Positions 1 to 64,000 of a stretch of DNA of 64,000 nucleotides are shown here, in pieces. How positions within the stretch are numbered: the first letter of the stretch is position 1; each line of letters begins with the position of its first letter. The position numbers and the translations under genes are program-made. The notes under the pieces are model-generated. The model ran no database searches. It was not told the origin of the DNA and was given only the letters and a program-made list of their open reading frames with translations. The stretch lies in the sequence record NZ_CP143948.1. One strand, given 5' to 3'. The DNA comes from a plasmid.

Positions 1-504
1 AGCCTGTAGCTGCTATTTCCGATTTCAAGCACGCTCTTATTCTTATCCACAGAAAAATTGGTCACTGCGTCGTTTGTCCACACCTTATCGGATTTTTGTA
101 TCCGCTTTGCCTTGCCGTCTGAATCTGCCCCTGATATTTCAACCACATCACCCTGATGTATGTCTGAAACTGACATGTGATTGCCATATTTGTCAAAAAA
201 GCCGGTGGTCAGCCCATAGTAATACTGATACTGCACTCCTGTCGAGTAATTGTATACCCTGATCGTCTCGTTGGCACTGTTTATGTCCGATACTATGAGA
301 ATATCTGAACTTTTCTTAACGGACTTTCCGTTTTCCTCCGCAGCAGCTTTCAAACCGGACTGCGTGCTTTCTCCCACGGCCTCCGTCGTATCATTCATGC
401 TGTTATAGAATTTTTTTACACCATCATCCGTGTCCTGTTTTCCACATGCTGCAAGTGACAGCACAAGCATGCATACTATGCAAAATAATCTTTTAAATTT
501 CTTC
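1..504 (-). CDS. Lipoprotein, truncated at the window edge. Signal peptide plus lipobox: MKKFKRLFCIVCMLVLSLAAC. Function unknown.
   Basis: The reverse-strand reading frame runs off the window start. ATG is at 504-502, the N-terminal signal peptide ends in a LAAC lipobox, and the mature part is hydrophilic. The frame is absent from the ORF track because it has no stop inside the window. Confidence 0.5.
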
Positions 505-610
505 ATCTGTATTTCCTTTAATAGCTGGCTTTAAACGTTTTTCTACAATAATAATATATCGTATAGTCATTTACTTTTCAATTAAATTCACTATATATAT
601 GCATTACTGC

Positions 611-1579
611 TTACACTATGGCATGCAGGGCATGCAGATACTCCTCGCGCTCCCCGCTTAGCTGTATGAGCTGTGCAAGCTTATCCACATCACGGTCGCA
701 TACCCATGACTTGCGCGAGTTGCTATAGTGATTGCAGAGCTTACAAAATTTTTCAGGAAACAAAAGCAGTGCTTGAAGCAGTCTCATTGATGTATCATCA
801 AGACTTCTTACGCTGCAATAGCTGTCAAGAATTGCATCTGCAACCGCTGTATCCCAGTGATTTTTTTCGAGCATCTTGCGCATGTACTCCGCAAGATCAG
901 TTTCCGGATATCCCGGATGCATGGTCTCAAAATTGACAGGGAGCCATCTTCCGGACTGTGTATACACGACATTGTGCTGGTTGAAGACTCCGTGACAGTA
1001 TATCGGAACCGATGTTTTACTATTTTCCAGCTCACACAATATTTCCGCCGATTTCTGCCCCTGCTCTAAGAATCTCTCATAGCATTCATAAAACAGATGC
1101 TCAAAAGCATTTGTCTTGCTGCGACGCAGTATGTAGTTTTTAAGCTTTACTATCTGCGCACATTTTCGCTGAGCTTTTTCGTGCAGGCTTTCTACCTCGA
1201 TATCCGAAGGCAGAGGATACTTTTCCAATATATTGTGCAGCTGCGCTAATGCCCTGCTGCCGCCACGCATATCATCTATGCTGTCCGTGCTGCACTCTCT
1301 GCCTGCTCTGTAATCCTTCAATATGTATGCGTCCTCACAGTTATCTCGCGATATGATACACTGCTCCTTTGTCTGTGATATCTGCTCCACATCCATACCG
1401 TTTCTCTGGATAAATGCCAGCGTATCCCGCAGGGTGCATGCCCTTTGCTCATGCCCTCTGTACGGCACGAGCAGCTTCTGCCCGATGCCTGTATCACATA
1501 TATATGCTCCTCTGCCCTTTATTATCCTGCTTACTGTAAGCTCATATTTTTCCAAAGCCACTTCCGGCTGATTATACAA
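611..1579 (-). CDS. CotS-family protein kinase / phosphotransferase-like (spore-coat CotS / aminoglycoside phosphotransferase fold).
   Basis: 322-aa ORF with kinase-like motifs (HGVFNQHNVVY, D..D); this is my own family-level recognition. The start is TTG at 1579, with a strong GAGGGGGGA RBS 8 nt upstream. Confidence 0.5.
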   Translation of the reverse strand: MYNQPEVALEKYELTVSRIIKGRGAYICDTGIGQKLLVPYRGHEQRACTLRDTLAFIQRNGMDVEQISQTKEQCIISRDNCEDAYILKDYRAGRECSTDSIDDMRGGSRALAQLHNILEKYPLPSDIEVESLHEKAQRKCAQIVKLKNYILRRSKTNAFEHLFYECYERFLEQGQKSAEILCELENSKTSVPIYCHGVFNQHNVVYTQSGRWLPVNFETMHPGYPETDLAEYMRKMLEKNHWDTAVADAILDSYCSVRSLDDTSMRLLQALLLFPEKFCKLCNHYSNSRKSWVCDRDVDKLAQLIQLSGEREEYLHALHAIV

Positions 1580-1632
1580 AAAAATCCCCCCTCATATAAT
1601 TAATGCATCATAACTATTAAGATGCTTTTTAA

Positions 1633-2976
1633 TCATATGAGAGAGGTTATTATTTTATTCGCAAGCTCTTTAAGTTTTTGTGCTTCATTGAGCGATGGGT
1701 CATCAAGCACCTGCTCATAAAGTCTGTCCAGGATATCGCCAAGCTTCGGTCCCGGCTCTACTCCCATTTTAATCAGGTCGCTGCCATTTATTTTCATTTC
1801 CTTTTTTGATACACACTGGTGGTCTGCAAGGATTTTCCTGTATACACGCTCATATTCTGCGATGTATTCAAGCTTTTCTGCGCGCTTATACATGCTCTGT
1901 CCGAGTGTATCGGCTCTTTTCACCTCAAATAACAGCGGAAAAAGCTCTGTTCCTATGCGGCTCATGGCTCGCCTTACATTGCGCTCTGTGATGGCCGGAC
2001 GGTCATCATGCTCTTTTACGAGCTTACAGCAACAGTCTGTAGTCCTGTTATCAAACTTAAGGCGCCTGAGTATCTTTCTTGTCATATCAGCTCCCACAAC
2101 AGGATGCTTCTTGAAATGATTCTGGCCTTCCTCATCTGTCGTAATGCACACAGGCTTTGCCACATCATGAAGCAGCATGGTAAGCCTTAGGATTTTGTCC
2201 GCTCGCACATGCTCCAAGGTATGAAGCGTATGCTCGCCGACACTGTACATATGGTGCTTATTGTGCTGAGGTGTCTGCATCATCACATCAAACTCCGGCA
2301 TGAATACCGCTGTGAGTCCAAGCTCATACAAATCTCTCATCATCTGCGGATGGTCTGATGTCAGAAGCTTCACAAGCTCCACCTGGATTCGCTCTGCGCT
2401 GACCTTTGACATGGCAGGGGCAAGCTCTTTTATGGCTGCTTTAGTCTGTGCCTCTATATCAAAGCCAAGCTGGGCTGCAAATCGCACCGCACGAAACATC
2501 CTGAGTGCATCCTCACTGAACCTGTCGTGTGCACAGCCCACACATCTGATCACATGTGCTTTTAAATCTGCTATGCCGTCAAATTCATCGACAAGTCCTG
2601 CCCTATGATTATACGCCATGGCATTGATTGTGAAGTCGCGCCTCTCCAGATCAAGCTTCAGATTGGAGGTAAAGGTAACCTCCTTTGGATGGCGTGCATC
2701 CTCGTACTCTCCGTCTATCCTGTAGGTGGTGACCTCATAGCCCACATGCTCCAGCATGACCGTGACTGTGCCATGCTGGATACCTGTGTCTATCGTATGG
2801 TCAAATATCGCTTTGACCTGCGCAGGCTTTGCAGATGTGGTGATATCCCAGTCCTGCGGTGTCCTGCCAAGGAGACTGTCACGCACGCATCCACCTACCG
2901 CATATGCCTCAAAGCCATGCTCGTAGAGCGTGTCTATTATGAAGTTGACATTCTGCGGTAAATCTATGCGCATCAT
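1633..2976 (-). CDS. cca: CCA tRNA nucleotidyltransferase: polymerase-beta-like head plus an HD domain.
   Basis: N-terminal GGCVRD....DWD nucleotidyltransferase motif, followed by the HD-domain motifs HDVAKP and H..H. The likely start is the ATGATG at 2976-2971, preceded by an AAGGAGA RBS; the track ORF begins 27 codons upstream of that. Confidence 0.85.
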   Translation of the reverse strand: MMRIDLPQNVNFIIDTLYEHGFEAYAVGGCVRDSLLGRTPQDWDITTSAKPAQVKAIFDHTIDTGIQHGTVTVMLEHVGYEVTTYRIDGEYEDARHPKEVTFTSNLKLDLERRDFTINAMAYNHRAGLVDEFDGIADLKAHVIRCVGCAHDRFSEDALRMFRAVRFAAQLGFDIEAQTKAAIKELAPAMSKVSAERIQVELVKLLTSDHPQMMRDLYELGLTAVFMPEFDVMMQTPQHNKHHMYSVGEHTLHTLEHVRADKILRLTMLLHDVAKPVCITTDEEGQNHFKKHPVVGADMTRKILRRLKFDNRTTDCCCKLVKEHDDRPAITERNVRRAMSRIGTELFPLLFEVKRADTLGQSMYKRAEKLEYIAEYERVYRKILADHQCVSKKEMKINGSDLIKMGVEPGPKLGDILDRLYEQVLDDPSLNEAQKLKELANKIITSLI

Positions 2977-3003
2977 TGAGTTCTCCTTTTTTATTCTAAA
3001 TGA

Positions 3004-3253
3004 CGCTCGCCGGAGGGGCACATTGCCACAGCATACAACTGTGACACATGCTCTCATAACTCCTTAGTCTGGTGAGAGTAAATACCTCCTGCGGCAGAGC
3101 TTATTAGGCGCGAAAAAATCAAACGCGCTTACGCTTGAACGAGTATTTTTTGCGCCAGCTTCAGCCGCAGGTGGCATTAACTCTCACACACGACACGTCG
3201 TAAATCGAGCATGCGCCACAGCCGTATGCTGCGTCAATGCGCCCCTCCGGCGA
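3004..3253 (-). ncRNA. Candidate structured RNA or long hairpin element: a ~250-nt rod-like, nested, imperfect palindrome between proS and cca. Family unknown.
   Basis: Outer stem: 3004-3024 pairs with 3233-3253 (21 bp, 1 mismatch). Second stem: ~3029-3051 pairs with ~3205-3229, with 4 A-versus-G differences. Third stem: 3063-3097 with 3161-3195. Innermost stem: 3105-3116 with 3147-3157. All five arm differences are transitions that give G-U pairs on the minus-strand transcript and A-C mismatches on the plus strand. No RNase P, tmRNA, SRP or T-box consensus was recognised. Confidence 0.4.
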
Positions 3254-3330
3254 GCTGTTTATCATAATAATATACAAAAGTAATGATTAATTCGCGAAAT
3301 AAATTTTCGTAGACGGATGATTACAAACGC

Positions 3331-3349
3331 AGGCGTAGCGGTACTACGC
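3331..3349 (-). terminator. Small hairpin (GGCGTAG-N5-CTACGCC) directly after the proS stop codon; possible terminator or attenuator.
   Basis: Perfect 7-bp inverted repeat about 40 nt downstream of the proS stop. The downstream T-run is weak (TGCGTTTGT). Confidence 0.3.
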
Positions 3350-3390
3350 CGAGGCTTGTAACATTCGTATACGGGAATTTAGGCGCGAAT

Positions 3391-4830
3391 TTAGTATGCC
3401 TTGCCCCAGTATACAAGTTTGTGCGCCGGCTTTCCACAGCATACGCATACGTCGGAAATCTGTTCCTGATCACCAAACGGCATACAACGGCTTGTAACTG
3501 TTGTGTCCTCTTTGATTTTGTTCTCGCAGGCCTCGTCTCCACACCACATAGCACGGATAAAGCCAGGCTTTGTCTCTGCGATTGCCTTGAACTCATTGTA
3601 GTCGTGTGCATCGTTTATATGGCTTGCAAGGAATGCCTTTGCCCTCTCGAGCATGTCATTCTGCATTGTCTCAAGTACCTCTGCGAGCTTCTCATTGACC
3701 TCATCGAGTGAGACAACGATTTTCTCTCTTGTGTCTCTACGAACGATAACGCACTGGTTTTTCTCGATATCCTTTGGTCCAATCTCGATACGTGTTGAGA
3801 TTCCCTGAACCTCCTGTGCTGCGAACTTCCAGCCAGGTGTCTTGTCGGTTGCATCGATTTTCACGCGGAAATCCTTTGAGAGCTTGTCCTTGAGGTCGTA
3901 TGCCTTGTCAAGTACGCCATCCTTCTGCTGCTGGATTGGAATAACCATAACCTGTGTTGGTGCAATCTTTGGTGGAAGCACGAGTCCTGAGTCATCTCCA
4001 TGAACCATGATGATAGCTCCGATAAGACGTGTTGAAACGCCCCATGATGTCTCATGACAGTACTGTAATTTATTGTCCTTGTCTGTGTACTGGATGCCGA
4101 AGGCCTTAGGGAAGCCGTCACCAAAGTTGTGTGAGGTTCCTGACTGGAGCGCCTTTCCGTCATGCATGAGTGCCTCTATTGTGTATGTAGCCTCTGCTCC
4201 GGCGAACTTCTCCTTGTCTGTCTTTCTTCCCTTTACCATAGGGATTGCAAGATATTTCTCACAGAAATCCGCATAGATGTTTAACATCTGTACTGTACGT
4301 GCCTCTGCCTCCTCGGCTGTTGCATGAACAGTATGTCCCTCCTGCCATAAGAACTCTGATGAGCGGAGGAATGGACGTGTTGTCTTCTCCCAGCGCACTA
4401 CTGAGCACCACTGGTTATATACCTTTGGAAGGTCTCTGTGTGACTGTACTGTTTTGCTGAAAAGCTCGCAGAAAAGTGTCTCTGATGTAGGTCTTACTGC
4501 AAGTCTCTCCTGAAGTGTCTCAAGTCCGCCCTGTGTGACCCACGCAACCTCAGGTGCAAAGCCCTCTACGTGATCCTTTTCTTTCTGAAGCAGGCTCTCC
4601 GGAATGAACATTGGCATGTATACATTCTCTACACCTGTCTCTTTGAACATTGCATCGAGATTTTTCTGTATATTCTCCCAGATGGCATAACCATTGGGCT
4701 TAAAGATCATACATCCCTTTACAGATGAATAATCCATCAACTCTGCTTTCTTCACAACGTCTGTATACCATTGTGTGAAATCTTCCTCCATGGAAGTGAT
4801 GGCCTCTACTAATTTTTTCTCCTTAGCCAT
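3391..4830 (-). CDS. proS: Prolyl-tRNA synthetase, archaeal/eukaryotic-like class II type (about 480 aa, with no bacterial insertion domain).
   Basis: 479 aa with class II aaRS motifs and the C-terminal zinc-binding YWGKAY-type tail characteristic of the short ProRS form. The AAGGAGA RBS is present. No T-box leader fits into the 94-nt upstream gap. Confidence 0.85.
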
Positions 4831-4924
4831 TGCTTTTCTCCTTTTTTATTGAAATATTCTATGATATACAGGGCTTTTATGTCTCATCACGCCCCTGCAC
4901 CACGCATAATTTTACTAACATATA

Positions 4925-6070
4925 TTATTCCATAAGCGAGCTGATGTCAATAAGCCTGAAAACCTGTTCTGCAGTGTTTTTCATATTTTTTTGAGCATTT
5001 TTGATATCCATAGCCTCATTAAGCGTTGTTGCCCCTCTTATAATAGGGAAAAACGCATCTATGCCTTCTTTATTACATGCCACTGCATCGTCAGTGACAC
5101 TCCCTGCAAGTGCGATTACTTTACAGCCGTTTTTTCTACCTGCTTTTGCCACTCCGACAGGCACCTTTCCCATGGCGCTCTGTCCATCAAGCCTTCCCTC
5201 TCCGGTCACTACGATATCGGCATTTTTCAGTTCCCTGTCAAGCTGTATTGCGTTTAGCACTATATCTATGCCGGATTTAAGCTCCACGTTCTCAAGTCCA
5301 AAAAGAAACGCAAAGCCAAGACCTCCCGCAGCGCCTGCTCCCGGTGTCTCACTGAAACTTTTTCCCACATACTCCTCAACACAGTCTGCATACTGTCTCA
5401 TCATTTTATCCATCTGTGCCTTTTCATGCTCCTGTACGCCCTTTTGCTTTCCAAAAATGTATACGCAGCCCTGCTCTGTGCACAGTGGATTAGTAACATC
5501 ACATGCTATTTTGAAATGACACTGCTTCAATTCTGAAGGAACCTTATCAGCCTTGATCTTTTTTACCCTTACAAGCGAGCCAAATACCGGTGGAAGAATA
5601 TTGTCATCTTCATCATAAAACTCATAGCCGAGCGCCGTCAGCATTCCTATGCCACCCTCAGTAGTTGCGCTTCCGCCTATTCCGATTATGAAATTCCGAC
5701 AGCCCTTGTGCACGGCATCCAGTATCATCTCTCCCACACCCAATGAGGTCGCTTTCCATGGATCAGGTTTACCTTCAACAAGTGTGATTCCTGATGCTTC
5801 TGCCATTTCCATAACAGCCGTATCATCCTCAAGTACTCCATATGTTGCGTGCACCTTTTGTCCCATCGGTCCTGTTACATCAACATGTTCATATGTGCCA
5901 TTCATGCCCTCTACCAAAGCGGTTACAGTTCCCTCGCCACCATCTGCAAGTGGTCTGACCACCACATCCGCTTTCGGTATTGCCGCCAATATGCCTTCTT
6001 TACATGCCATCCCTGCCTGCATGCTTGTCATGCTTCCTTTAAATGAATCAATTGCTACTACAACCTTCAT
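4925..6070 (-). CDS. glxK: Glycerate kinase (GarK/GlxK family).
   Basis: 381 aa. The N-terminus MKVVVAIDSFKGS is the glycerate-kinase hallmark, and the GGSATTEGG motif is present. Confidence 0.8.
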   Translation of the reverse strand: MKVVVAIDSFKGSMTSMQAGMACKEGILAAIPKADVVVRPLADGGEGTVTALVEGMNGTYEHVDVTGPMGQKVHATYGVLEDDTAVMEMAEASGITLVEGKPDPWKATSLGVGEMILDAVHKGCRNFIIGIGGSATTEGGIGMLTALGYEFYDEDDNILPPVFGSLVRVKKIKADKVPSELKQCHFKIACDVTNPLCTEQGCVYIFGKQKGVQEHEKAQMDKMMRQYADCVEEYVGKSFSETPGAGAAGGLGFAFLFGLENVELKSGIDIVLNAIQLDRELKNADIVVTGEGRLDGQSAMGKVPVGVAKAGRKNGCKVIALAGSVTDDAVACNKEGIDAFFPIIRGATTLNEAMDIKNAQKNMKNTAEQVFRLIDISSLME

Positions 6071-6099
6071 TTAACCATTCCTCTATTTTTTCTTAATAT

Positions 6100-7077
6100 T
6101 TATTCATCTTTCTTATTCAAATCAATTATGTTCATTTTTCTTAAAATCGACTCTTTAATTGCTCCACTTAAATATGCCGGATTTAATTTACGTTTTGCAT
6201 ATGCCAAATAGGTGTCTTTTGTTTGTTCAATCAGAATAGCTGTAAAAAACCTTTCCCAACTGAAATAAAGCTTGCTCTCTACATACTCTGATGGATTACT
6301 CAATATGCTTCTTACTGTATTATTCTTTAAAATATCGGCATCCATAATCATCCATTCAAATGATTCAGGCAAATATAAGGCCACATTTTTTCTGCCATGG
6401 ATAACCTGCAACACCCTGTCAATCTCGGAACCAAATGCCGCCCCATCTGCAATGACAAGTATTTTTTCACCTTTATGTTTGTTCAGATAATGAAAGACAT
6501 TTGATTTTCCATTCATAGATTCACATTTCAAACCATTTTCTATACATACATGTTCAAAAAATTGATATCCTGAATTGCTGTCTTCCGTAATAATAGTCTC
6601 CGGACTCACTTTATCTTCATATGTATCTGTTCCATATATCCGATAGAATTCATGATAACTTTGTTTCAATGTCCCATATCTTCCAGATGTACGAATTCCA
6701 TAGATTTCTTCTACGCTATATGGCAATGCTGGTAAAGCTTCCCTAGTAACAATTACATAATAATTATCTGTTTTTTGAATTTTGTCTGCAAAATCTACTG
6801 TCGTTATGAATTCATTTCCCTCATCAATAAATACAATACAGTCTGATATGCCTGACAACTGCTCTTTCCATAAACTTCCTTCAACCACATGACATTTTTT
6901 ATCACATATCACCTCTACAGGTGTGCCGGTTGGATTATTCACGAAATCACGAATCATATCTACAAGTGTAGTTTTTCCAGTTGCACTGTCTCCCTGGATA
7001 ATCGTCAGATTTCTCCGAAGTTCAAATTCATACTTTAAACGTTTTGTTGATACAATAACTTTATGTTTTCCTTTCAT
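6100..7077 (-). CDS. Compact P-loop/AAA-like ATPase with a C-terminal Toprim-like or DUF-type domain. Second gene of a 2-gene AT-rich islet; candidate defence or abortive-infection component.
   Basis: Walker A is GDSATGKTT at about residue 30 and Walker B is CIVFIDEGNE at about residue 85, which is AAA-like spacing. The C-terminal half carries acidic motifs (IITEDSNSGY, ILVIADGAAFG) reminiscent of Toprim/OLD-like nuclease domains. Local AT-richness is a by-eye judgement. Confidence 0.5.
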   Translation of the reverse strand: MKGKHKVIVSTKRLKYEFELRRNLTIIQGDSATGKTTLVDMIRDFVNNPTGTPVEVICDKKCHVVEGSLWKEQLSGISDCIVFIDEGNEFITTVDFADKIQKTDNYYVIVTREALPALPYSVEEIYGIRTSGRYGTLKQSYHEFYRIYGTDTYEDKVSPETIITEDSNSGYQFFEHVCIENGLKCESMNGKSNVFHYLNKHKGEKILVIADGAAFGSEIDRVLQVIHGRKNVALYLPESFEWMIMDADILKNNTVRSILSNPSEYVESKLYFSWERFFTAILIEQTKDTYLAYAKRKLNPAYLSGAIKESILRKMNIIDLNKKDE

Positions 7078-7092
7078 CGTATCCTCCTGCCA

Positions 7093-7530
7093 TCAAACAA
7101 ATTCACCTGCAATTGATACCAGTTCTTCCATGGTATGTACAATTTCATTCGTGTTAAGGATTCGGATGTCAAACGGTTCAACTTCAAATTTCATCAAATG
7201 ACGTAAGTTTATTGTTCTGTCTTCTGTTTCTGCAATTTTTAATAACCATTTTGCACAATTATCTCCACAGGTCGATGCATTGAAAATTTTATTTTTTTCA
7301 AACTTCACCAAAATCAATGTTTTAACACCACCTGATAACCCCGTAGGCGGTATTTTTCCTAACACTGGGCTGTCGATTACTCCACTGTCCAAAACAATCG
7401 ACTGATCCACATCCTTTATCATTTTCTTCACAAATGGATCTGTAATCCAGTTATCTTCATAATCATATTTAAAATACGCTGCCGTATTATATACTGCTTC
7501 TTTCATATCTCCATAAAATATATTCAGCAT
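7093..7530 (-). CDS. Small hypothetical protein (145 aa) containing an LSGG-type motif. First gene of the ATPase islet; possibly DUF4869-like.
   Basis: It is separated by a 15-nt gap from the downstream ATPase and on the same strand, which suggests an operon. The GKIPPTGLSGGVKTLILV motif resembles an ABC signature motif. Confidence 0.45.
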   Translation of the reverse strand: MLNIFYGDMKEAVYNTAAYFKYDYEDNWITDPFVKKMIKDVDQSIVLDSGVIDSPVLGKIPPTGLSGGVKTLILVKFEKNKIFNASTCGDNCAKWLLKIAETEDRTINLRHLMKFEVEPFDIRILNTNEIVHTMEELVSIAGEFV

Positions 7531-7844
7531 ACAAAATCTACTCCTCCTGTTAGATTAGCCTTGAATGAATTTCACCTCACTACAATACAAATGTATTTTC
7601 CAAAACCTAGGTAAGTGCTTACCATATAAACCTCCACGAAATCCATCAATCAGCTGTACTTAGCTACAGTATAGCGGATTGATGGGCAAATTACAATTAT
7701 TATTACCGGTCTTTATGCAGTTACATGATGCGCAACTGCAAGATTGTAAAGTGGTGTAAAGTGGTACAAACAATTTGAAAGTGCATTTTCATGAAATTTG
7801 TGCTAGAATAACATGTTGTTGTATTATGCTAAGGAGAATTTAGA

Positions 7845-8546
7845 ATGGAAAACTATAAACGAGGACTGACAGCGGGAATCCCGATTGCGCTGGGATATCT
7901 GTCAGTTTCATTTACTTTTGGAATTATGGCGGTGTCATATGGACTATCCTGGTGGCAGGCTGTGCTCATTTCGATGACCACTGTCACATCTGCCGGACAG
8001 TTTGCAGGCATCGGAATTATGATGCATCCGGGACAGTATTTCCAGATGCTTATTTCGCAGATTACTATTAATATAAGATATTCCTTTATGTCGATTTCGG
8101 TTGGTCAGAAGGCGGATTCCAGATTTAGCGGAATTTCCAGATGGATACTCGGCTTTATGATGACTGATGAAATTTTTGCCGTGGCAAGCCAGGAGGATTC
8201 TGTGAGCAGAAGCTTTTTTGCAGGACTTTCAACTCTTCCATACATCGGCTGGGCTGTCGGTACGCTGATAGGTGCTATACTGGGAAGCATTCTGCCGGAT
8301 AGGCTTATGAGTGCGCTGAGTCTTGCTATTTATGGCATGTTTGTGGCTATCGTGGTTCCTGAGATGAAGAAATCGCGTGCGGTCGTGTTTGTTGTGCTGC
8401 TTGCACTCGTGCTTAGCTGCATGTTTTACTACGTACCGTTTTTGTCAAGGATTTCAAGCGGTATCACCATCACTGTTGTAGCCATTGTGGCTGCAGTTAT
8501 CGGTTCGCTGCTGTTTCCGGTTGCAGATGATACTGATAAGGAATGA
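7845..8546 (+). CDS. azlC: AzlC-family branched-chain amino acid transporter (permease subunit).
   Basis: 233-aa polytopic membrane protein. An AzlC-like N-terminus and the GGAGAA RBS are present. Confidence 0.75.
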   Translation: MENYKRGLTAGIPIALGYLSVSFTFGIMAVSYGLSWWQAVLISMTTVTSAGQFAGIGIMMHPGQYFQMLISQITINIRYSFMSISVGQKADSRFSGISRWILGFMMTDEIFAVASQEDSVSRSFFAGLSTLPYIGWAVGTLIGAILGSILPDRLMSALSLAIYGMFVAIVVPEMKKSRAVVFVVLLALVLSCMFYYVPFLSRISSGITITVVAIVAAVIGSLLFPVADDTDKE

Positions 8547-8590
8547 TTTATTAAATATTTGATAATAAGCGTATAAGGAGATTTTACATA

Positions 8591-8899
8591 ATGAAAAACA
8601 GTGTATTTTTTATATATTTACTCATACTTGCGGGCTCCACATATCTGATCCGCGTTATTCCTTTTATCGCAATAAAAGAAAAGATCAACAACAGCTTCGT
8701 GCGATCTTTTCTATACTATATTCCGTATGCAGTTTTAACCGCCATGACTATTCCGGCAGTGTTTTATGCTACTAACTGGTGGGTTGGTGCAGCAGCAGGA
8801 CTTATCGCGGCAGTGATATTTGCATTAAAGGGCAAGGGGCTTACAACCGTGGCCGTGGCTTCCTGTGTGGCGGTATTTATTGTAGAGCTGTTCCACTAA
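8591..8899 (+). CDS. azlD: AzlD-family branched-chain amino acid transport protein.
   Basis: 102-aa, 3-4 TM small membrane protein immediately downstream of azlC, matching the usual azlCD pairing. Confidence 0.7.
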   Translation: MKNSVFFIYLLILAGSTYLIRVIPFIAIKEKINNSFVRSFLYYIPYAVLTAMTIPAVFYATNWWVGAAAGLIAAVIFALKGKGLTTVAVASCVAVFIVELFH

Positions 8900-8917
8900 T
8901 TATTTATTTTCCCACCT

Positions 8918-8965
8918 GAAAGATTCCATCAATACCATATCCGGAATGATGGAATCTTTATTTTT
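8918..8965. terminator. Bidirectional rho-independent terminator between azlD (+) and the GGDEF gene (-).
   Basis: 12-bp perfect stem: GAAAGATTCCATC pairs with GATGGAATCTTT, loop about 18 nt. It is followed by a T-run on the plus strand and by an A-run (T-run on the minus strand) on the other side. Confidence 0.7.
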
Positions 8966-8968
8966 AAT

Positions 8969-10405
8969 TTACTTTCTCCTGTCTATGTCACTGTCACTGT
9001 AATAGCGTGCCTTGCTTGCATACATTCTCCTGTCTGCTTCCTTCGCAATATCGTGTACAAACTCCCAGTCTTCCTCCAGACTTCTTACACATCCGTATGA
9101 GATGGTCATGGAATCGACGATTTTTCCTCTCCATTCAGCTACACTGCTGTCGAAATGCTTTGTCATAGCATCAAGCTCATCCGGCTTTTGTGTAATTATC
9201 ACAGCAAACTCATCTCCGCCTATTCTGTACACCCTGCCAAACTCACCAAAGCTTGCCATCATGCATGTTGCGGCTGCGCAAATCATCTCATCACCTGCAG
9301 CATGTCCATATGTATCGTTTACATGCTTTAAGCTGTTTAAATCAAGTGATATATATATCCACTCTTTTTTCAAATCAAGCTTATTGATATCTGTCTCATA
9401 GGCATGTCTGTTCAGGCACCCTGTAAGTGCATCAGTATTCGATATATACAGCAGCTTTTCTTTCTCATATTTTTCCTTCATAATCTTCGAAAACATATAC
9501 ATAATACAGCACGATGCGAGTATAAGATATATGCCAACTACAAGCAGTGCTACTACGCTGTTCGTCATATAAAAGGATTTGTCAATGGTGACAGCCACTA
9601 TATATTTGTCACCTCTCCTGATTACACATCTGCAGCCTGAATCATTTACGCTAATCTGCCTTACTGTTGGCTTATCGCTTTCCTTAATATCTGTTGGAAT
9701 GCCTAAATCGTGGAAGTTTTTTCCTATTTTGTCACAATCTGTGGCCCCCTTAACCAGTCCTGTATCTGCATCTGCCACATATATTTCCATGCCCTTGTAC
9801 ACAGGCATGTCAGAAACCACTGTAGATATTTCATTCTGCTTCAATTCATCTAAGAGCCTTTGCGGCTTCAAACCCACCTGTACCATCATTGTACCAGCCT
9901 CATTCCAGGTAATGGCATACATCATTGCCTTTCCCTCTGATGTATTCGGTGTGACATCCTGACACATCGTAAGGCTCTTATCGGTGAGCATTGGTTTAAA
10001 ATATGACATCTGAGTCCCCGAATCAAAGCTGTAGCCAAAGTATTTTGGCACGCTGCCGCTGGTTATACAACCTGTTTCATCAAACAGATGTATCTCATCT
10101 ACCGACATCAGCTTTGCTATCTTTTGCAATTCCTCCACATCATTTTCTACCTGTGGCTTTGCATCTACGATATATGACACTGCCTTTGCCCTGACTATAT
10201 AATCGTCCTTTAACGATTCTATAAGTTCCTCCTCACTCTGGTCATTTTTATTGAGCACAGTGACAACACGATCCAGAAGCACCTTTGATAGCCTATATGC
10301 ATTTGCATCATTTACATATTTCAAAATTCCCGCCTCGAGAATCAATGCTACTACGATTACTGAAACTGAGACCATTGCAAATCTTCGCTTATTTTTCATA
10401 TCCAA
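8969..10405 (-). CDS. Diguanylate cyclase: membrane-anchored, with an N-terminal extracytoplasmic sensor domain and a C-terminal GGDEF domain.
   Basis: 478 aa with an N-terminal TM, a periplasmic Cache/sensor-like region and a second TM. The GGDEF motif is intact (RIGGDEFAVI). An extended -10 (TGGTATAAT) lies 7 nt upstream of the ATG and no RBS is present, so the mRNA may be leaderless. Confidence 0.85.
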   Translation of the reverse strand: MDMKNKRRFAMVSVSVIVVALILEAGILKYVNDANAYRLSKVLLDRVVTVLNKNDQSEEELIESLKDDYIVRAKAVSYIVDAKPQVENDVEELQKIAKLMSVDEIHLFDETGCITSGSVPKYFGYSFDSGTQMSYFKPMLTDKSLTMCQDVTPNTSEGKAMMYAITWNEAGTMMVQVGLKPQRLLDELKQNEISTVVSDMPVYKGMEIYVADADTGLVKGATDCDKIGKNFHDLGIPTDIKESDKPTVRQISVNDSGCRCVIRRGDKYIVAVTIDKSFYMTNSVVALLVVGIYLILASCCIMYMFSKIMKEKYEKEKLLYISNTDALTGCLNRHAYETDINKLDLKKEWIYISLDLNSLKHVNDTYGHAAGDEMICAAATCMMASFGEFGRVYRIGGDEFAVIITQKPDELDAMTKHFDSSVAEWRGKIVDSMTISYGCVRSLEEDWEFVHDIAKEADRRMYASKARYYSDSDIDRRK

Positions 10406-10452
10406 ATTATACCAAATATATGCTGATTACGCTATATTTTTCTATAAAATTA

Positions 10453-10723
10453 CGGACCGCAGGTCACCGCCTGCCGGGCAACGCACATACTCCCCGTAAG
10501 CTACGCTGCGCGGCTAAGATTCTGTACGAAATTATGCTTACAGTCTTTCTATGCTTGACGAAACCGGCTTTTATGCGCCGTCCATGGCGCATAACGCCTT
10601 GCCCAGCCGTCCATGGCTGGGCATTTCTGTGTTTCATGGCATAATTTCTACAGTATCTAAGCCGCTTCGCTATTCGCTTACGGGGAGTATGTGCGTTGCC
10701 CGGCAGGCGGTGACCTGCGGTAC
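10453..10723. repeat. Long rod-like palindromic element, copy 1 of a 2-copy family (271 bp). It has a perfect 46-bp GC-rich terminal inverted repeat, a conserved core, and two apical hairpins with GUCCAU loops.
   Basis: Outer stem: 10456-10501 pairs perfectly with 10676-10721. Shared core with copy 2 (CTACGCTGCGC..CTAAGATWCTGTACGRAATTATGCTT..CTATGCYTGACGAAACCG on the 5' side and TTTCTGTGTTTCATGGCATAATTTCTACAGTATCTAAG..GCTTCGCTATTCGC on the 3' side). Central hairpins are TATGCGCC-GTCCAT-GGCGCATA at 10572-10593 and CCCAGCC-GTCCAT-GGCTGGG at 10602-10621. The element starts 26 nt after the hemerythrin stop and ends about 50 nt before the GGDEF gene start. Confidence 0.75.
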
Positions 10724-10749
10724 TTACTCTTTGCTAAAACTCAGGTACT

Positions 10750-11151
10750 TTATTGTGGCTTCGGTATCTGGCAGTCAACATACAGGATATGGTTTATCAG
10801 CCAGTCTGTGAGGTATTTAAGGATTCCCATAATCTGCTCATCCTGATCTATCTCCTCATCACTGTGATGCTCAATGAACTCATCCAGCTTTTGTACAAAT
10901 TCCATATGCTGAACCTTCTGTGTAAACATCTTCTTGTAATGGATTGATTCCATGTACTGCTCCTCGTCAGCAAAGTGCTTTACCGTGTAGTCGCGCAGCT
11001 TCTCCAAGATGATATCCATCTTATCATATTTATCCGGTGTAAACTCATCATGCAGCAGTTCATATGCCTCATCTGCATATTTAAATAACTGCTTGTGCTC
11101 TTCATCAATCATATCTATTCCGATATAATATTCTGGTTTCATTTCATACAT
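10750..11151 (-). CDS. Hemerythrin-like metal-binding protein (bacteriohemerythrin, HHE cation-binding domain).
   Basis: 133 aa. The motifs IDEEHKQLF, H..E..H and HFADEE are typical of hemerythrin. Confidence 0.75.
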   Translation of the reverse strand: MYEMKPEYYIGIDMIDEEHKQLFKYADEAYELLHDEFTPDKYDKMDIILEKLRDYTVKHFADEEQYMESIHYKKMFTQKVQHMEFVQKLDEFIEHHSDEEIDQDEQIMGILKYLTDWLINHILYVDCQIPKPQ

Positions 11152-11346
11152 AATTTCATCCTTCTTTCTTATGTAGTAATATATAAACTTTATGTTTTAT
11201 CATTAGCAACACTTTAACATTTCAACCAAAATGACTTATGATGTATAACGTAAACAGGTTGCTGTGCGACTATTTCAAGCGCCAGAACCATAAAATATGG
11301 TACTGCCGGTCACATCGCAGTGTGGCTGGTGATAACCGGACAGTCA

Positions 11347-12027
11347 TTAATTTATGGATTTTATATGCTTCCGGTTGTAGATCAGATGCAGATACATCGC
11401 ATCGTGGGCACGGACGGCATCGTGGGCTGCAATTGCATCTGCAATTTCACGATGAGTTTCGATGGTTTCATCCCGCAAGGTGAATTCTTTAGACTCACTG
11501 ATCAGAGGAATTGAACTGTTGATGATAGGAACCAGCTTTGGAACAACTATATTTTTGCTGCTTAAGGCAATAGCAGTATGAAATGCTCTATCCTTTTCAG
11601 TGTGATTTTTATTTGCAAGAAGGAGCTTTTCGGTATTTTCACATGCAGTAAGTATGTTTTTGATATCTGTCTCATCTGCACGGATAGCGGCCATGGCAGC
11701 TATGGATGGTTCGATTAGAAATCTGATTTCCATCAGATCTTTAATCATCTTTTGTTTATCTTCAACAAAGGTCAGGCCGAATGGATCATCAATCATCCCG
11801 GGAGTGGCGGAAACATATGAACCGGAGCCTTGGCGTATGGTGATTACATTACGTGATGCGAGTGCTCGCATAGCTTCACGCAGAGAGCTTCTTCCAACAT
11901 TCAGCCGTTCACACATTACGGTTTCGTTCGGAAGCTTGTCACCCGGCTGCAGATTTTCATCCAGTATGTATTTGATAATTCTCTCTGCAATCCTTTGGGA
12001 AAGAGTTTTTTCTTTGGAATTTTGCAT
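11347..12027 (-). CDS. GntR-family transcriptional regulator (FadR/FCD subfamily).
   Basis: N-terminal winged HTH (LPNETVMCERLNVGRSSLREAMRAL) plus a C-terminal FCD-like helical domain. Confidence 0.8.
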   Translation of the reverse strand: MQNSKEKTLSQRIAERIIKYILDENLQPGDKLPNETVMCERLNVGRSSLREAMRALASRNVITIRQGSGSYVSATPGMIDDPFGLTFVEDKQKMIKDLMEIRFLIEPSIAAMAAIRADETDIKNILTACENTEKLLLANKNHTEKDRAFHTAIALSSKNIVVPKLVPIINSSIPLISESKEFTLRDETIETHREIADAIAAHDAVRAHDAMYLHLIYNRKHIKSIN

Positions 12028-12141
12028 GTGATTTGCCTCCTGTTGCCCAATGCCTTGATGTTTAGTTTTTCTGTTCGTTTAAATATTCTTTCAAATATTT
12101 CATTGGCATTCTTTTTGTCTGTAACTCCCGGAAAATATTCC

Positions 12142-13818
12142 TTATATCCCATAGTTGTTTAAAAACACGCCTTTTTCGCATGGTCTGCCATACAGATATC
12201 CCTGCATATAATCTACATAGATTTCTTTCATTGCGCAAGCCCACTCTTCCTTCTCAATTCCCTCAATGCAGATTTTTATATTTATACTGTGAACCATCTC
12301 TATAATCTTTCTGAACAGCTCATAGTCCTTCTCACTGCTCATCGCCCTTGCCGTAAAATCCTTATCTATCTTTACATAGTCCGGGTTCATCTCACTGATA
12401 TAGCGAAGATTTGAATAGCCTGTTCCAAAATCATCTATTATGAACTGGATATTATTCTCATCAAGCTTTTTCCTGAAGCTGCAAAAACATGGCGTCATAT
12501 CCATGAATCCACTCTCTGTCATTTCGATACAGATGGATTCAGGTCTCAGATTGTTTGCCCGGATAGCAGTAAGGATTTTATTTGCCATACTTCCACGCAT
12601 AATCTGTATATATGATACATTGATATTTACCCTGAAATCCGCAATATACTGCTGCATTTCACGGCACATTTTTGCTGCTTCGTTCAATACAAACTCTCCA
12701 ACCGGAATGATGAGCCTGCTCTTCTCCAGTAAAGGAATAAACTCAACCGGGGAAATCATTTCATCGCCCTCATCCGAATGCATGAAAAACCGTAAAAGTG
12801 CCTCTGCACCGATTATTCGATTAGCACTATCTAAGATAGGCTGATAATATACCTCAAAGCCTTCAAAATCATTTACAGTTGCGCTACGAAGCGCACTCAG
12901 GATGGTATTTTTGCGCAATGACACTTTATAATCCTCTTCCTCGAAGAAATAAAGGCTTCCTCCGCCTCTTTTTTTTGCGCATTTTAAAGAAAAATCCGAC
13001 TTTTTCCTGCACTCTATTGCGTCCTCTGCCAGTGTTGATATATCTGTCACTCCGGCAGAAATCGAAAAGATTGATTTATAGTTTTCATCAACTATAAACT
13101 CATCAATTTTTTCACCTATCCTTTTGAACAACTGCACCACATCATCCTGCGATTTGCTAAGCATATCCACAAGCATATACTTATCTGTAACAAGATGATA
13201 TATTCTCTGACCGCTTGAGAGACATTCTGCTATGCATTCGGCCACTCTTTTAAGTATGTAGTTGCCATATATCTGACCCTGAACATTATTGATTATCCCA
13301 AAATCGTCAATTCCAATCTGTATGAAATAACCTGACAGCTTCTCTTTAGGCTGTGAATAGAGATATGATGCCATCTCCTTTTCACCTAACAGCCCACTGA
13401 TATTGTCAGCTCGCTGCCTTGTTCCTGTCTCGTTCATGCAGCCTATAATATATCGTGGTTTCCCCGCCTCGTCATTGATGACCTCCCCACGGCAGTTAAT
13501 CCATACCGGGAGATTTTTGCTGTTCATCAAACGACATAGCACGTTGTACCTTTTTTCTTTTCCATCATATATTTTACGCTTGTGATTTTCGAGCAGCTTA
13601 CGGTCTTTCTCATAAACCAATGTACGAAGATGCTTTGTTGCATCATTCATAAATTTATCAGGAAGCATAAAACGCTCTACCGCTGACTGTGATATCCTCA
13701 GTGTATCATTCTTTAAATCTATAATATACAGATAATCATCCATACAAGGTGCAATTAAGTCTATCAGACTTCCTGCCTCCTGCTCGTCAAGTATTTTATA
13801 TGCATCAAAAGCCCTCAT
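12142..13818 (-). CDS. c-di-GMP phosphodiesterase: PAS-like N-terminus, a degenerate GGDEF domain (GIDDF) and an EAL domain.
   Basis: EAL motifs are present (GAEALLRF, DDFGTGYSNLRY, EGIE). The GGDEF signature is degenerate (QIGIDDFG). It sits in an apparent operon with the upstream MCP gene (22-nt gap). Confidence 0.8.
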   Translation of the reverse strand: MRAFDAYKILDEQEAGSLIDLIAPCMDDYLYIIDLKNDTLRISQSAVERFMLPDKFMNDATKHLRTLVYEKDRKLLENHKRKIYDGKEKRYNVLCRLMNSKNLPVWINCRGEVINDEAGKPRYIIGCMNETGTRQRADNISGLLGEKEMASYLYSQPKEKLSGYFIQIGIDDFGIINNVQGQIYGNYILKRVAECIAECLSSGQRIYHLVTDKYMLVDMLSKSQDDVVQLFKRIGEKIDEFIVDENYKSIFSISAGVTDISTLAEDAIECRKKSDFSLKCAKKRGGGSLYFFEEEDYKVSLRKNTILSALRSATVNDFEGFEVYYQPILDSANRIIGAEALLRFFMHSDEGDEMISPVEFIPLLEKSRLIIPVGEFVLNEAAKMCREMQQYIADFRVNINVSYIQIMRGSMANKILTAIRANNLRPESICIEMTESGFMDMTPCFCSFRKKLDENNIQFIIDDFGTGYSNLRYISEMNPDYVKIDKDFTARAMSSEKDYELFRKIIEMVHSINIKICIEGIEKEEWACAMKEIYVDYMQGYLYGRPCEKGVFLNNYGI

Positions 13819-13839
13819 TAAATTTCACCTTCTATTATA

Positions 13840-15552
13840 TTACTCTTCAATGTCTGAGATTTTGAATTTTGCTATCATTTCACTCAGATTTTCTGATTCA
13901 CTGCTCATCTGCTGGCTCGCAGCCGCACACTCCTGTGATGTTGCTGAATTGGTCTGTACAACATCATTGATCTGCTCAATTCCTTCGTTAATCTGCTTGA
14001 TCTCACTGGTCTGGGTCTCCAGTGTATCAGCTATATTAGTCACCTCTTTTGTAATCACCTTAGAGTTCTCTGCTACTTCTTCAAGCTGTGAAGCTGTCTG
14101 CTCTGCAATATTCATGCCTTTTTCAACAGCCTGCACAGATGTCTCTATAAGCGCAGCTGATTCCTTTGCAGCCTGTGCACTTTGATCGGCAAGCATATTT
14201 ACCTGATTTGCCACAACCGCAAAGCCTTTTCCTGCCTCCCCTGCTCTTGCTGCCTCAATAGAAGCGTTTAATGCAAGCAGGTTGGTCTGTGATGCAATCT
14301 CATTAATGGTTGATATAATCTGGTCAATCTGTTTAGAGGCTTCGTTTATTTCATGCATAGATGTAACCATCTCCTGCATCTTTCCATTGCTTTCCCAAAT
14401 TGCACCTCCAAGCTCATCCACTCTTCCACTGATTTCCTTTGCACTCTTTGAATTCTGCTCCACCTGCTCTGAAACTCCCTCAACCGTCGCTGTCAGTTCC
14501 TCTACAACCGCAGCCTGATTGGTTGCACCGTCTGCAAGGTCATTTGAGCTTGCAGCTACCTGCTCTGCCGCACTTGAAACCTCGCTTGATACATTCTGGA
14601 TTCCCTTTATGGTGACTGCCATACTTTTTTCAAATTCCATAAATGAATGTAAAATACCTACAAAATCGCCTCTCCACTCTACTTCCGGCTGTGCATCAAA
14701 ATGTCCGTCCGCAAAGAGCTTCATCGACCTGTCTATATCATCCACATATGAGCCGAGAATACGGATAGACTTTCTCATGCTGTGTGCCAATCTACCGATT
14801 TCATCCTCTGAACGGTAATCAAGTGTGCTGTGAAGATTTCCTTCTGTCAGCTCCTTTGCCACTTCCTCGATTGCATGTAATGGCTCAAGGATTGTATCAA
14901 GCACGATCTTTCCTGTTCTCTTTGTCAACTGCCATGCACATATCAGACAGATAATGATGACCATGAGTCCGACTGCAGCACATACATATGTCCTTACAAC
15001 TGCCTGATGGCTTCTTTCGTCAGTCAGCTTGTTGATTTCCTTTGCAAGCTCAACTGTTTTATTTAACTTTGGTGTACACTCATTGATAATCTGATCAACA
15101 GCCTCATCCTTCTGTCCGGCTTTAATCTTATCCATGATTGAGTATCCGATATTCGCCCAGTCAGAAAGAGCCTTTGAATATTCATTATACTGATTCTCAG
15201 GAACGATACCTGATTTTTTTATTGTTTTTAACTGCACATCAACATCTTCAAGCTTTTCTTTTGCGCCCTGCTCATAGTCGTCATATGTTGATTTGTCAGG
15301 ATTAAGTGCCATCTCTCTTACATTTCTAGCCGCTGCATTTACATTTATTCTACATGTCTTAACCGCCTGATCGGCAGCATTTACCTTGTTTACATAGTTT
15401 AACATATTGAAAAACAACACACCAATGACCGCAATCGAAAGCAGTCCCGAAATAAGCATCATGGTAATAACCATTCTATAGCCATAGTTAATCCTTTCAC
15501 CCAAATGCATGTTTTCCAATTTCTTTTTCATCGCATCTTTTTTTGAAGACAT
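13840..15552 (-). CDS. Methyl-accepting chemotaxis protein: N-terminal TM-flanked sensor region, HAMP domain and MCP signalling domain.
   Basis: 570 aa. The highly conserved MCP signalling hairpin (NLLALNASIEAARAGEAGKGFAVVANQV) and two TM segments are present. Confidence 0.85.
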   Translation of the reverse strand: MSSKKDAMKKKLENMHLGERINYGYRMVITMMLISGLLSIAVIGVLFFNMLNYVNKVNAADQAVKTCRINVNAAARNVREMALNPDKSTYDDYEQGAKEKLEDVDVQLKTIKKSGIVPENQYNEYSKALSDWANIGYSIMDKIKAGQKDEAVDQIINECTPKLNKTVELAKEINKLTDERSHQAVVRTYVCAAVGLMVIIICLICAWQLTKRTGKIVLDTILEPLHAIEEVAKELTEGNLHSTLDYRSEDEIGRLAHSMRKSIRILGSYVDDIDRSMKLFADGHFDAQPEVEWRGDFVGILHSFMEFEKSMAVTIKGIQNVSSEVSSAAEQVAASSNDLADGATNQAAVVEELTATVEGVSEQVEQNSKSAKEISGRVDELGGAIWESNGKMQEMVTSMHEINEASKQIDQIISTINEIASQTNLLALNASIEAARAGEAGKGFAVVANQVNMLADQSAQAAKESAALIETSVQAVEKGMNIAEQTASQLEEVAENSKVITKEVTNIADTLETQTSEIKQINEGIEQINDVVQTNSATSQECAAASQQMSSESENLSEMIAKFKISDIEE

Positions 15553-15798
15553 AGTTTGTTATTTCCTCCTATCTTATGATACCTTTTGACCCTTTAATCA
15601 TATTATTATTTATACTCAAGTCTGAATTCGTCAGATGAATTTAGTATAGTACTATTTTTCTAAGGGCACAATACTGTATTCTCAATAATCTTTATGTGAA
15701 TCTTTCTATTAAATATGTGGTTTTGCACAAAATGGTATGATTTTTTCGCAATTCCCTCAAAATACGTATGATGATTTTTATCTTGTTTTATGTAATGA

Positions 15799-16063
15799 TG
15801 CAAGTCCCGGCTGCCCGACCGGCCACACAGCTTCCCCGCGTGCTACGCTGCGCTACTAAGATACTGTACGGAATTATGCTTGAAGGGCTTCTATGCCTGA
15901 CGAAACCGTCGAAACGCGCCGTCCGTGGCGCGGTTCTCCTCGCCCCTGCGTCCATGCAGGAGCGTTTCTGTGTTTCATGGCATAATTTCTACAGTATCTA
16001 AGAAGCTTCGCTATTCGCACGCGGGGGAAGCTGTGTGTGCCGGTCGGGCAGCCGGGGCTTGCA
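15799..16063. repeat. Long rod-like palindromic element, copy 2 (265 bp). Same conserved core as copy 1, but with a different and still complementary ~45-bp terminal stem, and hairpins with GUCCGU and GUCCAU loops.
   Basis: Outer stem: 15799-15843 pairs with 16018-16063, with 2 one-nt bulges and 1 T-G position. The core is near-identical to copy 1. Central hairpins are CGCGCC-GTCCGT-GGCGCG at 15915-15932 and CTCCTGC-GTCCAT-GCAGGAG at 15945-15964. The element starts about 20 nt after the TauE stop and lies about 245 nt upstream of the MCP start. Confidence 0.75.
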
Positions 16064-16082
16064 GTTATATATTCAAGAAAAA

Positions 16083-16859
16083 TCAGCTCAGAAGTGAAAA
16101 TGCAAATACCACGATGCCAAGTATTACAAGCACAATACCTGTGGCACGGTTTAAGGTTTTTGCGGATGCCTTGTTTGCAAAGACCGCTGCAATTCTCGCC
16201 CAAAGGAGTGTAAATGCAATACATAAAAGCAGCACAAACCAGTCCGGTTTTCCACCGATGGCAAAGTGCGAGGCAGCTCCTGTAAAGGCTGTAAATGCCA
16301 TGATAAATACGCTCGTTCCGACTGCAGTCTTAAGCTCATAGCCAAGCACCGATGTGAGGATGAGGAGCATCATCATACCGCCTCCCGCACCTATGAAGCC
16401 ACAGATAAATCCGATAAGCACGCCGCAGATGATTGACTGGACAGCTCTCTTTTTAGCTGAAACTCCCTGCATGGCCTCCTTTGTTGTCATGACAGGACGG
16501 ACTATAAACTTGATTCCGAGTAAAAATGTCATAAATACCGAAAAGTTGCCCATTGTTGCTGACGGCACGAGGCTTGATACATAGCTCCCGACAACCGTGA
16601 AGCATAAAACCGTGACCATCATTATGAGCCCGTTTTTTACATCAAGGTTCTTGTTCTTTCCATATGTATAGGCTGACACTGCGCTGGCAAGTACATCAGA
16701 CGACAGGGCTATTCCCACTGCCATATAAGGATCCATTCCCAAAAATGTAATGAGCATAGGGCTTATTACTGCTGCTGCGCTTAGTCCCGCAAAGCCGGTT
16801 CCAAGGCCTGCGCCCATACCGGCAAAAAATGTTACTATTATAGTTATTAATGTGCTCAT
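16083..16859 (-). CDS. TSUP-family transporter (TauE/SafE sulfite-exporter-like membrane protein).
   Basis: 258-aa polytopic membrane protein with glycine-rich repeats in two halves, typical of TSUP. It overlaps the upstream marR by 4 nt, suggesting an operon. Confidence 0.7.
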   Translation of the reverse strand: MSTLITIIVTFFAGMGAGLGTGFAGLSAAAVISPMLITFLGMDPYMAVGIALSSDVLASAVSAYTYGKNKNLDVKNGLIMMVTVLCFTVVGSYVSSLVPSATMGNFSVFMTFLLGIKFIVRPVMTTKEAMQGVSAKKRAVQSIICGVLIGFICGFIGAGGGMMMLLILTSVLGYELKTAVGTSVFIMAFTAFTGAASHFAIGGKPDWFVLLLCIAFTLLWARIAAVFANKASAKTLNRATGIVLVILGIVVFAFSLLS

Positions 16860-17296
16860 TTGTGTGATTTCCTCCTGATTATTTCATCCATATTATTCTC
16901 AAGCTGTTCCATAACAATCGTCAGCTGCTTTTTCTGCTCCTCATCTACCCCTGCAAACAGATTTGCTGTAAACTGCTGCTGTATACGCCTTCCTCTTTCA
17001 ATGACAGTCCCGGCCTTTTTTGTACAGACAAGCTCCGTCTTCCTCCTATCATTTTCCACAGGTTTTCTCTCCAGATAGCCCTCATTCACAAGCTTATCAA
17101 CATTTACAGACACAAGATTTGCCTTGATTTTTCTTATTTCAACTATATCCCTTGCCGTCTTATATTCCGGATTGTTCGCCAGAAACATGAGTATATCAAA
17201 GGCTGTCTGCGGAAGCTTTAGCTCATGGCACAGTGGTCTGCACTCATCGCTGTAGGTTCGCGAAATCTTCTCTGCAAACTCAAAGTTAAATTTCAT
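16856..17296 (-). CDS. MarR-family transcriptional regulator.
   Basis: Winged-HTH MarR signature (DILMFLANNPEYKTARDIVEI....LVNEGYLERKPVENDRRKTEL). The likely start is the second ATG at 17296, preceded by a GAAGGA RBS. Confidence 0.8.
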   Translation of the reverse strand: MKFNFEFAEKISRTYSDECRPLCHELKLPQTAFDILMFLANNPEYKTARDIVEIRKIKANLVSVNVDKLVNEGYLERKPVENDRRKTELVCTKKAGTVIERGRRIQQQFTANLFAGVDEEQKKQLTIVMEQLENNMDEIIRRKSHK

Positions 17297-17651
17297 ATGT
17301 GATATTCCTTCTTTTCTTTTCATATTTTGCTGCTTCGTTATACATTTTTGAATTATTCATTTTTGAACTAATTATATATCTCTCTGTCATTTTGTCAAGC
17401 GGTTATCGTAATTTATACCCTGCAATGCTATACTTTTTGAGGCATTTTTTCATTAACTATTATGATATGATTTAACAGTTATATAATACCTTGAAAGTAT
17501 CCTGCAGTCATGGTATTATATGTAATTGGCGCTTTGTTGCACATTTTAAACACCGGCTAATCTACCGGTGATTTTAATTTTAATAACTAAAGCTTCGTAC
17601 ATATATAATGTAGGAGTTTTAAATTAACAATCATTTACAATAGGAGGAATT

Positions 17652-19049
17652 ATGAGTCAGGAAACAAATTCAGCCCCTGTAACAGAGAACAAGATGGGAA
17701 CCATGCCTATCGGCAGACTTGTATTTAACATGTCTTTGCCTATGATGATTTCCATGCTCGTACAGGCTCTATACAACATCGTGGACAGTATTTTCGTTGC
17801 AAAGCTGTCCGAAAACGCACTCACAGCAGTTTCACTTGCCTTCCCTTTGCAGACACTCATCATCGCTGTCGCAACCGGTACAGGTGTAGGTGTAAACGCG
17901 CTGCTGTCAAAGTCCCTCGGCGCCCATAAATACGACGAGGCCAACAAAATCGGCATCAACGGTGCCGTGCTATATGCATTCAGCTACGTAATATTTCTGA
18001 TTCTCGGACTTACAATCGTAAAGCCTTTTTACATGAGTCAGATTGGAAATGCTGATATCGAAATCATGGATATGGGTGTGAGCTACCTGAGTACTGTTAT
18101 GATTTTTTCATTTGGTATTTTTGCGGAAATCTTTTTTGAGAGGGTGCTTACATCGACAGGAAGAACTATTTTCAGCATGACCTCACAGCTTTGCGGTGCC
18201 ATCACAAATATCATTCTGGATCCTATCATGATCTTTGGACTGCTTGGCTTCCCTAAGCTCGGTGCTACCGGTGCAGCCGTGGCAACCGTTGTGGGACAGT
18301 GCGTAGCCGCCGTTGTTGCCTTTGCCTGCAACCACAAATTCAATCATGAAATCAGCCTGAGCTTCAAGGGCTACAGCCCGGATTTCAAAATCATGGGAAC
18401 CATTTATGCTATCGGTATTCCGTCAATCATCATGCAGTCTATAGGCTCTATAATGACATATGCCATGAACAGAATACTTATCGGCTTTTCATCGACTGCC
18501 GCTGCTGTTTTCGGTGTTTATTTCAAGCTGCAGAGCTTCTTCTTTATGCCTGTATTCGGACTGAACAACGGAATCACACCTATCATCGCATTCAACTACG
18601 GTGCTCAGAACAGAAAGCGTATGGTTAAAACAATAAAGGTCAGCCTGATAACAGCATTCTGTCTGCTCTTCGTTGGCTTTGCCTGCTTTGAGTTCATACC
18701 ACATGTGCTTCTTGGAATGTTCAGCGCCTCTGACGATATGCTTAAAATCGGTGTTCCGGCGCTCAGAATAATCGGAGTGCATTTCCTCATCGCATGGTTT
18801 TGTATTATCGTCGGCACAGTATTCCAGGCTTTGGGAAAGGCGGTCTTTTCCATGATCGTATCAATCATGCGTCAGCTTGTGGTTTTAATTCCGGCAGCAT
18901 ACATCCTTTCAAAGCTCGGTGGACTTCACGCAGTATGGTGGGCTTTCCCGATAGCAGAGGTGATATCCTTTACTGTTTCGACATTATTCTTAATCAGGAT
19001 CAACAGAACTGTCATCTCAAAGATTCCTGATGGAAGCGATGTGCTGTAA
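17652..19049 (+). CDS. MATE-family multidrug/oligosaccharidyl-lipid efflux transporter.
   Basis: 465 aa with 12 predicted TM segments and MATE-like repeats. A good sigma-A-like promoter (TTGAAA-17-TATTAT) lies about 140 nt upstream, with an AGGAGG RBS. Confidence 0.8.
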   Translation: MSQETNSAPVTENKMGTMPIGRLVFNMSLPMMISMLVQALYNIVDSIFVAKLSENALTAVSLAFPLQTLIIAVATGTGVGVNALLSKSLGAHKYDEANKIGINGAVLYAFSYVIFLILGLTIVKPFYMSQIGNADIEIMDMGVSYLSTVMIFSFGIFAEIFFERVLTSTGRTIFSMTSQLCGAITNIILDPIMIFGLLGFPKLGATGAAVATVVGQCVAAVVAFACNHKFNHEISLSFKGYSPDFKIMGTIYAIGIPSIIMQSIGSIMTYAMNRILIGFSSTAAAVFGVYFKLQSFFFMPVFGLNNGITPIIAFNYGAQNRKRMVKTIKVSLITAFCLLFVGFACFEFIPHVLLGMFSASDDMLKIGVPALRIIGVHFLIAWFCIIVGTVFQALGKAVFSMIVSIMRQLVVLIPAAYILSKLGGLHAVWWAFPIAEVISFTVSTLFLIRINRTVISKIPDGSDVL

Positions 19050-19087
19050 AAAATTTTACTTGAGCTTTAAAATAATCAACAATAAAA

Positions 19088-19142
19088 TCCGCTGCATTAT
19101 ATCATGTGCGTAATCATATGATATAGTGTAGCGGATTTATTA
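19088..19142 (+). terminator. Terminator-like hairpin after the MATE gene.
   Basis: AAATCCGCT pairs with AGCGGATTT around a structured loop, followed by a T-rich tract. Confidence 0.5.
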
Positions 19143-19336
19143 TATTTATGTCATATTTTCACATATTTCTGATTTCTGCACCAGCTTGGTGCAGCTTATG
19201 AACCGACTCCATCTTGCGTATTATCTTGCGTATTTTCTTCCTCTATTATACGTATTTTATGTTGCTGGTCACACTGTTCGGTGTGAACAGTAACGATTTT
19301 ATATAAAAAGTGTAATCTGCAGATTCAAACCTCTTT

Positions 19337-19470
19337 TAAAAAATGCGATTTTGTGGTAAAATAGCAAAAAAGAAAATGCGATTTTGTGGTAAATCGTTGA
19401 AATAAAAAATGCGATTTTGTAGTAAAACATCAAAATAAAAAATGCGATTTTGTAATTTTATTAGGAGAAT
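19337..19470 (+). repeat. Four tandem direct repeats of about 33 bp (core ATGCGATTTTGTRGTAAA). The last repeat is degenerate and overlaps the RBS of the downstream ATPase gene.
   Basis: Repeat cores lie at 19343-19354, 19376-19387, 19409-19420 and 19443-19454, a period of 33-34 bp. Each repeat carries a mini-ORF beginning MRFC. Confidence 0.8.
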
Positions 19471-19473
19471 ATC

Positions 19474-20802
19474 ATGTTTAAGCGAAAAATATATGATAAA
19501 TTATTGCAATGGAAAAAGGATTCCGATGGTAAAACAGCACTCTTAATCGAAGGAGCCCGTCGTATAGGCAAGTCAACCATCGTAGAGTCATTTGGACGAA
19601 ATGAATACAAAAGTTATATAATCATTGATTTCTCAATCGTCTCAAAAAATATACGTGAACTGTTTGAGGATATTTCAGATCTGAATTATCTGTTTTTGCA
19701 GTTGCAGCTCCAATACAAAGTCGATCTCTATGAGAGAGAGTCTTTGATTATTTTTGACGAAGTACAATTATGCCCCCGCGCAAGACAGGCTATCAAATCA
19801 CTTGTAAAAGATCACCGATATGATTATATAGAAACCGGTTCTCTGATTTCTATCAAAAAAAACGTACAGGATATACTTATTCCAAGCGAAGAGAGAAAGC
19901 TAAACATGTATCCTATGGATTATGAAGAATTTTTATGGGCTTTGAATGATGAAACAACTATCCCCCTAATCCATAAGCTATTCGATTCTCAAAAACCCTT
20001 CGGAGAAGAGATTAATCGTAAATTGATGCGTGATTTCCGTCTTTATATGCTTGTCGGGGGAATGCCGCAGGCAGTTGATGAATATATCAAAACCAATAAC
20101 TTCCGTAAGGTTGATGACGTGAAGCGTGATATTCTGAATCTTTATGAAGATGATTTCAAAAAAATAGATGCCACTGGAAAAATATCTATGCTTTTTGATG
20201 CAATTCCTGCGCAGCTAAACAAAAATGCTTCGCGATATCAGGTATCAAGCGTACTGACAAACAATCGCGCCGATAATACACTGGAACTGATTGCAGAGTT
20301 AAAAGACTCAAAAACTGTTTTGGTATCATACCATGCAAATGACCCAAGTGCCGGTATGTCAACCAACAAAGACTTAACCCGGTTTAAACTATTTTTATGC
20401 GATACCGGGCTGTTTACTACATTGATGTTTAAAGACAAAGATTTCACAGAAAACATAATTTATGAAAAATTGTTAAATGACAAGCTAGGAACTAATCTAG
20501 GCTATCTTTACGAAAATGTAGTTGCACAGCTTTTAACGTGTAATGGCAACGAATTATTTTACTATACTTTTTTTAATGAAAGTTCGCGCCATAATTACGA
20601 AATAGATTTTCTTATTGCCAAAAAAAATAAGGTTTGCCCAATTGAAGTAAAATCCAGTGGCTATAAAACCCATAAGTCCCTGGATGAATTTTCAATAAAT
20701 TTTTCAAACCGTATTCTTCAAAAATATCTCGTATATACAAAGGATTTCTCAAAAGACAAAGACATACTCTGTCTGCCTGCTTATATGATTTCGTTTTTGT
20801 AA
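19474..20802 (+). CDS. AAA+ ATPase of the AAA_14/DUF4143 type ('ATP-binding protein').
   Basis: Walker A is GARRIGKST and Walker B is LIIFDEVQ. The family-typical C-terminal DUF4143-like region is present. RBS is AGGAGA. Confidence 0.75.
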   Translation: MFKRKIYDKLLQWKKDSDGKTALLIEGARRIGKSTIVESFGRNEYKSYIIIDFSIVSKNIRELFEDISDLNYLFLQLQLQYKVDLYERESLIIFDEVQLCPRARQAIKSLVKDHRYDYIETGSLISIKKNVQDILIPSEERKLNMYPMDYEEFLWALNDETTIPLIHKLFDSQKPFGEEINRKLMRDFRLYMLVGGMPQAVDEYIKTNNFRKVDDVKRDILNLYEDDFKKIDATGKISMLFDAIPAQLNKNASRYQVSSVLTNNRADNTLELIAELKDSKTVLVSYHANDPSAGMSTNKDLTRFKLFLCDTGLFTTLMFKDKDFTENIIYEKLLNDKLGTNLGYLYENVVAQLLTCNGNELFYYTFFNESSRHNYEIDFLIAKKNKVCPIEVKSSGYKTHKSLDEFSINFSNRILQKYLVYTKDFSKDKDILCLPAYMISFL

Positions 20803-20858
20803 GAAGAATACTTTTTAAATATGATTTTAATACACACACTTATATGGAGGATTAAGAC

Positions 20859-21614
20859 ATGAAATTTATATCGTGGAATGTAAATGGACTGCGCGCATGC
20901 GTCCAGAAGGGCTTCCTTGATTTTTTTAACAGTATAGATGCGGATTTCTTTTGTATACAGGAGTCCAAGCTACAGGCGGGACAGATTGATCTTGACCTGC
21001 CCTGCTATCACCAGTACTGGAATTATGCCGAGAAAAAAGGCTATTCCGGCACAGCCATTTTCGCCAAAAATGAGCCATTATCTGTGTCTTACGGCATAGG
21101 CATTGAGGAGCATGATAAGGAAGGACGTGTCATCACACTCGAATATGACAATTTCTATCTCGTAACCTGCTATACTCCAAACTCACAGAATGAGCTGAAA
21201 AGGCTGCCGTACCGTATGCAGTGGGAGGATGATTTCCGTGAATACCTTAAGACTCTCGATGCCCAAAAACCTGTCGTACTGTGCGGTGATCTGAATGTTG
21301 CACACAATGAGATTGACCTGAAAAATCCAAAAACAAACCGCAAGAATGCAGGTTTTTCAGATGAGGAACGTGCTAAAATGACGGAGCTTTTAGGTTCCGG
21401 CTTTACCGATACCTTCAGATATTTTTATCCGGATGCCGAGGGTATATATTCCTGGTGGTCATACCGTTTTAAGGCTCGCGAGAAGAACGCAGGCTGGCGT
21501 ATCGACTACTTTATCACATCAAAGCGCATCAACGATAAGCTGCAAAAGGCAGCGATCCATACCGATGTGCTCGGTTCAGACCACTGCCCTGTAGAGGTTG
21601 ATATTGAATTTTAA
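20859..21614 (+). CDS. xth: Exodeoxyribonuclease III (AP endonuclease, Xth family).
   Basis: 251 aa. The N-terminal MKFISWNVNGLRA and the EEP-family catalytic motifs (SDHCPV) are present. Confidence 0.85.
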   Translation: MKFISWNVNGLRACVQKGFLDFFNSIDADFFCIQESKLQAGQIDLDLPCYHQYWNYAEKKGYSGTAIFAKNEPLSVSYGIGIEEHDKEGRVITLEYDNFYLVTCYTPNSQNELKRLPYRMQWEDDFREYLKTLDAQKPVVLCGDLNVAHNEIDLKNPKTNRKNAGFSDEERAKMTELLGSGFTDTFRYFYPDAEGIYSWWSYRFKAREKNAGWRIDYFITSKRINDKLQKAAIHTDVLGSDHCPVEVDIEF

Positions 21615-21632
21615 ATTTAAGGTTATGTATTT

Positions 21633-23879
21633 TTACAATCCCTTATGCAGCACCTTCTTCTCGAGCTTATCCCCATCCAGGGTATACTCAACAGCATTAT
21701 ACGCACCATCTCTGTATGCAAACGTCTCATTGTCATCCTGATAATGCACGAAGCTGCCCTTGCCCGGATATGTCAGTATACTGATCTTATCCTCTGTAAT
21801 GTCCTCTGTAGAGCGGATTTCTCCGTCTGCAACAGGGATAATGGCTCCTGCTTTTATGAAGACAGGTACTTTATCAAGTGGTGCATCTGCTAAAATATAT
21901 CTGCCGCCACTGTATTTTTCGCCTGTGTAGTAATCATACCAGTCGCCGTCAGGCAGATAAACCTCTCTTGCCTCCTTGCCCGGTGCGATCACAGGTGCAA
22001 CCAGTACAAAGCTTCCGAGCATATATTCATCGGAAATATTTCTCACATGCTTATCTGCAGGATATTCGTATACGAGCGGGCGCACGATAGGTGCTCCTGT
22101 CTTTTCACACTCATGTGCCAGATCATATATATATGGGATAAATCTGTATCTGAGCTTTACTGTCTTTCTGACTGCATCTATCGTAGTCTCATCAAACTGC
22201 CAAGGCTCCTGTCTGCGTGTTCCCATCGCTGAATGATTTCTGAAAAACGGCACAAATACTGCTGCCTCATAAAATCTGACAAGAAGCTCCGGTGTAGTAT
22301 CACTTCCGAAACCGCCTATATCGCTGCCGCACATGGCAAGTCCGCTGACTGACAGATTGCACACCTGCTCGAGTGAAAGTGCTATATGCGCCCAGATGCT
22401 GTGATTGTCTCCGGTCCAGCCACCGCAGTATTTCTGGCTTCCGGCATACGCAGCCCTGGTAAGTACAAACGGACGTTTTCCACCATCATTTTTCGCAAGT
22501 CCCTCATATGTGGCTTTTGCCATAAAATGTCCGTAAATATTGTGAACCTTTTCATGTGCTCCATACTCAAACTGCACATCATCCGGCAGTGGTCCGTTGA
22601 AGCTTGCAGGCTCATTCATATCATTCCATATGCCACTGATACCGTGCTCGAGAAGTATCTTTGTCTTGTCTCCCCACCAGCTTCTGACGCTTTGCTTTGT
22701 GAAGTCCGGAAATACCGATGTTCCCGGCCAGACAGCATTTTCATATACACTGCCATCTGTATCATGTGCAAATGCATCCATCTCCATGCCCTCTTTGTAC
22801 ATGAAATAGTCCTCATCCTTTTTCACACCCGGGTCAATGATGGATATGAGCTTTACACCCCTGTCAGCAAGCTTCTCTGAAAGACCCTTTACATCCGGGA
22901 ATTTCTTGTCATCAAAGGTGAATACCCTGTAGCCATTCATGTAATCGATATCCATATGTATCACATCGCATGGGATATCAAGCTCGCGGAATTTGTCAGC
23001 TATATCAAGCACCTCATCCTGCGTGTAATAGCCCCAGCGGCTCTGATGGCTGCCGTATATCCATCTCTGATAAAGCGGTGTGGTGCCTGTCAGTGATGTA
23101 TAAAGTCCTACCACCTCTGCCATATCATTTCCCGGCATAAAATAGTAGTCCAGCTCGCCCTTCTCATGCTCGACGAAATAGTAATCTGTGTTTTCATAAC
23201 CGAAATCAAAGGTTGTCTTGTAGGTATTATCCGCAAAAATTCCATAACAATATTCATCGCCCAACACGATAAAAAACGGTATGGATTTGTACAGCGATTT
23301 GAAGCTGTCCACATGTGGCGCAGGATCATCTGTGTTCCAGTTTACATATGAATATCCACGCTTGTTGAGGCATCCCGGCTTATCTCCCAGACCGTAAATA
23401 GCATCATCCTTTCCAAGCTTTTTGATGATGGTAACAGCGTCAGTTTTTTCTTCATCTTTTCCGACAGTATGTCCCTCAAGCTCTGCGATGGCAAGATCCT
23501 CGTACGGATTCTTCTCACTCTTTTTGCGTGCTTTTTCATAATCTGAAAGCACAAGCTTCCCTTTGTAATAAATATCAAGCTTCTCGTTATCCTTTACATT
23601 TACAGTAATATCCCTTGCACTTATGACTGCTTTAACCGCTGCATCGCTTACACCGGCTTCTGCTGCGGTACTCTTGGCATCAGACGTATCCTTGCATGTT
23701 ACGTCCGGTGTGGCAGCCTTCGGAATAAAGCCCTCTTCTATTGCAACACTTTCGATGCCGGGTTTTTGTGCAACATGCACTATGTTGTTTTCAAATATGG
23801 TAACAAACAGACTGCCTTTCTCGTAGATCAGCTCTGCTGTGTTGTCCTGTATTTTACAGTTCTTATATAAATTTCCCAT
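21633..23879 (-). CDS. Glycoside hydrolase family 31 (alpha-glucosidase / alpha-xylosidase type).
   Basis: 748 aa. The GH31 catalytic-region signature GIWNDMNEPA and an acid/base-region motif are present. Confidence 0.8.
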   Translation of the reverse strand: MGNLYKNCKIQDNTAELIYEKGSLFVTIFENNIVHVAQKPGIESVAIEEGFIPKAATPDVTCKDTSDAKSTAAEAGVSDAAVKAVISARDITVNVKDNEKLDIYYKGKLVLSDYEKARKKSEKNPYEDLAIAELEGHTVGKDEEKTDAVTIIKKLGKDDAIYGLGDKPGCLNKRGYSYVNWNTDDPAPHVDSFKSLYKSIPFFIVLGDEYCYGIFADNTYKTTFDFGYENTDYYFVEHEKGELDYYFMPGNDMAEVVGLYTSLTGTTPLYQRWIYGSHQSRWGYYTQDEVLDIADKFRELDIPCDVIHMDIDYMNGYRVFTFDDKKFPDVKGLSEKLADRGVKLISIIDPGVKKDEDYFMYKEGMEMDAFAHDTDGSVYENAVWPGTSVFPDFTKQSVRSWWGDKTKILLEHGISGIWNDMNEPASFNGPLPDDVQFEYGAHEKVHNIYGHFMAKATYEGLAKNDGGKRPFVLTRAAYAGSQKYCGGWTGDNHSIWAHIALSLEQVCNLSVSGLAMCGSDIGGFGSDTTPELLVRFYEAAVFVPFFRNHSAMGTRRQEPWQFDETTIDAVRKTVKLRYRFIPYIYDLAHECEKTGAPIVRPLVYEYPADKHVRNISDEYMLGSFVLVAPVIAPGKEAREVYLPDGDWYDYYTGEKYSGGRYILADAPLDKVPVFIKAGAIIPVADGEIRSTEDITEDKISILTYPGKGSFVHYQDDNETFAYRDGAYNAVEYTLDGDKLEKKVLHKGL

Positions 23880-24020
23880 TGCATAATCCTCCCTTGAATT
23901 ATATAGTTTCTCCTGATGTTTCTTATAAAAATACTTCCGTTTACTATAATAGTATCATCCATTTTTAATTTTTACAACAAAGAAAGTCACCGGTCACACC
24001 TAGTATGACCGGTGACTGCC

Positions 24021-26414
24021 TCAGGCTGTAAGTATCTCTGTCAATACACCATACAGCTCTGTATCAAGCTCCTTTGCCTTGAGCTCTGATAAAATCACTG
24101 TTGTTTTCTTTCCCGATGTAATAAGACCGTAGATTTCATCCTTTAGCACAAAGCCTATCTCTGCCTGATTCAGGAAATCAAAGCATCTTTTTTCGATTTG
24201 ATTATCAAGCGCTACTGTGTCTTTCGATATTGCAACGCTTATTTTGCTCGCTGTCGATGCATTTACAGTAACGATGAGCTTTCTGTTTTCTTTATCATAT
24301 TTACTCTTTGCCAATACCTCTTTACCATCCACAGATACCTTTACCTTATCGGCTGCTGCCTCGGTTCTTCTTTCAAAGACAAGCTTACAGGTTCTGTTGT
24401 CAGGTATTAATGATGTATCTCCATCTGCCGGAGAAATGACAAACATATCTTTATCCGCAGAATATTTCATAGCTGTGGTCACACATCTGCCATCCACATA
24501 TCCGCAGGATTCATTGTCATCCTCGTATAGCTCAAACTCACCATCAGCCTCCGGGAATACCCTGACACATAATACATCAGGATTTTTGATAACAGATCTT
24601 GCATCAAGCTCATCAGCATCTGCACACACAAGTATGCCTCCCGCCTTCGCAAACACCGGTATGCTGCTCAAATCCCTGTAAACCTCCAGCATTCTTCCAC
24701 CATCATAGCGCATGCCTGTATAGATATCATACCAGATGCCCTCCGGGAACCATACTTTGGTTCTTGCCACATTAAGTCCCTTAATACGTGGAGTTGTAAC
24801 AGGTGCTACCATAAGCTGGCTGCCAAAGAAATACTGATTCTTTACCTCATAAGCCTCTGCATTTTCAGGATACTCATAATACATAGGCTCAATCAGCGGC
24901 ATATTCTCGGCATAGCTGCGATAGTTCATAGTATACAGATACGGAATCATACAATGCCTCTGTCTGAGCGCTGCCTCCATCGCTTCCTCAGTCTCTTTTT
25001 TAAATCGCCACGGCTCCTTGCCGTTAAATTCGCTGCATGAGCTGTGCAGACGCATTATCGGAGAGAATATACCATATTGTGTCCATCTGGCTGTCAGCTC
25101 ATCATCCTTGTAGCCAAGCATATGTCCGCCAATATCATGGCTCCACCATCCATATCCGATGTTTGTCGCTGTCGTTGTAAAATACGGTTGAAAATCAAGC
25201 GACTCCCATGTAATATGTGTATCTCCCGAAAATCCAATCGGATATCTATGGCTTCCCGGACCTGCATAGCGCGAAAATGTCATTGGACGCCTGCCGTCTC
25301 TTTTATTATCGAGATAATGAAAATGATTAAAAATCCATAGCGGATCCAATCCTTCAACCTTGCAGTTACTGCCCTGCTGCCAGTCAATCCACCAGAAATC
25401 CACACCTTCAGCCTCTCTCGGATGGTGAAGATACTTAAAATATGCATCCATAAACTTTGGGCTTGCCGGATCACATACAACCGGGTCCTCATTTTCATAG
25501 TCCACGCCCATTTCCTTTGCCATATCAACATACATTTCTTCACAGCCCTGCACACCATCCGCAGGGTGTACGTTCAGGGTAGTATGCATTCCTCTGTCAT
25601 GGAGCTTTCCAAGAAAGCGCTTCGGATCCGGGAAAAGCTTTTTGTTCCAAGTATATCCTGTCCATCCGCTTCCGTATTTAGGGTCCACATCAACCTGATG
25701 CCAGTCCATATCTATTACAGCTACCGTGAATGGGATATTCTTTTCATCGAATTTGTCCATCAGCTCCATATAGCTTTCTTCTGAGTATTTATAATATCTG
25801 CTCCACCAGTTTCCCAGTGCATATCGCGGAAGCATCGGAGTCTTGCCGCAAAGCCTGTAAAAATCATTGAGCGCCTGTTTATAATCATGTCCATATCCAA
25901 AGAAATACAAATCAGACACACCTTTTTTTCTTGGCTCAATCCATCCATCGTCAAGTAAAATCTGTGATTTACTGTCATCAAGAATTGAATATCCAAAGCG
26001 TGAAACAACACCGTGTCCAAGCTCAACCTCTCCGTTTACGTCATCAAGTGTACGCGCTGTACCCTGCAAATCATGCACCTTCTCGCCATAATGCCAGATG
26101 CTGTGATATGCGCTCAGGTTTCCCTTAATCTGTATACTCAGTCCGTGTGATGAGAACTCCTTCTCATTATATATCAGGTGCAGCATTGATGTATGAACCT
26201 CAATTCCATCAGCGTTACGCACCACATGATAGCCGGTCTTTGGAAAATCCCTGAACAATACTGTCTGTGTTGCCCTATCCTCGAATACGCCATCTTCACT
26301 GTATTCCAAACGGACAAGGGCTTCTGTCAGAACTGTAATCCTGTATTTTTCACCTATTATCATATTGTCCGATAATGCCACCGGACTTGTCTTTACTCTG
26401 TATATTTCCTGCAT
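24021..26414 (-). CDS. Glycoside hydrolase, GH31-like (second paralogue; divergent catalytic motif FWWIDWQQG).
   Basis: 797 aa with a (beta/alpha)8-type layout and the D-h-W-W-I-D-W motif in the position of the GH31 nucleophile region. The family assignment is a best guess. Confidence 0.55.
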   Translation of the reverse strand: MQEIYRVKTSPVALSDNMIIGEKYRITVLTEALVRLEYSEDGVFEDRATQTVLFRDFPKTGYHVVRNADGIEVHTSMLHLIYNEKEFSSHGLSIQIKGNLSAYHSIWHYGEKVHDLQGTARTLDDVNGEVELGHGVVSRFGYSILDDSKSQILLDDGWIEPRKKGVSDLYFFGYGHDYKQALNDFYRLCGKTPMLPRYALGNWWSRYYKYSEESYMELMDKFDEKNIPFTVAVIDMDWHQVDVDPKYGSGWTGYTWNKKLFPDPKRFLGKLHDRGMHTTLNVHPADGVQGCEEMYVDMAKEMGVDYENEDPVVCDPASPKFMDAYFKYLHHPREAEGVDFWWIDWQQGSNCKVEGLDPLWIFNHFHYLDNKRDGRRPMTFSRYAGPGSHRYPIGFSGDTHITWESLDFQPYFTTTATNIGYGWWSHDIGGHMLGYKDDELTARWTQYGIFSPIMRLHSSCSEFNGKEPWRFKKETEEAMEAALRQRHCMIPYLYTMNYRSYAENMPLIEPMYYEYPENAEAYEVKNQYFFGSQLMVAPVTTPRIKGLNVARTKVWFPEGIWYDIYTGMRYDGGRMLEVYRDLSSIPVFAKAGGILVCADADELDARSVIKNPDVLCVRVFPEADGEFELYEDDNESCGYVDGRCVTTAMKYSADKDMFVISPADGDTSLIPDNRTCKLVFERRTEAAADKVKVSVDGKEVLAKSKYDKENRKLIVTVNASTASKISVAISKDTVALDNQIEKRCFDFLNQAEIGFVLKDEIYGLITSGKKTTVILSELKAKELDTELYGVLTEILTA

Positions 26415-26441
26415 GAAATACTCCCTCTCATATAAATTACG

Positions 26442-27263
26442 CTATCCCTTGACAGCCGATGCCGCAATTCCTGCGATAAACTGCTTCTGGAAGAACAGAT
26501 ATATCAGTAAAACCGGTATGATAGATATTGCCGTTGCCGCAAAAAGTGCGCCATAATCTGTTGAATACTGTCCGTTAAACATCTTAAGACCAACTGCCAA
26601 TAGCTGCTTTTCCTTGGTATTGATTACAAGATAAGGCCACAGATAGTCTTCCCATGTCCACAGGAACTGAAAAATGGCTATACTTGAAATTCCGTTTTTT
26701 GCCATCGGAAATATAATCCTGTGAAAGATATAAAACTCATTAGCGCCATCCATTCTGGCAGCTTCAATAATCTCATCAGGAATGGTCTCAATGTGCTGCT
26801 TCATCATAAATATTCCAAATCCGCTGAACATAGCCGGAATAATAAGTGCCTTATAGCTGTCCATCCATCCGAATTTCTGAATCATAGTGTATTTTGGAAT
26901 AATTGTTACACACCATGGAATCATCATAGTAGCCAATACAAAGCCAAATAGGATATTTCTGCCCTTAAACTTATATTTGCTTAATACAAAACCACAGATT
27001 GTACTGGTGTATACCACAAGCAGGGTTACAACAATCGTGATAAACAAACTGTTTCCAAAAAACCTCATGAAATTGAAATGCGAATTCATGCTGATGTAAT
27101 TGTCTATTGTAAACTCTTGTGGAAGCAGATGTTGCTGCAACGCCATTATTTCCTTATTCTGCTTAAATGATGAGCATAGCATCCATATAAACGGATAAAC
27201 TGTAACAATGCCCAATAATAGAAGGAATACATTTAAAACTATACTGCTTACTTTTTTTCTCAT
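26442..27263 (-). CDS. Carbohydrate ABC transporter permease (CUT1, MalG-like).
   Basis: 273 aa, 6 TM. The EAA loop (EAARMDGANEF) is present. Confidence 0.8.
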   Translation of the reverse strand: MRKKVSSIVLNVFLLLLGIVTVYPFIWMLCSSFKQNKEIMALQQHLLPQEFTIDNYISMNSHFNFMRFFGNSLFITIVVTLLVVYTSTICGFVLSKYKFKGRNILFGFVLATMMIPWCVTIIPKYTMIQKFGWMDSYKALIIPAMFSGFGIFMMKQHIETIPDEIIEAARMDGANEFYIFHRIIFPMAKNGISSIAIFQFLWTWEDYLWPYLVINTKEKQLLAVGLKMFNGQYSTDYGALFAATAISIIPVLLIYLFFQKQFIAGIAASAVKG

Positions 27264-27275
27264 GATATTCTCCTC

Positions 27276-28154
27276 CTACTCTTCCTTGCCCGATACTTTG
27301 AAAGAAAGCACGGTAAGCACTGCGGTAATCACAAAAAGCACAAATGAAAGTGCTGATGCATATCCAAAGTTGTATTTGACAAAGGCCTCATCGTAAATAA
27401 TGTAAGAAGCCAGATATGTTGATGTTCCCGGTCCACCCTCTGTCATGATGAGTATCTGAACATATGCCTGGATATACGAAATAATTGATGTAATGACTAC
27501 AAAAAGTGTCATAGGCTTAAGCAACGGCAATGTAATGTATCTGAATTTCTGCCAGCCACTCGCTCCGTCAACCTGTGCTGCCTCCATGACATCTGCCGGA
27601 AGTGAGTACAGGCCTGCCATATACATGACAACCGCATATCCAAAATCCTTCCAGATGGTCATTATCATTACTGCAATCAGAGCAGTTTTGGGATTCATCA
27701 GCCAGTTGATATCGAGCCCGAATATTTTGTTGATGGTTCCGATCTGTGGATTGTACATGAACTTCCATACAAATGCCACTGCAACCATAGGCGTTACTAC
27801 AGGCATATAGTAAACTGCCCTGAAAAAACTCTTATGCTTTATAAGCGTTGAATAAATAGCATACGCGATTCCCAGTCCCAGACCAACTCTGAAAACAATT
27901 ACAACTACCGAAAAAATTACGGTATTGAACATTGATTTACCGAACAATTTGCTCGTGAACACCTGCTTATAATTTTCCAGACCTAAATACTTGTATGTTC
28001 CGCTTAACGGGTTCCACTCATGAAAGCTTCCTGCAAATGCTATACCGATTGGTATTATCAAAAATATTGTAAAGAAAGCTACCATAGCTACAACAACTAT
28101 GTTTCTTAAAATTATTTCACTCTTACTTTGTAATGGATGTGATTTTTTAAACAT
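27276..28154 (-). CDS. Carbohydrate ABC transporter permease (CUT1, MalF-like).
   Basis: 292 aa, 6 TM. The EAA loop (EAAQVDGASGWQKF) is present. Confidence 0.8.
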   Translation of the reverse strand: MFKKSHPLQSKSEIILRNIVVVAMVAFFTIFLIIPIGIAFAGSFHEWNPLSGTYKYLGLENYKQVFTSKLFGKSMFNTVIFSVVVIVFRVGLGLGIAYAIYSTLIKHKSFFRAVYYMPVVTPMVAVAFVWKFMYNPQIGTINKIFGLDINWLMNPKTALIAVMIMTIWKDFGYAVVMYMAGLYSLPADVMEAAQVDGASGWQKFRYITLPLLKPMTLFVVITSIISYIQAYVQILIMTEGGPGTSTYLASYIIYDEAFVKYNFGYASALSFVLFVITAVLTVLSFKVSGKEE

Positions 28155-28184
28155 TAATAATCCTCCGTAGTGAATCTCTACATG

Positions 28185-29546
28185 TTATTTTGCAAACTCA
28201 TATAGATTCTCGACTGATTGGAATGAACTGCTCTTCATATCCTTTATAATATCAGCCTGTGCCTTGTCTAAAGCCGTATCAATATCTACTCCATTGTAGA
28301 ATATATCCTCTCCGGCCTTTTTCATATCCTCCTCAACACATGAAGGCATCGGACCCGGCCAGATGTAGTGGTCAATGTGCTCTGCAAGTACCTTAAGCGA
28401 TGGGTTTTTAAGTATTTCCTCATTGTCTGCAAGGGATTTCTTTGCAGGGAAGGTACTCATAGCAAGATTGAAATCTACCTGAGACTCATCATCGCAGAGG
28501 AAAAACTTTACAAAATCCTGTGCAACTGCCTGCTGATCCTTTGGTGCTTTTTTGTTTACACCGAATGTTGACTCACCGTTATATCTATTGTATGCATATG
28601 GATTTCCGTCAAATGTAGGAATTTCAAATACGCCAAAATCTATATCGCTCCATGTGGTCTTAAGTGTATTGTAATAATGTCCCCACTGAATAACCATTGC
28701 CGACTGTCCCTGTCCAAAGCTGTCTGCGCAGTTCTCGCCAAAATCCTTTGAACCAATCTGATCCTTGTCGTACATATCAACAAGCATCTGCATTACCTTC
28801 TTCATGGCATCTGAATTGACATTAGGTGTCTTTCCATCCTCCTTAAAGAGGTTCTCACCAAGCTGATAATTAAGACCAAGCAGGTAATTCTGGTGGAAAT
28901 CATTATTGAAATTGAGTCCGGCCTGGACTATCTTGTCTCCGTCCTTGATGGTAAGCTTCTTTGCCACCTCAATCATTTCATCCCAGGTCTTTGGAATATC
29001 ATCATCTGTTAGTCCGGCTTCCTTCCACATCTCCTTGTTGTAATAAACAGAGCCTGTCATCATTCCGTAATCAATGTAATAAACCTTACCATCAATCACA
29101 TGAGCGCTCACTCCATTGAAGTCCTGCTCCAAATCCTCAACAGGAATATCAAGCGGAGCCATATAGTTGATAAGATTCTCATGATAGCTGTTATGTACAT
29201 CGAAGAGTGCCGGTCCGTCCTCACCATCGAGTGCCAGAGGAAGCTTTGTCCAGTAATCTTCCCATGGATTATCCACCAGGTTTATAGTTACATTAGGATG
29301 AATAGCTGTGTATCTGTCAATAACCTTCTGAAATAATTCATCGCTTCCCCACTCCCACAGGTCAATTGAGATATCCTTTCCATCATTAATCTCAACCGAA
29401 GGGTCATACTTCACCGTATCGCCAAATGGCTTTGTTGGTACCTTTATGTCCTTTTTAGCTGATGAAGCCGATGAGCTGCCACAGCCTGTAAGCGCTGTCA
29501 CTGCCATTGTAGCTGCCATAACTGTTGCAATAAGTTTCTTCTTCAT
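28185..29546 (-). CDS. Extracellular solute-binding lipoprotein of the sugar ABC transporter (CUT1 SBP).
   Basis: Signal peptide plus lipobox (LTGCGSSS). The likely start is MKKKL at 29546, preceded by an AGTGAGGA RBS. Confidence 0.8.
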   Translation of the reverse strand: MKKKLIATVMAATMAVTALTGCGSSSASSAKKDIKVPTKPFGDTVKYDPSVEINDGKDISIDLWEWGSDELFQKVIDRYTAIHPNVTINLVDNPWEDYWTKLPLALDGEDGPALFDVHNSYHENLINYMAPLDIPVEDLEQDFNGVSAHVIDGKVYYIDYGMMTGSVYYNKEMWKEAGLTDDDIPKTWDEMIEVAKKLTIKDGDKIVQAGLNFNNDFHQNYLLGLNYQLGENLFKEDGKTPNVNSDAMKKVMQMLVDMYDKDQIGSKDFGENCADSFGQGQSAMVIQWGHYYNTLKTTWSDIDFGVFEIPTFDGNPYAYNRYNGESTFGVNKKAPKDQQAVAQDFVKFFLCDDESQVDFNLAMSTFPAKKSLADNEEILKNPSLKVLAEHIDHYIWPGPMPSCVEEDMKKAGEDIFYNGVDIDTALDKAQADIIKDMKSSSFQSVENLYEFAK

Positions 29547-29914
29547 AGAAATCCTCACTTTCTTAATTCAATATCCTCTTTTTCGTTCAAATTAGTTTAG
29601 CGCTAAATCTAACTATAATCTACCACCACCTTATACATTCGTCAATAGTTTTTTGTTTTTTTATCACTTTTCATATTATTTTCATATGTTTTTTGTGCAT
29701 TTTTACATGTAAATTAGGGTTTTGTCTAAATATTTGCAAAAACCGATTGCTATTTGCAAAATAAAAATGTATACTTAAGATAATTTATAAACCCATATTT
29801 TGAATCATATTCGGTTTATGTATAAACTCATCATTGTTTATGTTCAAACATATTGTGGTTTATGTATAAACTTTATAGTAAAAAATTATAATACTGAATA
29901 GAATGGAGTTTAAT

Positions 29915-30940
29915 ATGACGCTTAAGGATATTGCCGAAATGGCAGGTGTGAGCACAATGACCGTCTCAAACGTAATCAACGGAAAGACAAGCCGTGTTTC
30001 ACAGAAAACAAGGGATAAAATCAATTCAATTATAGAGGAATATAATTATGTTCCGAATATGAACGCAAGAAGTCTTTCAAACAATTCCTCACACATTATC
30101 GGAGTTGTTACATTTCTGGAGGATAAGGATTATGCTTCAGGATACAATTATTTTGAGAACCCATATGTCAGTACAATGATTGGTACGATAGAGACAGAGC
30201 TTCACAAAAACGGATACTTCACCATGCTTCAATCAGTATCCAGAAGCTCCGACATATTATCTTTGGTTAAGAACTGGAATGTCGATGGGATGATTCTGGT
30301 TTTCCCCACCTCTGCCCAAAATCTTGAAAAGCTGATGGATGCAGCCAACTGCCCTATTGCTACCTTTGACAGCAATTACTCTCACCCTAATCTCATAAAT
30401 GTAATATCTGATGACGAAAAGGGCTTATATTTGTCAACCAAATATATGATAAATCACGGTCACACCGAGATTGCATTTGCAACTGATTATGAGGGAAATA
30501 TCGTCCTCACCAAACGTTTTAACGGATACAAAAAAGCTTTGGAGGACAGTCATATTCCTTTCCGTCCTGAATATATTTTCAGCTATCCACCTTCATATGA
30601 GGGCGGTATCGAAGCCGGCCGTGCCATTGCAGGCAGCAAGTCACCAATCACAGCAGTGGTAACAACTGCCGATATATGTGCTATCGGCATCATGGAGGGT
30701 GCGCGTCTCGGCGGTTACCGTGTCCCGATTGATTTATCTGTCATAGGCTATGATAATTTGAATCTATGCCAGTACACCGTACCGAAGCTTACATCGGTAT
30801 CACAAAATGTACCAAAAAAAGCCCGGCTTGCAACCGAGCTTCTCCTAAAGAAAATACATGACAATGAATCAGACAGTAATTTGGGTGAGATTATGGATGT
30901 TGAGATTGTTGACAGGCAATCCGTCATCTCGCTTTATTAA
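29915..30940 (+). CDS. LacI-family transcriptional regulator.
   Basis: N-terminal HTH (MTLKDIAEMAGVSTMTVSNVING) plus a periplasmic-binding-protein-like sugar-binding domain. The start is taken at 29915 because GGAG lies 6 nt upstream. Confidence 0.8.
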   Translation: MTLKDIAEMAGVSTMTVSNVINGKTSRVSQKTRDKINSIIEEYNYVPNMNARSLSNNSSHIIGVVTFLEDKDYASGYNYFENPYVSTMIGTIETELHKNGYFTMLQSVSRSSDILSLVKNWNVDGMILVFPTSAQNLEKLMDAANCPIATFDSNYSHPNLINVISDDEKGLYLSTKYMINHGHTEIAFATDYEGNIVLTKRFNGYKKALEDSHIPFRPEYIFSYPPSYEGGIEAGRAIAGSKSPITAVVTTADICAIGIMEGARLGGYRVPIDLSVIGYDNLNLCQYTVPKLTSVSQNVPKKARLATELLLKKIHDNESDSNLGEIMDVEIVDRQSVISLY

Positions 30941-30992
30941 GCCGATAACCGACCTACTCCCTGTGCACACGCTTGTTTTCATACATTTTCCA

Positions 30993-32342
30993 TTATCTTG
31001 TCAAATCCTTTACCCACTTGTATTTTTTAAAATGGATGAGTGTCCACGGTATCTTTCCAACCTCATCCACGCAGGTGCACGCATATACCACAACCACCGG
31101 CCAGTTCAAAAAATATGTGCCTGCAACTGCAAGCGGTATTGCTATGCCCCACATCGTCACAGCAAGAGAGTACATATCAAACATCGTATCTCCTCCCGAA
31201 CCAAAGACACCGTTTATGATGATTTCATTTACCGATCGTCCAATCATGTAGAAGGCAAGTACACCGAATAACTGCTTCAGATACTCTGCAGCCTGCGGTG
31301 TGAGCTTTACAAAATGTAAAATCACCGGTGCTGAAACCGCCATAAGCACTGTCATAACAGCTCCACACAAAAATGACAGCTTTGCCATTCTGATGCCATA
31401 TGCTTTTCCACGCTTTAAATTCCCTGCGCCAAGCTCATTTCCTATCATAATGCCTGCTGCACTTGATATACCTGCACTGAGACAGCAAATGATATCACGC
31501 ACAACCGCTGCGACGGAGTTGGCCGCTGCCGCATCTGTTCCCATGTGTCCCATAAATGTAGAGTACGATGTAAAGCCTATTCCCCATACAAGGCTTGCTC
31601 CGAGAATCGGTCCGGAGCACTTCATAAAATCTGCTGACAGCTCCTTGTTTCTCACCAAAAGCTCCCGGATTTTAAGCCTGATATATCCCGGTCTGTAAGA
31701 AAATGTGATTGAAAGCATAAGCTCCAGCACTCTTGATATGAGTGTGGCAAGTGCCGCTCCCCTCACATTCATGCTCTCGATGCCAAATGCACCATAGATA
31801 AATATGGCATTGAGCATTATGTTTATAAGCACTGTAATTGAGCTGACTGCCGCCGCAGTACCCGCGTGCTCTGATATCTTCATCATGACTATATAACACT
31901 GCGAAAAACCAGTCAATAAATATGAAAAAGAAGCTATTTTCAGATAGCTTACACCATAATCTATAAGCACCGGCTCGTTTGTGAAAATAAGCATCAGATA
32001 TCGTGGAAAAAATGCACATGCCACGAAAAACAGCACCGATACTATGCCACATATCCTGATTGCAAGAGCGAATATGTCATCGAGCGCCTTTATGTCCTGC
32101 TTGCCCCAATACTGCGCCCCGAGTATTGCAAGCCCTGCTGTAGCGGCTGAAAGAAACATGTTCTGGATGAACTGTATCTGTGTGGCAAGCGAAACCGCTG
32201 ACATATAGTTCTGGTCCAGTCCTCCAAGCATGAAAGCATCCGCCACAGCCACCAGCGCCAGCATCAGATTCTGCACCATTATCGGGACCATGAGTGTCCA
32301 CAGCTTTTTGTAGAAATGTGTATCAAATTCTATTGTTTTCAT
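30993..32342 (-). CDS. MATE-family efflux transporter.
   Basis: 449 aa, 12 TM, with MATE-like internal repeats. Confidence 0.75.
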   Translation of the reverse strand: MKTIEFDTHFYKKLWTLMVPIMVQNLMLALVAVADAFMLGGLDQNYMSAVSLATQIQFIQNMFLSAATAGLAILGAQYWGKQDIKALDDIFALAIRICGIVSVLFFVACAFFPRYLMLIFTNEPVLIDYGVSYLKIASFSYLLTGFSQCYIVMMKISEHAGTAAAVSSITVLINIMLNAIFIYGAFGIESMNVRGAALATLISRVLELMLSITFSYRPGYIRLKIRELLVRNKELSADFMKCSGPILGASLVWGIGFTSYSTFMGHMGTDAAAANSVAAVVRDIICCLSAGISSAAGIMIGNELGAGNLKRGKAYGIRMAKLSFLCGAVMTVLMAVSAPVILHFVKLTPQAAEYLKQLFGVLAFYMIGRSVNEIIINGVFGSGGDTMFDMYSLAVTMWGIAIPLAVAGTYFLNWPVVVVYACTCVDEVGKIPWTLIHFKKYKWVKDLTR

Positions 32343-32371
32343 AAGTAAATTTTACCTCTATATATAAATCT

Positions 32372-32866
32372 CTAAAGGTTTACAAGTATCCGTGTCCATG
32401 CTTCGCATAGCCTTTCAAATGACCATGCCGCATTTGCAGGGCTTGTGGACGGCAGTGTGACTGCCTCCATACCTGTCAGAGTAAGCTGATATTTCTTATA
32501 AAGCGCTCCTGCTTTATTTCCGTTTACATATACCTGTTTTATATCGGCTGTTTCAAGGATTTTCCTTATATCTGTCGGTTCGACGTTTTTGATGCTGTTG
32601 TCGCTCGAACCCTTGATATCACAGCTTTGTATCACATCCCATATGGCTATGTGGTTTTTAAACAGCATATATTTCTTCTCATCTATCGTCTCCGGCACCG
32701 GTTCATCCAATAGATACGCAAGCAGCTTCCAAAAACGGTTCTGCTTGTGTCCGTAATAGAAATTGTTTTCCCTTGATGCAACGGACGGCAGAGTGCCGAG
32801 GATCAGTATGCGGCTGTTTTCATCATAGACAGGCTCGAAGGAGTGGGTTATGTGTTCGTATTCCAT
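32372..32866 (-). CDS. Uracil-DNA glycosylase superfamily protein (DNA-deoxyinosine / hypoxanthine-DNA glycosylase-like).
   Basis: 164 aa. The motifs ILILGTLPS and GHKQNRFWK are typical of small UDG-superfamily enzymes. Confidence 0.55.
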   Translation of the reverse strand: MEYEHITHSFEPVYDENSRILILGTLPSVASRENNFYYGHKQNRFWKLLAYLLDEPVPETIDEKKYMLFKNHIAIWDVIQSCDIKGSSDNSIKNVEPTDIRKILETADIKQVYVNGNKAGALYKKYQLTLTGMEAVTLPSTSPANAAWSFERLCEAWTRILVNL

Positions 32867-33138
32867 ATTGTTACCTCTTATATCTGCAGCAGCTCTTCCG
32901 GCTTATCAATACATTTTAACTATACTACAATGCCGTTGTTTTTTACAACAATACGCATAGTTCCCAGAAAAATAACTTATGATTATTATACTTTATCCAT
33001 CTTGATTTCACAATCTTTTGTTCACGACAAAAAAGTAGTCGTTTCACTTCCACATTTTTTGACGTTATAACCCATTATAACCCATTGATGTTTCACTCAA
33101 AATGGGTTATAATAGATTGTAAGAAACGGGGTGATATT

Positions 33139-34938
33139 ATGGATATCTACAAACGAATTTATGAATTAGAAAACGAGATAGCAGCCTTACCACAAGGTTC
33201 TATCAACATGAAGAAAATTTACGGCAAAGAGCAGCCTTATCTGCAATGGACAGAGAATGGAAAAAGCAAAAGCAAGTACATTAAAAAGAACGAACGCGAA
33301 GAAATTTTTGCAGGTGTTGAAAGGCGCAAACAGCTTCAAGAAGAATTGAAAGAACTGAAACAACACAGTTCTATTGATCCATCTAAATCTACAGATTTTG
33401 AAACTTCTGTCATTATCGGAGAACGTCTTCTGGCACTGACAAAAGGTGTAAAAAACTGGGGAAAACGTGATTGTTTCAGACAGTTACAGGCATATTTAAA
33501 CAGTGAGGAAACAGATCGTGTATGCTTGGTATTTGGTCTGCGACGAACAGGAAAGACAACAATGCTGCGTCAGGCTGTTTTAGGAATGACTCCATCACAG
33601 TCCGCAAAATCAGCATACATCAAAGCAAAAGGGAGCGATACCATGGCAGCGATGAATCGTGATTTGGGCAAACTCCTTGATCTGGGATATGAATATGTTT
33701 TTATTGACGAAGTAACCCTAATGCCCGACTTTATTGATTCAGCAGCACTATTCTCTGATATCTACGCTGCACAAGGTATGAAAATTGTTTTATCCGGAAC
33801 AGATTCTCTTGGCTTTTGGTTTGCGCTTCATCAGGAACTTTATGATCGAGCTGTTACGATTCACACTACCTTTATTCCATTCCGTGAACATAGTCGTTTA
33901 CTCGGTATCGACAGTATTGACGAGTATATTCGCTATGGCGGCACACTTCGTGCAGGAGAACTGGATTTTGATGATAAAGACGTTATTTCAGAGGATGCTT
34001 CGTTCCGTGATGACGAATCCACACGGCGTTATATCGATACCGCAATCTGTAAAAATATCCAGCACTCCCTGAGTTGTTGTCAAGACGGAGGATATTTCCG
34101 TCATCTCCAATCACTCTATGAGGCAGGTGAACTAACAGGTGCTATCAATCGAATCATTGAGGATATGAATCATCGTTTCCTTATTCGTATTCTGACCGAC
34201 AAATTCAAATCTCATGATTTGGGTTCAGCTGCTGATGTTTTGCGAAGAGATCGTAATCCCAAACAGCGTACAGATATTTTGGATAAAATCGATACAGAAG
34301 CAGTAACCAAACGATTAATGGATATGTTGGAGATTCACAATAAAGAAGAACAATCTATTGGTATTACAAATGCTCACATAGAGGAAATCAAAGAATATTT
34401 GAAAGCACTTGACCTGATTGTTGACGTTCCACGAGAAACGGTAATTCCAAGTGCCGAACCACTAGAGAATATTTTATTCACGCAACCAGGCATGCGTTAT
34501 TGCCAGGCACAGGCATTGGTTCATTCTTTGACAAAAGATGAATTATTCTCTACATTGAGCGAGCACGAAAAAATGTTAGTTTCTGAACGTATTTTGGAAG
34601 AAGTGCGTGGTCGTATGATGGAAGACATCGTACTTTTAGAAACATTCAAATCGGCTAAAAGGCATCAACGTGTTTTCAAATTGCAATTTGCTGTCGGCGA
34701 ATACGATATGGTAATTTACGATGCTAAACTCAATACATGTGAATGCTACGAAATAAAACACAGCTCGAAAATTGTTCCAATGCAAGCCCGCTTCTTAGTT
34801 GACGAAGAGAAACTGAATCAAACAAGTCAGAGATTTGGCCAGATTACCAAGCGATGTGTGCTCTATCGTGGTGAAGATTCCGTCATGGAAAATGGCGTTG
34901 AGTATCAGAATGTAGAAAATTATTTGAAACATTTATAA
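33139..34938 (+). CDS. Large AAA+ ATPase (AAA_14-like core) with a ~110-aa N-terminal extension and a ~350-aa C-terminal region. Function unknown.
   Basis: Walker A is GLRRTGKTT and Walker B is YVFIDEV. The N-terminal segment has a conserved-looking motif (IYGKEQPYLQWTENGKSKSKYIKK). The start is taken at MDIYK (33139) from a GGGGTGA RBS. Confidence 0.6.
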   Translation: MDIYKRIYELENEIAALPQGSINMKKIYGKEQPYLQWTENGKSKSKYIKKNEREEIFAGVERRKQLQEELKELKQHSSIDPSKSTDFETSVIIGERLLALTKGVKNWGKRDCFRQLQAYLNSEETDRVCLVFGLRRTGKTTMLRQAVLGMTPSQSAKSAYIKAKGSDTMAAMNRDLGKLLDLGYEYVFIDEVTLMPDFIDSAALFSDIYAAQGMKIVLSGTDSLGFWFALHQELYDRAVTIHTTFIPFREHSRLLGIDSIDEYIRYGGTLRAGELDFDDKDVISEDASFRDDESTRRYIDTAICKNIQHSLSCCQDGGYFRHLQSLYEAGELTGAINRIIEDMNHRFLIRILTDKFKSHDLGSAADVLRRDRNPKQRTDILDKIDTEAVTKRLMDMLEIHNKEEQSIGITNAHIEEIKEYLKALDLIVDVPRETVIPSAEPLENILFTQPGMRYCQAQALVHSLTKDELFSTLSEHEKMLVSERILEEVRGRMMEDIVLLETFKSAKRHQRVFKLQFAVGEYDMVIYDAKLNTCECYEIKHSSKIVPMQARFLVDEEKLNQTSQRFGQITKRCVLYRGEDSVMENGVEYQNVENYLKHL

Positions 34939-34947
34939 TTTTCCCCT

Positions 34948-35000
34948 AAAGAAAGAGAGGTCCATGACATTTAACATCATGAACCTCTCTTTCTTTATTA
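34948..35000 (+). terminator. Rho-independent terminator after the AAA ATPase gene.
   Basis: 14-bp stem: AAAGAAAGAGAGGT pairs with ACCTCTCTTTCTTT, followed by a T-rich tract. Confidence 0.6.
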
Positions 35001-35167
35001 TCCTCTATGAGCCATCCACTTCTTTTGCTTCTTCCAGCAACGGCTGTAGCTCGTTTGCTTGAGTGCAATATAAACACCAGAAGTACAGGTTTTCAAAGCT
35101 AATTCATGAAATCGTTTACACATACTTAACAGCTGATAAATACTGGAATGTTAATAATTCTACGCAG

Positions 35168-35201
35168 CAAAAAAGGAACCGGAAAATCCGGTTCCTTTTT
35201 G
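35168..35201 (-). terminator. Rho-independent terminator after the sucrose phosphorylase gene; functional in both directions.
   Basis: Perfect 12-bp stem: AAAAGGAACCGG pairs with CCGGTTCCTTTT around an AAAAT loop, flanked by an A-run and a T-run. Confidence 0.75.
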
Positions 35202-35258
35202 ATATCGCATCTTTTATGATAAATATATTCTAACTGCTTCATATAAGTAATACACAAA

Positions 35259-36734
35259 TCAGCTCAGCTCTATCTCATATGCTCCGGCTTCAAAATCCAC
35301 CGTAAGAAGCGCATACGCTTCACCGTTATCATAGCGGATTGAGAGCTTTGGTCCTTCTCCTGCTACTGTGATGACAGCTCCCTTCTCAAACGCCTTATGG
35401 GTGTTTCTCATGCGAAGCAGCTCAAGCTGCTTTGCAACAACATCCTTTTTTAGCGCCTCCTCAATATCGGAAGCACTGAGGTTTGTCCTGTTGATTTCCT
35501 TATGTCCTGATTCTCCTGCTCGTCTTACTGCCTCATGGTCATTTTTGCCTGCAAAGAGATCCAGATACCATACCTGCGGCTTGCCCGGCATGAACATCTG
35601 AATAGCACGGGCCAGAAGCATTTTGCTGTCAGACTCACCAAGCGCACTGTAATATGTGGCATTGACCTGATAATATATATTCTTCTGTCCATGAAGATTT
35701 TTGACCATGCCGCCACGAGATACAATCAAATCTATAAGCGAGCGAATATCGTCCTCCGGAAGCAGACCCTTTAAATCCAGAAGAGGTATGCCGTCATGGC
35801 AGCCAAGCATATTGACAGTGGAGATTTTATCATCCACAACCTCACGCGCCCATTTTGCAAGGTAATCTGCTCTCCTGTTCTCAATCGCGTCAATTACCAG
35901 TCCCGGTAAAAAGAAATCATATGTGGCATAGCCCTTATCTGCAAGGGTTTTGTATATTTTCTCCTCATATGCCGCGTGTATTTCAGGCAGCAGAGTCAGC
36001 CCGAGCGGAGCTGCAAGCTCATGGATCTGCTGTAGAAATTCCCAGGTCTCAGGATCATTCAGGAAATTCTTTTTCCCCGGTGCCTTAGGCGCATAGGCAA
36101 ATGCATCGAGCCGCACAATAGCCGCACCGTAGGATGCTATTTTTTCAAGTGTTTCACGATAAAAATCCCATACCTTTTCGGACTTTATATTTAAATCCAT
36201 CTGCCCCAGATATTCTCTGCCATGCACCTCCTGGTAAAATGTGTTCCAGTATGGCACCCTTCGTCCATCCGGAAACTCAACCATGAGAATCGGAAGCCCC
36301 GGCTTTCTGAAAAACATCTGCTTTAAGCATGACTCATCAGGCTGTATGTAGCCCTCGTCCGTCATGACTCCATGACCTTCCCAGAATTTGTTCCAGTCTA
36401 TGAAAAAATCCCGGTACTCCGACTCATCGCCCTTTTCCACAAGATCCTTGAACTGTGGTGACTGTGCTGAAGCATGATTTAAAATAAAGTCAAGCTTTAA
36501 GTCAATCCCCAGCTCCTTCAATTGCGATAAATCCTCTATTGTCGCAAGCTCCTCATTCAGATTGTAGTCCACGACCGAAAATCCGCGATCCAAATCCGAA
36601 TGATACAGGCTTGGCAGAATATAAAATGATGAAAATGTGTCCTGCATTTCCTTCTTTTTGAGCAGCGCTGCGATATCGGAAAGCTTACCGCCCAGACTGT
36701 CAGGATATGCGTTAAGCATAGGTTTATTGTTCAT
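35259..36734 (-). CDS. gtfA: Sucrose phosphorylase (GH13_18; GtfA-like).
   Basis: The N-terminus MNNKPMLNAYPDSLGG is typical of sucrose phosphorylases and the GH13 catalytic motifs are present. The start is ambiguous between TTG at 36755, ATG at 36746 and ATG at 36734. It is the last gene of the msm-like operon. Confidence 0.8.
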   Translation of the reverse strand: MNNKPMLNAYPDSLGGKLSDIAALLKKKEMQDTFSSFYILPSLYHSDLDRGFSVVDYNLNEELATIEDLSQLKELGIDLKLDFILNHASAQSPQFKDLVEKGDESEYRDFFIDWNKFWEGHGVMTDEGYIQPDESCLKQMFFRKPGLPILMVEFPDGRRVPYWNTFYQEVHGREYLGQMDLNIKSEKVWDFYRETLEKIASYGAAIVRLDAFAYAPKAPGKKNFLNDPETWEFLQQIHELAAPLGLTLLPEIHAAYEEKIYKTLADKGYATYDFFLPGLVIDAIENRRADYLAKWAREVVDDKISTVNMLGCHDGIPLLDLKGLLPEDDIRSLIDLIVSRGGMVKNLHGQKNIYYQVNATYYSALGESDSKMLLARAIQMFMPGKPQVWYLDLFAGKNDHEAVRRAGESGHKEINRTNLSASDIEEALKKDVVAKQLELLRMRNTHKAFEKGAVITVAGEGPKLSIRYDNGEAYALLTVDFEAGAYEIELS

Positions 36735-39564
36735 AGACTTTGCCATCCTTTCCAACTACTATACGCGCATTTTTACTCTGTAAATCAAGCTTTTCCTGCT
36801 CCAACTCTACCACGCGGCATATGAAAGGGCTTGCGGCGTTTTCGTCACGTCCTCTCTTAATGCGGCGCGCCTTAGTCTCCTCAGGCGAACTCTCCAAAAA
36901 TACAGGTATATCAACACCCTTAAGGTATTCGCTTCCTCCGTGGGTCCACTCCAGGATGAGCACCTTAATTCCTGTAAAATCAGTTTCATCATATGAGATA
37001 TCACCGTCCTGGCGGCCCATATGCTTTATCTCAATTATATTTTTTCCTTTCTTAAACTCTGAAAGCTCCTTGTTAATCCTGTCAAAGTCAATCTCCTTAG
37101 GTGTTCCAAGATATCCACGTAAGCCATCCTCACCGGACTCGTTATACACATTAAGGCGTTCTTCGTCGTTTCTCATCGGGATACGGTGTGGATAATTGTC
37201 CCCAGTCAGCACATAGCAGGCTGTATTATCCTTCAAAAAATACTGCTGCAGGGCTGCTGCAATCGTTGTCTTTCCTGAGCCTGAGCCGCCGTAGATGCTT
37301 ATTACAATACGTTTATCAGAAGAACTATCTGCAGTGTCAGCCTCACTTAATTTTAGATTGCCGCACACCTTCTTTATCTCATCATACAGCTTCTTTGCCT
37401 CATCAAGCCTGATAAATGAAAACTGATATGCCTCATACTCCTTTGTTGCAAACGGAAGCGGTATTCCGGCATTCATCAGTGCTGCACCTGTGTACTGCCT
37501 GCCGGTATTTTCCTCAATATATACTGCATCCGACTCCAAGCCCTTAAGCTTCACATAGCAAGCAGCCGCGTTTGCCTCCGCATACAGACGAACCACGCTC
37601 ACAAGCGCCCTGTCCTTTGCCCTTGAGACAGACATCCACGCAGCCACCTCATCCTCAAATGGGCTTGTAAGGCGCCAGTAGGTGCCCTCATTTATAAGCA
37701 TCTCATACTTCTTAAAGGTCTTGATCTGCTCTCTGATTTCTTCCTTTTCCTCATCCGACAGAAGGGCCGGATTCAGCTCATAGCCAAAGGTTCCTGCCAT
37801 GGCTGTGATGCCTCTTGTTTTAAGGCTTGTCACTCTGCCGGTCTGATGATTTGGCACTGCCGATACATGCGCTCCCATGGACGATACCGGATAGAAGAAT
37901 GATGTGCCATACTGTATTCTTGTACGGTTTATGGCATCTGTATTGTCACTGCACCATATCTGTGGACTGTAGTAGAGCATGCCTGCATCAAATCGTCCAC
38001 CGCCACCGCTGCAGCCCTCAAGAAGTATATCCGGATATCTTGTCACCAGACGCTCCATAAAATCATACACTCCAAGCACGTAGTCGTATGCAAGATTTCC
38101 TGCATATACGTCAGCCATGCTTCTGTTCATATCCCACTTCACGTAGTCGATTTTTCCCTGGTCAAACACTGCGCAGATCTGATTGAAAATATTGTCCCTG
38201 ACTTCTTTTCTCGAAAAGTCTAAAAGAAGCTGGTTTCTTGAGCGTACAGGAAGCTTTCCCGGAATCTGGATAGCCCAGTCAGGATGCTCTCTGTACAGAT
38301 TACTGTCCTCATTTACCATCTCAGGCTCAATCCATATTCCAAACTTCACTCCCTGCGCATGCACTCTGTCGATGAGCTCAGAAAGTGTTCCGCCAAGCTT
38401 TTTCTCATTCACAAACCAGTCACCGAGTGATGAATTATCATCATCTCTCTTTCCAAACCAGCCGTCATCCATGACCACCATATCTATGCCCAGTGATGCG
38501 GCCTCCTTTGCAAGGTCTACTATCGTATCACCGGTAAAGTCAAAGTAAGCAGCCTCCCAGCTATTGATGAGCACCGGTCTTACCTCATGTGCAAATCTGC
38601 TCCTGCACACATGCTCACTGATGCAGGTGTGGTACTGATGGGAAAGCTGTGAGAAACCGTCTGCCGAGTATGACATAATCACCTCAGGCACTGTAAAGGT
38701 CTCTCCTGCCGCAAGCGGATATGAAAACAGCTCATCGGAAAGCCCCATTAAAAGGCGTGTCTGGTTAATCTGATCCTTCTCTGCCTCACATGAGAAGTTG
38801 CCACTATATACAAAAAGCATACCATAGCAGTCTCCTGCATTTTCTGTAGTATCGCGCTGTGCGAGAATAACCGCCGGATTGTACTGGTGGCTCGAGGTTC
38901 CTCTGCGGCTTCCGAATGAAAGTGTGCCGTGTCCTAAGTGTGTGCGCTCAAGATTGCGCTCCATGGCATGCTTACCGTAGAATCTGATCACATCATAGTC
39001 TCCGTAAACCATATCCAGGCAGGCAGCATGAGCCTTTTCAATTGTAATATTCCCACTGCCTGTATTTTTAATGAGCACACTTCTTGTGATGACATCACAA
39101 GCCTCAAGCACACCATAAAGCAGATGCACCTCAACGCCTGCGATATCATCGCCAAGAACTATTTCAAGAGTCTGCGCTTCATCATCAGATGCCCACACTG
39201 CCGGAAGTCCCTTTAGAGCGTATTTTCCGTCTCTGATTTCATGACTCTTATAAAGAAGCTCAACACTCTCAGTGCCCTGTTCGTTTTTGATATCAAGCGC
39301 AATATTTCTGAAATCGCCTGTGCCAAGTGTCGGATACTCCTGTGGCAGCGTATCAAGCGAATATGTACGGTTCATGCCTGCTGCGTAAGGATTGCCTGAA
39401 AAGCCTCTGTCAGCATATGTCAGAACATAGTCCATATCACATGTGCTTTTTGCTCCGTAGTACAGATGCAGCAGATAGCCCAGTCTGTCCACCTGCATCT
39501 GATATGTGGTGTGAGCTGTCTGTAAAGTAAAAATTTTCTTGTTTGGATTAAATATAATTGCCAT
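36724..39564 (-). CDS. Alpha-galactosidase (GH36, AgaA/Mel36-like; about 730 aa) fused in-frame to a C-terminal ~200-aa uridine-kinase/PRK-family P-loop kinase domain.
   Basis: The GH36 architecture is complete from MAIIFNPNKKIFTLQ through the GH36 catalytic-region KWDMN motif to the usual C-terminus. It then continues without a stop into a P-loop (IYGGSGSGKTT) and a Udk-like RRIKRGRDE motif. The 946-aa ORF is continuous in the track. Confidence 0.75.
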   Translation of the reverse strand: MAIIFNPNKKIFTLQTAHTTYQMQVDRLGYLLHLYYGAKSTCDMDYVLTYADRGFSGNPYAAGMNRTYSLDTLPQEYPTLGTGDFRNIALDIKNEQGTESVELLYKSHEIRDGKYALKGLPAVWASDDEAQTLEIVLGDDIAGVEVHLLYGVLEACDVITRSVLIKNTGSGNITIEKAHAACLDMVYGDYDVIRFYGKHAMERNLERTHLGHGTLSFGSRRGTSSHQYNPAVILAQRDTTENAGDCYGMLFVYSGNFSCEAEKDQINQTRLLMGLSDELFSYPLAAGETFTVPEVIMSYSADGFSQLSHQYHTCISEHVCRSRFAHEVRPVLINSWEAAYFDFTGDTIVDLAKEAASLGIDMVVMDDGWFGKRDDDNSSLGDWFVNEKKLGGTLSELIDRVHAQGVKFGIWIEPEMVNEDSNLYREHPDWAIQIPGKLPVRSRNQLLLDFSRKEVRDNIFNQICAVFDQGKIDYVKWDMNRSMADVYAGNLAYDYVLGVYDFMERLVTRYPDILLEGCSGGGGRFDAGMLYYSPQIWCSDNTDAINRTRIQYGTSFFYPVSSMGAHVSAVPNHQTGRVTSLKTRGITAMAGTFGYELNPALLSDEEKEEIREQIKTFKKYEMLINEGTYWRLTSPFEDEVAAWMSVSRAKDRALVSVVRLYAEANAAACYVKLKGLESDAVYIEENTGRQYTGAALMNAGIPLPFATKEYEAYQFSFIRLDEAKKLYDEIKKVCGNLKLSEADTADSSSDKRIVISIYGGSGSGKTTIAAALQQYFLKDNTACYVLTGDNYPHRIPMRNDEERLNVYNESGEDGLRGYLGTPKEIDFDRINKELSEFKKGKNIIEIKHMGRQDGDISYDETDFTGIKVLILEWTHGGSEYLKGVDIPVFLESSPEETKARRIKRGRDENAASPFICRVVELEQEKLDLQSKNARIVVGKDGKVYEQ

Positions 39565-39603
39565 AAAATCACCTCATATTATTGTTAAAATAGTGTTTAA
39601 AAA

Positions 39604-40440
39604 TTATCCCTTGATTGCACCGTTTGCAACACCGTTTAATATCTGCTTCTGGCAGATTATATAGAATATAAGTATCGGTATCAAAGCCAGAATATATGAT
39701 GCAAATGCCAGATTGTAGTTGGTTCCAAACTGTGTCTGGAAATTCAGCTGTGCCAGCGGCAGTGTATTCTGTCCTGTTCCTGACATGATGACAAGCGGTG
39801 TCATGACATCATTCCAGGTACCGAGTGCTGTCAGGATGGCTACTGTCGCATGCATAGGCTTCATCATAGGAAATACAACTCTCCAGTATGTTGTCCATGT
39901 ACTTGCGCCATCGATGTCTGCAGCCTCCTCAAGTGCCATAGGGATATTTTTCAAGTATCCACTATATAATAATACATTCATTGGCATGTAAAATACAAGA
40001 TATAAAATGATAACTCCTGCCCTGTTTCCAAGTCCCATCTGCGCAGTCTGCTTTACAAGAGGCATCATGAGAATTGAGAATGGCACAAACATACCGCTTA
40101 CAATGTAAAGATATATGAAACGGAAGCTCTTTTTCCTTGCCATGCCTCGTCCGATAACATATCCTGCAATCGAATGGATAAGGATTGCGAGAACAATGGT
40201 CACAATAGTGATAAGTAAGCTGTTTCCGAGAGAATGCCAGAAATCAGTCACCTTCATAGCCTCTGTGAAGTTTGAAAAGCTCCACTTTGAAGGGAATGAA
40301 AGAGCTCCTGCGACATCATTTGTCATCTCACTCGGTTTCTTGAAGGCAATGATAACAGCCATATACAGCGGGAAAAATACTGTTAAGGTTCCCAATATTA
40401 AAACGATGGTAAGTACCCAGTTTGATTTTTGTTTTTTCAT
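39604..40440 (-). CDS. Carbohydrate ABC transporter permease (MsmG/MalG-like).
   Basis: 278 aa, 6 TM. The EAA loop (EEAADIDGASTW) is present. Confidence 0.8.
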   Translation of the reverse strand: MKKQKSNWVLTIVLILGTLTVFFPLYMAVIIAFKKPSEMTNDVAGALSFPSKWSFSNFTEAMKVTDFWHSLGNSLLITIVTIVLAILIHSIAGYVIGRGMARKKSFRFIYLYIVSGMFVPFSILMMPLVKQTAQMGLGNRAGVIILYLVFYMPMNVLLYSGYLKNIPMALEEAADIDGASTWTTYWRVVFPMMKPMHATVAILTALGTWNDVMTPLVIMSGTGQNTLPLAQLNFQTQFGTNYNLAFASYILALIPILIFYIICQKQILNGVANGAIKG

Positions 40441-41315
40441 TATAACTGCTCCTCCTTCTTATTCATAACGCCCATCTGGAATAGTGAAATAGCCACAATT
40501 ACAACAAAGAAAATTACTGCGTTTGCACTCTGGAAGCCAAACTGTCCTCCATCCATACCATTTCTGTAAATCAGGTATGAGATTGACTCAGTGCTCTGCG
40601 CCGGGCCGCCCTTTGTCAATGACATAATCTGGTCAAATACCATGAGGAAGTTCTTTGTGCTGAGCACCAGATTGATTGTAACAAATGGCATAACGAGTGG
40701 AAATGTAACCTTCCAGAACTGCTTCCATTTGCTTGCTCCGTCGAGCATGCTGGCTTCGTAAACATCCTCAGGCACTGTCTGCAGTCCGGATATATAAATG
40801 ATGGTATTCATGGCAACCGCCTGCCATACCCCGACAATCAGCACACCAATCCATGCATATTTTTCACTCGCCAGAATACTGTTTTGTAAGAAACCGATGT
40901 TGAAGGTATTTCCTACTGCCGGCAGAATATATGTAAAAATAAAGCTGAAAATGTAACCAATAACCAGTCCGCCAAGGATATTCGGTACGAAATAAACACC
41001 TCTTAATGCACTCTTGCCGCGGATATTGCTGTTTAACGCAACTGCCATTACAAGGCTTAATACATTTACAAGTACAGTTCCTGCAATCGCATATTTAAAG
41101 GTAAACAGATAGCTCTTTCCGACTCTGGCGTCGGTAAACAGGTCTGTATAGTTTCTAAGTCCGACATAATCATATGAGCCATAGCCCTTGTAGTTTGTAA
41201 AGCTGTAAATCACACCCTTTATCATCGGCAGTGTGTTGAATGCGAAAAATAAAACCACAACAGGTATCACAACTGCCCAGAATGTCTTGTCTCTATTTGA
41301 CATTTTCTTTTTCAT
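40440..41315 (-). CDS. Carbohydrate ABC transporter permease (MsmF/MalF-like).
   Basis: 291 aa, 6 TM. The EAA loop (EASMLDGASKWKQF) is present. Confidence 0.8.
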   Translation of the reverse strand: MKKKMSNRDKTFWAVVIPVVVLFFAFNTLPMIKGVIYSFTNYKGYGSYDYVGLRNYTDLFTDARVGKSYLFTFKYAIAGTVLVNVLSLVMAVALNSNIRGKSALRGVYFVPNILGGLVIGYIFSFIFTYILPAVGNTFNIGFLQNSILASEKYAWIGVLIVGVWQAVAMNTIIYISGLQTVPEDVYEASMLDGASKWKQFWKVTFPLVMPFVTINLVLSTKNFLMVFDQIMSLTKGGPAQSTESISYLIYRNGMDGGQFGFQSANAVIFFVVIVAISLFQMGVMNKKEEQL

Positions 41316-42613
41316 TTTGCATCCTCCTGTTCCTTCTGGTAATCCTGTACTTCACGAATCAGATCTCTGTTGTAACGCTTCCAGTCTGAATCAAATTTCT
41401 TTAAGAACTTCTCCTTTGCATTGTCACCTGTGTCAAGCAGATATGTCTGAATCATGGCATCCACGCTCATCTCACTTGGATAATGATGATCCTGATAATC
41501 TGACATACGGTTGTCCTTTATATACTCCTGCATATCCTCCAGTGTATCAGGTATTGCGAAATCTCCCTCCTTGCAGGCAATTCCGCCCTGGTCATCCAGA
41601 TATGTCTGAATTGTCTCATCGCTGTACAGATATTCAAGCACCTCGTATGCTGCTTCCTTATTTTTGCAGGCCTTCATAACTGAAAACTGTAAATCTATTC
41701 CTGAATTTAACACATTGTCAGCCTCATTATCATTTGCCGGGAAAGTAAATGAACCGATATTCATATCAGGATTAACCGACTTAATCTGAGGAATAGCATA
41801 GCTTCCTATCGTGTACATGGCAGATTCACCTCTGGCAAAGGCTGTACATGCGTCATTGTAGCTGTAAGCATATGGATTGTCCTCTGCATAATCAAGCAAT
41901 GTGCGTATCTTGTCGGCAACCGGAGAATATGCCTCCTCAAATGTCGTATTTCCCATATTTACCTGATTACAGGTGTCTGAATCACAAAGGCCTACTGCAA
42001 GGGCATTCCACGGTGCCAGACAGGTCCATGTATCCTTAAAGCCCAGATACAAAGGAAGTGTTCCGCTTTCCTTTATCTCATTGCACAGTGCTGTAAACTC
42101 ACTCCAGGTTGTAGGCACCTTCCAGCCATTCTCCGCAAACATATCCTTGTTGTAAAGCACTCCTGCTGCATTTGCGGCGTAAGGAAGTGCATAGGTGCCA
42201 TCCTTTGGAATGAACTCAAGCTCCTTGTCCATATCCAGATATGCCTTTTTTACAGTGTCCACTGCATCCAGATCTGAGATATCCTCAAACAAATCTGCAT
42301 CCAGGAAATTTGAATAATTGATATCTCCACCTATTGCAATGATGTCCGGATAATCCTCACGGATGAAGCGTGTCTTTAAAATAGTCATAGCCTCATTCGG
42401 AGATGAGATAGTCAGGTGAATATCATCGTGAGTCTCATTAAATCGCTTTTCAATCTTCTCGAAAGCCTTAACAGCCTCCGGCTTATAAGAAACCACCTCA
42501 ATCTCAGTTTTTCCGTCCGCCCGCTTTTCATTTCCACATCCGGTCAGCCCTGTAGTGCACATTCCGAGTGCCAGCACAACCGCCATAGCCTGACAAATCT
42601 TTCTTTTTGCCAT
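41312..42613 (-). CDS. Sugar ABC transporter substrate-binding lipoprotein (MsmE-like, raffinose/melibiose-type).
   Basis: Signal peptide plus lipobox (LTGCGNEK). 433-aa SBP. Confidence 0.8.
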   Translation of the reverse strand: MAKRKICQAMAVVLALGMCTTGLTGCGNEKRADGKTEIEVVSYKPEAVKAFEKIEKRFNETHDDIHLTISSPNEAMTILKTRFIREDYPDIIAIGGDINYSNFLDADLFEDISDLDAVDTVKKAYLDMDKELEFIPKDGTYALPYAANAAGVLYNKDMFAENGWKVPTTWSEFTALCNEIKESGTLPLYLGFKDTWTCLAPWNALAVGLCDSDTCNQVNMGNTTFEEAYSPVADKIRTLLDYAEDNPYAYSYNDACTAFARGESAMYTIGSYAIPQIKSVNPDMNIGSFTFPANDNEADNVLNSGIDLQFSVMKACKNKEAAYEVLEYLYSDETIQTYLDDQGGIACKEGDFAIPDTLEDMQEYIKDNRMSDYQDHHYPSEMSVDAMIQTYLLDTGDNAKEKFLKKFDSDWKRYNRDLIREVQDYQKEQEDAK

Positions 42614-42792
42614 ATTTTTTCACTCCTTTTCTGTTTTATTTGCTCTTTTTCCTGATTAACTGATTATAACATACCATTATGCATACAATAAATACCATTA
42701 TTTTTGCTTTTTTATATCAATATGCTATAAAATATGTTATAATTGCATATAATGTCGCATAAGGGTATATTTATAGTATTAATCAATAAGGA

Positions 42793-43644
42793 GTGACTCA
42801 CATGGACAAACTTTCCTTCAATATTTTTCCAAATGTAAATTTCATAGATTTGTGTATGTACCAGTTCGGCCACGAGCAGTGCGAACCGGGACACTCATTT
42901 GGTCCTGCCACAAGAAACCACTATCTATTCCACTATGTACTGTCCGGCACCGGCACTCTGATGGCCGATAATGCAAAGGGCATTACACAAACCTACAACA
43001 TAAAAAGCGGGCAGGGCTTTCTGATTTTTCCCGGCCAGATAAATACCTATATCGCAGATGACAAGCTTCCTTGGGAATACATATGGATTGAGTTTGACGG
43101 TCTGCGCGTCAAGGAGGCTCTCACCACAACAGAGCTTACCCAAAATAATCCTGTATATCACACACACTCAAAGGATATCCGCGAAAAGCTTGTTGAGGAA
43201 ATGCTCTACATCACAAGGCACCCCTCAGAATCACCGTATCACCTGATTGGGCATATGTACCTTTTTCTGGATTATCTGATGCAGTCAGCCAAATCATCAA
43301 AACTCGTTCCGGGTGGGAAAATGAGTGATTTTTATATAAAAGAAGCGATGAATTATATCGAGCAGAATTTTCAGAATGATATCTCAATCGAAGATATTGC
43401 CGGAGTCTGCGGCATAAACCGAAGCTATCTGGGCAAAATTTTCAAAAATTCCGTTGGACATTCACCTCAGGAATTTCTCATGAATTATCGTATGATAAAG
43501 GCCACAGAGCTTTTAAAGCTGACCTCCTTATCCATCGCAGATGTTGGTTCTGCCGTTGGATACGAAAATCAGCTTCATTTCTCACGCGCCTTTAAAAATA
43601 TCTACGGAGTGGCTCCGAGGGAGTGGAGGAACGAGCATAAATAA
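42793..43644 (+). CDS. AraC-family transcriptional regulator (MsmR-like), divergent from the msm-like operon.
   Basis: N-terminal cupin/AraC sugar-binding-like domain plus a C-terminal twin HTH (IEDIAGVCGINRSYLGKIFK ... LHFSRAFKNIYGVAPREWR). Confidence 0.8.
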   Translation: MTHMDKLSFNIFPNVNFIDLCMYQFGHEQCEPGHSFGPATRNHYLFHYVLSGTGTLMADNAKGITQTYNIKSGQGFLIFPGQINTYIADDKLPWEYIWIEFDGLRVKEALTTTELTQNNPVYHTHSKDIREKLVEEMLYITRHPSESPYHLIGHMYLFLDYLMQSAKSSKLVPGGKMSDFYIKEAMNYIEQNFQNDISIEDIAGVCGINRSYLGKIFKNSVGHSPQEFLMNYRMIKATELLKLTSLSIADVGSAVGYENQLHFSRAFKNIYGVAPREWRNEHK

Positions 43645-43646
43645 GC

Positions 43647-44687
43647 TCACTGTTCATCCTTCACAAATTCATTTACATTGTCATGGGTCACCTTCTCATA
43701 CGGCAGATAAACATACTTTTTATCCTCAAACTTTATGTTTTTCATGCTGCCCCCGGTGGCTGCCAGATAGGCAAGCTGAGCCATAGCCCTTGCCTGTCCC
43801 TCCTTGTCATTGTAGACTGTTGCCGCAAGCTTCGACTGCTGCACTGCTTCAAGCCCATCGTCTGTGCCGTCCACTCCAAAAAATGCAGGTACATTCGACT
43901 CCGTCACACCAAGCTTTTCGTATGCGTCTATCGCTCCGAGTGCCATTGCATCGTTGTTTGCAATAACCAGCTCTATGCTGTTTTTATACTGACCTATAAG
44001 CTGTGTCATACGGTTCTGCGCCTGAGCACGATTCCAGTTTGCTATCTGACAGCTAAGCTTTTCTATCTGAAGACCGTTATTCTTCATGCTCTCTGTCACA
44101 CTCTCTGTCCTGACAATGGCATCCTGATGTCCCATCTCTCCCTCCAGGATGACGTACTGTATCCTGCCATCACCGTTTTTATCCACACCCGGATTATTCT
44201 TTATATAATCGGCAATGAGTTCCCCCTGCATCTGACCTGACTGCTTTGCCTTGGCCCCGACATAGTACAGCTTATCCCAGCGATTTAAATCCTCATCAAC
44301 CGGCTCCCTGTTAAAGAAAATAATCGGGATGTCCTTCTCCATTGCAGCATTTATAATATGCGACAAATCTGTTCTGTCTGCCAGATTAATACACAGCACA
44401 TTGCAGCCGTCCTCTATCATCTCCTGCACCTGGTCATCCTGTGCACGCTGTGAGCCTGCAGCATCCATGATTGTCATGCTGATATCATATTTGTCTGTAT
44501 CAAGACTTGCGCACTCCTTTTTGAAAGTTTCTATCAGCTCCCCGATAAATGTATCCTTCTGGTCATAGCAGGTCACGCCTATATATATCTGTTTTTTCTC
44601 GTCAACTCTTGTGTTGCTGCACGAGACAAATGACAATATCAGTGCAAAACACAGTATCATCATGGTATTTCTTATTCTGCTTCTCAT
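43647..44687 (-). CDS. Periplasmic-binding-protein-like sugar-binding lipoprotein (CUT2/ribose-galactose-binding-like). Likely a sensor-associated SBP of the downstream three-component system.
   Basis: Lipobox (FVSCSN). PBP type I fold motifs are present. It is the last gene of the HK/RR operon. Confidence 0.65.
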   Translation of the reverse strand: MRSRIRNTMMILCFALILSFVSCSNTRVDEKKQIYIGVTCYDQKDTFIGELIETFKKECASLDTDKYDISMTIMDAAGSQRAQDDQVQEMIEDGCNVLCINLADRTDLSHIINAAMEKDIPIIFFNREPVDEDLNRWDKLYYVGAKAKQSGQMQGELIADYIKNNPGVDKNGDGRIQYVILEGEMGHQDAIVRTESVTESMKNNGLQIEKLSCQIANWNRAQAQNRMTQLIGQYKNSIELVIANNDAMALGAIDAYEKLGVTESNVPAFFGVDGTDDGLEAVQQSKLAATVYNDKEGQARAMAQLAYLAATGGSMKNIKFEDKKYVYLPYEKVTHDNVNEFVKDEQ

Positions 44688-44701
44688 TTATTGTTCCCCC
44701 A

Positions 44702-45757
44702 CTACTGGCTGATTGCATACAAAAGCTTCTTGTTTTCTTCATCAAACAGATTTTTTCTGGTAAGAAGCTGGTAAGATACCGGCTTTTCCTCTACTGAATA
44801 TTTTCTACTGCCACGCAGCATATCGACCAGTCCTACAACACTTTTGTATCCGGCAGCAAATTCATCAGGTGTGATAAGAGCCTCTGTCCAGCCCGAATCG
44901 AGATAATATATGGCTTCTGTTGAGTTTCCTATCCCATATACCAGTGCACCCTGCAGATTATTATCAGAGGCTTCCTTTGCCGCCTCAACCACACTTGCAT
45001 CATCTATTGCAAGAACTATGTCAACCTTTCTCTGTGACTGCAGATTTATTTTCTCCCCGGTATCCGAAACACCTGATACAATCCACATCACAACACAGCC
45101 GCTCTCCGCGAGAGTATCCTTTATGCCATCAATGCGTTTTTTACAGGCATCGGATTCAGTGTTTTCACAATAGATTCCTATTTTTTTACCTGAAAGTGTT
45201 CCGTTGTTGTCAGCAAGAAGCTTTTGTGCCAGTTCCACACCCATGCTGTACTGGTCAAACTCCACTGTATTTAACGACTTAAAGCTCTCGCTTCCCGCCT
45301 GGTCTCCGACTACCATTATCGGTGTCTTTTTATTTATCCGGATAAGTGTATTAAGGCTTTTTTCTTCTGTCATTTTTTCTGCTGTCGGCTTGAAAACGAC
45401 CGCATCAGCTTTTTTGTTTATCTCCTGCTTTATGACATCAATTTCATCTGACATATTGTTCAGATTTTCCTTACTTATCATAACTACATCCACACCATAC
45501 TCAGAAGCCGCCATTTTCATGCCATATTTAAACGCAGCACTGTGGCTTTCATCCACATCAGCCATCACAACTGCAATACGCTCCGGTTTCTCATTGAGCT
45601 TATTGTATGCGATAAAACCTATTCCTATCACAAGTAGTACTCCCAGCAGCAGCTCTGTTATGATGAAGTTTCTCTTATTCTTGCTCATATTTGTCCATTT
45701 ATTTTTCACTGTCACACTCACACCTCCCATACAGCAAGGGAATTGTACTTGCTTCAT
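44702..45757 (-). CDS. Membrane-anchored periplasmic-binding-protein-like sugar-binding protein (second SBP-like sensor component).
   Basis: N-terminal TM anchor (FIITELLLGVLLVIGIGFIAY) followed by a PBP type I domain. The start is uncertain: ATG at 45688 or GTG at about 45712 with a GGGAGG RBS. Confidence 0.6.
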   Translation of the reverse strand: MKQVQFPCCMGGVSVTVKNKWTNMSKNKRNFIITELLLGVLLVIGIGFIAYNKLNEKPERIAVVMADVDESHSAAFKYGMKMAASEYGVDVVMISKENLNNMSDEIDVIKQEINKKADAVVFKPTAEKMTEEKSLNTLIRINKKTPIMVVGDQAGSESFKSLNTVEFDQYSMGVELAQKLLADNNGTLSGKKIGIYCENTESDACKKRIDGIKDTLAESGCVVMWIVSGVSDTGEKINLQSQRKVDIVLAIDDASVVEAAKEASDNNLQGALVYGIGNSTEAIYYLDSGWTEALITPDEFAAGYKSVVGLVDMLRGSRKYSVEEKPVSYQLLTRKNLFDEENKKLLYAISQ

Positions 45758-47544
45758 GCTATATGATGCTCCTCAAATTGAAGTCTGTTTTCCTCTGAAT
45801 AGACAATTGCCGGGATTTTGATTGTCACAACAGTTCCCTCATCAAGCTCACTTTCTATATGCAGACCATAGCGCTCTCCAAACAGTATCTTTATCCTGTT
45901 ATTTACATTGACAAGCCCTACTCCCGAGCCCTTCTTGTGAACCCTGTCCGTATTTGTCAGCAAAAGCGGAATTTCATTCTCCGGAATGCCCATTCCGTTG
46001 TCTGATACCGTTATGATGATATCCTCTCCCACTTTTTGGCCTCCGACTACTATCTCTCCGAAATCGTCCAGCTCTCTGATTCCGTAATTTAGTGCGTTTT
46101 CCAAAATCGGCTGAAGCACCAGCTTCACCGCACAGTAGTCCATTATTTCCTCGTCTACATCAAAGCTCACCTCAAATTTGTTCTTATAGCGCACCTTCTG
46201 AATATTCATGTAGCTTTTTGCGTGCAAAAGCTCATCTCGTACAGGTATTATGGTATGTCCCTTCGACAGACTGATACGGAAAAGTTTTGCAAGCTGCGTA
46301 ATCATAAACGAGGCCTCCTCGTTTTTGCCTCCTTCAATCATCCATGTGATGGAGTCAAGAGTATTATACAAAAAGTGCGGATTAATCTGGCTTTGAAGCA
46401 CATCAAGCTCGCTCTTTCGTCTCTCGTTCTGCTCCCATACGATCTTCTTCATGAGCTCATTGTTCTGCTTATATGAATTGCGTATAGAGTATCCCAGATG
46501 CCGTATCTCTGAGGAACCACCTACATAAATATCTGCTTCATTGCCACTTTCATACCTTTTCACAGAATCATCCAGCTTCATTATCGGCTTTGAAATACGT
46601 ATAGCTATCACTCTGTTTATCCACACAAACATCATAGCCATAATAATCATTATAACAAAAACAAACTGCTTCACATCCGCCATCTTATTGGTAAAGATGG
46701 AGTATGGCATCACACATACAAGCTTCCAGCCTGTGTAGCTGATTGTATCTACCATAATCTTACGATGCACTCCATTCAGATAATCATCATATATACTGTT
46801 TTGCGACTTTGCCGCAACATCGCTGTTTTCCGGAACATCTCCATCAAACTGTATCTGATGCGGATGGTAAATAATATTGCCATTTGCATCACACAGATAA
46901 TAATACTGTCCTTTTCCCGATGTATTTATCCTCTCAAGCATCCTTGATACACTCGAATAATCCATGTCCACAAGCATCACACCCATCTGTGATTCTGAAC
47001 CGGAGGTCAGCTCCACGGCACGGCTTGATGATATGACCAGATGATATCTCATGGAACCATCGTCAAACAGATTCTGTACATGAGGTGTTGAAAAATGTAT
47101 ATTTTCCATGCGCTCCATAGCTTCTATGAACCAGTCCTGTTTTGTCACATTCGGGTCCTCCTTCTGGGACACAACAGGCTCTGCAGCTATAAGGCTTCCA
47201 TACTGATTATACAAGGCAATACTGCGCAGATATTCCTTGTTTGACTCATAGAGCAGGCTCATGCCTTCGTGTATGCTGTCAGACTGCTTTAAAATATCAT
47301 TCTCCTTTATTACATTATAATACGCCGCATCCGAAACCTGCCTCATATTGACCAGATAGCTTTCCACACTGTCTATTGTCTGGTCCATCACCTTATGATT
47401 GCTCTCTATGATACTGTCCTGCGATGCATCGGCAAATTTTATATACATCACCACAACTGTGACAAGCATTATTGCAAACGACAGCAGTGAGAATGAGAGC
47501 ATTATTATGGATTGTATATTGCCTGATTTATACCTTATTTTTCT
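45754..47544 (-). CDS. Sensor histidine kinase (YesM/LytS-like; HisKA_3 + HATPase_c) with two TM segments and an extracytoplasmic domain.
   Basis: H-box (INPHFLYNTLDSITWM) and HATPase motifs (DNGMGIP, GSGVGL) are present. The start is taken at MRKIRYK (47544); the track ORF extends 26 codons further upstream. Confidence 0.8.
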   Translation of the reverse strand, partial: RKIRYKSGNIQSIIMLSFSLLSFAIMLVTVVVMYIKFADASQDSIIESNHKVMDQTIDSVESYLVNMRQVSDAAYYNVIKENDILKQSDSIHEGMSLLYESNKEYLRSIALYNQYGSLIAAEPVVSQKEDPNVTKQDWFIEAMERMENIHFSTPHVQNLFDDGSMRYHLVISSSRAVELTSGSESQMGVMLVDMDYSSVSRMLERINTSGKGQYYYLCDANGNIIYHPHQIQFDGDVPENSDVAAKSQNSIYDDYLNGVHRKIMVDTISYTGWKLVCVMPYSIFTNKMADVKQFVFVIMIIMAMMFVWINRVIAIRISKPIMKLDDSVKRYESGNEADIYVGGSSEIRHLGYSIRNSYKQNNELMKKIVWEQNERRKSELDVLQSQINPHFLYNTLDSITWMIEGGKNEEASFMITQLAKLFRISLSKGHTIIPVRDELLHAKSYMNIQKVRYKNKFEVSFDVDEEIMDYCAVKLVLQPILENALNYGIRELDDFGEIVVGGQKVGEDIIITVSDNGMGIPENEIPLLLTNTDRVHKKGSGVGLVNVNNRIKILFGERYGLHIESELDEGTVVTIKIPAIVYSEENRLQFEEHHIA

Positions 47545-49132
47545 CATACTCTGTCCTGTACCTGGATGGGGAAACCCCATACTTTCTCTTAAAAACATAA
47601 CTGAAATAGTTCGGATCCGCATAGCCTACATTCTGGGCTATGACATAGCTCTTATCGTCTGTCTCCACAAGCATTCTGGCAGCCTTGTCCATTCTGTAAT
47701 CAGTCAGATACTCCACAAACGAGCTGCCGGTTTCCTTCTTGAACAGACTTGAAAAATACGAGTTAGATACTCCTAATTCCTTACATGTATCGTCAAGTCC
47801 AAGTTCCACACTTCTGTAATTCCTGTGCACATAATCCTTTGCACTGTCTATGAGTGACTTCTTGGAGTTGTATCTGGCATCAGCCATATCATCATGCAGC
47901 CTGCTTGAAAAATCCAAAAGCCACTGCTTGAGCACCACCGGCTCAAAATTGGAGAGCTCATTATAAAGCCTGCCTACACTTCCCGATATTTCCTGCGCAT
48001 TTAGCTCATTATTGCTCATGAAGTGATATAGCTCACTGATCAGCTCCATTACTGCCACATGGTAGTTCTCAAGTGACTGCTGCGACATAAAACTATGCTG
48101 CATATACGCTTCCACAGCCTGCTCTACATCCTCTATCTTGCCGATACATATCATTTTAAATAAATATGACAGCTCATTTCCCTCATCGCCATCCTTTGAT
48201 ATACGTCGCTGTGGCTCAACCTCTGTCATGTTTATTGCTCTGTTGCTGCCATAAAGCACCCTGTAGGATACTGCCTCCCTCGCACTCTGATAAGAGCTCA
48301 CCAGCTCCTGTACATTTTCGCACACCTGTCCGATTCCGACCGTCACCTTTGCTCCCATTACATGATTTACATATTTGCAGAATCTGTCGCACTCATCTGT
48401 CAGCTCAGAGATATCCTCCTGCTGCATAAGCTGGGCTATCATGACCGTATCACCGAGATAGTTAAAAATCCTGCCATTCCAGCGCTCCTTTAAATCAGCC
48501 TGTGCCTGTCGCTCTACTGACACTGCAAGCAGTCTGATATCCATGCCCTGCGGCATCTGACTTGCGGAGGTATGTATAATAATACAGCAGTAATATGGTC
48601 CCTCAAGCACAATCTTATAGTCACGCATGTACCTGCCCAGCTCATTTTCCGGTATGCGTCCCTCGATAAGTGTCGTATAAAAGTTTGACTGCAAAACAGG
48701 CAACGATGCTGCATAATACTGCTTCAATATGTCTGTGTTTTTCTTCTCATTCAGCTCATCATCCAGCTTTGTCTTAAGCTTTTTGAATACCTCTGTGATT
48801 TCAGCCAGATTGAGCGGCTTTAAAATATACTCCTCTATCTCGAGATGTACAGCCTCCTTTGCATACTCAAAATCGTCGAAGCCTGTGAAAAGCAAGAGCT
48901 TCGTCGCAGGAAACCTCTGCCTGATGTTACTGCACAGCTCAAGTCCGTCCATGTAAGGCATACGTATGTCAGTCATCACAACATCCGGCTGCATGTCCTC
49001 CATCATTTCAAGCGCCTTGAAGCCATTTCCCGCATGTCCTACCACATGAAAACCAATCTGCTCCCAGGATACCTTTCTCTCGATTACCTCTATTACATCC
49101 TCTTCGTCATCAACCAGTAATAATGTATACAT
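47528..49132 (-). CDS. Response regulator with a C-terminal AraC-type HTH (YesN-like).
   Basis: REC domain (LLVDDEEDV....MTDIRMPYMDGLEL) plus an AraC HTH at the C-terminus. 534 aa. Confidence 0.8.
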   Translation of the reverse strand: MYTLLLVDDEEDVIEVIERKVSWEQIGFHVVGHAGNGFKALEMMEDMQPDVVMTDIRMPYMDGLELCSNIRQRFPATKLLLFTGFDDFEYAKEAVHLEIEEYILKPLNLAEITEVFKKLKTKLDDELNEKKNTDILKQYYAASLPVLQSNFYTTLIEGRIPENELGRYMRDYKIVLEGPYYCCIIIHTSASQMPQGMDIRLLAVSVERQAQADLKERWNGRIFNYLGDTVMIAQLMQQEDISELTDECDRFCKYVNHVMGAKVTVGIGQVCENVQELVSSYQSAREAVSYRVLYGSNRAINMTEVEPQRRISKDGDEGNELSYLFKMICIGKIEDVEQAVEAYMQHSFMSQQSLENYHVAVMELISELYHFMSNNELNAQEISGSVGRLYNELSNFEPVVLKQWLLDFSSRLHDDMADARYNSKKSLIDSAKDYVHRNYRSVELGLDDTCKELGVSNSYFSSLFKKETGSSFVEYLTDYRMDKAARMLVETDDKSYVIAQNVGYADPNYFSYVFKRKYGVSPSRYRTEYEKNKV

Positions 49133-49292
49133 TTTATGTCTTCTCCCTGCTTGTAATTATTGAACTGCATACACCATAAAATCCGTGTGTAGCATAAATT
49201 TATCCCCCGGATATTAAAATGTGTCTGTATAGTATTATACCACATCTGATATATTCTTTTATAGCTTTACATAAACAAAAGTGTAACTGTTA

Positions 49293-49329
49293 AAGAAAAA
49301 AGCAGAGATGCCACCCTGACATCTCTGCT
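49293..49329 (-). terminator. Rho-independent terminator after the ABC permease gene.
   Basis: Stem: GCAGAGATG pairs with CATCTCTGC, followed by TTTTTTCTTT on the minus strand. Confidence 0.65.
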
Positions 49330-49369
49330 GATCATTTTGGAAGTATGAAAAAGAAATTTTCTTGCGATA

Positions 49370-51019
49370 TTATTTCTTCTGAACGTATTTCAGACAGTCA
49401 AGTGTAACTGCTACAAGAATGATAATTCCTGAGAATACGAACTGAAGGTTTGTATCAATACCAAGGATTGTAAGAGAGTATGTGAGTGCTGTGAAGATAC
49501 ATACACCGGTTACAACACCTGATATCTTACCGATACCACCTGTGAATGATACACCACCAACTACACAGGCTGCGATTGCATCCATGTCCCAGCCCTGTCC
49601 ATAAGCTGCTGAACCTGAACCAACCATTCTTGCACACTCAAGCCATGAGCCAAATCCATAAAGGATACCGGCCATCACGAATGCGCCGAGAGTTACTGCA
49701 AAAACTGAGATACCTGAAACTGCTGCTGCCTCCGGGTTTCCTCCTACTGCGTAGAGGTTTTTACCAAATGTTGTCTTGTTCCAGATAAACCATACAATTG
49801 CGATTGCTGCTACTGCCCAGATGATGATGGTTGGGAAACCATTTACCTTTGGAATAATCATGTTAGGGATGACCGGCTCAATTGCACCGAATGAAACTCC
49901 CTTTGTAGCATATGTTACGATACCGAAGATAACAAGCATGTTGGCCATGGTTGAAATAAACGGATGCATCTTAAACTTCGCTGTAAAAAATCCTGCAATA
50001 CTTGTGAAGAATGTACAAAGCACGATACATGCAAGTAATGCGATAACCACTCTTGCACCTGTTGGTACTCCTGTAAAGTCAAATATATGACCGAATACAG
50101 AGCCTGTATTGATACCCTGATGCATGATGATTGTGGCTGTTGTCATACCCATACCAACCATTCGTCCAACAGAAAGGTCCGTTCCTGTTAAGAGGATAAG
50201 TCCTGCAACACCAAGTGCTAAGAACATTCTCGGTGAAGCCTGCTGAAGAATATTCAGTATGTTGTTGTATGTCAGAAGAGGTGTGCCCTTCTTTATCGGT
50301 GTTATGACACAAAGCGCTATGAATATAAGTATAATTGCAATATAAAGACCATTCTGTAACAGGAAGTTTCTCCTATTGAACGTATACTTGTAATTCTCCC
50401 ATTTCTGAGCTCTTTTCTCCATAAATGTGAACTTTGAAAGACGAAGCATATCAATCAGGTGATACTTGTAGCTGTATGCCTCATGCTTTTTGTCCTTGAT
50501 CGTCTGATACTCTTTCTCGAGCTCAAGCTTCTCATTGGAAATACGATTCTTGTGTACGTAGTTTTCTTCCTTTATCTCAGTACTGTCTGATGTCTTTGCA
50601 AGAGCAGCCTTGTGCTTTTTATCAAGCTCTGCCATTCTCTCATTATGAGCAGCAAGCGCCTCTGCCTTTTCCGCCTCACAGCTTGCCTTAACGGCATTGT
50701 AATACTTTGAATCAAAATTTTCCTTTAAATAGCTTTCAGCCTTGGCAATGAGCTTTGAAATCTCATCCTTGTTCTTTGCCTCAACAGCCTTTGCCTTTGC
50801 AAGCTCTTTCTCGCAGGCTGCTATTTCTGACTCTTTCTCGCCCTTTGAAAGAGTTTTATCTCTCTTGATGCCTGCTATCGCTGACTGACACTCTACAACC
50901 TTTGTAGTTCCGTCTTTTCTGAGTGCATCAATTTCTTTTTGTATTCCACCAACATATTCGTCGATAGGCTGGCGCAGAGCACGCTCCTGCTCAGCCGTTA
51001 AAATCTTACTATTAGCCAT
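49370..51019 (-). CDS. CUT2 sugar ABC transporter permease (MglC/RbsC-like) carrying an unusual ~220-aa N-terminal cytoplasmic coiled-coil extension.
   Basis: The C-terminal ~330 aa is a typical MglC-like 8-10 TM permease. The N-terminal ~220 aa is hydrophilic, K/E/A-rich and heptad-like (EKELAKAKAVEAKNKDEISKLIAKAES...). Confidence 0.7.
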   Translation of the reverse strand: MANSKILTAEQERALRQPIDEYVGGIQKEIDALRKDGTTKVVECQSAIAGIKRDKTLSKGEKESEIAACEKELAKAKAVEAKNKDEISKLIAKAESYLKENFDSKYYNAVKASCEAEKAEALAAHNERMAELDKKHKAALAKTSDSTEIKEENYVHKNRISNEKLELEKEYQTIKDKKHEAYSYKYHLIDMLRLSKFTFMEKRAQKWENYKYTFNRRNFLLQNGLYIAIILIFIALCVITPIKKGTPLLTYNNILNILQQASPRMFLALGVAGLILLTGTDLSVGRMVGMGMTTATIIMHQGINTGSVFGHIFDFTGVPTGARVVIALLACIVLCTFFTSIAGFFTAKFKMHPFISTMANMLVIFGIVTYATKGVSFGAIEPVIPNMIIPKVNGFPTIIIWAVAAIAIVWFIWNKTTFGKNLYAVGGNPEAAAVSGISVFAVTLGAFVMAGILYGFGSWLECARMVGSGSAAYGQGWDMDAIAACVVGGVSFTGGIGKISGVVTGVCIFTALTYSLTILGIDTNLQFVFSGIIILVAVTLDCLKYVQKK

Positions 51020-51037
51020 ATCCGTCTTCTCCCTTTA

Positions 51038-52546
51038 TTATAGGTACTTTGCACTGAGTCTCAGCAGTTCTTCCTGATTGGTTTCCTTTGTATTGACAAT
51101 TCCTGAGAGTCGTCCGTTTGACATGACTCCGATACGATTTGTTATACCAAGGATCTCAGGCATCTCAGATGAAACTACAATGACTGTCTTACCCTGCTTT
51201 GCCATATTGATTATCAGCTCGTAAATCTCATATTTGGCACCTACATCGATACCTCTTGTAGGCTCATCCATCATGAATATCTGCGGTCCTCTTTCAAGCC
51301 ATTTACCAAAGATAACCTTCTGCTGGTTTCCTCCTGACAGAGCCGAAATCATATCCTCCGGTCCCATACACTTTGTGTGCATAATCTTTATCTCATCAGA
51401 GGTGGCCTTTGTCATCTTGCTGTCTGAAAGTGCCGGTCCATTCTTATAAGCACCGAGATTTGCGATTGTTGTGTTAAAGGTGAGGTTTCCCTTAAGGAAA
51501 AGTCCATTTGCTTTTCTTTCCTCTGTGATAAGTGCGAAGCCATAGTCCATAGCCTCCTTTGCACAGGTGAAATTCATAAGCTGGTTCTTAAAATATACTC
51601 GTCCCGCAGCTCTTGTCCTGATTCCGAAAATCGTCTCAAGAAGCTCTGTACGACCTGCTCCGACAAGTCCGTATAGTCCAAATATCTCCCCCTCATGCAC
51701 ATCAAATGTGATGTCCTGCAGATGTGGCTCGTACTTTGTCGAAAGATGCTGTATTGACAAGATTACATCCTTTGGTTTGTTGTCTACCGGAGGGAATCTG
51801 TTCTCCAGTACTCGTCCAACCATCGCTGCAATCAGTTCATTCATATTTGTTTCTTTTGTGCTCTTTGTCATGACCAAATTTCCATCTCTAAGAACCGAAA
51901 TCTCATCACATATCTCAAAAATCTCATCCATCTTGTGAGAAATATAGATAAGTGAAATACCCTGGTCACGAAGCATCCTCATCATCTGGAACAGCTTTTC
52001 AACCTCCTGTACCGTAAGTGATGATGTAGGCTCATCCAATACTATAACCTTTGAGTTGTATGATATTGCCTTTGCAATCTCACACATCTGTCGCTGTGAT
52101 ACTGACATATTTTTCATCGGCTGCTCGAGATTAACTGTCATTCCCAGCTTTCTGAATAATTCAGACGCTTCTTTTTTCATGCGTCCCTCATCAATCATAC
52201 CAAATGAATTGACCGGATATCTTCCGAGAAACAGATTGTCTACGACATTTCTCTCAAGACACTGGTTCAACTCCTGATGCACCATCGCTATTCCATTTTC
52301 CAGTGCATCCTTAGGACCCGAAAAGCTTACCTCTTTTCCGTCCAGATATATAGTTCCCTCGTCCTTCTGGTATGTACCAAAAAGACATTTCATCATTGTC
52401 GACTTACCGGCTCCGTTCTCCCCCATGAGACCCATTACAGTACCTTTTTTCACATCTAAATTGATGTGGTCAAGAACCCTGTTTCGTCCAAATGACTTGC
52501 TCATGCCACGAATCGATAAGATGTTTTCATTATTCTTATCGCCCAT
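51038..52546 (-). CDS. Sugar ABC transporter ATP-binding protein with duplicated ABC domains (MglA/RbsA-like).
   Basis: Two Walker A motifs (GENGAGKST and GLVGAGRTE) and two signature motifs (SVSQRQM, LSGGNQQK). The start is taken at MGDKNN (about 52546) from a GGAGCAGGAAG RBS; the track ORF begins at an upstream TTG. Confidence 0.85.
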   Translation of the reverse strand: MGDKNNENILSIRGMSKSFGRNRVLDHINLDVKKGTVMGLMGENGAGKSTMMKCLFGTYQKDEGTIYLDGKEVSFSGPKDALENGIAMVHQELNQCLERNVVDNLFLGRYPVNSFGMIDEGRMKKEASELFRKLGMTVNLEQPMKNMSVSQRQMCEIAKAISYNSKVIVLDEPTSSLTVQEVEKLFQMMRMLRDQGISLIYISHKMDEIFEICDEISVLRDGNLVMTKSTKETNMNELIAAMVGRVLENRFPPVDNKPKDVILSIQHLSTKYEPHLQDITFDVHEGEIFGLYGLVGAGRTELLETIFGIRTRAAGRVYFKNQLMNFTCAKEAMDYGFALITEERKANGLFLKGNLTFNTTIANLGAYKNGPALSDSKMTKATSDEIKIMHTKCMGPEDMISALSGGNQQKVIFGKWLERGPQIFMMDEPTRGIDVGAKYEIYELIINMAKQGKTVIVVSSEMPEILGITNRIGVMSNGRLSGIVNTKETNQEELLRLSAKYL

Positions 52547-52640
52547 ACTTCCTGCTCCTAACTCTATATTTGCTGTCGTCTGTATACACTTTATTTTGGG
52601 GAGAGATTTTTCCCTCCCCAACTAAGTGCTTTAAATACTT

Positions 52641-53924
52641 TTACTGGTTCAAAAGAGCTGTATAAGAAGCTGCATTATCTGTCTTAACCATGTTGATTGC
52701 AAATGCATCGTACTGGCTTGGATTTCCAAGTCTGTTTGTGATATTAGACTCTGTCTGTCCATCACCACCGATGTACTCAACATCAAGATTTAAGAGATCA
52801 TCATACTTCTGTAAGAGTGGCTGATATGTAGAGCTTAAGAAGTTATCTGAAGCATTGTAGATATTCAGCCATACCTTCTTTGTAGGGTGCTTTGCTGAAT
52901 CAAGCTGTGTTGAAACAGGTGCCCATACAACTGTTGAATCTGTGAAATCCTTGTAGTTATCTGCTGTAACTGCTACGTTTAATGCGTAGTAAGATCTCTC
53001 ATCATCCTTGTAAACATATACATCATCGCTTAATACGTTTCCTGCATCATCCTCTGTGCCGATACCTGTATCAATATCTACACCATCGAGTGCGTTTCTA
53101 AGTACACGAAGTGTGAGGTAAGCCTGAACGTCAGCATGCTGGCTGATTGTTCCGCCATAGCCCTCTGCGATAGCTGCTACTGCATCACTGTTGGCATCGT
53201 ATCCGAATGTTGGAACCTTGTTGTCCTTTGACCATGCATTGAACATTGACATTCCCATTCCATCGTTGTTAGAAACAACTACGTCGATTGACTCGCCAAA
53301 TGATGATGACCATGTTCCGATTGCATTTCCTGCTGTAGCTGCATCCCATGTAGCTCCTGCTGAGTTCTTCATCTCCTGTGAAGCAAGCTCTCTTACTACA
53401 TAGTCTTTGCCGTTTACAGTAATCTTGCCGTCCTGAACCTCAGCTGCTTTTCCGTCTGAGTTTGTTCCTGCCGGTGCACTGTCAATCTCGCCGCTCTTGT
53501 CTACGCCTGTTCCAAGAGCCTTACGAACACCTCTTGTTCTTGCAATTGAATCGTTGTGTCCGATATCACCGATTGCAAGTACATATCCGATAACTCCATC
53601 CCCATTTCTGTCGATCGTATCGATGTTCTTCTCGATATACTCTTTTACCATTTCTCCCTGAAGTTCAGCTCCCTGATTAGCATCGAAACCTACATAATAG
53701 GTATCCTTGTTGTAGTTGAGTGCTGTTGTGTCAAGCTCTCCTGTTGAGCTGTTTGATGGCTGACGGTTGAACCACACAAGTGGCTTGTCCTTGTTTGCAA
53801 CATCTGATGTCGTTGTGCTGCTTCCCCCTTTCTGTGTATCAGAAGAACCCCCATCTGATCCACAAGCGGCCATTGACGCTGCCATAGCAGCTACCATCAT
53901 GATTGCAACAAATTTTTTCTTCAT
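52641..53924 (-). CDS. Sugar ABC transporter substrate-binding lipoprotein (CUT2, MglB/galactose-binding-like).
   Basis: Lipobox (MAACGSDGGSS). 427 aa with PBP type I motifs. First gene of the SBP-ATPase-permease operon. Confidence 0.75.
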   Translation of the reverse strand: MKKKFVAIMMVAAMAASMAACGSDGGSSDTQKGGSSTTTSDVANKDKPLVWFNRQPSNSSTGELDTTALNYNKDTYYVGFDANQGAELQGEMVKEYIEKNIDTIDRNGDGVIGYVLAIGDIGHNDSIARTRGVRKALGTGVDKSGEIDSAPAGTNSDGKAAEVQDGKITVNGKDYVVRELASQEMKNSAGATWDAATAGNAIGTWSSSFGESIDVVVSNNDGMGMSMFNAWSKDNKVPTFGYDANSDAVAAIAEGYGGTISQHADVQAYLTLRVLRNALDGVDIDTGIGTEDDAGNVLSDDVYVYKDDERSYYALNVAVTADNYKDFTDSTVVWAPVSTQLDSAKHPTKKVWLNIYNASDNFLSSTYQPLLQKYDDLLNLDVEYIGGDGQTESNITNRLGNPSQYDAFAINMVKTDNAASYTALLNQ

Positions 53925-54088
53925 ATATTTTTGTCCCCCTTTGTTTTGTTGGTAAGGCTAGTATACAAAAATTTTTCGGGAATCACTATAGAATATTTTT
54001 CGATAAACATTAAAAATTTTACTGTTTTTCGTCATGTAGACGAAAATTTTCTAGTTTTTATTTTTTCGCTACGTCATATTGTTCAGCT

Positions 54089-54388
54089 TCAACAAAAACG
54101 GGCTTTCCGCTTTGTCCTTATTACTTCCTTTGCTCCGTCACTCACAAACATTCCAATCCCTCTTTTCTTATACAAAATTCCTGCATCCACAAGTATATTT
54201 ATGCCCTTTGCCGCTGTAGACGGATTTATCGCATACAGCTTTGCAAGCTCGTTTGTGCTCGGCACGCGCTCATCCTCCAAAAGCACATCCCGCAGTATGT
54301 CGTTTTCTATCATTTCGCTTATCTGAATATAGATTGATTTCTCCTGATTCAGAATTTCATTCACATGCTCCGCCTCTTTTCTATACAA
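54089..54388 (-). CDS. Small GntR-family (YtrA-like) HTH transcriptional regulator.
   Basis: 99 aa, essentially a single winged-HTH GntR domain (RVPSTNELAKLYAINPSTAAKGINILVDAGILYKKRGIGMFV). Confidence 0.7.
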   Translation of the reverse strand: MYRKEAEHVNEILNQEKSIYIQISEMIENDILRDVLLEDERVPSTNELAKLYAINPSTAAKGINILVDAGILYKKRGIGMFVSDGAKEVIRTKRKARFC

Positions 54389-54628
54389 ATAGAAAACGTT
54401 ATACGTATGGCTGTATGTACAGTTTACGTTTGGTATATGGTTAAGTATGCTGTACGTATAAAATACTTAGAACCAGTTGTCAGTGATTGAATGAATTACG
54501 GGTACAAAAAAGCACCATTTATAGGTGCTGAAAATAAAGAAAACTATAAGCAATACTTATTGTAGCATGTGTAAATTTACACTTCAATCACAGAGATGTG
54601 CCAATATTATGTCATAGCATAATAAAAG

Positions 54629-54657
54629 GGATTAGATGAACACTATCTAATCCCTAA
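54629..54657 (-). terminator. Rho-independent terminator after the 54661-55041 gene.
   Basis: 10-bp stem: GGGATTAGAT pairs with ATCTAATCCC, followed by TTTTATTATG on the minus strand. Confidence 0.6.
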
Positions 54658-54660
54658 AGG

Positions 54661-55041
54661 TTATGGTGTAACGATATTTAGTTTCTCTATTGCAACTTCA
54701 GTGTCAAGTACATTATTCTCAAAGAAATAGAAAGTAATTTCTTGACCAGCCTCTAAATATGTAATGTCGAGAGATGATTTGTTGCAATTTAATGTAATAT
54801 TGGTACCATCAAAAAAATTATTTTTTTGACTGATATCAACACAGATTTTTTTTTGAGAGTTATCTATGGATGTGATGATACCGTTTGAATGGAACCAATG
54901 AGTATTATCATCTCCGGAAATAGCATTTTCTTCCATAATAGAATCTCCTTTCATGGAACCATTTTTATGTATGAATATCACAACAATTCCGCTTAATATT
55001 AATACAAATATTAGAATAAGTAGTCGCTTTTTTTTATCCAT
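54661..55041 (-). CDS. Hypothetical membrane-anchored protein: N-terminal TM plus a ~100-aa extracytoplasmic domain.
   Basis: The start is taken at MDKKKRLLIL. It resembles the 56362-56769 protein in architecture (MKKK plus TM plus a beta-rich domain). Confidence 0.5.
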   Translation of the reverse strand: MDKKKRLLILIFVLILSGIVVIFIHKNGSMKGDSIMEENAISGDDNTHWFHSNGIITSIDNSQKKICVDISQKNNFFDGTNITLNCNKSSLDITYLEAGQEITFYFFENNVLDTEVAIEKLNIVTP

Positions 55042-55086
55042 TAAAAGTTGTACCTCGCAAATCAGTCCAGTTTCCAAAATCTAAAT

Positions 55087-55233
55087 TTATCGTAGTAGTG
55101 CATCTCCTAAATACCCCAGACCACGTTGGATATTTGCTCCTGCTCTATCGATAGCACCCGCTATAATAATTGCGGCAACTATAATTGCAGTCGCTATAAT
55201 AATTTTACCTATTAGATGTTGATATTCTTTCAT
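55087..55233 (-). CDS. Small single-TM peptide (48 aa: MKEYQHLIGKIIIATAIIVAAIIIAGAIDRAGANIQRGLGYLGDALLR). Candidate small membrane toxin or regulatory peptide.
   Basis: The start at 55233 is supported by an AAAGGAGA RBS 7 nt upstream; the 72-aa track ORF lacks an RBS. A conserved 30-nt palindromic motif lies 17 nt upstream of the start. Confidence 0.5.
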   Translation of the reverse strand: MKEYQHLIGKIIIATAIIVAAIIIAGAIDRAGANIQRGLGYLGDALLR

Positions 55234-55249
55234 AGTTATGTCTCCTTTC

Positions 55250-55279
55250 AAATTCATATTTTCCAGCTCGACAAGCTGG
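55250..55279 (-). promoter_or_regulatory. Conserved palindromic upstream motif, copy A (CCAGCTTGTCGAGCTGG-AAAATATGAATTT in gene orientation). Candidate operator for the small-peptide gene.
   Basis: 29/30 nt identical to copy B at 56325-56352. Perfect 6-5-6 palindrome CCAGCT-N5-AGCTGG. Confidence 0.55.
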
Positions 55280-55338
55280 GATTTATCCCTCGCTTTGTTT
55301 GTCACCTCTCCATTAATAATTCAATATGCGACCACACA

Positions 55339-56286
55339 TTATTTCTCAACACGAGCGTACAGCCTGACAAATCCATCATCCTGCATTACTTCAAAGACAA
55401 TCTCATCACCGTACTCAATGTGGGAATATCCACCATCTGAATAACTGTAATATGTATTTTCTCCGCCGGTAAAGCTCAAATAGTACCCAGTGCTTGCGGG
55501 ATGGGTACAGACGCTGGCCACCACCCGCCCTCTGTTTATAAACACAACATGGTTCATACCCTCGCTGACACTTTCTTTCAAAGCGGGGCTTTTCGAACCG
55601 ACCACTCGCTCAATGCGTTCCTTTGAGGTATAGGGATCAAAGGTATATACAGTGGTCCATTCAAAGGGGACAATCTCCTCCAAAGTGATGCTGTCACATT
55701 CCAAAGCGGTTAGTGTTTTTTCCAGTTTGGCGTTATTGAAATAAATCCTCGGATCTCCGAAAATGAGATAAAGAGCAAACAACACCCCGGCAATTCCGAG
55801 AATTATACCGTGCCACAAATTTGAGCGTTTCCACGCTTTCTCGTCTTCTGCACTTAAAATCCCTGTACCCCACTCACCGTTTTTCATGCGCAGCCGTTTA
55901 TGCTTTGAAACATACCAACTGAACCAGATAGCATATCCCACTGCAATCAGCAGAAGTCCCATCAGGGTGGCTCTGAGTAGCGTTGTTACGGAACAGACCG
56001 AAGCCAAAAGGCCCGCCAAAAGAATCAAAAGAATCGGGACATCTGCTGCAATGTATGCGAATTTGCCAAACAGGTCACGGTACAAGACCTTTCCCTGCTG
56101 TGCCTGCCTTATATCCTCATCATAGGCTTCCTGGGAAAACGCTGTAACTATGGCTTTAACGGTCAGGTATCCGATCAATATGATCCAAAACATATCCACC
56201 AGCCCGTCAAAAGTCATCACTTTCATAACAACAAATGTGCAACCCAGCAACGATGCCAGCAATGTTTTCGGACTGACTAATTTCAT
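55339..56286 (-). CDS. Hypothetical polytopic membrane protein (4 TM) with a ~130-aa C-terminal soluble domain.
   Basis: 315 aa. Strong GAGGGGGTG RBS. It shares the palindromic upstream motif with the small-peptide gene. Confidence 0.55.
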   Translation of the reverse strand: MKLVSPKTLLASLLGCTFVVMKVMTFDGLVDMFWIILIGYLTVKAIVTAFSQEAYDEDIRQAQQGKVLYRDLFGKFAYIAADVPILLILLAGLLASVCSVTTLLRATLMGLLLIAVGYAIWFSWYVSKHKRLRMKNGEWGTGILSAEDEKAWKRSNLWHGIILGIAGVLFALYLIFGDPRIYFNNAKLEKTLTALECDSITLEEIVPFEWTTVYTFDPYTSKERIERVVGSKSPALKESVSEGMNHVVFINRGRVVASVCTHPASTGYYLSFTGGENTYYSYSDGGYSHIEYGDEIVFEVMQDDGFVRLYARVEK

Positions 56287-56324
56287 GAGAACACCCCCTC
56301 CACAGATTTCGTTCCGCTATCATA

Positions 56325-56352
56325 AATTCAAATTTTCCAGCTCGACAAGCTG
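56325..56352 (-). promoter_or_regulatory. Conserved palindromic upstream motif, copy B (CAGCTTGTCGAGCTGG-AAAATTTGAATTT). Candidate operator for the 315-aa membrane protein gene.
   Basis: Same sequence as copy A. It lies 39 nt upstream of the start codon at 56286. Confidence 0.55.
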
Positions 56353-56361
56353 AAATTTTTG

Positions 56362-56769
56362 TTATTCTACGATACCTTCAATATAGCTGTAATCAATATT
56401 TCCCTTTGTAACAGAATAGAAAAATGGATCTTTTCTAATTGTATCATCTGAATTGATAATAAAATTATTCCAATCGCCTGCCTCGTTGCCATCAGACAAA
56501 TAAATAGTAACTTTGAAACTATATCCCATATATCCCAAAGATAGCTTTGACCGCTTTACTTCGACGCCATTCAAATTTTCGACAATATGCTGAATCTGCT
56601 CTTTGTCGGTAATATGTGTTGCGTTTCCGCTATTGCCATTGAAAACAACTATTTCCATGACCTCATTAGGGTCTAAGTCCATCAAGTCGAGTGGAATATT
56701 AAACCATACAACAATGCCCATCAAAAGAATTATCACAACAGACAGCAATATGATGATTTTCTTTTTCAT
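56362..56769 (-). CDS. Hypothetical membrane-anchored protein: N-terminal TM plus a beta-rich extracytoplasmic domain (YxeA/DUF-like).
   Basis: 135 aa with an MKKKIIILLSVVIILLMGIVVW anchor. It is paralogue-like to the 54661-55041 protein. Confidence 0.5.
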   Translation of the reverse strand: MKKKIIILLSVVIILLMGIVVWFNIPLDLMDLDPNEVMEIVVFNGNSGNATHITDKEQIQHIVENLNGVEVKRSKLSLGYMGYSFKVTIYLSDGNEAGDWNNFIINSDDTIRKDPFFYSVTKGNIDYSYIEGIVE

Positions 56770-57048
56770 ATCAGCTCACCTCCTAGTCAACTTTCGATTG
56801 AACAAAATCGCTGCGCGATGGCCTGCCAAGGCTGTGGCGCAGTTTTATTTTTATTAAAAAGCAGTGGAATTACTTTCCATAATCCGTTATTGTTAAGTTA
56901 CCACACGAAACAACTGAACTAAGAAAGCTCCACTGCCTATGATAAGAATAACATTTTTCAGTCTCTTCCGCAATCGGAATTATGACGCTAATGCACCTCC
57001 GAATAGGTAGATATAATTATTAACACTACTTATTCTGGAGGTTTTATT

Positions 57049-57897
57049 ATGTATAAAGATATTTTTGAATCCATCCGCAATGAAGCGGAAAAACGTAACC
57101 TTCGTGAAAGAACTATTCAACTGTATTGCTCTGATGTCAGTTACTTCCTTCGTTGGATTGGAAAAAATGTTTCTGATCTTACACTTGAAGATGCGGAAAG
57201 TTTTCTTACTGCCAAACGTCTGGAAGGAAGGTCTCCTGAAACTCACAATCACTATCGGTCTGCAATAAAGTTCTTATATAAAAAGGTGCTGAATACTGTC
57301 TGGGATGATGACACTGTTCCGGCTATGAAAAGAGAGCGAAATCTTCCTGCCGTTCTATCCCGCGATGAAATAAATGCAATCATTGACGCCACTCCGAATC
57401 TGAAGCATAAAGCGATTATTGCAACTATGTATTCTTCTGGATTACGTGTATCAGAGGTTGTTCATCTTCATTATGATGACATTTCACGTACCAACATGAC
57501 AATTCATGTTCGTGAAACCAAAGGCAGAATTGACCGGTATACGATTCTGTCTCAAAAAAATTTAGACCTTCTCACAGAGTATTGGTTCAAATGTGGTCGC
57601 CCTAAAGATATCCTTTTCCCAAGTTCCTGGTCCGGTGGATATCTTGATATAGCCAGTGTTAACCAGTTCTTTAAGAAAAGTGCTAAACTCGCCGGCATTA
57701 ACCGTCATGTTTCCTCTCATGCGTGCCGTCATAGTTTTGCCAGCCACTTATTCGAAAGCGGCACAGATATAAAATATATCCAGTCACTTCTGGGACATGT
57801 TGATCCTCGCTCTACAGATGTTTACCTTCATGTGAGCAACAAGACACTTCTTGGGATCCGCAGCCCATTCGACAACCCGGAAGGTGGTGAATCATGA
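57049..57897 (+). CDS. Tyrosine recombinase (phage-integrase family, XerC/D-like), overlapping the downstream IS91-family transposase.
   Basis: The catalytic R..H..R..Y signature region is present (HACRHSFASHLFESGTDIKYIQSLLGHVDPRSTDVYLHV). GGAGG RBS. It overlaps the next gene by 4 nt. Confidence 0.8.
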   Translation: MYKDIFESIRNEAEKRNLRERTIQLYCSDVSYFLRWIGKNVSDLTLEDAESFLTAKRLEGRSPETHNHYRSAIKFLYKKVLNTVWDDDTVPAMKRERNLPAVLSRDEINAIIDATPNLKHKAIIATMYSSGLRVSEVVHLHYDDISRTNMTIHVRETKGRIDRYTILSQKNLDLLTEYWFKCGRPKDILFPSSWSGGYLDIASVNQFFKKSAKLAGINRHVSSHACRHSFASHLFESGTDIKYIQSLLGHVDPRSTDVYLHVSNKTLLGIRSPFDNPEGGES

Positions 57898-59069
57898 GTA
57901 AGGATTGTACGATTCAGGATGTTTTTCATCGTTTTTATCCATCTTTTGAATCCACACATAGTATTTCTCCCGCTCAGCGAAAGGCCGCTTATCACATCAT
58001 GAATTGCAAAACCGGTGCCTTTGGTGTGAATGTAAGTGTATGCGAGGACTGCGGCTGCATATCAGTCCACTATAACTCCTGCCGTGACAGGTGCTGTCCT
58101 ATGTGTCAGGAGTTTCCAAAAGAAAAATGGGTAGATGCACGGCGGGAGGATATCTTAGATGCTCCTTATTTCCATGTGATTTTTACAGTTCCGGAAGAAC
58201 TCAATCCCATTATCTACAGCAACCAGAAATTCTTATACACTGCTCTTTATCATGCGGCTTCAGATACTCTCAGTGAACTTGCTGCTGATTGTAAATATCT
58301 TGGGACTGATATCGGCTATATTTGTATCCTCCATACATGGGGAAGTACCATGAATTTTCATCCTCATATCCATGCGATTGTTCTTGGTGGAGGGCTGGAT
58401 GTGAAAAATCATTGGAAAGACAATGGGAAAGATTTTTTCCTTCCGATTAAGGTAATCTCAAAAACGTTTCGTGGAAAATACATGGCTGAACTTAAGCAGC
58501 TCTGGGAAAATGACAGGCTTGAATTTCATGGATCGGCTGCACCTTACAAAAACCACTATACTTTCAAGGAATTGTTAAATACCTGCTATACAAAGGAATG
58601 GATTCCTTATTGCAAGAAACCATTTGACGGTGCCGAATCTGTCATCAGATACCTTGGAAAATACACCCACCGGATTGCTATCAGCAACTACCGTATCAAA
58701 GACATGACAGAATCTACAGTTACTTTTTCCGCTAAAGATTACAAAAACCAAGGGCTTTGGAAAGAGATCACCATATCCGGCGAGGAATTTATCCGTCGAT
58801 TTTTAATGCATGTTCCTCCAAAACGTTTTGTACGTATCAGGCACTATGGTCTTCTTTCATCCAGAAATAAGAAGAAAAAGATTACCCTATGCAGAAACAT
58901 CCTTGGTTGCAAAAAATATATTTCCAAGCTGAAAGATATGGATGCACCTGCCATTATCCGTCTTCTTTATAATAAAGATATATGCAAGTGCTCTTCCTGT
59001 GGTGGTAAGATTATTCCTCTGCCTACAGAACAACATTTTATAAAACCAAAACCACATATGCTCTGTTAA
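57894..59069 (+). CDS. IS91-family transposase: N-terminal zinc-binding domain plus HUH/Y2 rolling-circle transposase.
   Basis: Cys-rich N-terminus (CEDCGC...CRDRCCPMCQ), HUH motif (HPHIHAIVLGGG) and a Y2 motif (YLGKYTHRIAISNYRI). Confidence 0.8.
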   Translation: MSKDCTIQDVFHRFYPSFESTHSISPAQRKAAYHIMNCKTGAFGVNVSVCEDCGCISVHYNSCRDRCCPMCQEFPKEKWVDARREDILDAPYFHVIFTVPEELNPIIYSNQKFLYTALYHAASDTLSELAADCKYLGTDIGYICILHTWGSTMNFHPHIHAIVLGGGLDVKNHWKDNGKDFFLPIKVISKTFRGKYMAELKQLWENDRLEFHGSAAPYKNHYTFKELLNTCYTKEWIPYCKKPFDGAESVIRYLGKYTHRIAISNYRIKDMTESTVTFSAKDYKNQGLWKEITISGEEFIRRFLMHVPPKRFVRIRHYGLLSSRNKKKKITLCRNILGCKKYISKLKDMDAPAIIRLLYNKDICKCSSCGGKIIPLPTEQHFIKPKPHMLC

Positions 59070-59336
59070 CGTATCATAACTGTATATTTTTTTTAGCTTC
59101 CTTAGGGAGGCTTATTTCTGGTGCCATAATACAGGACTGAATTATAAATTCTATGTATTTCTATGTGTACACGCTATCCTATTATAAATAGAGTGTCAGA
59201 ATTAAAAGTCCATATAGAGTTGACGCGCTTTGTTCAACCAGAAAAAATCGAAATTGATGCAAACGAGAGGGCAGTTAATGAAAAGTCTCAATACTGCTTT
59301 TTCGTTTGCACCACCTTCGATTCTTTCCTTAACGAT

Positions 59337-59549
59337 TTATCTATTTTCATAATCAATCAAAATCTTCTTACAACTACTACAACGATAAGCTTCACAATGA
59401 GGGATTCCTTCTGACCCTTTACTCAATTCCAGATCGTCCGATTTTTTAATACGAAAAGCTTTTATCGGATTATCAACTGCAAAAGTAATGTCTAGTGAAC
59501 TCATTAGGTATCCTCTTATCATTTCATCACCACAATATGGACATTTCAT
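59337..59549 (-). CDS. Small zinc-ribbon protein (two CxxC pairs).
   Basis: 70 aa with CPYC ... CSSC motifs. It lies between IS91 and the IME integrase. Confidence 0.45.
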   Translation of the reverse strand: MKCPYCGDEMIRGYLMSSLDITFAVDNPIKAFRIKKSDDLELSKGSEGIPHCEAYRCSSCKKILIDYENR

Positions 59550-59703
59550 GCAGATTCACCTCCTATAAATTCTGATTTATATAATTATCTCTCTAACTTT
59601 CCCCATTTTATAGGCTTTCCCGCCTGTCCATTAGTGAAATGATATGTAGTTTCCCTTATTTTTGCCCTTATGAGATAATCACAAGGGAAATAAGGGAAAT
59701 TTT

Positions 59704-60999
59704 TTAGTCATTGCCCACCACTTTATCAAGAAGCCGAACTGATTTTCGTTTCGCATCTCTTGTGGAGTGAGCATAGACGTTCATTGTGGTACTGACATCT
59801 GAGTGTCCCAACAATTCCTGCACATCTTTTGGGGCAGCTCCATTTGCTAAAAGGTTGCTTGTATAGGTGTGACGTAACTGGTGGAAATGAAAGCCTTCAA
59901 ATCCCTCTAATGTTTTTGCCACCTTTCTGCAAACAGTCCCCAAAGTAGTTGGAAGTTCCAAACAACCATCCGGTCTTAAACAGACGAAAGAAATTTCTTT
60001 ATAATCTGTCGGGACTTCCTCTGTTCTGTCTAAGCAATAATATTCGTAGTACACTCTGTTTTTCTCTTTGACCGCTTTGTAGTAGTTCGTGTGATAAAGT
60101 TCTCCGTACTGCATTCGATTTTTTAACTGCTCTTTCCGGGCATTACGGAAAATCTCTACCAGCGTATCTCCAAAATCAACAATCCTCACTTTTTTCCGCT
60201 TGGTTGGTCCGATGATATATTTGCGCTTTGAGCCATCGTATCGGATGCTGCGTCTTATGGTAAGGCATTGTTCTTCCAGATTTACGTCCTGCCACGCCAA
60301 ACCGCAGGCTTCTCCAATACGAAGCCCGGCATAATAGGCTATCTGGATTGGAAGTATTGCGGCTGGGTTCTTTTTTTGCAGATAAGCAAGCAGTCTTTCA
60401 TAATCTTCTCGTGAAATTGGTTGGACATTTCCGTCCATATCCTCATCGGAAAACAAATCCACTTCATCCGTCTGATACCGCAGTTTAATATACTGCATGG
60501 GATTGAACGTAATATACTGCTTTGGAAATACTGCAAAACGGAAGGACTGCTGCATGACTGCGGAAAAAGAATGGATATAATCTTTGCTGTAACCCTTTCT
60601 CTCTTTTCCGTCGGGATGAACTCCCCCGAAGGAAAGCAAATCGAAGAAGGATTGCAAATGTTCAGAGGTTACATTTTTCAGTTTCCGTTCTGCCAATGGG
60701 TGTTTCTTGATATTTCGGATTGTTCCGAGGTAATTCTCCACCGTACCATTGCTGAGCGTACCTGTTTTTAATTCCTCCTCTGCCCACACATCCAAAAGCT
60801 GTCCGACTGTGAGATTTTCCGCTTTGGCAACAAATTTCTTTTTCTCATAATCATCCATTGCCTGACGGAGCAGCTTTTCAGTTTCACTTTTGCTTTCTGT
60901 TCCAACGCATTCTTTCTGAACAAGATTGCCGCTTGCGTCCTCTACATAGAAGCGGTAGTACCATTTCTTTCCTTTTTTTCTTACAGATCCTTTTGCCAT
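59704..60999 (-). CDS. int: Site-specific tyrosine integrase (phage-integrase family, with an N-terminal AP2/arm-type DNA-binding domain).
   Basis: Catalytic motifs are present (HQLRHTYTSNLLANGAAPKDVQELLGHSDVSTTMNVYAH). The N-terminus KGKKWYYRFY is typical of integrase arm-binding domains. The start is taken at 60999 from an AAAGGAGA RBS. Confidence 0.85.
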   Translation of the reverse strand: MAKGSVRKKGKKWYYRFYVEDASGNLVQKECVGTESKSETEKLLRQAMDDYEKKKFVAKAENLTVGQLLDVWAEEELKTGTLSNGTVENYLGTIRNIKKHPLAERKLKNVTSEHLQSFFDLLSFGGVHPDGKERKGYSKDYIHSFSAVMQQSFRFAVFPKQYITFNPMQYIKLRYQTDEVDLFSDEDMDGNVQPISREDYERLLAYLQKKNPAAILPIQIAYYAGLRIGEACGLAWQDVNLEEQCLTIRRSIRYDGSKRKYIIGPTKRKKVRIVDFGDTLVEIFRNARKEQLKNRMQYGELYHTNYYKAVKEKNRVYYEYYCLDRTEEVPTDYKEISFVCLRPDGCLELPTTLGTVCRKVAKTLEGFEGFHFHQLRHTYTSNLLANGAAPKDVQELLGHSDVSTTMNVYAHSTRDAKRKSVRLLDKVVGND

Positions 61000-61085
61000 A
61001 ATCGTATGTCTCCTTTCGATATTAGACAATCGGAACTGATGAAATGCTTCGTGCGTGTAAGTATATCATAACTCCGGTTGTCTTA

Positions 61086-61715
61086 CTATACCGATTCGGA
61101 ATCTTCGTATAAGACTTCTGATAAAAGATTTGCAAGCCTTTGTTCTGCTGTTTTTGGTTTCTTGGAATAGAGCCTTACAACGTCTGCCATCTCATTAAAA
61201 GCATTGATGGTGTGAGTGATTTCCCTTAAGAACATAATCTCATTATATTCCTCATTCGATTCAAACCCTATTGTTTTGGCAATATCCGTCTGACCAGCAT
61301 TTCCCTTGAAGTTTTTGCAGGCGAACTGGAAGGAATCCAAAAACAGACCATATTGTTTTAACATCAGCAGTAATAAATCTTTTGAAAAAGCATCTTCTTC
61401 TTTGGTAAGGGCAAGCGGTAACTGTTCCAGAATATCTCCCATCGCATCACGAATCTGTAATTCTCTCTTATCCGTAATGTCGGTTTCATATTCATCTGTT
61501 TCCCCTTTGAGCCATTCCACAGATACATGGAGTGCTTCCGAAAGACCTTCCAGCACCATTTTTTTCGTATTGTCAATCGAACCATTCTCATAACGCAGGA
61601 TTGTAGAAGCGGTAACTCCCATCTTCTCTGCGACATAAGGCTGTGTCAGATTCAATTCCAGACGGCGCTGTTTTATTCTGCTGCCTATCAGCTTGCGTAA
61701 TTCTTTATCTTTCAT
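61086..61715 (-). CDS. XRE-family HTH transcriptional regulator (phage-repressor-like) of the mobile element.
   Basis: HTH_3 (LTQPYVAEKMGVTASTILRYENG). The start is taken at MKDKEL (61715) from an AAAGGAGG RBS. It is divergent from xis. Confidence 0.8.
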   Translation of the reverse strand: MKDKELRKLIGSRIKQRRLELNLTQPYVAEKMGVTASTILRYENGSIDNTKKMVLEGLSEALHVSVEWLKGETDEYETDITDKRELQIRDAMGDILEQLPLALTKEEDAFSKDLLLLMLKQYGLFLDSFQFACKNFKGNAGQTDIAKTIGFESNEEYNEIMFLREITHTINAFNEMADVVRLYSKKPKTAEQRLANLLSEVLYEDSESV

Positions 61716-61886
61716 GCTGACTGCCTCCTTTTTCGGTATGTATGAATTATAGCATTGTTTTTCCGAAATTGCAATATGCAATGCAATATTTATTTTTAAC
61801 ATTTCGTAACGCTTGACAAAAAGATGTGAAAAGGATATACTTACATCACAGGAATTGCATAATGCAATTTATAAGGAGGTGATTAT

Positions 61887-62117
61887 ATGACGCAAAGAAA
61901 AATTGCATTATCCATCGAAGAAGCTGCCGACTATACGGGAATCGGCAGAAACACCTTAAGACAGCTTGTAGAATGGAAGAAACTTCCGGTATTAAAGGTT
62001 GGTCGTAAAGTCCTGATTAAAACCGATATTCTGGAAATGTTTATGGAAGCGAATGAAGGTCGTGATTTGAGGGATAGAGGAAATGTAAAAGCCGTAACAA
62101 GAACTGCGGCAAATTAA
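61887..62117 (+). CDS. xis: Excisionase/Xis-family HTH DNA-binding protein.
   Basis: 76 aa with a MerR/excisionase-type HTH (LSIEEAADYTGIGRNTLRQLVEWKKLPVLKVGRKVLI). Confidence 0.75.
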   Translation: MTQRKIALSIEEAADYTGIGRNTLRQLVEWKKLPVLKVGRKVLIKTDILEMFMEANEGRDLRDRGNVKAVTRTAAN

Positions 62118-62257
62118 AAAGGCGGCTTCCCAAGAAACCGCCAAAGGTTCTATCAGACCGAAGCCATGATATACCTACACGCAAGAAGATTATACCATGT
62201 GCTTCTTCTGATACGCAACCAAGAACTTATGTTTGTGAAGGAAAGGAGAATGTAAGA

Positions 62258-62572
62258 ATGGCAAAATCAACAAAAAGTTATGAAGCACGAATGCTTGAAA
62301 TGGAAAAGAAAGAGCAGGAAAGCCTTGAAAAGGCGAAACGATATGCGGCACAGAAGAAAGAACTTCTGAAGCGAAAGAAAGCCGAAGAAAGTAAAAAACG
62401 AACCCATAGGCTCTGTCAGATTGGCGGTGCGGTGGAATCCGTTCTCGGTGCGCCTATTGAGGAAGAAGACATCCCAAAGCTGATTGGTTTTCTGAAAAGG
62501 CAGGAAGCCAACGGGAAATTTTTCTCAAAGGCAATGCAGAAAGAAGTCAATACCGATATGGAGGAAGTGTAA
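62258..62572 (+). CDS. DUF3847-like coiled-coil protein. It is typical of conjugative and mobilizable elements in Firmicutes.
   Basis: 104 aa, K/E-rich and helical. It sits upstream of the relaxase. Confidence 0.55.
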   Translation: MAKSTKSYEARMLEMEKKEQESLEKAKRYAAQKKELLKRKKAEESKKRTHRLCQIGGAVESVLGAPIEEEDIPKLIGFLKRQEANGKFFSKAMQKEVNTDMEEV

Positions 62573-62574
62573 TG

Positions 62575-62899
62575 GCGGAGGGGATGAGTTTTTCATTCCC
62601 TTCATTGCTTTTTCATGAAGGGCGCACTTATGGACAACCAGAGGTCGTCCCAATAAGTTTGCCACAAGTGGCAACCGGTCTGCGTTCACGCTTGCCGGGC
62701 TCGTTCCGTCGGCGGGGCTTTCAGCCAGACCTGCTCATGCCGCAGGAGGCACTCTTCGCCAGAGAGGCGCATTCCATGCAGGCTGCTATGCGCAGGGCAC
62801 TCTTACGCAGAGGGCGTTCCGGCAATGCTGCTTTTCCTAAAACCGAAAGCAATGTTGCCGGAAATCTATGCCGGATGTGCAGAAAGGAGGAATCCAGAC
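62575..62899 (+). other. Candidate oriT region: a GC-rich, inverted-repeat-containing stretch immediately upstream of the relaxase gene.
   Basis: Local GC is well above the window average. Palindromes GCCACAAGTGGC and CCGGCAAT..ATTGCCGG-like are present. The overlapping 123-aa track ORF is judged non-coding. Confidence 0.45.
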
Positions 62900-64000
62900 A
62901 TGGCGATTTTTCATTACACAGTCAAAATAGTCGGACGAAGTAAAGGGAAATCTGTTATCTCCGCTTCCGCATATCTCAATGGGGATGTGATGAAAAACGA
63001 GGAAACCGGGAGAATCAGTTATTACACTTCTAAAAAAGAAATGGTCTACACTCGGCTGATGATGTGTGAAAACGCACCTCCTGAATGGCAGATAGTACCA
63101 GAAGAAAATATAAAACGCTTTCAAAAATCTGTCCGATACAAAAGATCAGAAGATAAAGAAGCTGCTTTAGAAAAATTTAAAATCACATTTCAGAAACAAA
63201 GGTTATGGAATGAGGTATTGAAGATTGAAAAAAATGCAGATGCCCAACTTGGCAGGTCATTTGAATTTGCCCTTCCCAAAGAATGGAACAGACAGGAACA
63301 AATTCAATATACAACTGACTATATTCAAAAAACTTTTGTAGATAGAGGAATGTGTGCTGATTGGAGTATCCACGATAAAGGGGATGGCAACCCCCATGTC
63401 CATCTGCTTCTGACTATGCGTCCTTTTAACCCGGATCATTCTTGGGGAAAGAAAGAAGTCAAGGATTGGGATTTTCTCAGAGATAAAAACGGAAATATCG
63501 TGATTGATGAATCCCATCCGAACTGGTGGCAGGATAAGAAAAACCCTGACCGTCATGGAATCCGTATCCCTGTATTAGACGAAAACGGAATTCAGAAGAT
63601 GGGTGCAAGAAACCGCCTGCAATGGAAACGGGTGCTGACCGATGCTAACGGATGGAACAATCCAAAAAATTGTGAACTGTGGCGGAGTGAATGGGCAAAG
63701 GTGTGTAATGAACATCTTCCTTTGCATAATCAGGTCGATCACCGTTCTTATGAAAAACAGGGAAAACTCCAGATTCCTACCATCCATGAAGGCGCTGACG
63801 CAAGAAAGATTGAACAAAAGTTTCTTGCCGGGCAGGAAATAAAAGGTTCGTGGAAAGTAGCGGAAAATCAAATCATAAAACAACAAAACACGTTATTGCA
63901 AAAGATACTGGACACCTTTGGAAAAGTATCGGGTGCATTATCATTATGGAAGGAGCGATTAAATGACATTAGAAGAAAGCCGGGAAATTATACCCTTAAT
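62900..64000 (+). CDS. MobA/MobL-family (MOBQ-type) relaxase. It has no stop in the window and is 3' truncated.
   Basis: My own translation from the ATG at 62900 gives MAIFHYTVKIVGRSKGKSVISASAYLNGD..., the hallmark MobA/L N-terminus with the catalytic Tyr region. Histidine-triad-like motifs (HDKGDGNPHVHLLL) follow. It is not in the ORF track because the frame is open to the window end. Confidence 0.8.
   Translation, partial: MAIFHYTVKIVGRSKGKSVISASAYLNGDVMKNEETGRISYYTSKKEMVYTRLMMCENAPPEWQIVPEENIKRFQKSVRYKRSEDKEAALEKFKITFQKQRLWNEVLKIEKNADAQLGRSFEFALPKEWNRQEQIQYTTDYIQKTFVDRGMCADWSIHDKGDGNPHVHLLLTMRPFNPDHSWGKKEVKDWDFLRDKNGNIVIDESHPNWWQDKKNPDRHGIRIPVLDENGIQKMGARNRLQWKRVLTDANGWNNPKNCELWRSEWAKVCNEHLPLHNQVDHRSYEKQGKLQIPTIHEGADARKIEQKFLAGQEIKGSWKVAENQIIKQQNTLLQKILDTFGKVSGALSLWKERLNDIRRKPGNYTLN

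Follow-up and report, generated by a model that had tools for sequence, protein, structure and literature searches.

Introduction

What is the long imperfect palindrome that separates proS from cca in the DNA analysed here, a 64,000-nucleotide stretch of sequence record NZ_CP143948.1 (hereafter the window): a structured RNA, a DNA site, or a decaying repeat? Homologues of Cca place the window in Agathobacter/Lachnobacterium, in the family Lachnospiraceae. The proS-cca synteny is widespread in this family, and the spacer between the two genes is usually 2-20 nt long.

Results

A rod-like hairpin in the proS-cca spacer

The imperfect nested palindrome reported upstream of cca in the initial annotation was borne out and comprises 251 nt (Table 1). 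An inverted-repeat search delimited outer arms of 49 nt each (86% complementarity) and inner arms of 27 nt each (85% complementarity). Folding of the minus-strand RNA, a check proposed with the annotation, gave a rod-like structure with an MFE of -170.1 kcal/mol (z = -16.7 versus shuffled sequence). The fold was thus stronger on this strand, which is the gene strand, than on the plus strand (-138.6 kcal/mol, z = -13.5 versus shuffled sequence). The minus-strand fold contains 102 pairs, nine of which are wobbles. In eight of them, all G·U pairs, the 5' arm contributes the G; the long-range rod holds seven of these, and the apical hairpin holds the remaining one together with the ninth wobble, a U·G pair. 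The differences between the arms had all been described as A/G transitions, which is incorrect since the outer stem harbors an A·G mismatch (palindrome positions 22/230). The inner rod is interrupted by U·U, A·A, and U·U mismatches, a bulged C, and an internal loop of about 19 x 18 nt.

At the apex, the minus strand reads A6, an 8-bp hairpin (3119-3138), and U6 (3113-3118), an arrangement that, judged from sequence, resembles an intrinsic terminator. The apical stem is weak, with G-C in three of its eight pairs and two wobbles, and is embedded in a larger helix. Termination at the palindrome cannot be efficient because the downstream cca gene has no predicted promoter of its own.

A small protein was considered as the product of this region and rejected: 1-nt deletions disrupt the reading frame of the 37-aa ORF (3064-3177, minus strand) in three loci (L005, L104, and L092).

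Table 1. Features of the proS-cca region and related elements of the window.
Feature	Position	Strand	Remarks
cca	1633-2976	minus	PolyA_pol head, RNA-binding, HD, and tRNA_NucTran2_2 domains
Linker, 28 nt, then cca ATG (2974-2976)	2974-3004	minus	contains the cca Shine-Dalgarno GGAG (2983-2986)
Palindrome	3005-3255	minus	single long rod-like hairpin predicted in the gene-strand transcript
Outer closing stem, 3' arm	3005-3053	minus	palindrome positions 203-251; holds nearly all U of the G·U pairs
Inner core	3054-3206	minus	palindrome positions 50-202, 153 nt; internal loop, imperfect rod, and apex
Inner arms	3072-3098 / 3161-3187		inverted-repeat search
Direct repeat TTCGCGCCTAA, inner copy	3104-3114	minus	one endpoint of the allele C deletion
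Apical terminator-like hairpin	3113-3138	minus	consensus match
Outer closing stem, 5' arm	3207-3255	minus	palindrome positions 1-49 in the RNA sense; GC-rich
AT-rich spacer between the two rods	3256-3289	minus	34 nt; from sequence
Hairpin 2	3290-3391	minus	102-nt rod directly after the proS stop codon; independent fold
Direct repeat TTCGCGCCTAA, copy beside the proS stop codon	3379-3389	minus	5' end of hairpin 2; other endpoint of the allele C deletion
proS, archaeal-type	3391-4830	minus	5' of cca on the gene strand
TwoAYGGAY RNA 1	rod 10446-10731, core 10503-10672	minus	covariance model
TwoAYGGAY RNA 2	rod 15799-16063, core 15845-16013	minus	covariance model

The palindrome does not fill almost the whole intergenic space, as had been stated: it accounts for 251 of 414 intergenic bases, and a second rod (hairpin 2) and an AT-rich spacer fill most of the remainder. 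Its distance from the cca ribosome-binding site, given as about 28 nt, is 18 nt to the Shine-Dalgarno sequence, 28 nt being the distance to the ATG. The choice of this ATG agrees with the start codons of homologues, and the ribosome-binding site is not occluded by the rod. The segment containing hairpin 2 (3262-3395, 134 nt) had an MFE of -43.5 kcal/mol (z = -6.6), and hairpin 2 alone (102 nt) had an MFE of -41.6 kcal/mol. Hairpin 2 is also present in the sister species represented by L008 and L011, which have no palindrome; on this distribution, it is apparently older than the palindrome.

A consensus scan detected no sigma-70-like promoter between positions 2977 and 3390, AT-rich spacer included. 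Co-transcription of the palindrome with cca, which had been presented as obligatory, is plausible in view of the shared direction of the genes, the lack of a promoter consensus on the cca side of the palindrome, the short spacer usual in the family, and the mere 15 nt that separate the two genes in one allele of this species (allele E, below); that it must occur goes further than this evidence.

The palindrome is confined to one locus in one species complex

BLAST against 83 Lachnospiraceae loci detected the palindrome only in the closest genomes, at orthologous positions. It was complete in L004 and L005 (Cca identity of 99-100%) and reduced to its 3' arm in the isolate genome L006 (Cca identity of 98%). 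A 24-nt motif of the core retrieved 65 human-gut contigs from metagenomes (sample 1), and every contig with enough flanking sequence had the motif at proS-cca. Loci were also fetched by using the exact ProS protein, with no DNA pattern taken from the palindrome (sample 2). A covariance model of the core (R1) retrieved orthologous copies only from the window and 39 loci, self-BLAST of the 64-kb window revealed no second copy, and phage, plasmid, and viral collections contained no match to the palindrome. The proposal of a second family of palindromic repeats was therefore abandoned in favor of a single-locus orphan, on the basis of the 65 contigs, the window, the 39 loci, and the 83-locus BLAST. 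An Rfam 15 covariance scan of positions 2500-3900, with E values up to 10, assigned the region to no family, 6S RNA included; the sole match, to EF0408_EF0409 (11 bits, E = 4.5), was at chance level. The Rfam and BLAST checks thus led to no reclassification and to no further copies in the sequences searched. Since the palindrome is confined to the closest genomes and sister species are devoid of it, we infer that it arose within one species complex.

This narrow distribution bears on a first alternative, which holds that the palindrome is functionless, decaying DNA left behind by a non-autonomous mobile element or by a local inverted duplication. Template switching would keep the palindrome, slippage would erode it, and the G·U pairs would reflect gene-strand C>T bias only. 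We consider this alternative somewhat unlikely. Restriction to one species complex, with sister species lacking the palindrome, is in its favor. Against it, no other copy was present among the 65 metagenomic matches, the window, and the 39 loci searched with the covariance model, and neither a clean empty site nor a target duplication could be defined. Terminal inverted repeats, a hallmark of MITE-like or interspersed palindromic repeats such as Correia, ERIC, RUP, and REPIN, are present only in the trivial sense that the entire palindrome is an inverted repeat. The only candidate target duplication is the 5-nt sequence TCATT flanking the spacer plus the palindrome, and there is no clean empty site because L007, L008, and L011 differ in sequence at the position of the palindrome.

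At the same place upstream of cca, L007 (3796-4000) harbors an unrelated rod of about 165 nt with the outer stem GCCGCTTGCTGCCAC/GTGGCGGCAAGCGGC.

The spacer exists in at least six structural alleles

The proS-cca spacer of this Agathobacter species complex was found in at least six structural alleles (Table 2). The allele C junctions at TTCGCGCCTAA were observed in L006 and in about 20 metagenomic contigs, and a second allele junction type involves the direct repeat ATTTACGCC. The endpoints of the allele F deletion are two ATTTAC repeats. The deletion junctions of alleles B, C, and F are all located at short direct repeats, as in quasipalindromes. Allele C is derived rather than ancestral since hairpin 2, which is missing from this allele, occupies the same position in the outgroups L008 and L011. 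We rejected the possibility that the 139-nt allele is an assembly artefact: an isolate genome (L006) has the allele, two types of junction occur, and a de Bruijn assembly would not be misjoined by a repeat of only 11 nt.

Table 2. Structural alleles of the proS-cca spacer.
Allele	Spacer length	Content	Occurrence
A	about 414 nt	hairpin 2 and full palindrome	20 contigs and the window
B	about 344 nt	hairpin 2 lost	21 contigs
C	133-140 nt (139-nt allele)	3' half of the palindrome only	20 contigs
D	300 nt	allele C plus an unrelated 157-nt rod with a 4-6 bp target duplication	L094
E	15 nt	ribosome-binding site only	L151, L156
F	291 nt	core positions 57-178 gone	L155

The allele classes do not form separate groups on flanking-gene trees, and one allele C contig (L126) differs from one allele A contig (L144) at a single base of 1200 flanking bases. 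This distribution points to recurrent deletion, recombination, or both. Since alleles with partial or complete loss are common, the palindrome is dispensable and structurally unstable, and any function that it may have is non-essential. The existence of at least six alleles, complete loss among them, also favors the decaying-DNA alternative.

In the metagenomic contig L094, the 157-nt rod is inserted at the proS stop codon and is flanked by a TACTAA duplication (4-6 bp). Its apex is similar to that of hairpin 2 (GRCGTAG..CGCTACGCCTGCGTTT) and its outer stem is different; the rod looks like a fresh transposition of an element related to hairpin 2. This insertion with target duplication indicates that rods are mobile in this population, and a fresh insertion of an unrelated rod is a further point in favor of decaying DNA of mobile origin.

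Three observations concern the neighborhood of these alleles. L008 (2731-2880) has retained only the 3' arm of the L007-type rod, a situation that parallels the 139-nt allele of the window's species. In the metagenomic contig L108, synteny with the window is lost where the core meets the 3' outer arm (position ~5400, corresponding to window position ~3050), and the sequence beyond that point belongs to an unrelated chromosomal region (DUF975, Tex, and ECF transporter); either the palindrome was the site of a rearrangement or the assembly is chimeric. Finally, Logan contigs with an exact Cca start a few bases upstream of the palindrome (L001 and L002) or within it (L003), which suggests that assemblers break at the palindrome.

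The one-sided G·U pairs are mostly mutational

Pairing was analyzed in 25 distinct full-length palindrome haplotypes, in which 99.2% of the alignment cells remained paired. Counted by site, G-C-type pairs were found in the G·U state at 21 sites and in the A·C state at two (p = 3e-5 against 1:1 odds). The orientation of the wobbles on the gene strand, noted in the window alone, is therefore real and extends to the 25 haplotypes. The argument for an RNA that had been built on it, with 1-in-16 odds of a consistent orientation, turned out to be far weaker. A baseline from these strains, taken on the gene strand at the four-fold degenerate sites of both flanking genes, gave 0.41 C>T changes and 0.15 G>A changes per site, the former being about 2.7 times as frequent. 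Against this baseline, the 21:2 excess of G·U retained a p value of 0.029, and the ratio of C>T to G>A in the stem thus fits the neutral expectation of the decaying-DNA alternative to within p = 0.03. Of the G·U pairs in the outer stem and inner rod, 15 had the U in the 3' arm and four had it in the 5' arm (p = 0.019).

Two further features of the haplotypes favor the same alternative. C>T hot spots affecting either strand coincide with CCG/CGG and CCGG motifs at palindrome positions 32-34, 218-220, and 243-244 (window positions 3222-3224, 3036-3038, and 3012-3013), and the changes frequently come as neighboring pairs (CC to TT); the CCG/CGG hot spots may be sites of cytosine methylation. In the L128 haplotype, five clustered changes (positions 22, 24, 25, 227, and 236) render the arms perfectly complementary. 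Clustered changes that perfect the arms are a described signature of quasipalindrome template switching (PMC7202029). Since C>T already exceeds G>A at four-fold degenerate sites, and in view of the hot spots and of the template-switch signature, the wobble pattern is mostly mutational and the residual signal is weak. One-sided G-U pairing in a palindrome of the gene strand or leading strand is thus largely a product of C>T bias, and it is no evidence for a functional RNA unless it is set against a local mutational baseline.

Selection for pairing was sought by two other counts. Strict covariation was not detected among the 102 pairs: both sides had changed in two of them, and shuffles reached the observed values in 174-217 of 500 trials, in a test whose power is low at a sequence divergence of only about 2%. 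RNA-level selection need not be invoked for the few compensatory changes, since template switching in DNA could yield both pairs. A first selection count (17 compatible transitions to one disruptive transition versus an expected 2:1, p ~0.007) was discarded as overstated because repairs of existing wobbles had been treated as independent compatible events. Pair-breaking transversions do segregate, pair 11/241 being unpaired in nine of the 25 haplotypes.

The core is conserved and the outer stem is not

Nucleotide diversity was compared in 32 sequences of alleles A and B (Table 3). Diversity in the core was about 10-fold below that of synonymous sites, a constraint similar to that of first and second codon positions of protein-coding sequence, and the outer stem was roughly neutral. 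The AT-rich spacer likewise varied at a neutral level, which speaks against a promoter there. Nearly all columns of the core, mismatches and internal loop included, were invariant among the 25 haplotypes. The same trend for core and stem was observed in a small set retrieved via Cca or ProS, that is, not by a DNA pattern. The half-core that survives in allele C was almost unchanged in the motif-selected sample; changes were present in ProS-retrieved alleles.

Table 3. Nucleotide diversity (pi) in 32 sequences of alleles A and B; the core value omits the 24-nt search motif.
Region	pi	Polymorphic sites
Third codon positions	0.048-0.054	
First and second codon positions	0.001-0.009	
Spacer (~3256-3287)	0.065	7 of 32
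Outer 3' arm	0.068	11 of 49
Outer 5' arm	0.029	5 of 49
28-nt linker	0.10	
Hairpin 2	0.011	2 of 91
Inner core outside the search motif	0.005	4 of 129

The conserved 153-nt core is the one feature of the palindrome suggesting a function. A neutral palindrome in decay fits everything except this core: a diversity about 10-fold below that of synonymous sites and of the palindrome's own outer stem, in the same haplotypes, is not predicted by that alternative.

The conservation raises two other possibilities. According to the first, the core functions by itself as an accessory small RNA, with the 49-bp outer stem serving for its processing: RNase III would free the core from the proS-cca transcript, as in the case of rRNA precursor stems. 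A sequence-constrained core enclosed in a closing stem that varies freely so long as it is paired, and the invariance of the core's mismatches and internal loop, are consistent with this possibility, as is the fact that, in the TwoAYGGAY RNAs of the window (see below), a conserved core is likewise enclosed by long additional closing stems, whose sequences are unrelated. Several observations oppose it. The core has no Rfam match, no homologue beyond one species complex, and no dedicated promoter by consensus scan; about one third of the motif-retrieved contigs have the 139-nt allele, in which the 5' half of the core is lost; and the ProS-retrieved sample includes a 291-nt allele with most of the core missing and a 15-nt allele that has lost the whole spacer. 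Moreover, the 3' half of the core is largely unchanged where its pairing partner is deleted, albeit with changes in ProS-retrieved alleles. We consider a stand-alone small RNA improbable.

The second possibility is a function at the DNA level, the core being a protein-binding or cruciform site or holding the cca promoter. Persistence of sequence-level conservation in the 3' half-core of alleles devoid of the pairing partner would be accounted for in this way, and a weak candidate promoter (TTTACT-N18-TATGAG, palindrome positions 174-203) can be read from the sequence. The consensus scan gave no match at this place, and the invariant T at the end of the -10 hexamer is missing from the candidate. 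Allele E lacks the whole region and retains the ribosome-binding site, and both the orientation of the wobbles and the difference in folding energy favor a single-stranded form of the gene strand. A DNA-level function is, in our judgment, highly improbable.

Relationship to the TwoAYGGAY rods of the window

A whole-window scan at gathering thresholds assigned the rods at 10.4 kb and 15.8 kb to the Rfam family TwoAYGGAY (RF01731), with scores of 159 and 149 bits. The statement that the palindrome is unrelated to these two elements stands: it shares no sequence or covariance-model similarity with TwoAYGGAY, it did not reach the 43-bit gathering threshold of this family, and no match was obtained in positions 2500-3900 at E values up to 10. 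The AYGGAY hexamer is absent from the minus strand of the palindrome, which forms a single apical loop and not two hairpins with AYGGAY loops. The common architecture that had been pointed out was also confirmed, since the palindrome and the TwoAYGGAY RNAs are rods on the gene strand with a long GC-rich closing stem. The likeness extends to their size and setting, as rods of 250-290 nt between co-directional genes with a conserved core in the closing stem. Unlike the palindrome, the TwoAYGGAY rods have near-perfect closing stems and no clear strand preference in folding energy (-190.0 versus -185.8 kcal/mol and -171.6 versus -175.5 kcal/mol for the two strands).

A broader reading can be drawn from these likenesses, and we hold it to be quite improbable. 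The core would be a new accessory structured RNA of Agathobacter rectalis-like bacteria and would form, together with the TwoAYGGAY rods and hairpin 2, a class of rod elements in Lachnospiraceae. Members of the class would combine terminator-like constrained cores with fast-evolving GC-rich closing stems and would share a mechanism of gain, extension, and loss, for example insertion of a whole rod followed by growth of the palindrome by template switching.

The extra closing stems of the TwoAYGGAY rods are 93-96% complementary over 25-56 nt according to a repeat finder, and folding lengthens the helix. The two cores are clearly related to each other, and the closing stems have no evident sequence similarity. 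Both rods are located in a strain-variable block of 7.15 kb (8922-16077) containing GGDEF, GGDEF-EAL, hemerythrin, GntR, and MCP genes, one of the rods being at its right edge. A second strain-variable block, of 1.7 kb (6090-7768), contains a weak AAA_23-like ORF and DUF4869. In L089, L111, and L141, about 75 nt and about 110 nt replace the 7.15-kb and 1.7-kb blocks, and no recombinase gene was seen. Elsewhere in the window, an inverted repeat at 33065-33122 (TTATAACCCATTATAACCCATT / AATGGGTTATAATAGATTGTAA) has 22-nt arms separated by 14 nt, and its left arm also holds a tandem TTATAACCCA motif.

Discussion

The explanation that we favor, tentatively and at somewhat less than an even chance, is that the palindrome is a lineage-specific accessory element, transcribed together with proS and cca, that may reduce cca expression or uncouple it from that of proS. 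The palindrome would be transcribed within the proS-cca message, as suggested by the orientation of the genes, by the scan for promoter consensus sequences, which found none, and by the tight ancestral coupling of the two genes. In this message, it is predicted to fold into a rod of about 100 bp, in which the GC-rich closing stem of 49 bp would need only pairing; the 153-nt core, as its low diversity shows, is constrained in sequence. Expression of cca would be lowered or uncoupled relative to that of proS by either of two routes, both proposed by analogy with the Correia/NEMIS and ERIC elements. The first is partial termination at the A6-hairpin-U6 apex, and in the second, RNase III or another double-strand-specific RNase would cut the long duplex.

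As DNA, the same element would behave as a quasipalindrome, in which gene-strand C>T changes would accumulate and appear as G·U pairs, arm-to-arm template switching would occasionally restore perfect arms, and slippage between short direct repeats would repeatedly truncate the structure. Truncation and re-perfecting of a quasipalindrome would explain why full, half, core-less, and empty alleles are found in nature. The favored explanation does not explain the conservation of the core at the sequence level.

If the hairpin modulates the proS:cca ratio, the spacers of 414, 344, 291, 139, and 15 nt constitute a ready-made natural experiment. The allele series, present in near-identical strains of an abundant gut commensal, would then show an intercistronic RNA structure tuning an operon.

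Three known systems can be compared with the palindrome. With the quasipalindromes of E. coli lacZ reporters, it shares an imperfect inverted repeat, a cluster of changes perfecting the arms (L128), and deletions at short direct repeats. Those quasipalindromes are short and engineered, whereas the proS-cca palindrome is natural, 251 nt long, and endowed with a conserved core that is unexpected of a purely mutational structure. With bidirectional intrinsic terminators, it shares the succession of an A-tract, a hairpin, and a U-tract at the apex, and the apexes of hairpin 2 and of the L094 rod are similar. In contrast to such terminators, the apical stem of the palindrome is weak and buried in a rod of about 100 bp.

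The closest likeness is with the Correia/NEMIS elements of Neisseria and the ERIC/IRU elements of enterobacteria. These are also imperfect palindromes of 100-250 nt in the spacers of co-directional genes, they form a long RNA hairpin within the host mRNA (as predicted here), and their presence varies among strains. Co-transcribed Correia/NEMIS hairpins are proposed targets of RNase III, and ERIC modulates mRNA stability (PMC2229807). Effects of both types of elements on neighboring mRNAs via RNase III or RNase E have been proposed or shown (PMC2229807). Correia/NEMIS and ERIC are multi-copy elements with conserved terminal repeats and target duplications, whereas the proS-cca palindrome is a single-locus orphan, conserved at its center and not at its ends, for which a target duplication cannot be defined. 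The palindrome is thus most like the co-transcribed palindromic intergenic elements, yet it lacks the multiple copies that define them, and we file it as a new orphan member of the long intergenic hairpin elements.

Follow-up and report, generated by a model that had tools for sequence, protein, structure and literature searches.

Two rods downstream of the hemerythrin and TauE genes

The window, i.e. the whole 64 000-nucleotide stretch of plasmid DNA that was analysed (NZ_CP143948.1), contains two rod-like palindromes, element 1 at 10453–10723 and element 2 at 15799–16063, whose neighbours are hemerythrin, TauE, GGDEF and MCP genes (Pfam). An earlier note, made from the sequence alone, had placed the two copies directly after the hemerythrin and TauE stop codons; Pfam confirmed both genes, and the rods start 22–26 nt past the hemerythrin stop codon and 19 nt past that of TauE. 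Both rods are on the same strand as the gene that precedes them (sense), the minus strand, and a promoter scan predicted no promoter between stop codon and rod for either copy. Given this orientation, the short distances and the lack of a predicted intervening promoter, the rods are probably transcribed as mRNA 3′ tails.

Either strand of both copies folds into a single rod of ~270 nt at −172 to −191 kcal/mol (element 1: −190.8 kcal/mol, z = −19, inverted repeat I1; element 2: −172.4 kcal/mol, z = −16, inverted repeat I3). Dinucleotide shuffles reached about −93 ± 5 kcal/mol and none was as good, so that the rod-like palindromes described earlier are real. The inverted arms lie at 10446–10501 and 10676–10731 in element 1 (56 nt, 93% complementary) and at 15799–15823 and 16039–16063 in element 2 (25-nt seed, 96% complementary). 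Between copies there are direct repeats of 83 nt (81% identity; 10484–10566 versus 15826–15908) and of 111 nt (82% identity; 10575–10685 versus 15916–16026).

Each copy is a full-length, polar unit of about 275 nt, in which a conserved 168-nt core rod, capped by two adjacent hairpins with AYGGAY loops, is closed by a site-specific outer stem, P1, of 45–50 bp. The core of element 1 (10503–10672, minus strand) is flanked by the 5′ arm (RNA sense) of its outer P1 extension at 10676–10723, which forms ~46 consecutive pairs with the 3′ arm at 10453–10501 in the minimum free energy fold. The 3′ arm is followed by GUAAUUUUAUAG at 10452–10441, and element 1 by UAAUUUUAU on the RNA-sense side. If degenerate versions of the family termini (GTAAG/CCGTAA) are included, element 1 extends to about 10449–10727; in both window copies these termini are present only in degenerate form. 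Apical hairpin 1 of element 1 (10600–10623, minus strand; sequence, cmscan and fold) has a 9-bp stem and an AUGGAC loop at 10609–10614, and hairpin 2 (10571–10594, minus strand; sequence, cmscan and family alignment) has a 9-bp stem and an AUGGAC loop at 10580–10585. In element 2 (core 15845–16013, minus strand), hairpin 1 (15941–15964, minus strand) has an AUGGAC loop at 15950–15955, and hairpin 2 (15915–15932, minus strand; sequence, cmscan and fold) has a 6-bp stem and an ACGGAC loop at 15921–15926. The plus-strand loops GTCCAT, GTCCAT, GTCCGT and GTCCAT and their four different stems are as the earlier note reported. The minus strand is the informative one, its loops being AUGGAC and ACGGAC, i.e. 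AYGGAY. The stems, said to be all perfectly complementary, are so with one exception: CCCCTGC/GCAGGAG in hairpin 1 of copy 2 has a C-A mismatch on the plus strand, which is a G-U wobble on the minus strand. The two GGA-containing loops start about 29 nt from each other, and an invariant CGG...CGUCA junction adjoins the two hairpins.

Both rods are TwoAYGGAY RNAs

In a cmscan search, model positions 1–168 of Rfam RF01731 matched the minus-strand core of element 1 with 159.2 bits (E = 5.6e-30) and that of element 2 with 148.6 bits (E = 1.5e-27). Since these are full-length matches and the gathering score is 43, it is virtually certain that both rods are full-length, minus-strand encoded members of the TwoAYGGAY RNA family, a motif published in 2010 (Weinberg et al., Genome Biol 11:R31) that had gone unrecognised in the earlier note. 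No other Rfam family reached its gathering score anywhere in the window, in agreement with the negative outcome reported before for GOLLD, raiA, HEARO, OLE and 6S. Retron msr/msd, where terminal inverted repeats likewise close a structured ncRNA, was also rejected, as it had been before: no RT gene was found adjacent to the rods, and RF01731 alone reached the gathering score.

The two window rods are ordinary members of a known family, and the family itself is not novel. Nothing sets them apart from it: the covariance model is matched over its full length, both terminal loops are AYGGAY, the closing P1 is very long (it was remarked to be ‘often very large’ by Weinberg et al. 2010, Genome Biol 11:R31) and the taxa agree (human gut, Clostridiales), with 5′ UTR placement not being consistent. 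TwoAYGGAY RNA is frequent in human-gut Lachnospiraceae, and the ‘two-copy family’ of the earlier note is one inside the window only, there being many copies in many gut genomes. The Rfam model comprises just the 168-nt core, and the 45–50-bp outer stem (including that of element 1) and the terminal motif fall outside it. What is new in this analysis is the description of the outer stem, covariation, strand bias, polar motif, orientation and strain variation across 191 family matches (about 71 sites; 65 sequence clusters).

Conservation of structure across the family

Among 79 family members, 95.3% of cells were paired, compared with 74% in shuffles and 33–45% with the partners slid, and two-sided changes were found in 33 of the 38 core pairs. 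The core stems covary strongly and the secondary structure is under selection, which bears out the earlier view that these are not random or decaying palindromes; ‘structured RNA or protein-recognised hairpin’ was the correct class of explanation. On the Rfam strand, G-U outnumbered A-C both in the core helices (66 versus 16) and in the outer stems (92 versus 60). This bias was equal in sense (12:2) and antisense (11:1) copies and may go back to a small number of inherited ancestral changes instead of reflecting selection at each site.

An outer stem adjoins the core in 61 of the 65 clusters (28 or more aligned positions, mostly 30–75 bp). A polar 5′ motif, CCACAGC|GTAAGG...CCGTAC, was found in 24 of the 65 clusters and in none on the other strand. 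The differing termini of the window copies had been taken to argue against a MITE; this argument fails at the level of the family, as many independent copies share the polar termini 5′-(TG)CCACAGC|GTAAGG...CCGTAC-3′. Across distant subfamilies the most conserved part is the apical module, not the termini. Family-wide, the hairpin 2 motif GCCAYGGAYGGC hardly varies (GCCA[UC]GGA[UC]GGC in 73 of 79 sequences) and, together with CGG...CGUCA, stays nearly invariant across subfamilies that are only about 60–70% identical elsewhere. Some members have no GGA in hairpin 1, the loop being ACGAUG in Waltera and in locus L104. Rods at different sites have a best identity of at most 94% (median best 74%), with folding retained.

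Distribution and orientation

Orientation was evenly divided with respect to co-directional neighbouring genes (15 sense, 15 antisense) and random with respect to GC skew (31 against 29), and convergent spacers were preferred to divergent ones (12 versus 3). The earlier note had placed both window copies upstream of signalling genes that have promoters of their own; this is not general, as neighbours and orientation vary across the family. A locus can hold up to four copies in 4.6 kb; in L250, four antisense copies occupy gaps of a type IV pilus operon, and at least seven copies from Psychromonas ingrahamii are in the 2010 alignment. Paired copies were divergent in 14 cases, tandem in 7 and convergent in none. 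‘Solo P1’ remnant hairpins occur beside full copies, and Waltera has, at two loci, a repeated composite of about 830 bp that bears terminal inverted repeats. The phyletic spread is patchy (Lachnospiraceae and Psychromonas). No excess of sigma-70-like promoters was found on the sense side (7.91 versus 7.87), and no transposase, RT or promoter recurs near the family sites. At least six T in the next 10 nt of the sense strand followed only 2 of 55 rods; without a general U-tract downstream, the rod is not a general terminator.

Variation among strains at the two sites

The hemerythrin site was compared in 11 loci encoding identical hemerythrin (the window and L001–L010), and element 1 is present in nine. 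L001 is a deletion derivative with a 10-bp remnant hairpin and a U-rich tail, and L005 has neither the element nor the adjacent GGDEF gene. In L003 and L004 the outer P1 shows a G-U wobble, as well as an insertion compensated for in both arms. The apical hairpins of the TauE-site element are found in the hemerythrin-site element of L008 and L009; therefore, the difference in apical stems between the two window copies did not arise by independent evolution in place. At the TauE site there are three deletion alleles of two kinds (L011/L019 and L017), inverted cores in L015, L225 and L252, and, in L195, an element that is chimeric with another copy. At 3 of the 26 sites sampled more than once, the core was found in both orientations between its P1 arms, the flanks being identical. 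The copies are thus recombination-prone, with microhomology deletions, inter-copy exchange and core inversion.

Possible roles of the rods

We tentatively favour, at somewhat less than even confidence, a protein-binding role for the folded single strand. The window rods, most likely transcribed as 3′ tails of the hemerythrin and TauE mRNAs, would offer a dimeric RNA-binding protein two GGA loops at a distance of about 29 nt, with the long P1 acting as a clamp on the module and shielding the 3′ end. The polar unit would have been inserted in either orientation, mostly by gene 3′ ends, and its copies then retained and diverged; retention in place is supported by sites that have diverged to the median identity given above with their structure kept, and by the two-sided compensation of the insertion in L003 and L004. 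Sense RNA at half of the sites is hard to account for, given the even orientation and the lack of a sense promoter excess.

CsrA prefers A(N)GGA hairpin loops, and known CsrA sponges have many more than two sites. The loop motif of the rods corresponds to A(N)GGA within a hairpin loop, GGA in hairpin loops is shared with the CsrA-sequestering sRNAs (CsrB, CsrC, RsmX/Y/Z), and the spacing of the two sites suits a CsrA dimer. CsrA is the published candidate for the dimeric partner of the two-loop module: a CsrA-sponge role, as the Clostridia analogue of these sRNAs, was proposed by Gardner and Eldai in 2015 (PMC4333381), and the host clade encodes csrA, which Eubacterium rectale and Roseburia genomes have and which is in the flgM-csrA cluster of all six Eubacterium and Roseburia genomes studied in PMC3720852. 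No experimental test of the 2015 proposal was found in the searchable literature. Unlike these sRNAs, TwoAYGGAY has two sites only, where binding is putative, and its many copies are dispersed, lie in either orientation and lack a dedicated promoter. Moreover, GGA is missing from hairpin 1 in Waltera and L104, and the invariance of the CGG...CGUCA junction suggests that the partner is more specific than CsrA, which is itself a rather doubtful candidate.

The rods could instead be relics of mobile DNA, a non-autonomous hairpin element like REPIN, PATE or MITE, with a structure conserved through recognition of the folded single-stranded DNA by a transposase and with any RNA being incidental. The polar termini and the 5′ flank motif without a 3′ counterpart fit this explanation, as do the multiple dispersed intergenic copies with no preferred orientation, the tandem and head-to-head arrays, the solo P1 remnants, the Waltera composite and the patchy spread across phyla. 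The rods share features with REP/REPIN/BIME, ERIC and Correia repeats, which are dispersed, imperfect intergenic palindromes near gene 3′ ends, in both orientations, singly, as inverted pairs or in arrays, with conserved terminal nucleotides and prone to recombination. However, the TwoAYGGAY rods are much longer (about 270–300 nt), have a complex and deeply conserved apical module that outlasts the termini, and are strongly diverged, with no near-identical copies at different sites and no RAYT/transposase partner found. The search for co-occurring protein genes proposed in the earlier note gave no recurrent transposase family within 4 kb of about 70 sites; core-less alleles are microhomology deletions with remnants, and neither clean empty sites nor target-site duplications were seen. 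Neutral relics would lose their pairing, whereas the diverged copies keep 95% of it, and we regard this origin as unlikely.

A role as the ncRNA partner of an RT encoded elsewhere, as template or scaffold for cDNA or copied through an RNA intermediate, is less probable still. If there were a single-stranded intermediate of fixed polarity, it would account for structure that is strand-specific irrespective of local transcription. Term counts available for a bioRxiv preprint of 24 September 2026 (10.64898/2026.09.22.753630) pair ‘TwoAYGGAY’ (52 times) with ‘cDNA’ (24 times) and ‘reverse transcriptase’ (14 times, also in the abstract), with ‘mobile’ and ‘retroelement’ once each and ‘CsrA’, ‘recombinase’, ‘IS200’ and ‘MITE’ 0 times each; the RT and cDNA terms could, however, concern other systems or probing methods. 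In a motif scan of all loci, just 2 of about 71 sites had RT-like ORFs, and the 64-kb window had none. One of the two (L150) belongs to a group II intron that has inserted into an element; the other, at a distance of 2.7 kb, is a retron I-C RT-Toprim fragment and is missing at the same site in L213. Generic RNA hairpins that act without a loop ligand, as 3′-end stabilisers, terminators or RNase III sites in the REP/ERIC manner, would suit the very stable stems, the preference for gene 3′ ends and convergent spacers, the tail after element 1 and the short hairpin and tail kept by the L001 allele; since such hairpins would not keep the apical motif and junction nearly invariant, and the U-tract is not general, this is an improbable account. 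Least probable is an inverton-like switch, in which flipping of the core between the P1 arms would change the strand in the neighbouring transcript. As in invertons, the core lies between inverted repeats in both orientations among strains, but the inverted alleles are a minority, the polar motif is never on the other side (the canonical polarity being strongly preferred), there is no internal promoter and no invertase within or nearby, and both repeats belong to a single hairpin as its arms; besides, long inverted repeats flip spontaneously, and assemblies do not reveal mixtures of orientation within one culture.

At the DNA level, TwoAYGGAY is best read as a REP/ERIC-like palindromic repeat, old, dispersed and polar, which is present in either orientation and mostly near gene 3′ ends. 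Its apical module is probably kept as a folded single strand, an RNA bound by a dimeric protein.

Two TwoAYGGAY RNAs in the window

The earlier note described two related rods, at 10453-10723 (element 1, the hemerythrin site) and at 15799-16063 (element 2, the TauE site), and reading of the sequence confirmed them: the feature is real and its description correct. Two stretches, 83 nt (81% identity) and 111 nt (82%) long, recur in both elements as direct repeats, and each element is closed by long inverted arms. Folding of both strands, which had been proposed as a check, gave for each element a single continuous rod of ~270 nt on either strand, with energies of -172 to -191 kcal/mol versus about -93 ± 5 kcal/mol for dinucleotide shuffles (z = -16 to -19). 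The four apical hairpins differ in their stems and have near-identical 6-nt loops.

The family had not been recognised from the sequence alone; it is TwoAYGGAY RNA (RF01731). Exactly two matches were returned when the whole window was scanned against Rfam at gathering thresholds (43 bits for RF01731), both to this family, on the minus strand and over positions 1-168 of the 168-nt model: the core of element 1 at 10503-10672 (159.2 bits) and that of element 2 at 15845-16013 (148.6 bits). The loops previously given as GUCCAU read AUGGAC, i.e. AYGGAY, on the minus strand, where the pairs are AUGGAC and AUGGAC in element 1, and AUGGAC and ACGGAC in element 2. P1, the long closing stem, extends beyond the core by ~46 bp in element 1 and ~45 bp in element 2. 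The features of membership (full-model score, two AYGGAY loops, long P1, covarying stems) are all present, and the family identity of both elements is settled.

Weinberg et al. 2010 (Genome Biol 11:R31) described TwoAYGGAY from the human gut, Clostridiales and gamma-proteobacteria, and in the supplement to that paper P1, as the closing stem, 'is often very large'. Gardner and Eldai 2015 (PMC4333381) matched the two loops to a motif bound by CsrA and suggested that in Clostridia this is a small RNA which sequesters CsrA. Covarying pairs were added in Rfam 15, and later papers still call the motif unexplored. Because of the 2010 motif paper, its supplement and the 2015 proposal, the family, the long stem and a functional hypothesis are prior knowledge, and the elements are not new as a family.

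Pfam bore out the neighbours reported earlier (genes for hemerythrin, TauE, GGDEF and MCP proteins, each encoded on the minus strand). The rod begins 22-26 nt past the stop codon at one element and 19 nt past it at the other, and the proteins flanking the two elements occur in ~39,000-57,000 blocks of the assembly collection. The ATG of the GGDEF gene (10375; window ~10373-10392, minus strand) is without a Shine-Dalgarno sequence, and an extended -10 box (TGGTATAAT) lies just upstream, its end 6 nt from the ATG; this suggests that the GGDEF mRNA may be leaderless, with a putative promoter directly downstream of element 1.

The family fold and its outer stem

Relatives were gathered from species genomes and gut metagenomes, and a covariance model was built from them. 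A first pattern, GCCAYGGAYGGCN{5,20}CGGNNNCGTCA, was too loose when run over genome contigs (120 loci, mostly chance matches in GC-rich genomes); only ~20 of these loci were real, all in Lachnospiraceae. The covariance model gave 123 matches in 100 metagenome loci, and a profile search of all collected sequences gave 191, which represent 65 sequence clusters and ~71 genomic sites. A tighter pattern had zero matches in 2.9 million viral contigs, and a phage origin was therefore rejected.

In an alignment of 79 members, fitted to the model and for that reason favouring structure in all its pairing figures, paired cells amounted to 95.3% (versus 74% in column shuffles and 33-45% with slid partners), changes were found on both sides at 33 of 38 pairs, and the observed values were reached by none of 500 shuffles. 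Read with that bias in mind, these figures uphold the selection on secondary structure claimed in the earlier note. When pairs are read on the Rfam strand, G-U outnumbers A-C (66 versus 16), an excess which supports single-stranded folding of that strand. Family members hardly vary in the second hairpin (GCCAYGGAYGGC) or in the CGG...CGUCA junction; the loop of the first hairpin is looser, and its GGA is missing in some members. The apical module, i.e. the two hairpins at the tip of the rod, is clearly under constraint to fold as a single strand. An outer stem continuing P1 beyond the Rfam core (at least 28 aligned positions, mostly 30-75 bp) is found in 61 of the 65 clusters, so the window copies are typical in this respect. 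No two rods from different sites exceed 94% identity (median best 74%), and the fold is nonetheless kept.

At L163 6383-6703, L220 7972-8292 and L240 5599-5919, a TwoAYGGAY unit is interrupted within its apical region: ~159 nt separate model positions 73 and 81, perhaps through a nested insertion.

Termini and polarity

Many independent sites have the same polar ends, a 5' boundary (TG)CCACAGC|GTAAGGRACGTAAGCC... and a 3' end ...CTTACGYCCCGTAC, and the family termini (5'-GTAAGG...CCGTAC-3', preceded by the CCACAGC motif) are therefore conserved. The CCACAGC motif was found on the sense side, relative to the Rfam model, in 24 of the 65 clusters and on the other strand in none. The two window copies have degenerate termini (GAGTAAG|TACC...GGTCCGTAA; AACTGCAAGCCCC...). 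At the level of the family, the argument of the earlier note that differing termini speak against a MITE fails.

Genomic context and orientation

By crude ORF calls, on which the context counts rest, 15 units are sense and 15 antisense between co-directional genes, 12 units lie between convergent genes and 3 between divergent genes. Orientation is unrelated to GC skew (31 vs 29), and a link to replication was rejected. Adjacent copies are head-to-head in 14 cases, tandem in 7 and tail-to-tail in none. Promoter-like sites are not in excess on the sense side of the units over the antisense side, which led us to reject an own promoter; a role as a general intrinsic terminator was likewise rejected, a U-tract after the rod not being a general feature of the family. 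Within 4 kb of the sites (1111 neighbouring ORFs) no transposase, recombinase or reverse transcriptase recurs, nor does any RAYT or IS200/IS605 TnpA-type transposase family. The only recurring families are ABC-F ATPases, response regulators, pilins and MatE, all of them large and paralogous, so that the check for co-occurring protein genes that had been suggested gave no recurrent partner near the sites.

At L250 (7027-11606), four units, all antisense, sit in one gap after another of a cluster of type IV pilus genes (ATPase, PilC-like protein, pilin, prepilin peptidase), which also holds a weak YhgA-like Transposase_31 ORF. In Waltera intestinalis, a composite repeat of ~830 bp is present at two loci (L032 1283-2125 and L122 7200-8000), adjoining a TAA stop codon at both; it consists of two different TwoAYGGAY units head-to-head around a 370-nt AT-rich segment full of TTTATGAAAAA-type repeats, and is bounded by inverted repeats AAATTGAGAGTTAGTTGAATA.

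Strain variation at the two window sites and elsewhere

Strains were compared using contigs that encode flanking proteins identical to those of the window. At the hemerythrin site, a deletion in L001 leaves a 10-bp hairpin and a U-rich tail. At the TauE site there are three deletion alleles of two kinds, at the short repeats CTG (L011, L019) and CCGG (L017). None of these core-lacking alleles is a clean empty site; they represent three different microhomology deletions (L001; L011/L019; L017), with part of P1 kept. Gene order differs in a sister species of Agathobacter, which made an empty site there unusable. Other alleles carry TauE-type apical hairpins transferred into the hemerythrin-site element (L008, L009) or an insertion compensated on both P1 arms (L003, L004).

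The core is inverted between unchanged arms at the TauE site in L015, L225 and L252, and further inverted sites were found in L067/L173 and L141/L223. Both core orientations thus occur at 3 of the 26 sites sampled more than once, the inverted alleles being the minority. Inverted rods are 93-97% identical in reverse orientation with co-linear flanks, and the 5' motif keeps its place when the core flips.

A chimera was seen at the TauE site in L195 (5635-5975; a cluster of 6 metagenome contigs), where the 5' half of the element runs into the 3' half of another copy, together with that copy's downstream flank; dispersed copies have evidently recombined and so rearranged the chromosome. In one strain (L005 2067-3275), the GntR/FCD regulator that lies upstream of the hemerythrin gene is disrupted by an IS110-family transposase gene, and downstream both the GGDEF gene and element 1 are absent.

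Other features of the window

A third rod of ~250 nt (3005-3255, with a hairpin at 3286-3395; minus strand), unrelated to TwoAYGGAY, lies in the spacer between proS (3391-4830) and the gene for the CCA-adding enzyme (1633-2975). Because of its many G-U pairs it folds more strongly on the minus strand (-170.8 kcal/mol) than on the plus strand (-138.6 kcal/mol). Rfam holds no match to it (for 2900-3450, an E-value search yielded nothing beyond a chance snoRNA hit), and none of the collected loci contains a relative. In strains with identical ProRS the spacer measures 15, 142, 294 or 417 nt; the 142- and 294-nt alleles look like deletions between short repeats, and the 15-nt allele may represent the spacer before insertion or else the outcome of a complete deletion. 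At 19304-19453, four or five direct repeats containing AAAAAATGCGATTTTGT at 33-nt spacing stand just upstream of an ORF (19474-20802; AAA_14/DUF4143 in related contigs), and may be an iteron-like or operator array.

Possible mechanisms

Unlike its identity, the mechanism of TwoAYGGAY is not settled. Two GGA loops would suit a dimeric binder, and CsrA is a plausible predicted partner because genomes of E. rectale and Roseburia carry csrA (PMC3720852), the host here being presumably Agathobacter rectalis or a close relative; tblastn detected no csrA in the window or in any collected locus. TwoAYGGAY resembles CsrA-sequestering small RNAs in having two hairpin-loop GGA motifs per element (some members have only one), but apparently not in being an independent abundant RNA with its own regulated promoter, since there is no sense-side promoter excess and orientation is random. 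Intercistronic antisense copies, the invariant junction and the single-loop members fit a classical sponge RNA no better. As in MITEs and REPINs, there are many dispersed intergenic copies with conserved termini, and the dispersal pattern and polar ends speak for a mobile origin long ago. Every defining test for an active MITE or REPIN nevertheless failed: there is neither target-site duplication nor clean empty site, no cognate transposase family recurs among the 1111 neighbouring ORFs, and no copy is young or near-identical to one at a different site. The same divergence (at most 94% identity, median 74%) led us to reject recent transposition. Both orientations between inverted repeats recall invertons, but neither a dedicated invertase nor an internal promoter or coding switch was found.

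A role linked to reverse transcription seems unlikely. It is kept as a rival because a preprint of 24 September 2026 (bioRxiv 10.64898/2026.09.22.753630), to judge by term counts, deals with TwoAYGGAY at length alongside 'reverse transcriptase' and 'cDNA' and does not mention CsrA. Retrons have a reverse-transcriptase gene adjoining the non-coding RNA, but no reverse-transcriptase motif occurs in the 64-kb window, and only two incidental reverse-transcriptase-like ORFs were met over all loci. A link in cis was rejected on this basis, and the exclusion of a retron in the earlier note stands. One of the two cases is a retron fragment 2.7 kb from a TwoAYGGAY element. The other belongs to a group II intron (L150 3084-4919; RT ORF of 464 aa, 5' end GUGCG) inserted in a different element, just downstream of the apical hairpins on the antisense strand; by analogy, it resembles introns targeting stem-loops.

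A further, highly speculative reading, to which we give very little credence, is that a once-mobile polar unit (5'-CCACAGC|GTAAGG...CCGTAC-3') has been kept for the display of two GGA loops in the sense RNA, and that in some cells or strains the core is flipped by recombination between the P1 arms, so that the neighbouring transcript gains or loses this display. If true, TwoAYGGAY would be an RNA-level recombination switch for operons of motility and signalling (c-di-GMP, chemotaxis, type IV pili).

The value added here is modest and lies in the population-level and terminal-motif observations. The near-universal long outer stem, the polar terminal motifs, gene-independent orientation, head-to-head pairs, strain inversions and microhomology deletions, and the lack of a nearby partner gene constrain any functional model, including the CsrA-sponge idea, for what is among the commonest orphan structured-RNA motifs in the abundant Lachnospiraceae of the human gut.

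Follow-up and report, generated by a model that had tools for sequence, protein, structure and literature searches.

Gene Organization of the Locus

The window that we analyzed, a 64,000-nt stretch of the plasmid sequence record NZ_CP143948.1, contains a six-gene locus in which an AraC-family regulator is transcribed divergently from genes coding for an ABC solute-binding protein, two ABC permeases, a 946-residue protein with an N-terminal GH36 module and a GH13_18 enzyme (Table 1). This order (AraC/SBP/permease/permease/AgaSK/GH13_18) is that of the published Rgaga1 locus (PMC7688924, PMC6521584) and is repeated in 24 further species. Along with the Pfam assignments, it bears out the operon context of AraC, solute-binding protein, two permeases and GH36 offered by the original prediction, which had been made from the sequence alone. 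The call for the regulator, 280 aa, agrees across five independent assemblies, the GH13_18 gene is likewise called identically in five assemblies, and the solute-binding protein is 70–98% identical across all AgaSK-type loci. The GH13_18 gene starts with an ATG at 36734, resulting in an 11-nt overlap with the stop codon of the preceding gene. The hairpin at the end of the operon was not listed by the consensus scanner for terminators.

Table 1. Features of the locus, with coordinates in the window; functional names follow the assignments proposed in the text.
Feature	Coordinates	Strand	Remarks
AraC-family regulator (agaR equivalent), divergent from operon	42793..43644	+	Pfam AraC_binding, HTH_AraC, HTH_18
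ABC solute-binding protein (agaE equivalent)	41312..42613	-	Pfam SBP_bac_1, SBP_bac_8
ABC permease 1	40440..41315	-	Pfam BPD_transp_1
ABC permease 2	39604..40440	-	Pfam BPD_transp_1
agaSK, whole predicted bifunctional ORF including stop codon	36724..39564	-	946 codons, ATG start, TAA stop
GH36 alpha-galactosidase module (aa 1-719)	37408..39564	-	1401 bits, 82.8% identity to PDB 2yfn, ungapped
Predicted nucleophile D478 of GH36 module	38131-38133	-	
Predicted acid/base D540 of GH36 module	37945-37947	-	
Inter-domain linker (aa 720-752, 33 aa)	37309..37407	-	helix EAKKLYDEIKK, then low-complexity Ser/Asp stretch
Predicted sucrose-kinase (SK) module (aa 753-946)	36727..37308	-	Pfam PRK 31.6 bits; 69% identity to P0006
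SK Walker A GGSGSGKT (aa 759-766)	37267-37290	-	
SK motif GDNYPHRIP	37177-37203	-	
SK motif EWTHG	36937-36951	-	
SK lid RRIKRGRD	36844-36867	-	
GH13_18 sucrose 6F-phosphate phosphorylase (SPP) homologue, 491 aa	35259..36734	-	604-607 bits to 6s9u
Intrinsic terminator closing operon: GGAACCGG-ATTTT-CCGGTTCC then TTTTTT	35169..35200	-	read directly from sequence; hairpin core 35175-35195

The 946-codon gene has a GAGGTGA ribosome-binding site 5 nt upstream of its ATG. Its product displays three GH36 domains in Pfam searches, namely Glyco_hydro_36N (aa 29–285, E = 2.9e-85), Melibiase (aa 289–626, E = 2.3e-148) and Glyco_hydro_36C (aa 641–716, E = 2e-19), all of which are essentially full-length; thus, the GH36 module is complete. 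These are followed in the same frame by PRK (PF00485, aa 754–906), which clears its gathering cutoff of 22 bits. Of the aligned sequence, the linker between the two modules is conserved least. The single open reading frame and its domains confirm the original reading of a complete GH36 enzyme continuing into a C-terminal P-loop kinase, and both motifs which it had cited were recovered, VISIYGGSGSGKTTIA at aa 753–768 and FLESSPEETKARRIKRGRDE at aa 889–908.

An Orthologue of AgaSK in Agathobacter rectalis

Fusions of this type have been known since 2011, when AgaSK was first described in Ruminococcus gnavus E1. The original view of the fusion as uncharacterized was therefore wrong, as AgaSK has a crystal structure (2YFN/2YFO) and biochemistry in three papers (Bruel 2011, Tauzin 2019, Lafond 2020). 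Based on sequence comparisons, the gene described here is very probably the Agathobacter (Eubacterium) rectalis orthologue of this bifunctional alpha-galactosidase/sucrose kinase, situated in an Rgaga1-type raffinose-utilisation operon. First, the GH36 module aligns along its whole length with the structure deposited as "alpha-galactosidase-sucrose kinase AgaSK". Second, all 12 of the published catalytic and binding residues of RgAgaSK (list from PMC7688924) are identical, namely D478/D540, W336, D366, W411, R443, K476, W537, D52, F55, R66 and H199, the last being a variable position. This set includes D52, F55 and R66, which the adjacent subunit supplies in the GH36 tetramer that is required for binding the substrate. 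Third, both proteins combine three GH36 domains and a C-terminal Walker A kinase in one polypeptide, and both lie in a six-gene locus with the SPP gene downstream. The protein itself is recorded under Agathobacter, and E. rectale ATCC 33656 is cited as carrying a syntenic bifunctional gene (PMC7688924, PMC6521584).

The two proteins differ in the linker, which is about 10 residues longer in A. rectalis and has diverged. Their overall identity, which we measured at about 80%, is below the ">90%" given by Lafond 2020 (PMC7688924). In the kinase half, identity to the characterised enzyme reaches just about 69%, as gauged over 225 aa with the R. gnavus-type fragment P0006, whose GH36 tail matches 2yfn at 156 of 157 positions.

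Hydrolysis of raffinose and melibiose and ATP-dependent phosphorylation of sucrose have been shown for the R. gnavus enzyme only, and by orthology we assign the same functions to the A. rectalis protein. Full-length RgAgaSK hydrolyses raffinose-family sugars down to sucrose and phosphorylates sucrose with a Km of 3.1 mM and a kcat of 3.3 s-1, while the isolated SK domain does so with a Km of 1.0 mM and a kcat of 2.4 s-1 (Lafond 2020, PMC7688924).

The original prediction had also considered a sequencing or frameshift error, and that any such error, or one of assembly, joined two separate genes is an idea that can be set aside almost entirely: separate GH36 and SK genes do exist elsewhere (loci L071 and L076 and, from the literature, Clostridium sp. 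L2-50), and in one genome of Blautia intestinalis the linker is interrupted by an in-frame stop codon, but records of the identical 946-aa protein come from 660 contigs and, in the index, from 1,169 blocks of independent assemblies, a recurrence far beyond chance which excludes an artefact; 24 species-level genomes retain an uninterrupted GH36-SK frame of 918–959 codons; and the R. gnavus protein was both purified and assayed as one polypeptide. The Blautia intestinalis copy is also frameshifted at the SK/SPP junction and hence belongs to a decaying locus. Examination of the junction in agaSK revealed no homopolymer run and no ambiguous base, and the remaining two frames are dense with stop codons.

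The Kinase Module

The SK family is defined by its own invariant residues: G759, S761, G762, G764, K765, D789, Y791, P792, R794, P796, N799, D800, E872, W873, H875, D885, R901 and R904. An AlphaFold model of the module (pLDDT 89.5) retrieved 3w8r, 1ufq and 5b3f as the top Foldseek matches (TM 0.65–0.69, probability 1.00), making uridine-cytidine kinase and PRK the nearest folds. With the above-cutoff match to PF00485, this upholds the assignment to the uridine-kinase/PRK class originally made, at the level of the fold. SK shares with the uridine-cytidine kinases, phosphoribulokinases and pantothenate kinases of this family the P-loop kinase fold and the same order of Walker A, an Asp after strand 2 and an Arg-rich lid. 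However, its identity to any solved kinase is just 15–23%, its sequence profile matches them only around the P-loop and the GDN motif, and the AgaSK substrate is a disaccharide. Stand-alone members of the family score at or below the PF00485 cutoff (e.g., 20.9 bits in locus L025), and fusions of SK with SPP give no PF00485 match.

The original prediction had weighed a sugar kinase against a nucleoside kinase or a regulatory domain. A role for the module as nucleoside (uridine/cytidine) kinase or as regulatory NTPase is very unlikely. The structural proximity to uridine-cytidine kinases, the weak matches to udk models and the basal ATP hydrolysis reported for the R. gnavus enzyme might be read in that direction, but the scores fall far below the NCBIfam uridine-kinase equivalog cutoffs (TIGR00235, 32.3 vs. 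220.3 bits; NF004018, 31.8 vs. 180), the family-specific motifs and low identity to solved kinases set SK apart, its gene context is always one of sugar metabolism, and the isolated R. gnavus domain has been measured phosphorylating sucrose. By orthology, the guess that the kinase acts on the released sugar was thus the right one.

Linkage of the Kinase with SPP

The GH13_18 gene downstream of agaSK had been taken for a sucrose phosphorylase. Its scores (604–607 bits against the strict SPP 6s9u, 262 against 6s9v and 198 against the classic sucrose phosphorylase 1r7a) instead place it, as judged from sequence, in the strict SPP clade of GH13_18 (RgSPP, IcSPP). It also possesses the YYQ loop-A motif as defined in PMC6720575, with YYQVNAT aligned in both proteins; the clade-specific lysine of strict SPPs was not located in this gene. 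Phosphorolysis of sucrose 6F-phosphate, and not of sucrose, has been shown for RgSPP and IcSPP only.

Our analysis covered 80 species-level loci, and in 77 of them the kinase is followed directly by an SPP homologue, the gap between the two having a median of 5 nt. In three lineages (L031, L051, L057) the two are fused in a single open reading frame, the kinase being joined to SPP rather than to a glycosidase as in AgaSK. The divergence of SK correlates with that of SPP (Spearman 0.84). Upstream of the characterised SPP of Ilumatobacter, and overlapping its start codon, there is likewise an SK-like kinase, and in Shuttleworthella the SK-SPP pair lies between phosphoglucose isomerase and phosphoglucomutase. 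The adjacency, the three fusions and the kinase upstream of the Ilumatobacter SPP therefore suggest that the kinase feeds SPP.

The contexts of the kinase vary around this pair. In the split loci mentioned above, the order of regulator, solute-binding protein, permeases, GH36, SK and SPP is the same as here, but GH36 and SK are separate open reading frames and the kinase is of the stand-alone type, only about 40% identical to that of AgaSK, with a GDMPGD N-terminal extension in place of the linker and an insertion of about 45 aa. The stand-alone SK-SPP pairs and fusions (L025–L080; I. coccineus, L086) have a homologous kinase with the same invariant motifs and SPP immediately downstream; unlike AgaSK loci, about 50 of 54 show no GH36 within a distance of 8 kb, and I. 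coccineus has a GH32 gene ahead of the kinase instead. Across these loci, the linkage of the kinase to SPP is far tighter and wider than that to GH36. The classic msm/raffinose operons of Lactobacillales and Streptococcus share the AraC-type regulator, the ABC importer, GH36 and a GH13_18 phosphorylase with the A. rectalis operon, but they are without any kinase and code for a true sucrose phosphorylase, whereas the latter combines a kinase with a GH13_18 enzyme of the strict SPP clade.

A Proposed Pathway and the Site of Phosphorylation

By orthology with R. gnavus, the ABC importer would take up raffinose-family oligosaccharides, the GH36 module, with D478 and D540, would strip the alpha-1,6-linked galactose units singly down to sucrose, and the C-terminal P-loop module would spend ATP to phosphorylate the sucrose released. 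As the gene linkage suggests, the sucrose phosphate may then be cleaved by the translationally coupled downstream SPP to glucose-1-P and fructose-6-P. The operon would thus by itself carry raffinose through to glycolytic intermediates, spending one ATP per sucrose.

A kinase feeding SPP in this manner conflicts with the published regiochemistry, which assigns the phosphate to the glucose residue at C6 (Bruel 2011, relayed in PMC7688924). RgSPP requires the phosphate on the fructose: it refuses fructose as acceptor and leaves sucrose uncleaved. Since a glucose-C6 phosphate does not suit RgSPP, the authors assign the step after the kinase to a sucrose-6-P hydrolase whose gene lies elsewhere.

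We consider the chances about even that SK serves in the cell as a sucrose 6F-kinase and supplies the adjacent strict SPP with its substrate, with SK and SPP constituting an ancient and widespread sucrose catabolic module of two genes, or sometimes one. The module would convert sucrose and ATP to sucrose-6F-P, and sucrose-6F-P and Pi to Glc-1-P and Fru-6-P. The pair occurs in no fewer than 590 species of Bacillota, Actinomycetota, Spirochaetota and Chloroflexota, and the sucrose-releasing glycosidases attached to it would differ between lineages, namely GH36 by fusion in Lachnospiraceae and GH32 as a neighbour in Ilumatobacter. The evidence for this reading is comparative, and the modeled fold offers a supporting chemical argument of our own: enzymes with such a fold phosphorylate the 5'-CH2OH of a beta-furanoside, to which the fructofuranosyl 6-OH of sucrose is topologically equivalent.

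It is quite possible, if somewhat short of an even chance, that the published pathway is correct, such that the kinase makes sucrose-6(glucose)-phosphate for a GH32 sucrose-6-P hydrolase encoded elsewhere, SPP draws its sucrose 6F-phosphate from another source (e.g., uptake), and the two enzymes are not consecutive. The glucose-C6 assignment of Bruel 2011, in the form in which later work relays it, is repeated in Lafond 2020 and Tauzin 2019, and later reviews and papers retain the scheme. However, the product in Lafond 2020 was identified by mass spectrometry only, which cannot separate the two isomers, and by our own reasoning the published route would cost two ATP per sucrose instead of one. 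The literature itself admits that the source of sucrose 6F-phosphate is unknown, and import through an ABC system of a sugar phosphate of which plants contain mere traces has to be assumed ad hoc. Further, non-consecutive enzymes would hardly explain why their genes overlap or nearly abut in 77 of 80 genomes and have fused three times, or why the adjacency recurs at the second characterised strict SPP, that of Ilumatobacter.

Significance

As a discovery the fusion carries little weight, since the R. gnavus enzyme has already been described, crystallised and studied kinetically, in work that also cites the E. rectale locus. Its product, for which the 90%-identity cluster comprises 20,432 sequences, is very abundant in the gut and is labelled only "alpha-galactosidase" in public records; therefore, metabolic models of this major butyrate producer that are built from annotation miss the kinase function. 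The neighbouring SPP gene is easily mis-called as a sucrose phosphorylase. The coupling of SK to SPP goes beyond the literature. If true, it would answer the acknowledged gap concerning the source of sucrose 6F-phosphate for SPPs, and a 6F-kinase would make the assignment of the AgaSK phosphate to glucose C6, as published, either an error or one that does not hold under physiological conditions.

An ortholog of the bifunctional enzyme AgaSK

The 946 codons of the agaSK gene form a single frame that encodes three GH36 domains and a PRK-family match (see the table), as in the original prediction of a complete GH36 α-galactosidase running in frame into a kinase domain. Both kinase motifs quoted in that prediction are present in the protein, and both other reading frames are closed at the junction between the GH36 part and the C-terminal sucrose-kinase module (SK, aa 753-946, window 36727-37308). 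The closest solved structure is 2yfn/2yfo (1401 bits over residues 1-719, with no gaps), deposited under the name "alpha-galactosidase-sucrose kinase AgaSK". The GH36 half is 82.8% identical to 2yfn, and all 12 catalytic and binding residues of RgAga (D478, D540, W336, D366, W411, R443, K476, W537, D52, F55, R66 and H199) are unchanged. The SK half is 69% identical to P0006, a fragment of Ruminococcus gnavus type with a GH36 tail that agrees with 2yfn at 156 of 157 positions.

In R. gnavus E1, AgaSK has been characterised as an enzyme with two activities: hydrolysis of melibiose, raffinose, stachyose and verbascose down to sucrose by the GH36 module, and ATP-dependent phosphorylation of sucrose by the C-terminal Walker-A module. 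Expressed apart, the two modules function nearly independently (PMC7688924; review PMC10112845). Further, Tauzin 2019 and Lafond 2020 named a syntenic locus with a bifunctional gene in E. rectale ATCC 33656. On these sequence comparisons, the window gene is AgaSK, in a species that the AgaSK papers cite, and was already known. The fusion had been thought uncharacterised; as AgaSK has been described, crystallised and kinetically dissected in R. gnavus, the window fusion is not new. For the R. gnavus enzyme the reactions up to sucrose phosphate have been established, and by close orthology they would apply to the window protein. One discrepancy remains: Lafond 2020 puts the E. rectale enzyme at over 90% identity to RgAgaSK, whereas the window protein shows 82.8% in the GH36 half and ~69% in the SK half.

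Features of the agaSK operon, its product, its neighborhood and the compared loci (window positions unless an aa range or a locus is given; SPP, sucrose 6F-phosphate phosphorylase)
Feature	Location	Strand	Remarks
agaSK, single ORF, 946 codons	36724-39564	minus	ATG start, TAA stop, GAGGTGA ribosome-binding site
Glyco_hydro_36N	aa 29-285 of agaSK product		Pfam, essentially full-length
Melibiase	aa 289-626 of agaSK product		Pfam, essentially full-length
Glyco_hydro_36C	aa 641-716 of agaSK product		Pfam, essentially full-length
PRK/uridine-kinase family match	aa 754-906 of agaSK product		Pfam, 31.6 bits (gathering cutoff 22)
AraC-family regulator	42793-43644	plus	divergent from operon
ABC solute-binding protein	41312-42613	minus	
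Permease	40440-41315	minus	
Permease	39604-40440	minus	
GH13 gene, 491 aa	35259-36734 (start most likely at 36734)	minus	ATG; downstream of agaSK, 11-nt overlap with its stop
Strong hairpin, then T-run	~35169-35200		operon end, read by eye
AAA_14/DUF6788-type ATPase, 617 aa	33085-34938	plus	between SPP terminator and UDG-family gene
Two tandem Peripla_BP_4 sugar-binding-protein genes, 346 and 351 aa	43647-45757	minus	directly past AraC regulator
SK-SPP one-ORF fusion	L031:7809-10310		actinobacterial MAG
SK-SPP one-ORF fusion	L051:5287-7986		Arachnia sp.
SK-SPP one-ORF fusion	L057:2245-4869		Ca. Epulonipiscium
217-aa SK-like kinase with characterised strict SPP (PDB 6s9u)	L086:4323-7572		Ilumatobacter coccineus YM16-304, AP012057.1
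SK-SPP pair	L077:6207-16082		Shuttleworthella satelles DSM 14600
Stand-alone SK-SPP pair	L069:6954-11259		Butyrivibrio sp. X503
Decaying AgaSK locus	L012:4991-8625		Blautia intestinalis 27-44; one in-frame stop codon in GH36-SK linker

Recurrence and natural variants of the fusion

A sequencing or frameshift artefact joining two genes, raised as an alternative in the original prediction, is ruled out because the exact protein recurs on 660 contigs and in 1,169 indexed blocks, with identical gene order in five independent assemblies, and because the GH36-SK frame is unbroken over 918-959 codons in 24 species-level genomes (Roseburia faecis, R. porci, Falcatimonas, Lachnobacterium, Agathobacter and others). 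The identical sequence is recorded both as "MULTISPECIES: alpha-galactosidase [Agathobacter]" and as an Agathobacter rectalis MAG protein, and its 90%-identity cluster has 20,432 members. GH36 and SK are separate genes in two distant relatives (L071 and L076) and, according to the literature, likewise in Clostridium sp. L2-50. In Blautia intestinalis, besides the linker stop, the SK C-terminus is frameshifted and the SPP truncated; the 207-aa kinase remnants that match this locus (P0018, P0021 and P0022) have hundreds of member sequences from gut metagenomes. The split genes and the Blautia remnant are natural variants of the AgaSK locus and no evidence against the fusion.

The kinase module

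The predicted uridine-kinase/PRK fold was recovered in an AlphaFold model of SK built from 73 homologues (pLDDT 89.5, pTM 0.86), which among solved structures comes closest in fold to uridine-cytidine kinases, phosphoribulokinases and pantothenate kinases (TM 0.65-0.69, 15-23% identity). Identity as a uridine kinase proper is rejected, with a score of 32 bits against NCBIfam equivalog cutoffs of 220 and 180. Across the SK family the invariant residues (full-length numbering) are G759, S761, G762, G764 and K765 of the Walker A motif; D789, Y791, P792, R794 and P796; N799 and D800; E872, W873 and H875; D885; and R901 and R904 of the lid. Searched against PDB sequences, the SK-family profile hit APS kinases, SRP54 and proteins like them, solely over the P-loop and GDN region. 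Because this search yielded no residue-level alignment with a uridine kinase, D789 is proposed as the likely catalytic base on its motif position only.

The downstream gene and the operon surroundings

The ATG given in the table is most likely the start of the GH13 gene, and the resulting 491-aa call is the same in five independent assemblies. This neighbor had been called a sucrose phosphorylase, which is imprecise. The protein scores 604-607 bits to 6s9u, the strict SPP of I. coccineus (IcSPP), versus 198 bits to 1r7a, the Bifidobacterium sucrose phosphorylase, and has the YYQ loop-A motif specific to the strict SPP clade. By these features the gene, easily mis-called sucrose phosphorylase, is assigned to the strict SPP type (GH13_18), not the classic sucrose phosphorylases. 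The R. gnavus enzyme (RgSPP) cleaves sucrose 6F-phosphate but not sucrose, and its reverse reaction takes fructose-6-phosphate only. Taken as a whole, the original prediction was right about architecture, fold and sugar-kinase role, wrong about novelty and imprecise about this gene.

The promoter and terminator scan stayed at chance level (17 found versus 16.9 expected, and 5 versus 5.7), and it missed the obvious terminator 3' of the SPP gene. The slot holding the 617-aa ATPase gene is strain-variable, with an AAA-ATPase_like/PDDEXK_9 gene in its place in one assembly (L081), and is a small variable island beside the operon. On the other side, the Peripla_BP_4 pair is kept in five of five independent assemblies and is probably part of an adjoining sugar transport or sensing system.

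Linkage of the kinase to SPP across genomes

Scanning one genome per species, we found SK relatives in at least 590 species-level genomes from several phyla, well above the 'four loci' given in papers of 2019-2020. The best 80 loci were broken down further, with linkage counted from the SK loci, that is, as P(SPP | SK). AgaSK-type genes occupy 26 of these 80 loci (24 intact, 2 disrupted), while the other 54 have a stand-alone kinase of 250-370 aa, with a GH36 gene within 8 kb in only four; GH36 is present in only ~30 of the 80. An SPP homologue lies directly 3' of the kinase on the same strand in 77 of the 80 (median estimated gap 5 nt), and 24 loci show the same 11-nt overlap as the window. 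The three exceptions are L038 (5682-8774, an Anaerolineae MAG), where a 700-aa protein with no Pfam match and a MalK-type ATPase precede the kinase, and the Solobacterium MAGs L046 and L053, the latter with its kinase between opposite-strand genes for an FGGY-family carbohydrate kinase and an M24 peptidase.

Three loci, all on MAG contigs, fuse the two proteins in stop-free ORFs of 833-899 aa, with an N-terminal kinase followed by a complete SPP. BLASTP against the window SK and SPP confirmed these fusions; Pfam matched little or nothing in them or in the stand-alone kinases. The divergence of SK from the window protein is correlated with that of SPP (Spearman 0.84 overall, n=71; 0.94 in the GH36-fused set). 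In I. coccineus, the kinase precedes the strict SPP and overlaps it by 4 nt; it is 29% identical to the window SK (E=5e-17) with the motif order kept. A GH32 gene precedes this kinase, and the surroundings also include a divergent ABC sugar importer and a LacI regulator. The passages searched in the IcSPP structure paper (PMC6720575) make no mention of the kinase neighbor. In Shuttleworthella satelles, the pair directly follows phosphoglucose isomerase and stands a few genes before phosphoglucomutase. These two enzymes handle fructose-6-phosphate and glucose-1-phosphate, and their presence fits these compounds as the products of the pair. The Butyrivibrio pair has 'putative esterase' (PF00756) genes on both sides, with an ABC sugar importer and an AraC regulator adjoining; the esterases may hint at acylated sucrose as a substrate.

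Sucrose phosphate and its fate

This gene linkage (adjacency, fusions, correlated divergence, and the Ilumatobacter and Shuttleworthella loci) argues that SK and SPP catalyze consecutive steps, a reading to which we give about even odds. If so, SK would convert sucrose and ATP to sucrose-6F-P, which SPP would cleave with Pi to Glc-1-P and Fru-6-P. Mass spectrometry cannot separate the two sucrose-phosphate isomers. It was the only means by which the 2020 re-examination of AgaSK identified the product; later papers, in the passages that quote Bruel 2011, place the phosphate on C6 of the glucose residue. Use of that glucose-6-phosphorylated isomer by SPP is rejected because RgSPP refuses unphosphorylated fructose as an acceptor.

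SK is linked far more tightly and widely to SPP than to GH36, a side observation worth experiment. If confirmed, SK-SPP coupling would answer an acknowledged gap, the source of sucrose 6F-phosphate for SPPs, and would call into question one published regiochemical assignment. Since the records label this abundant gut protein merely 'alpha-galactosidase', its kinase function is invisible to annotation-based metabolic models of a major butyrate producer.
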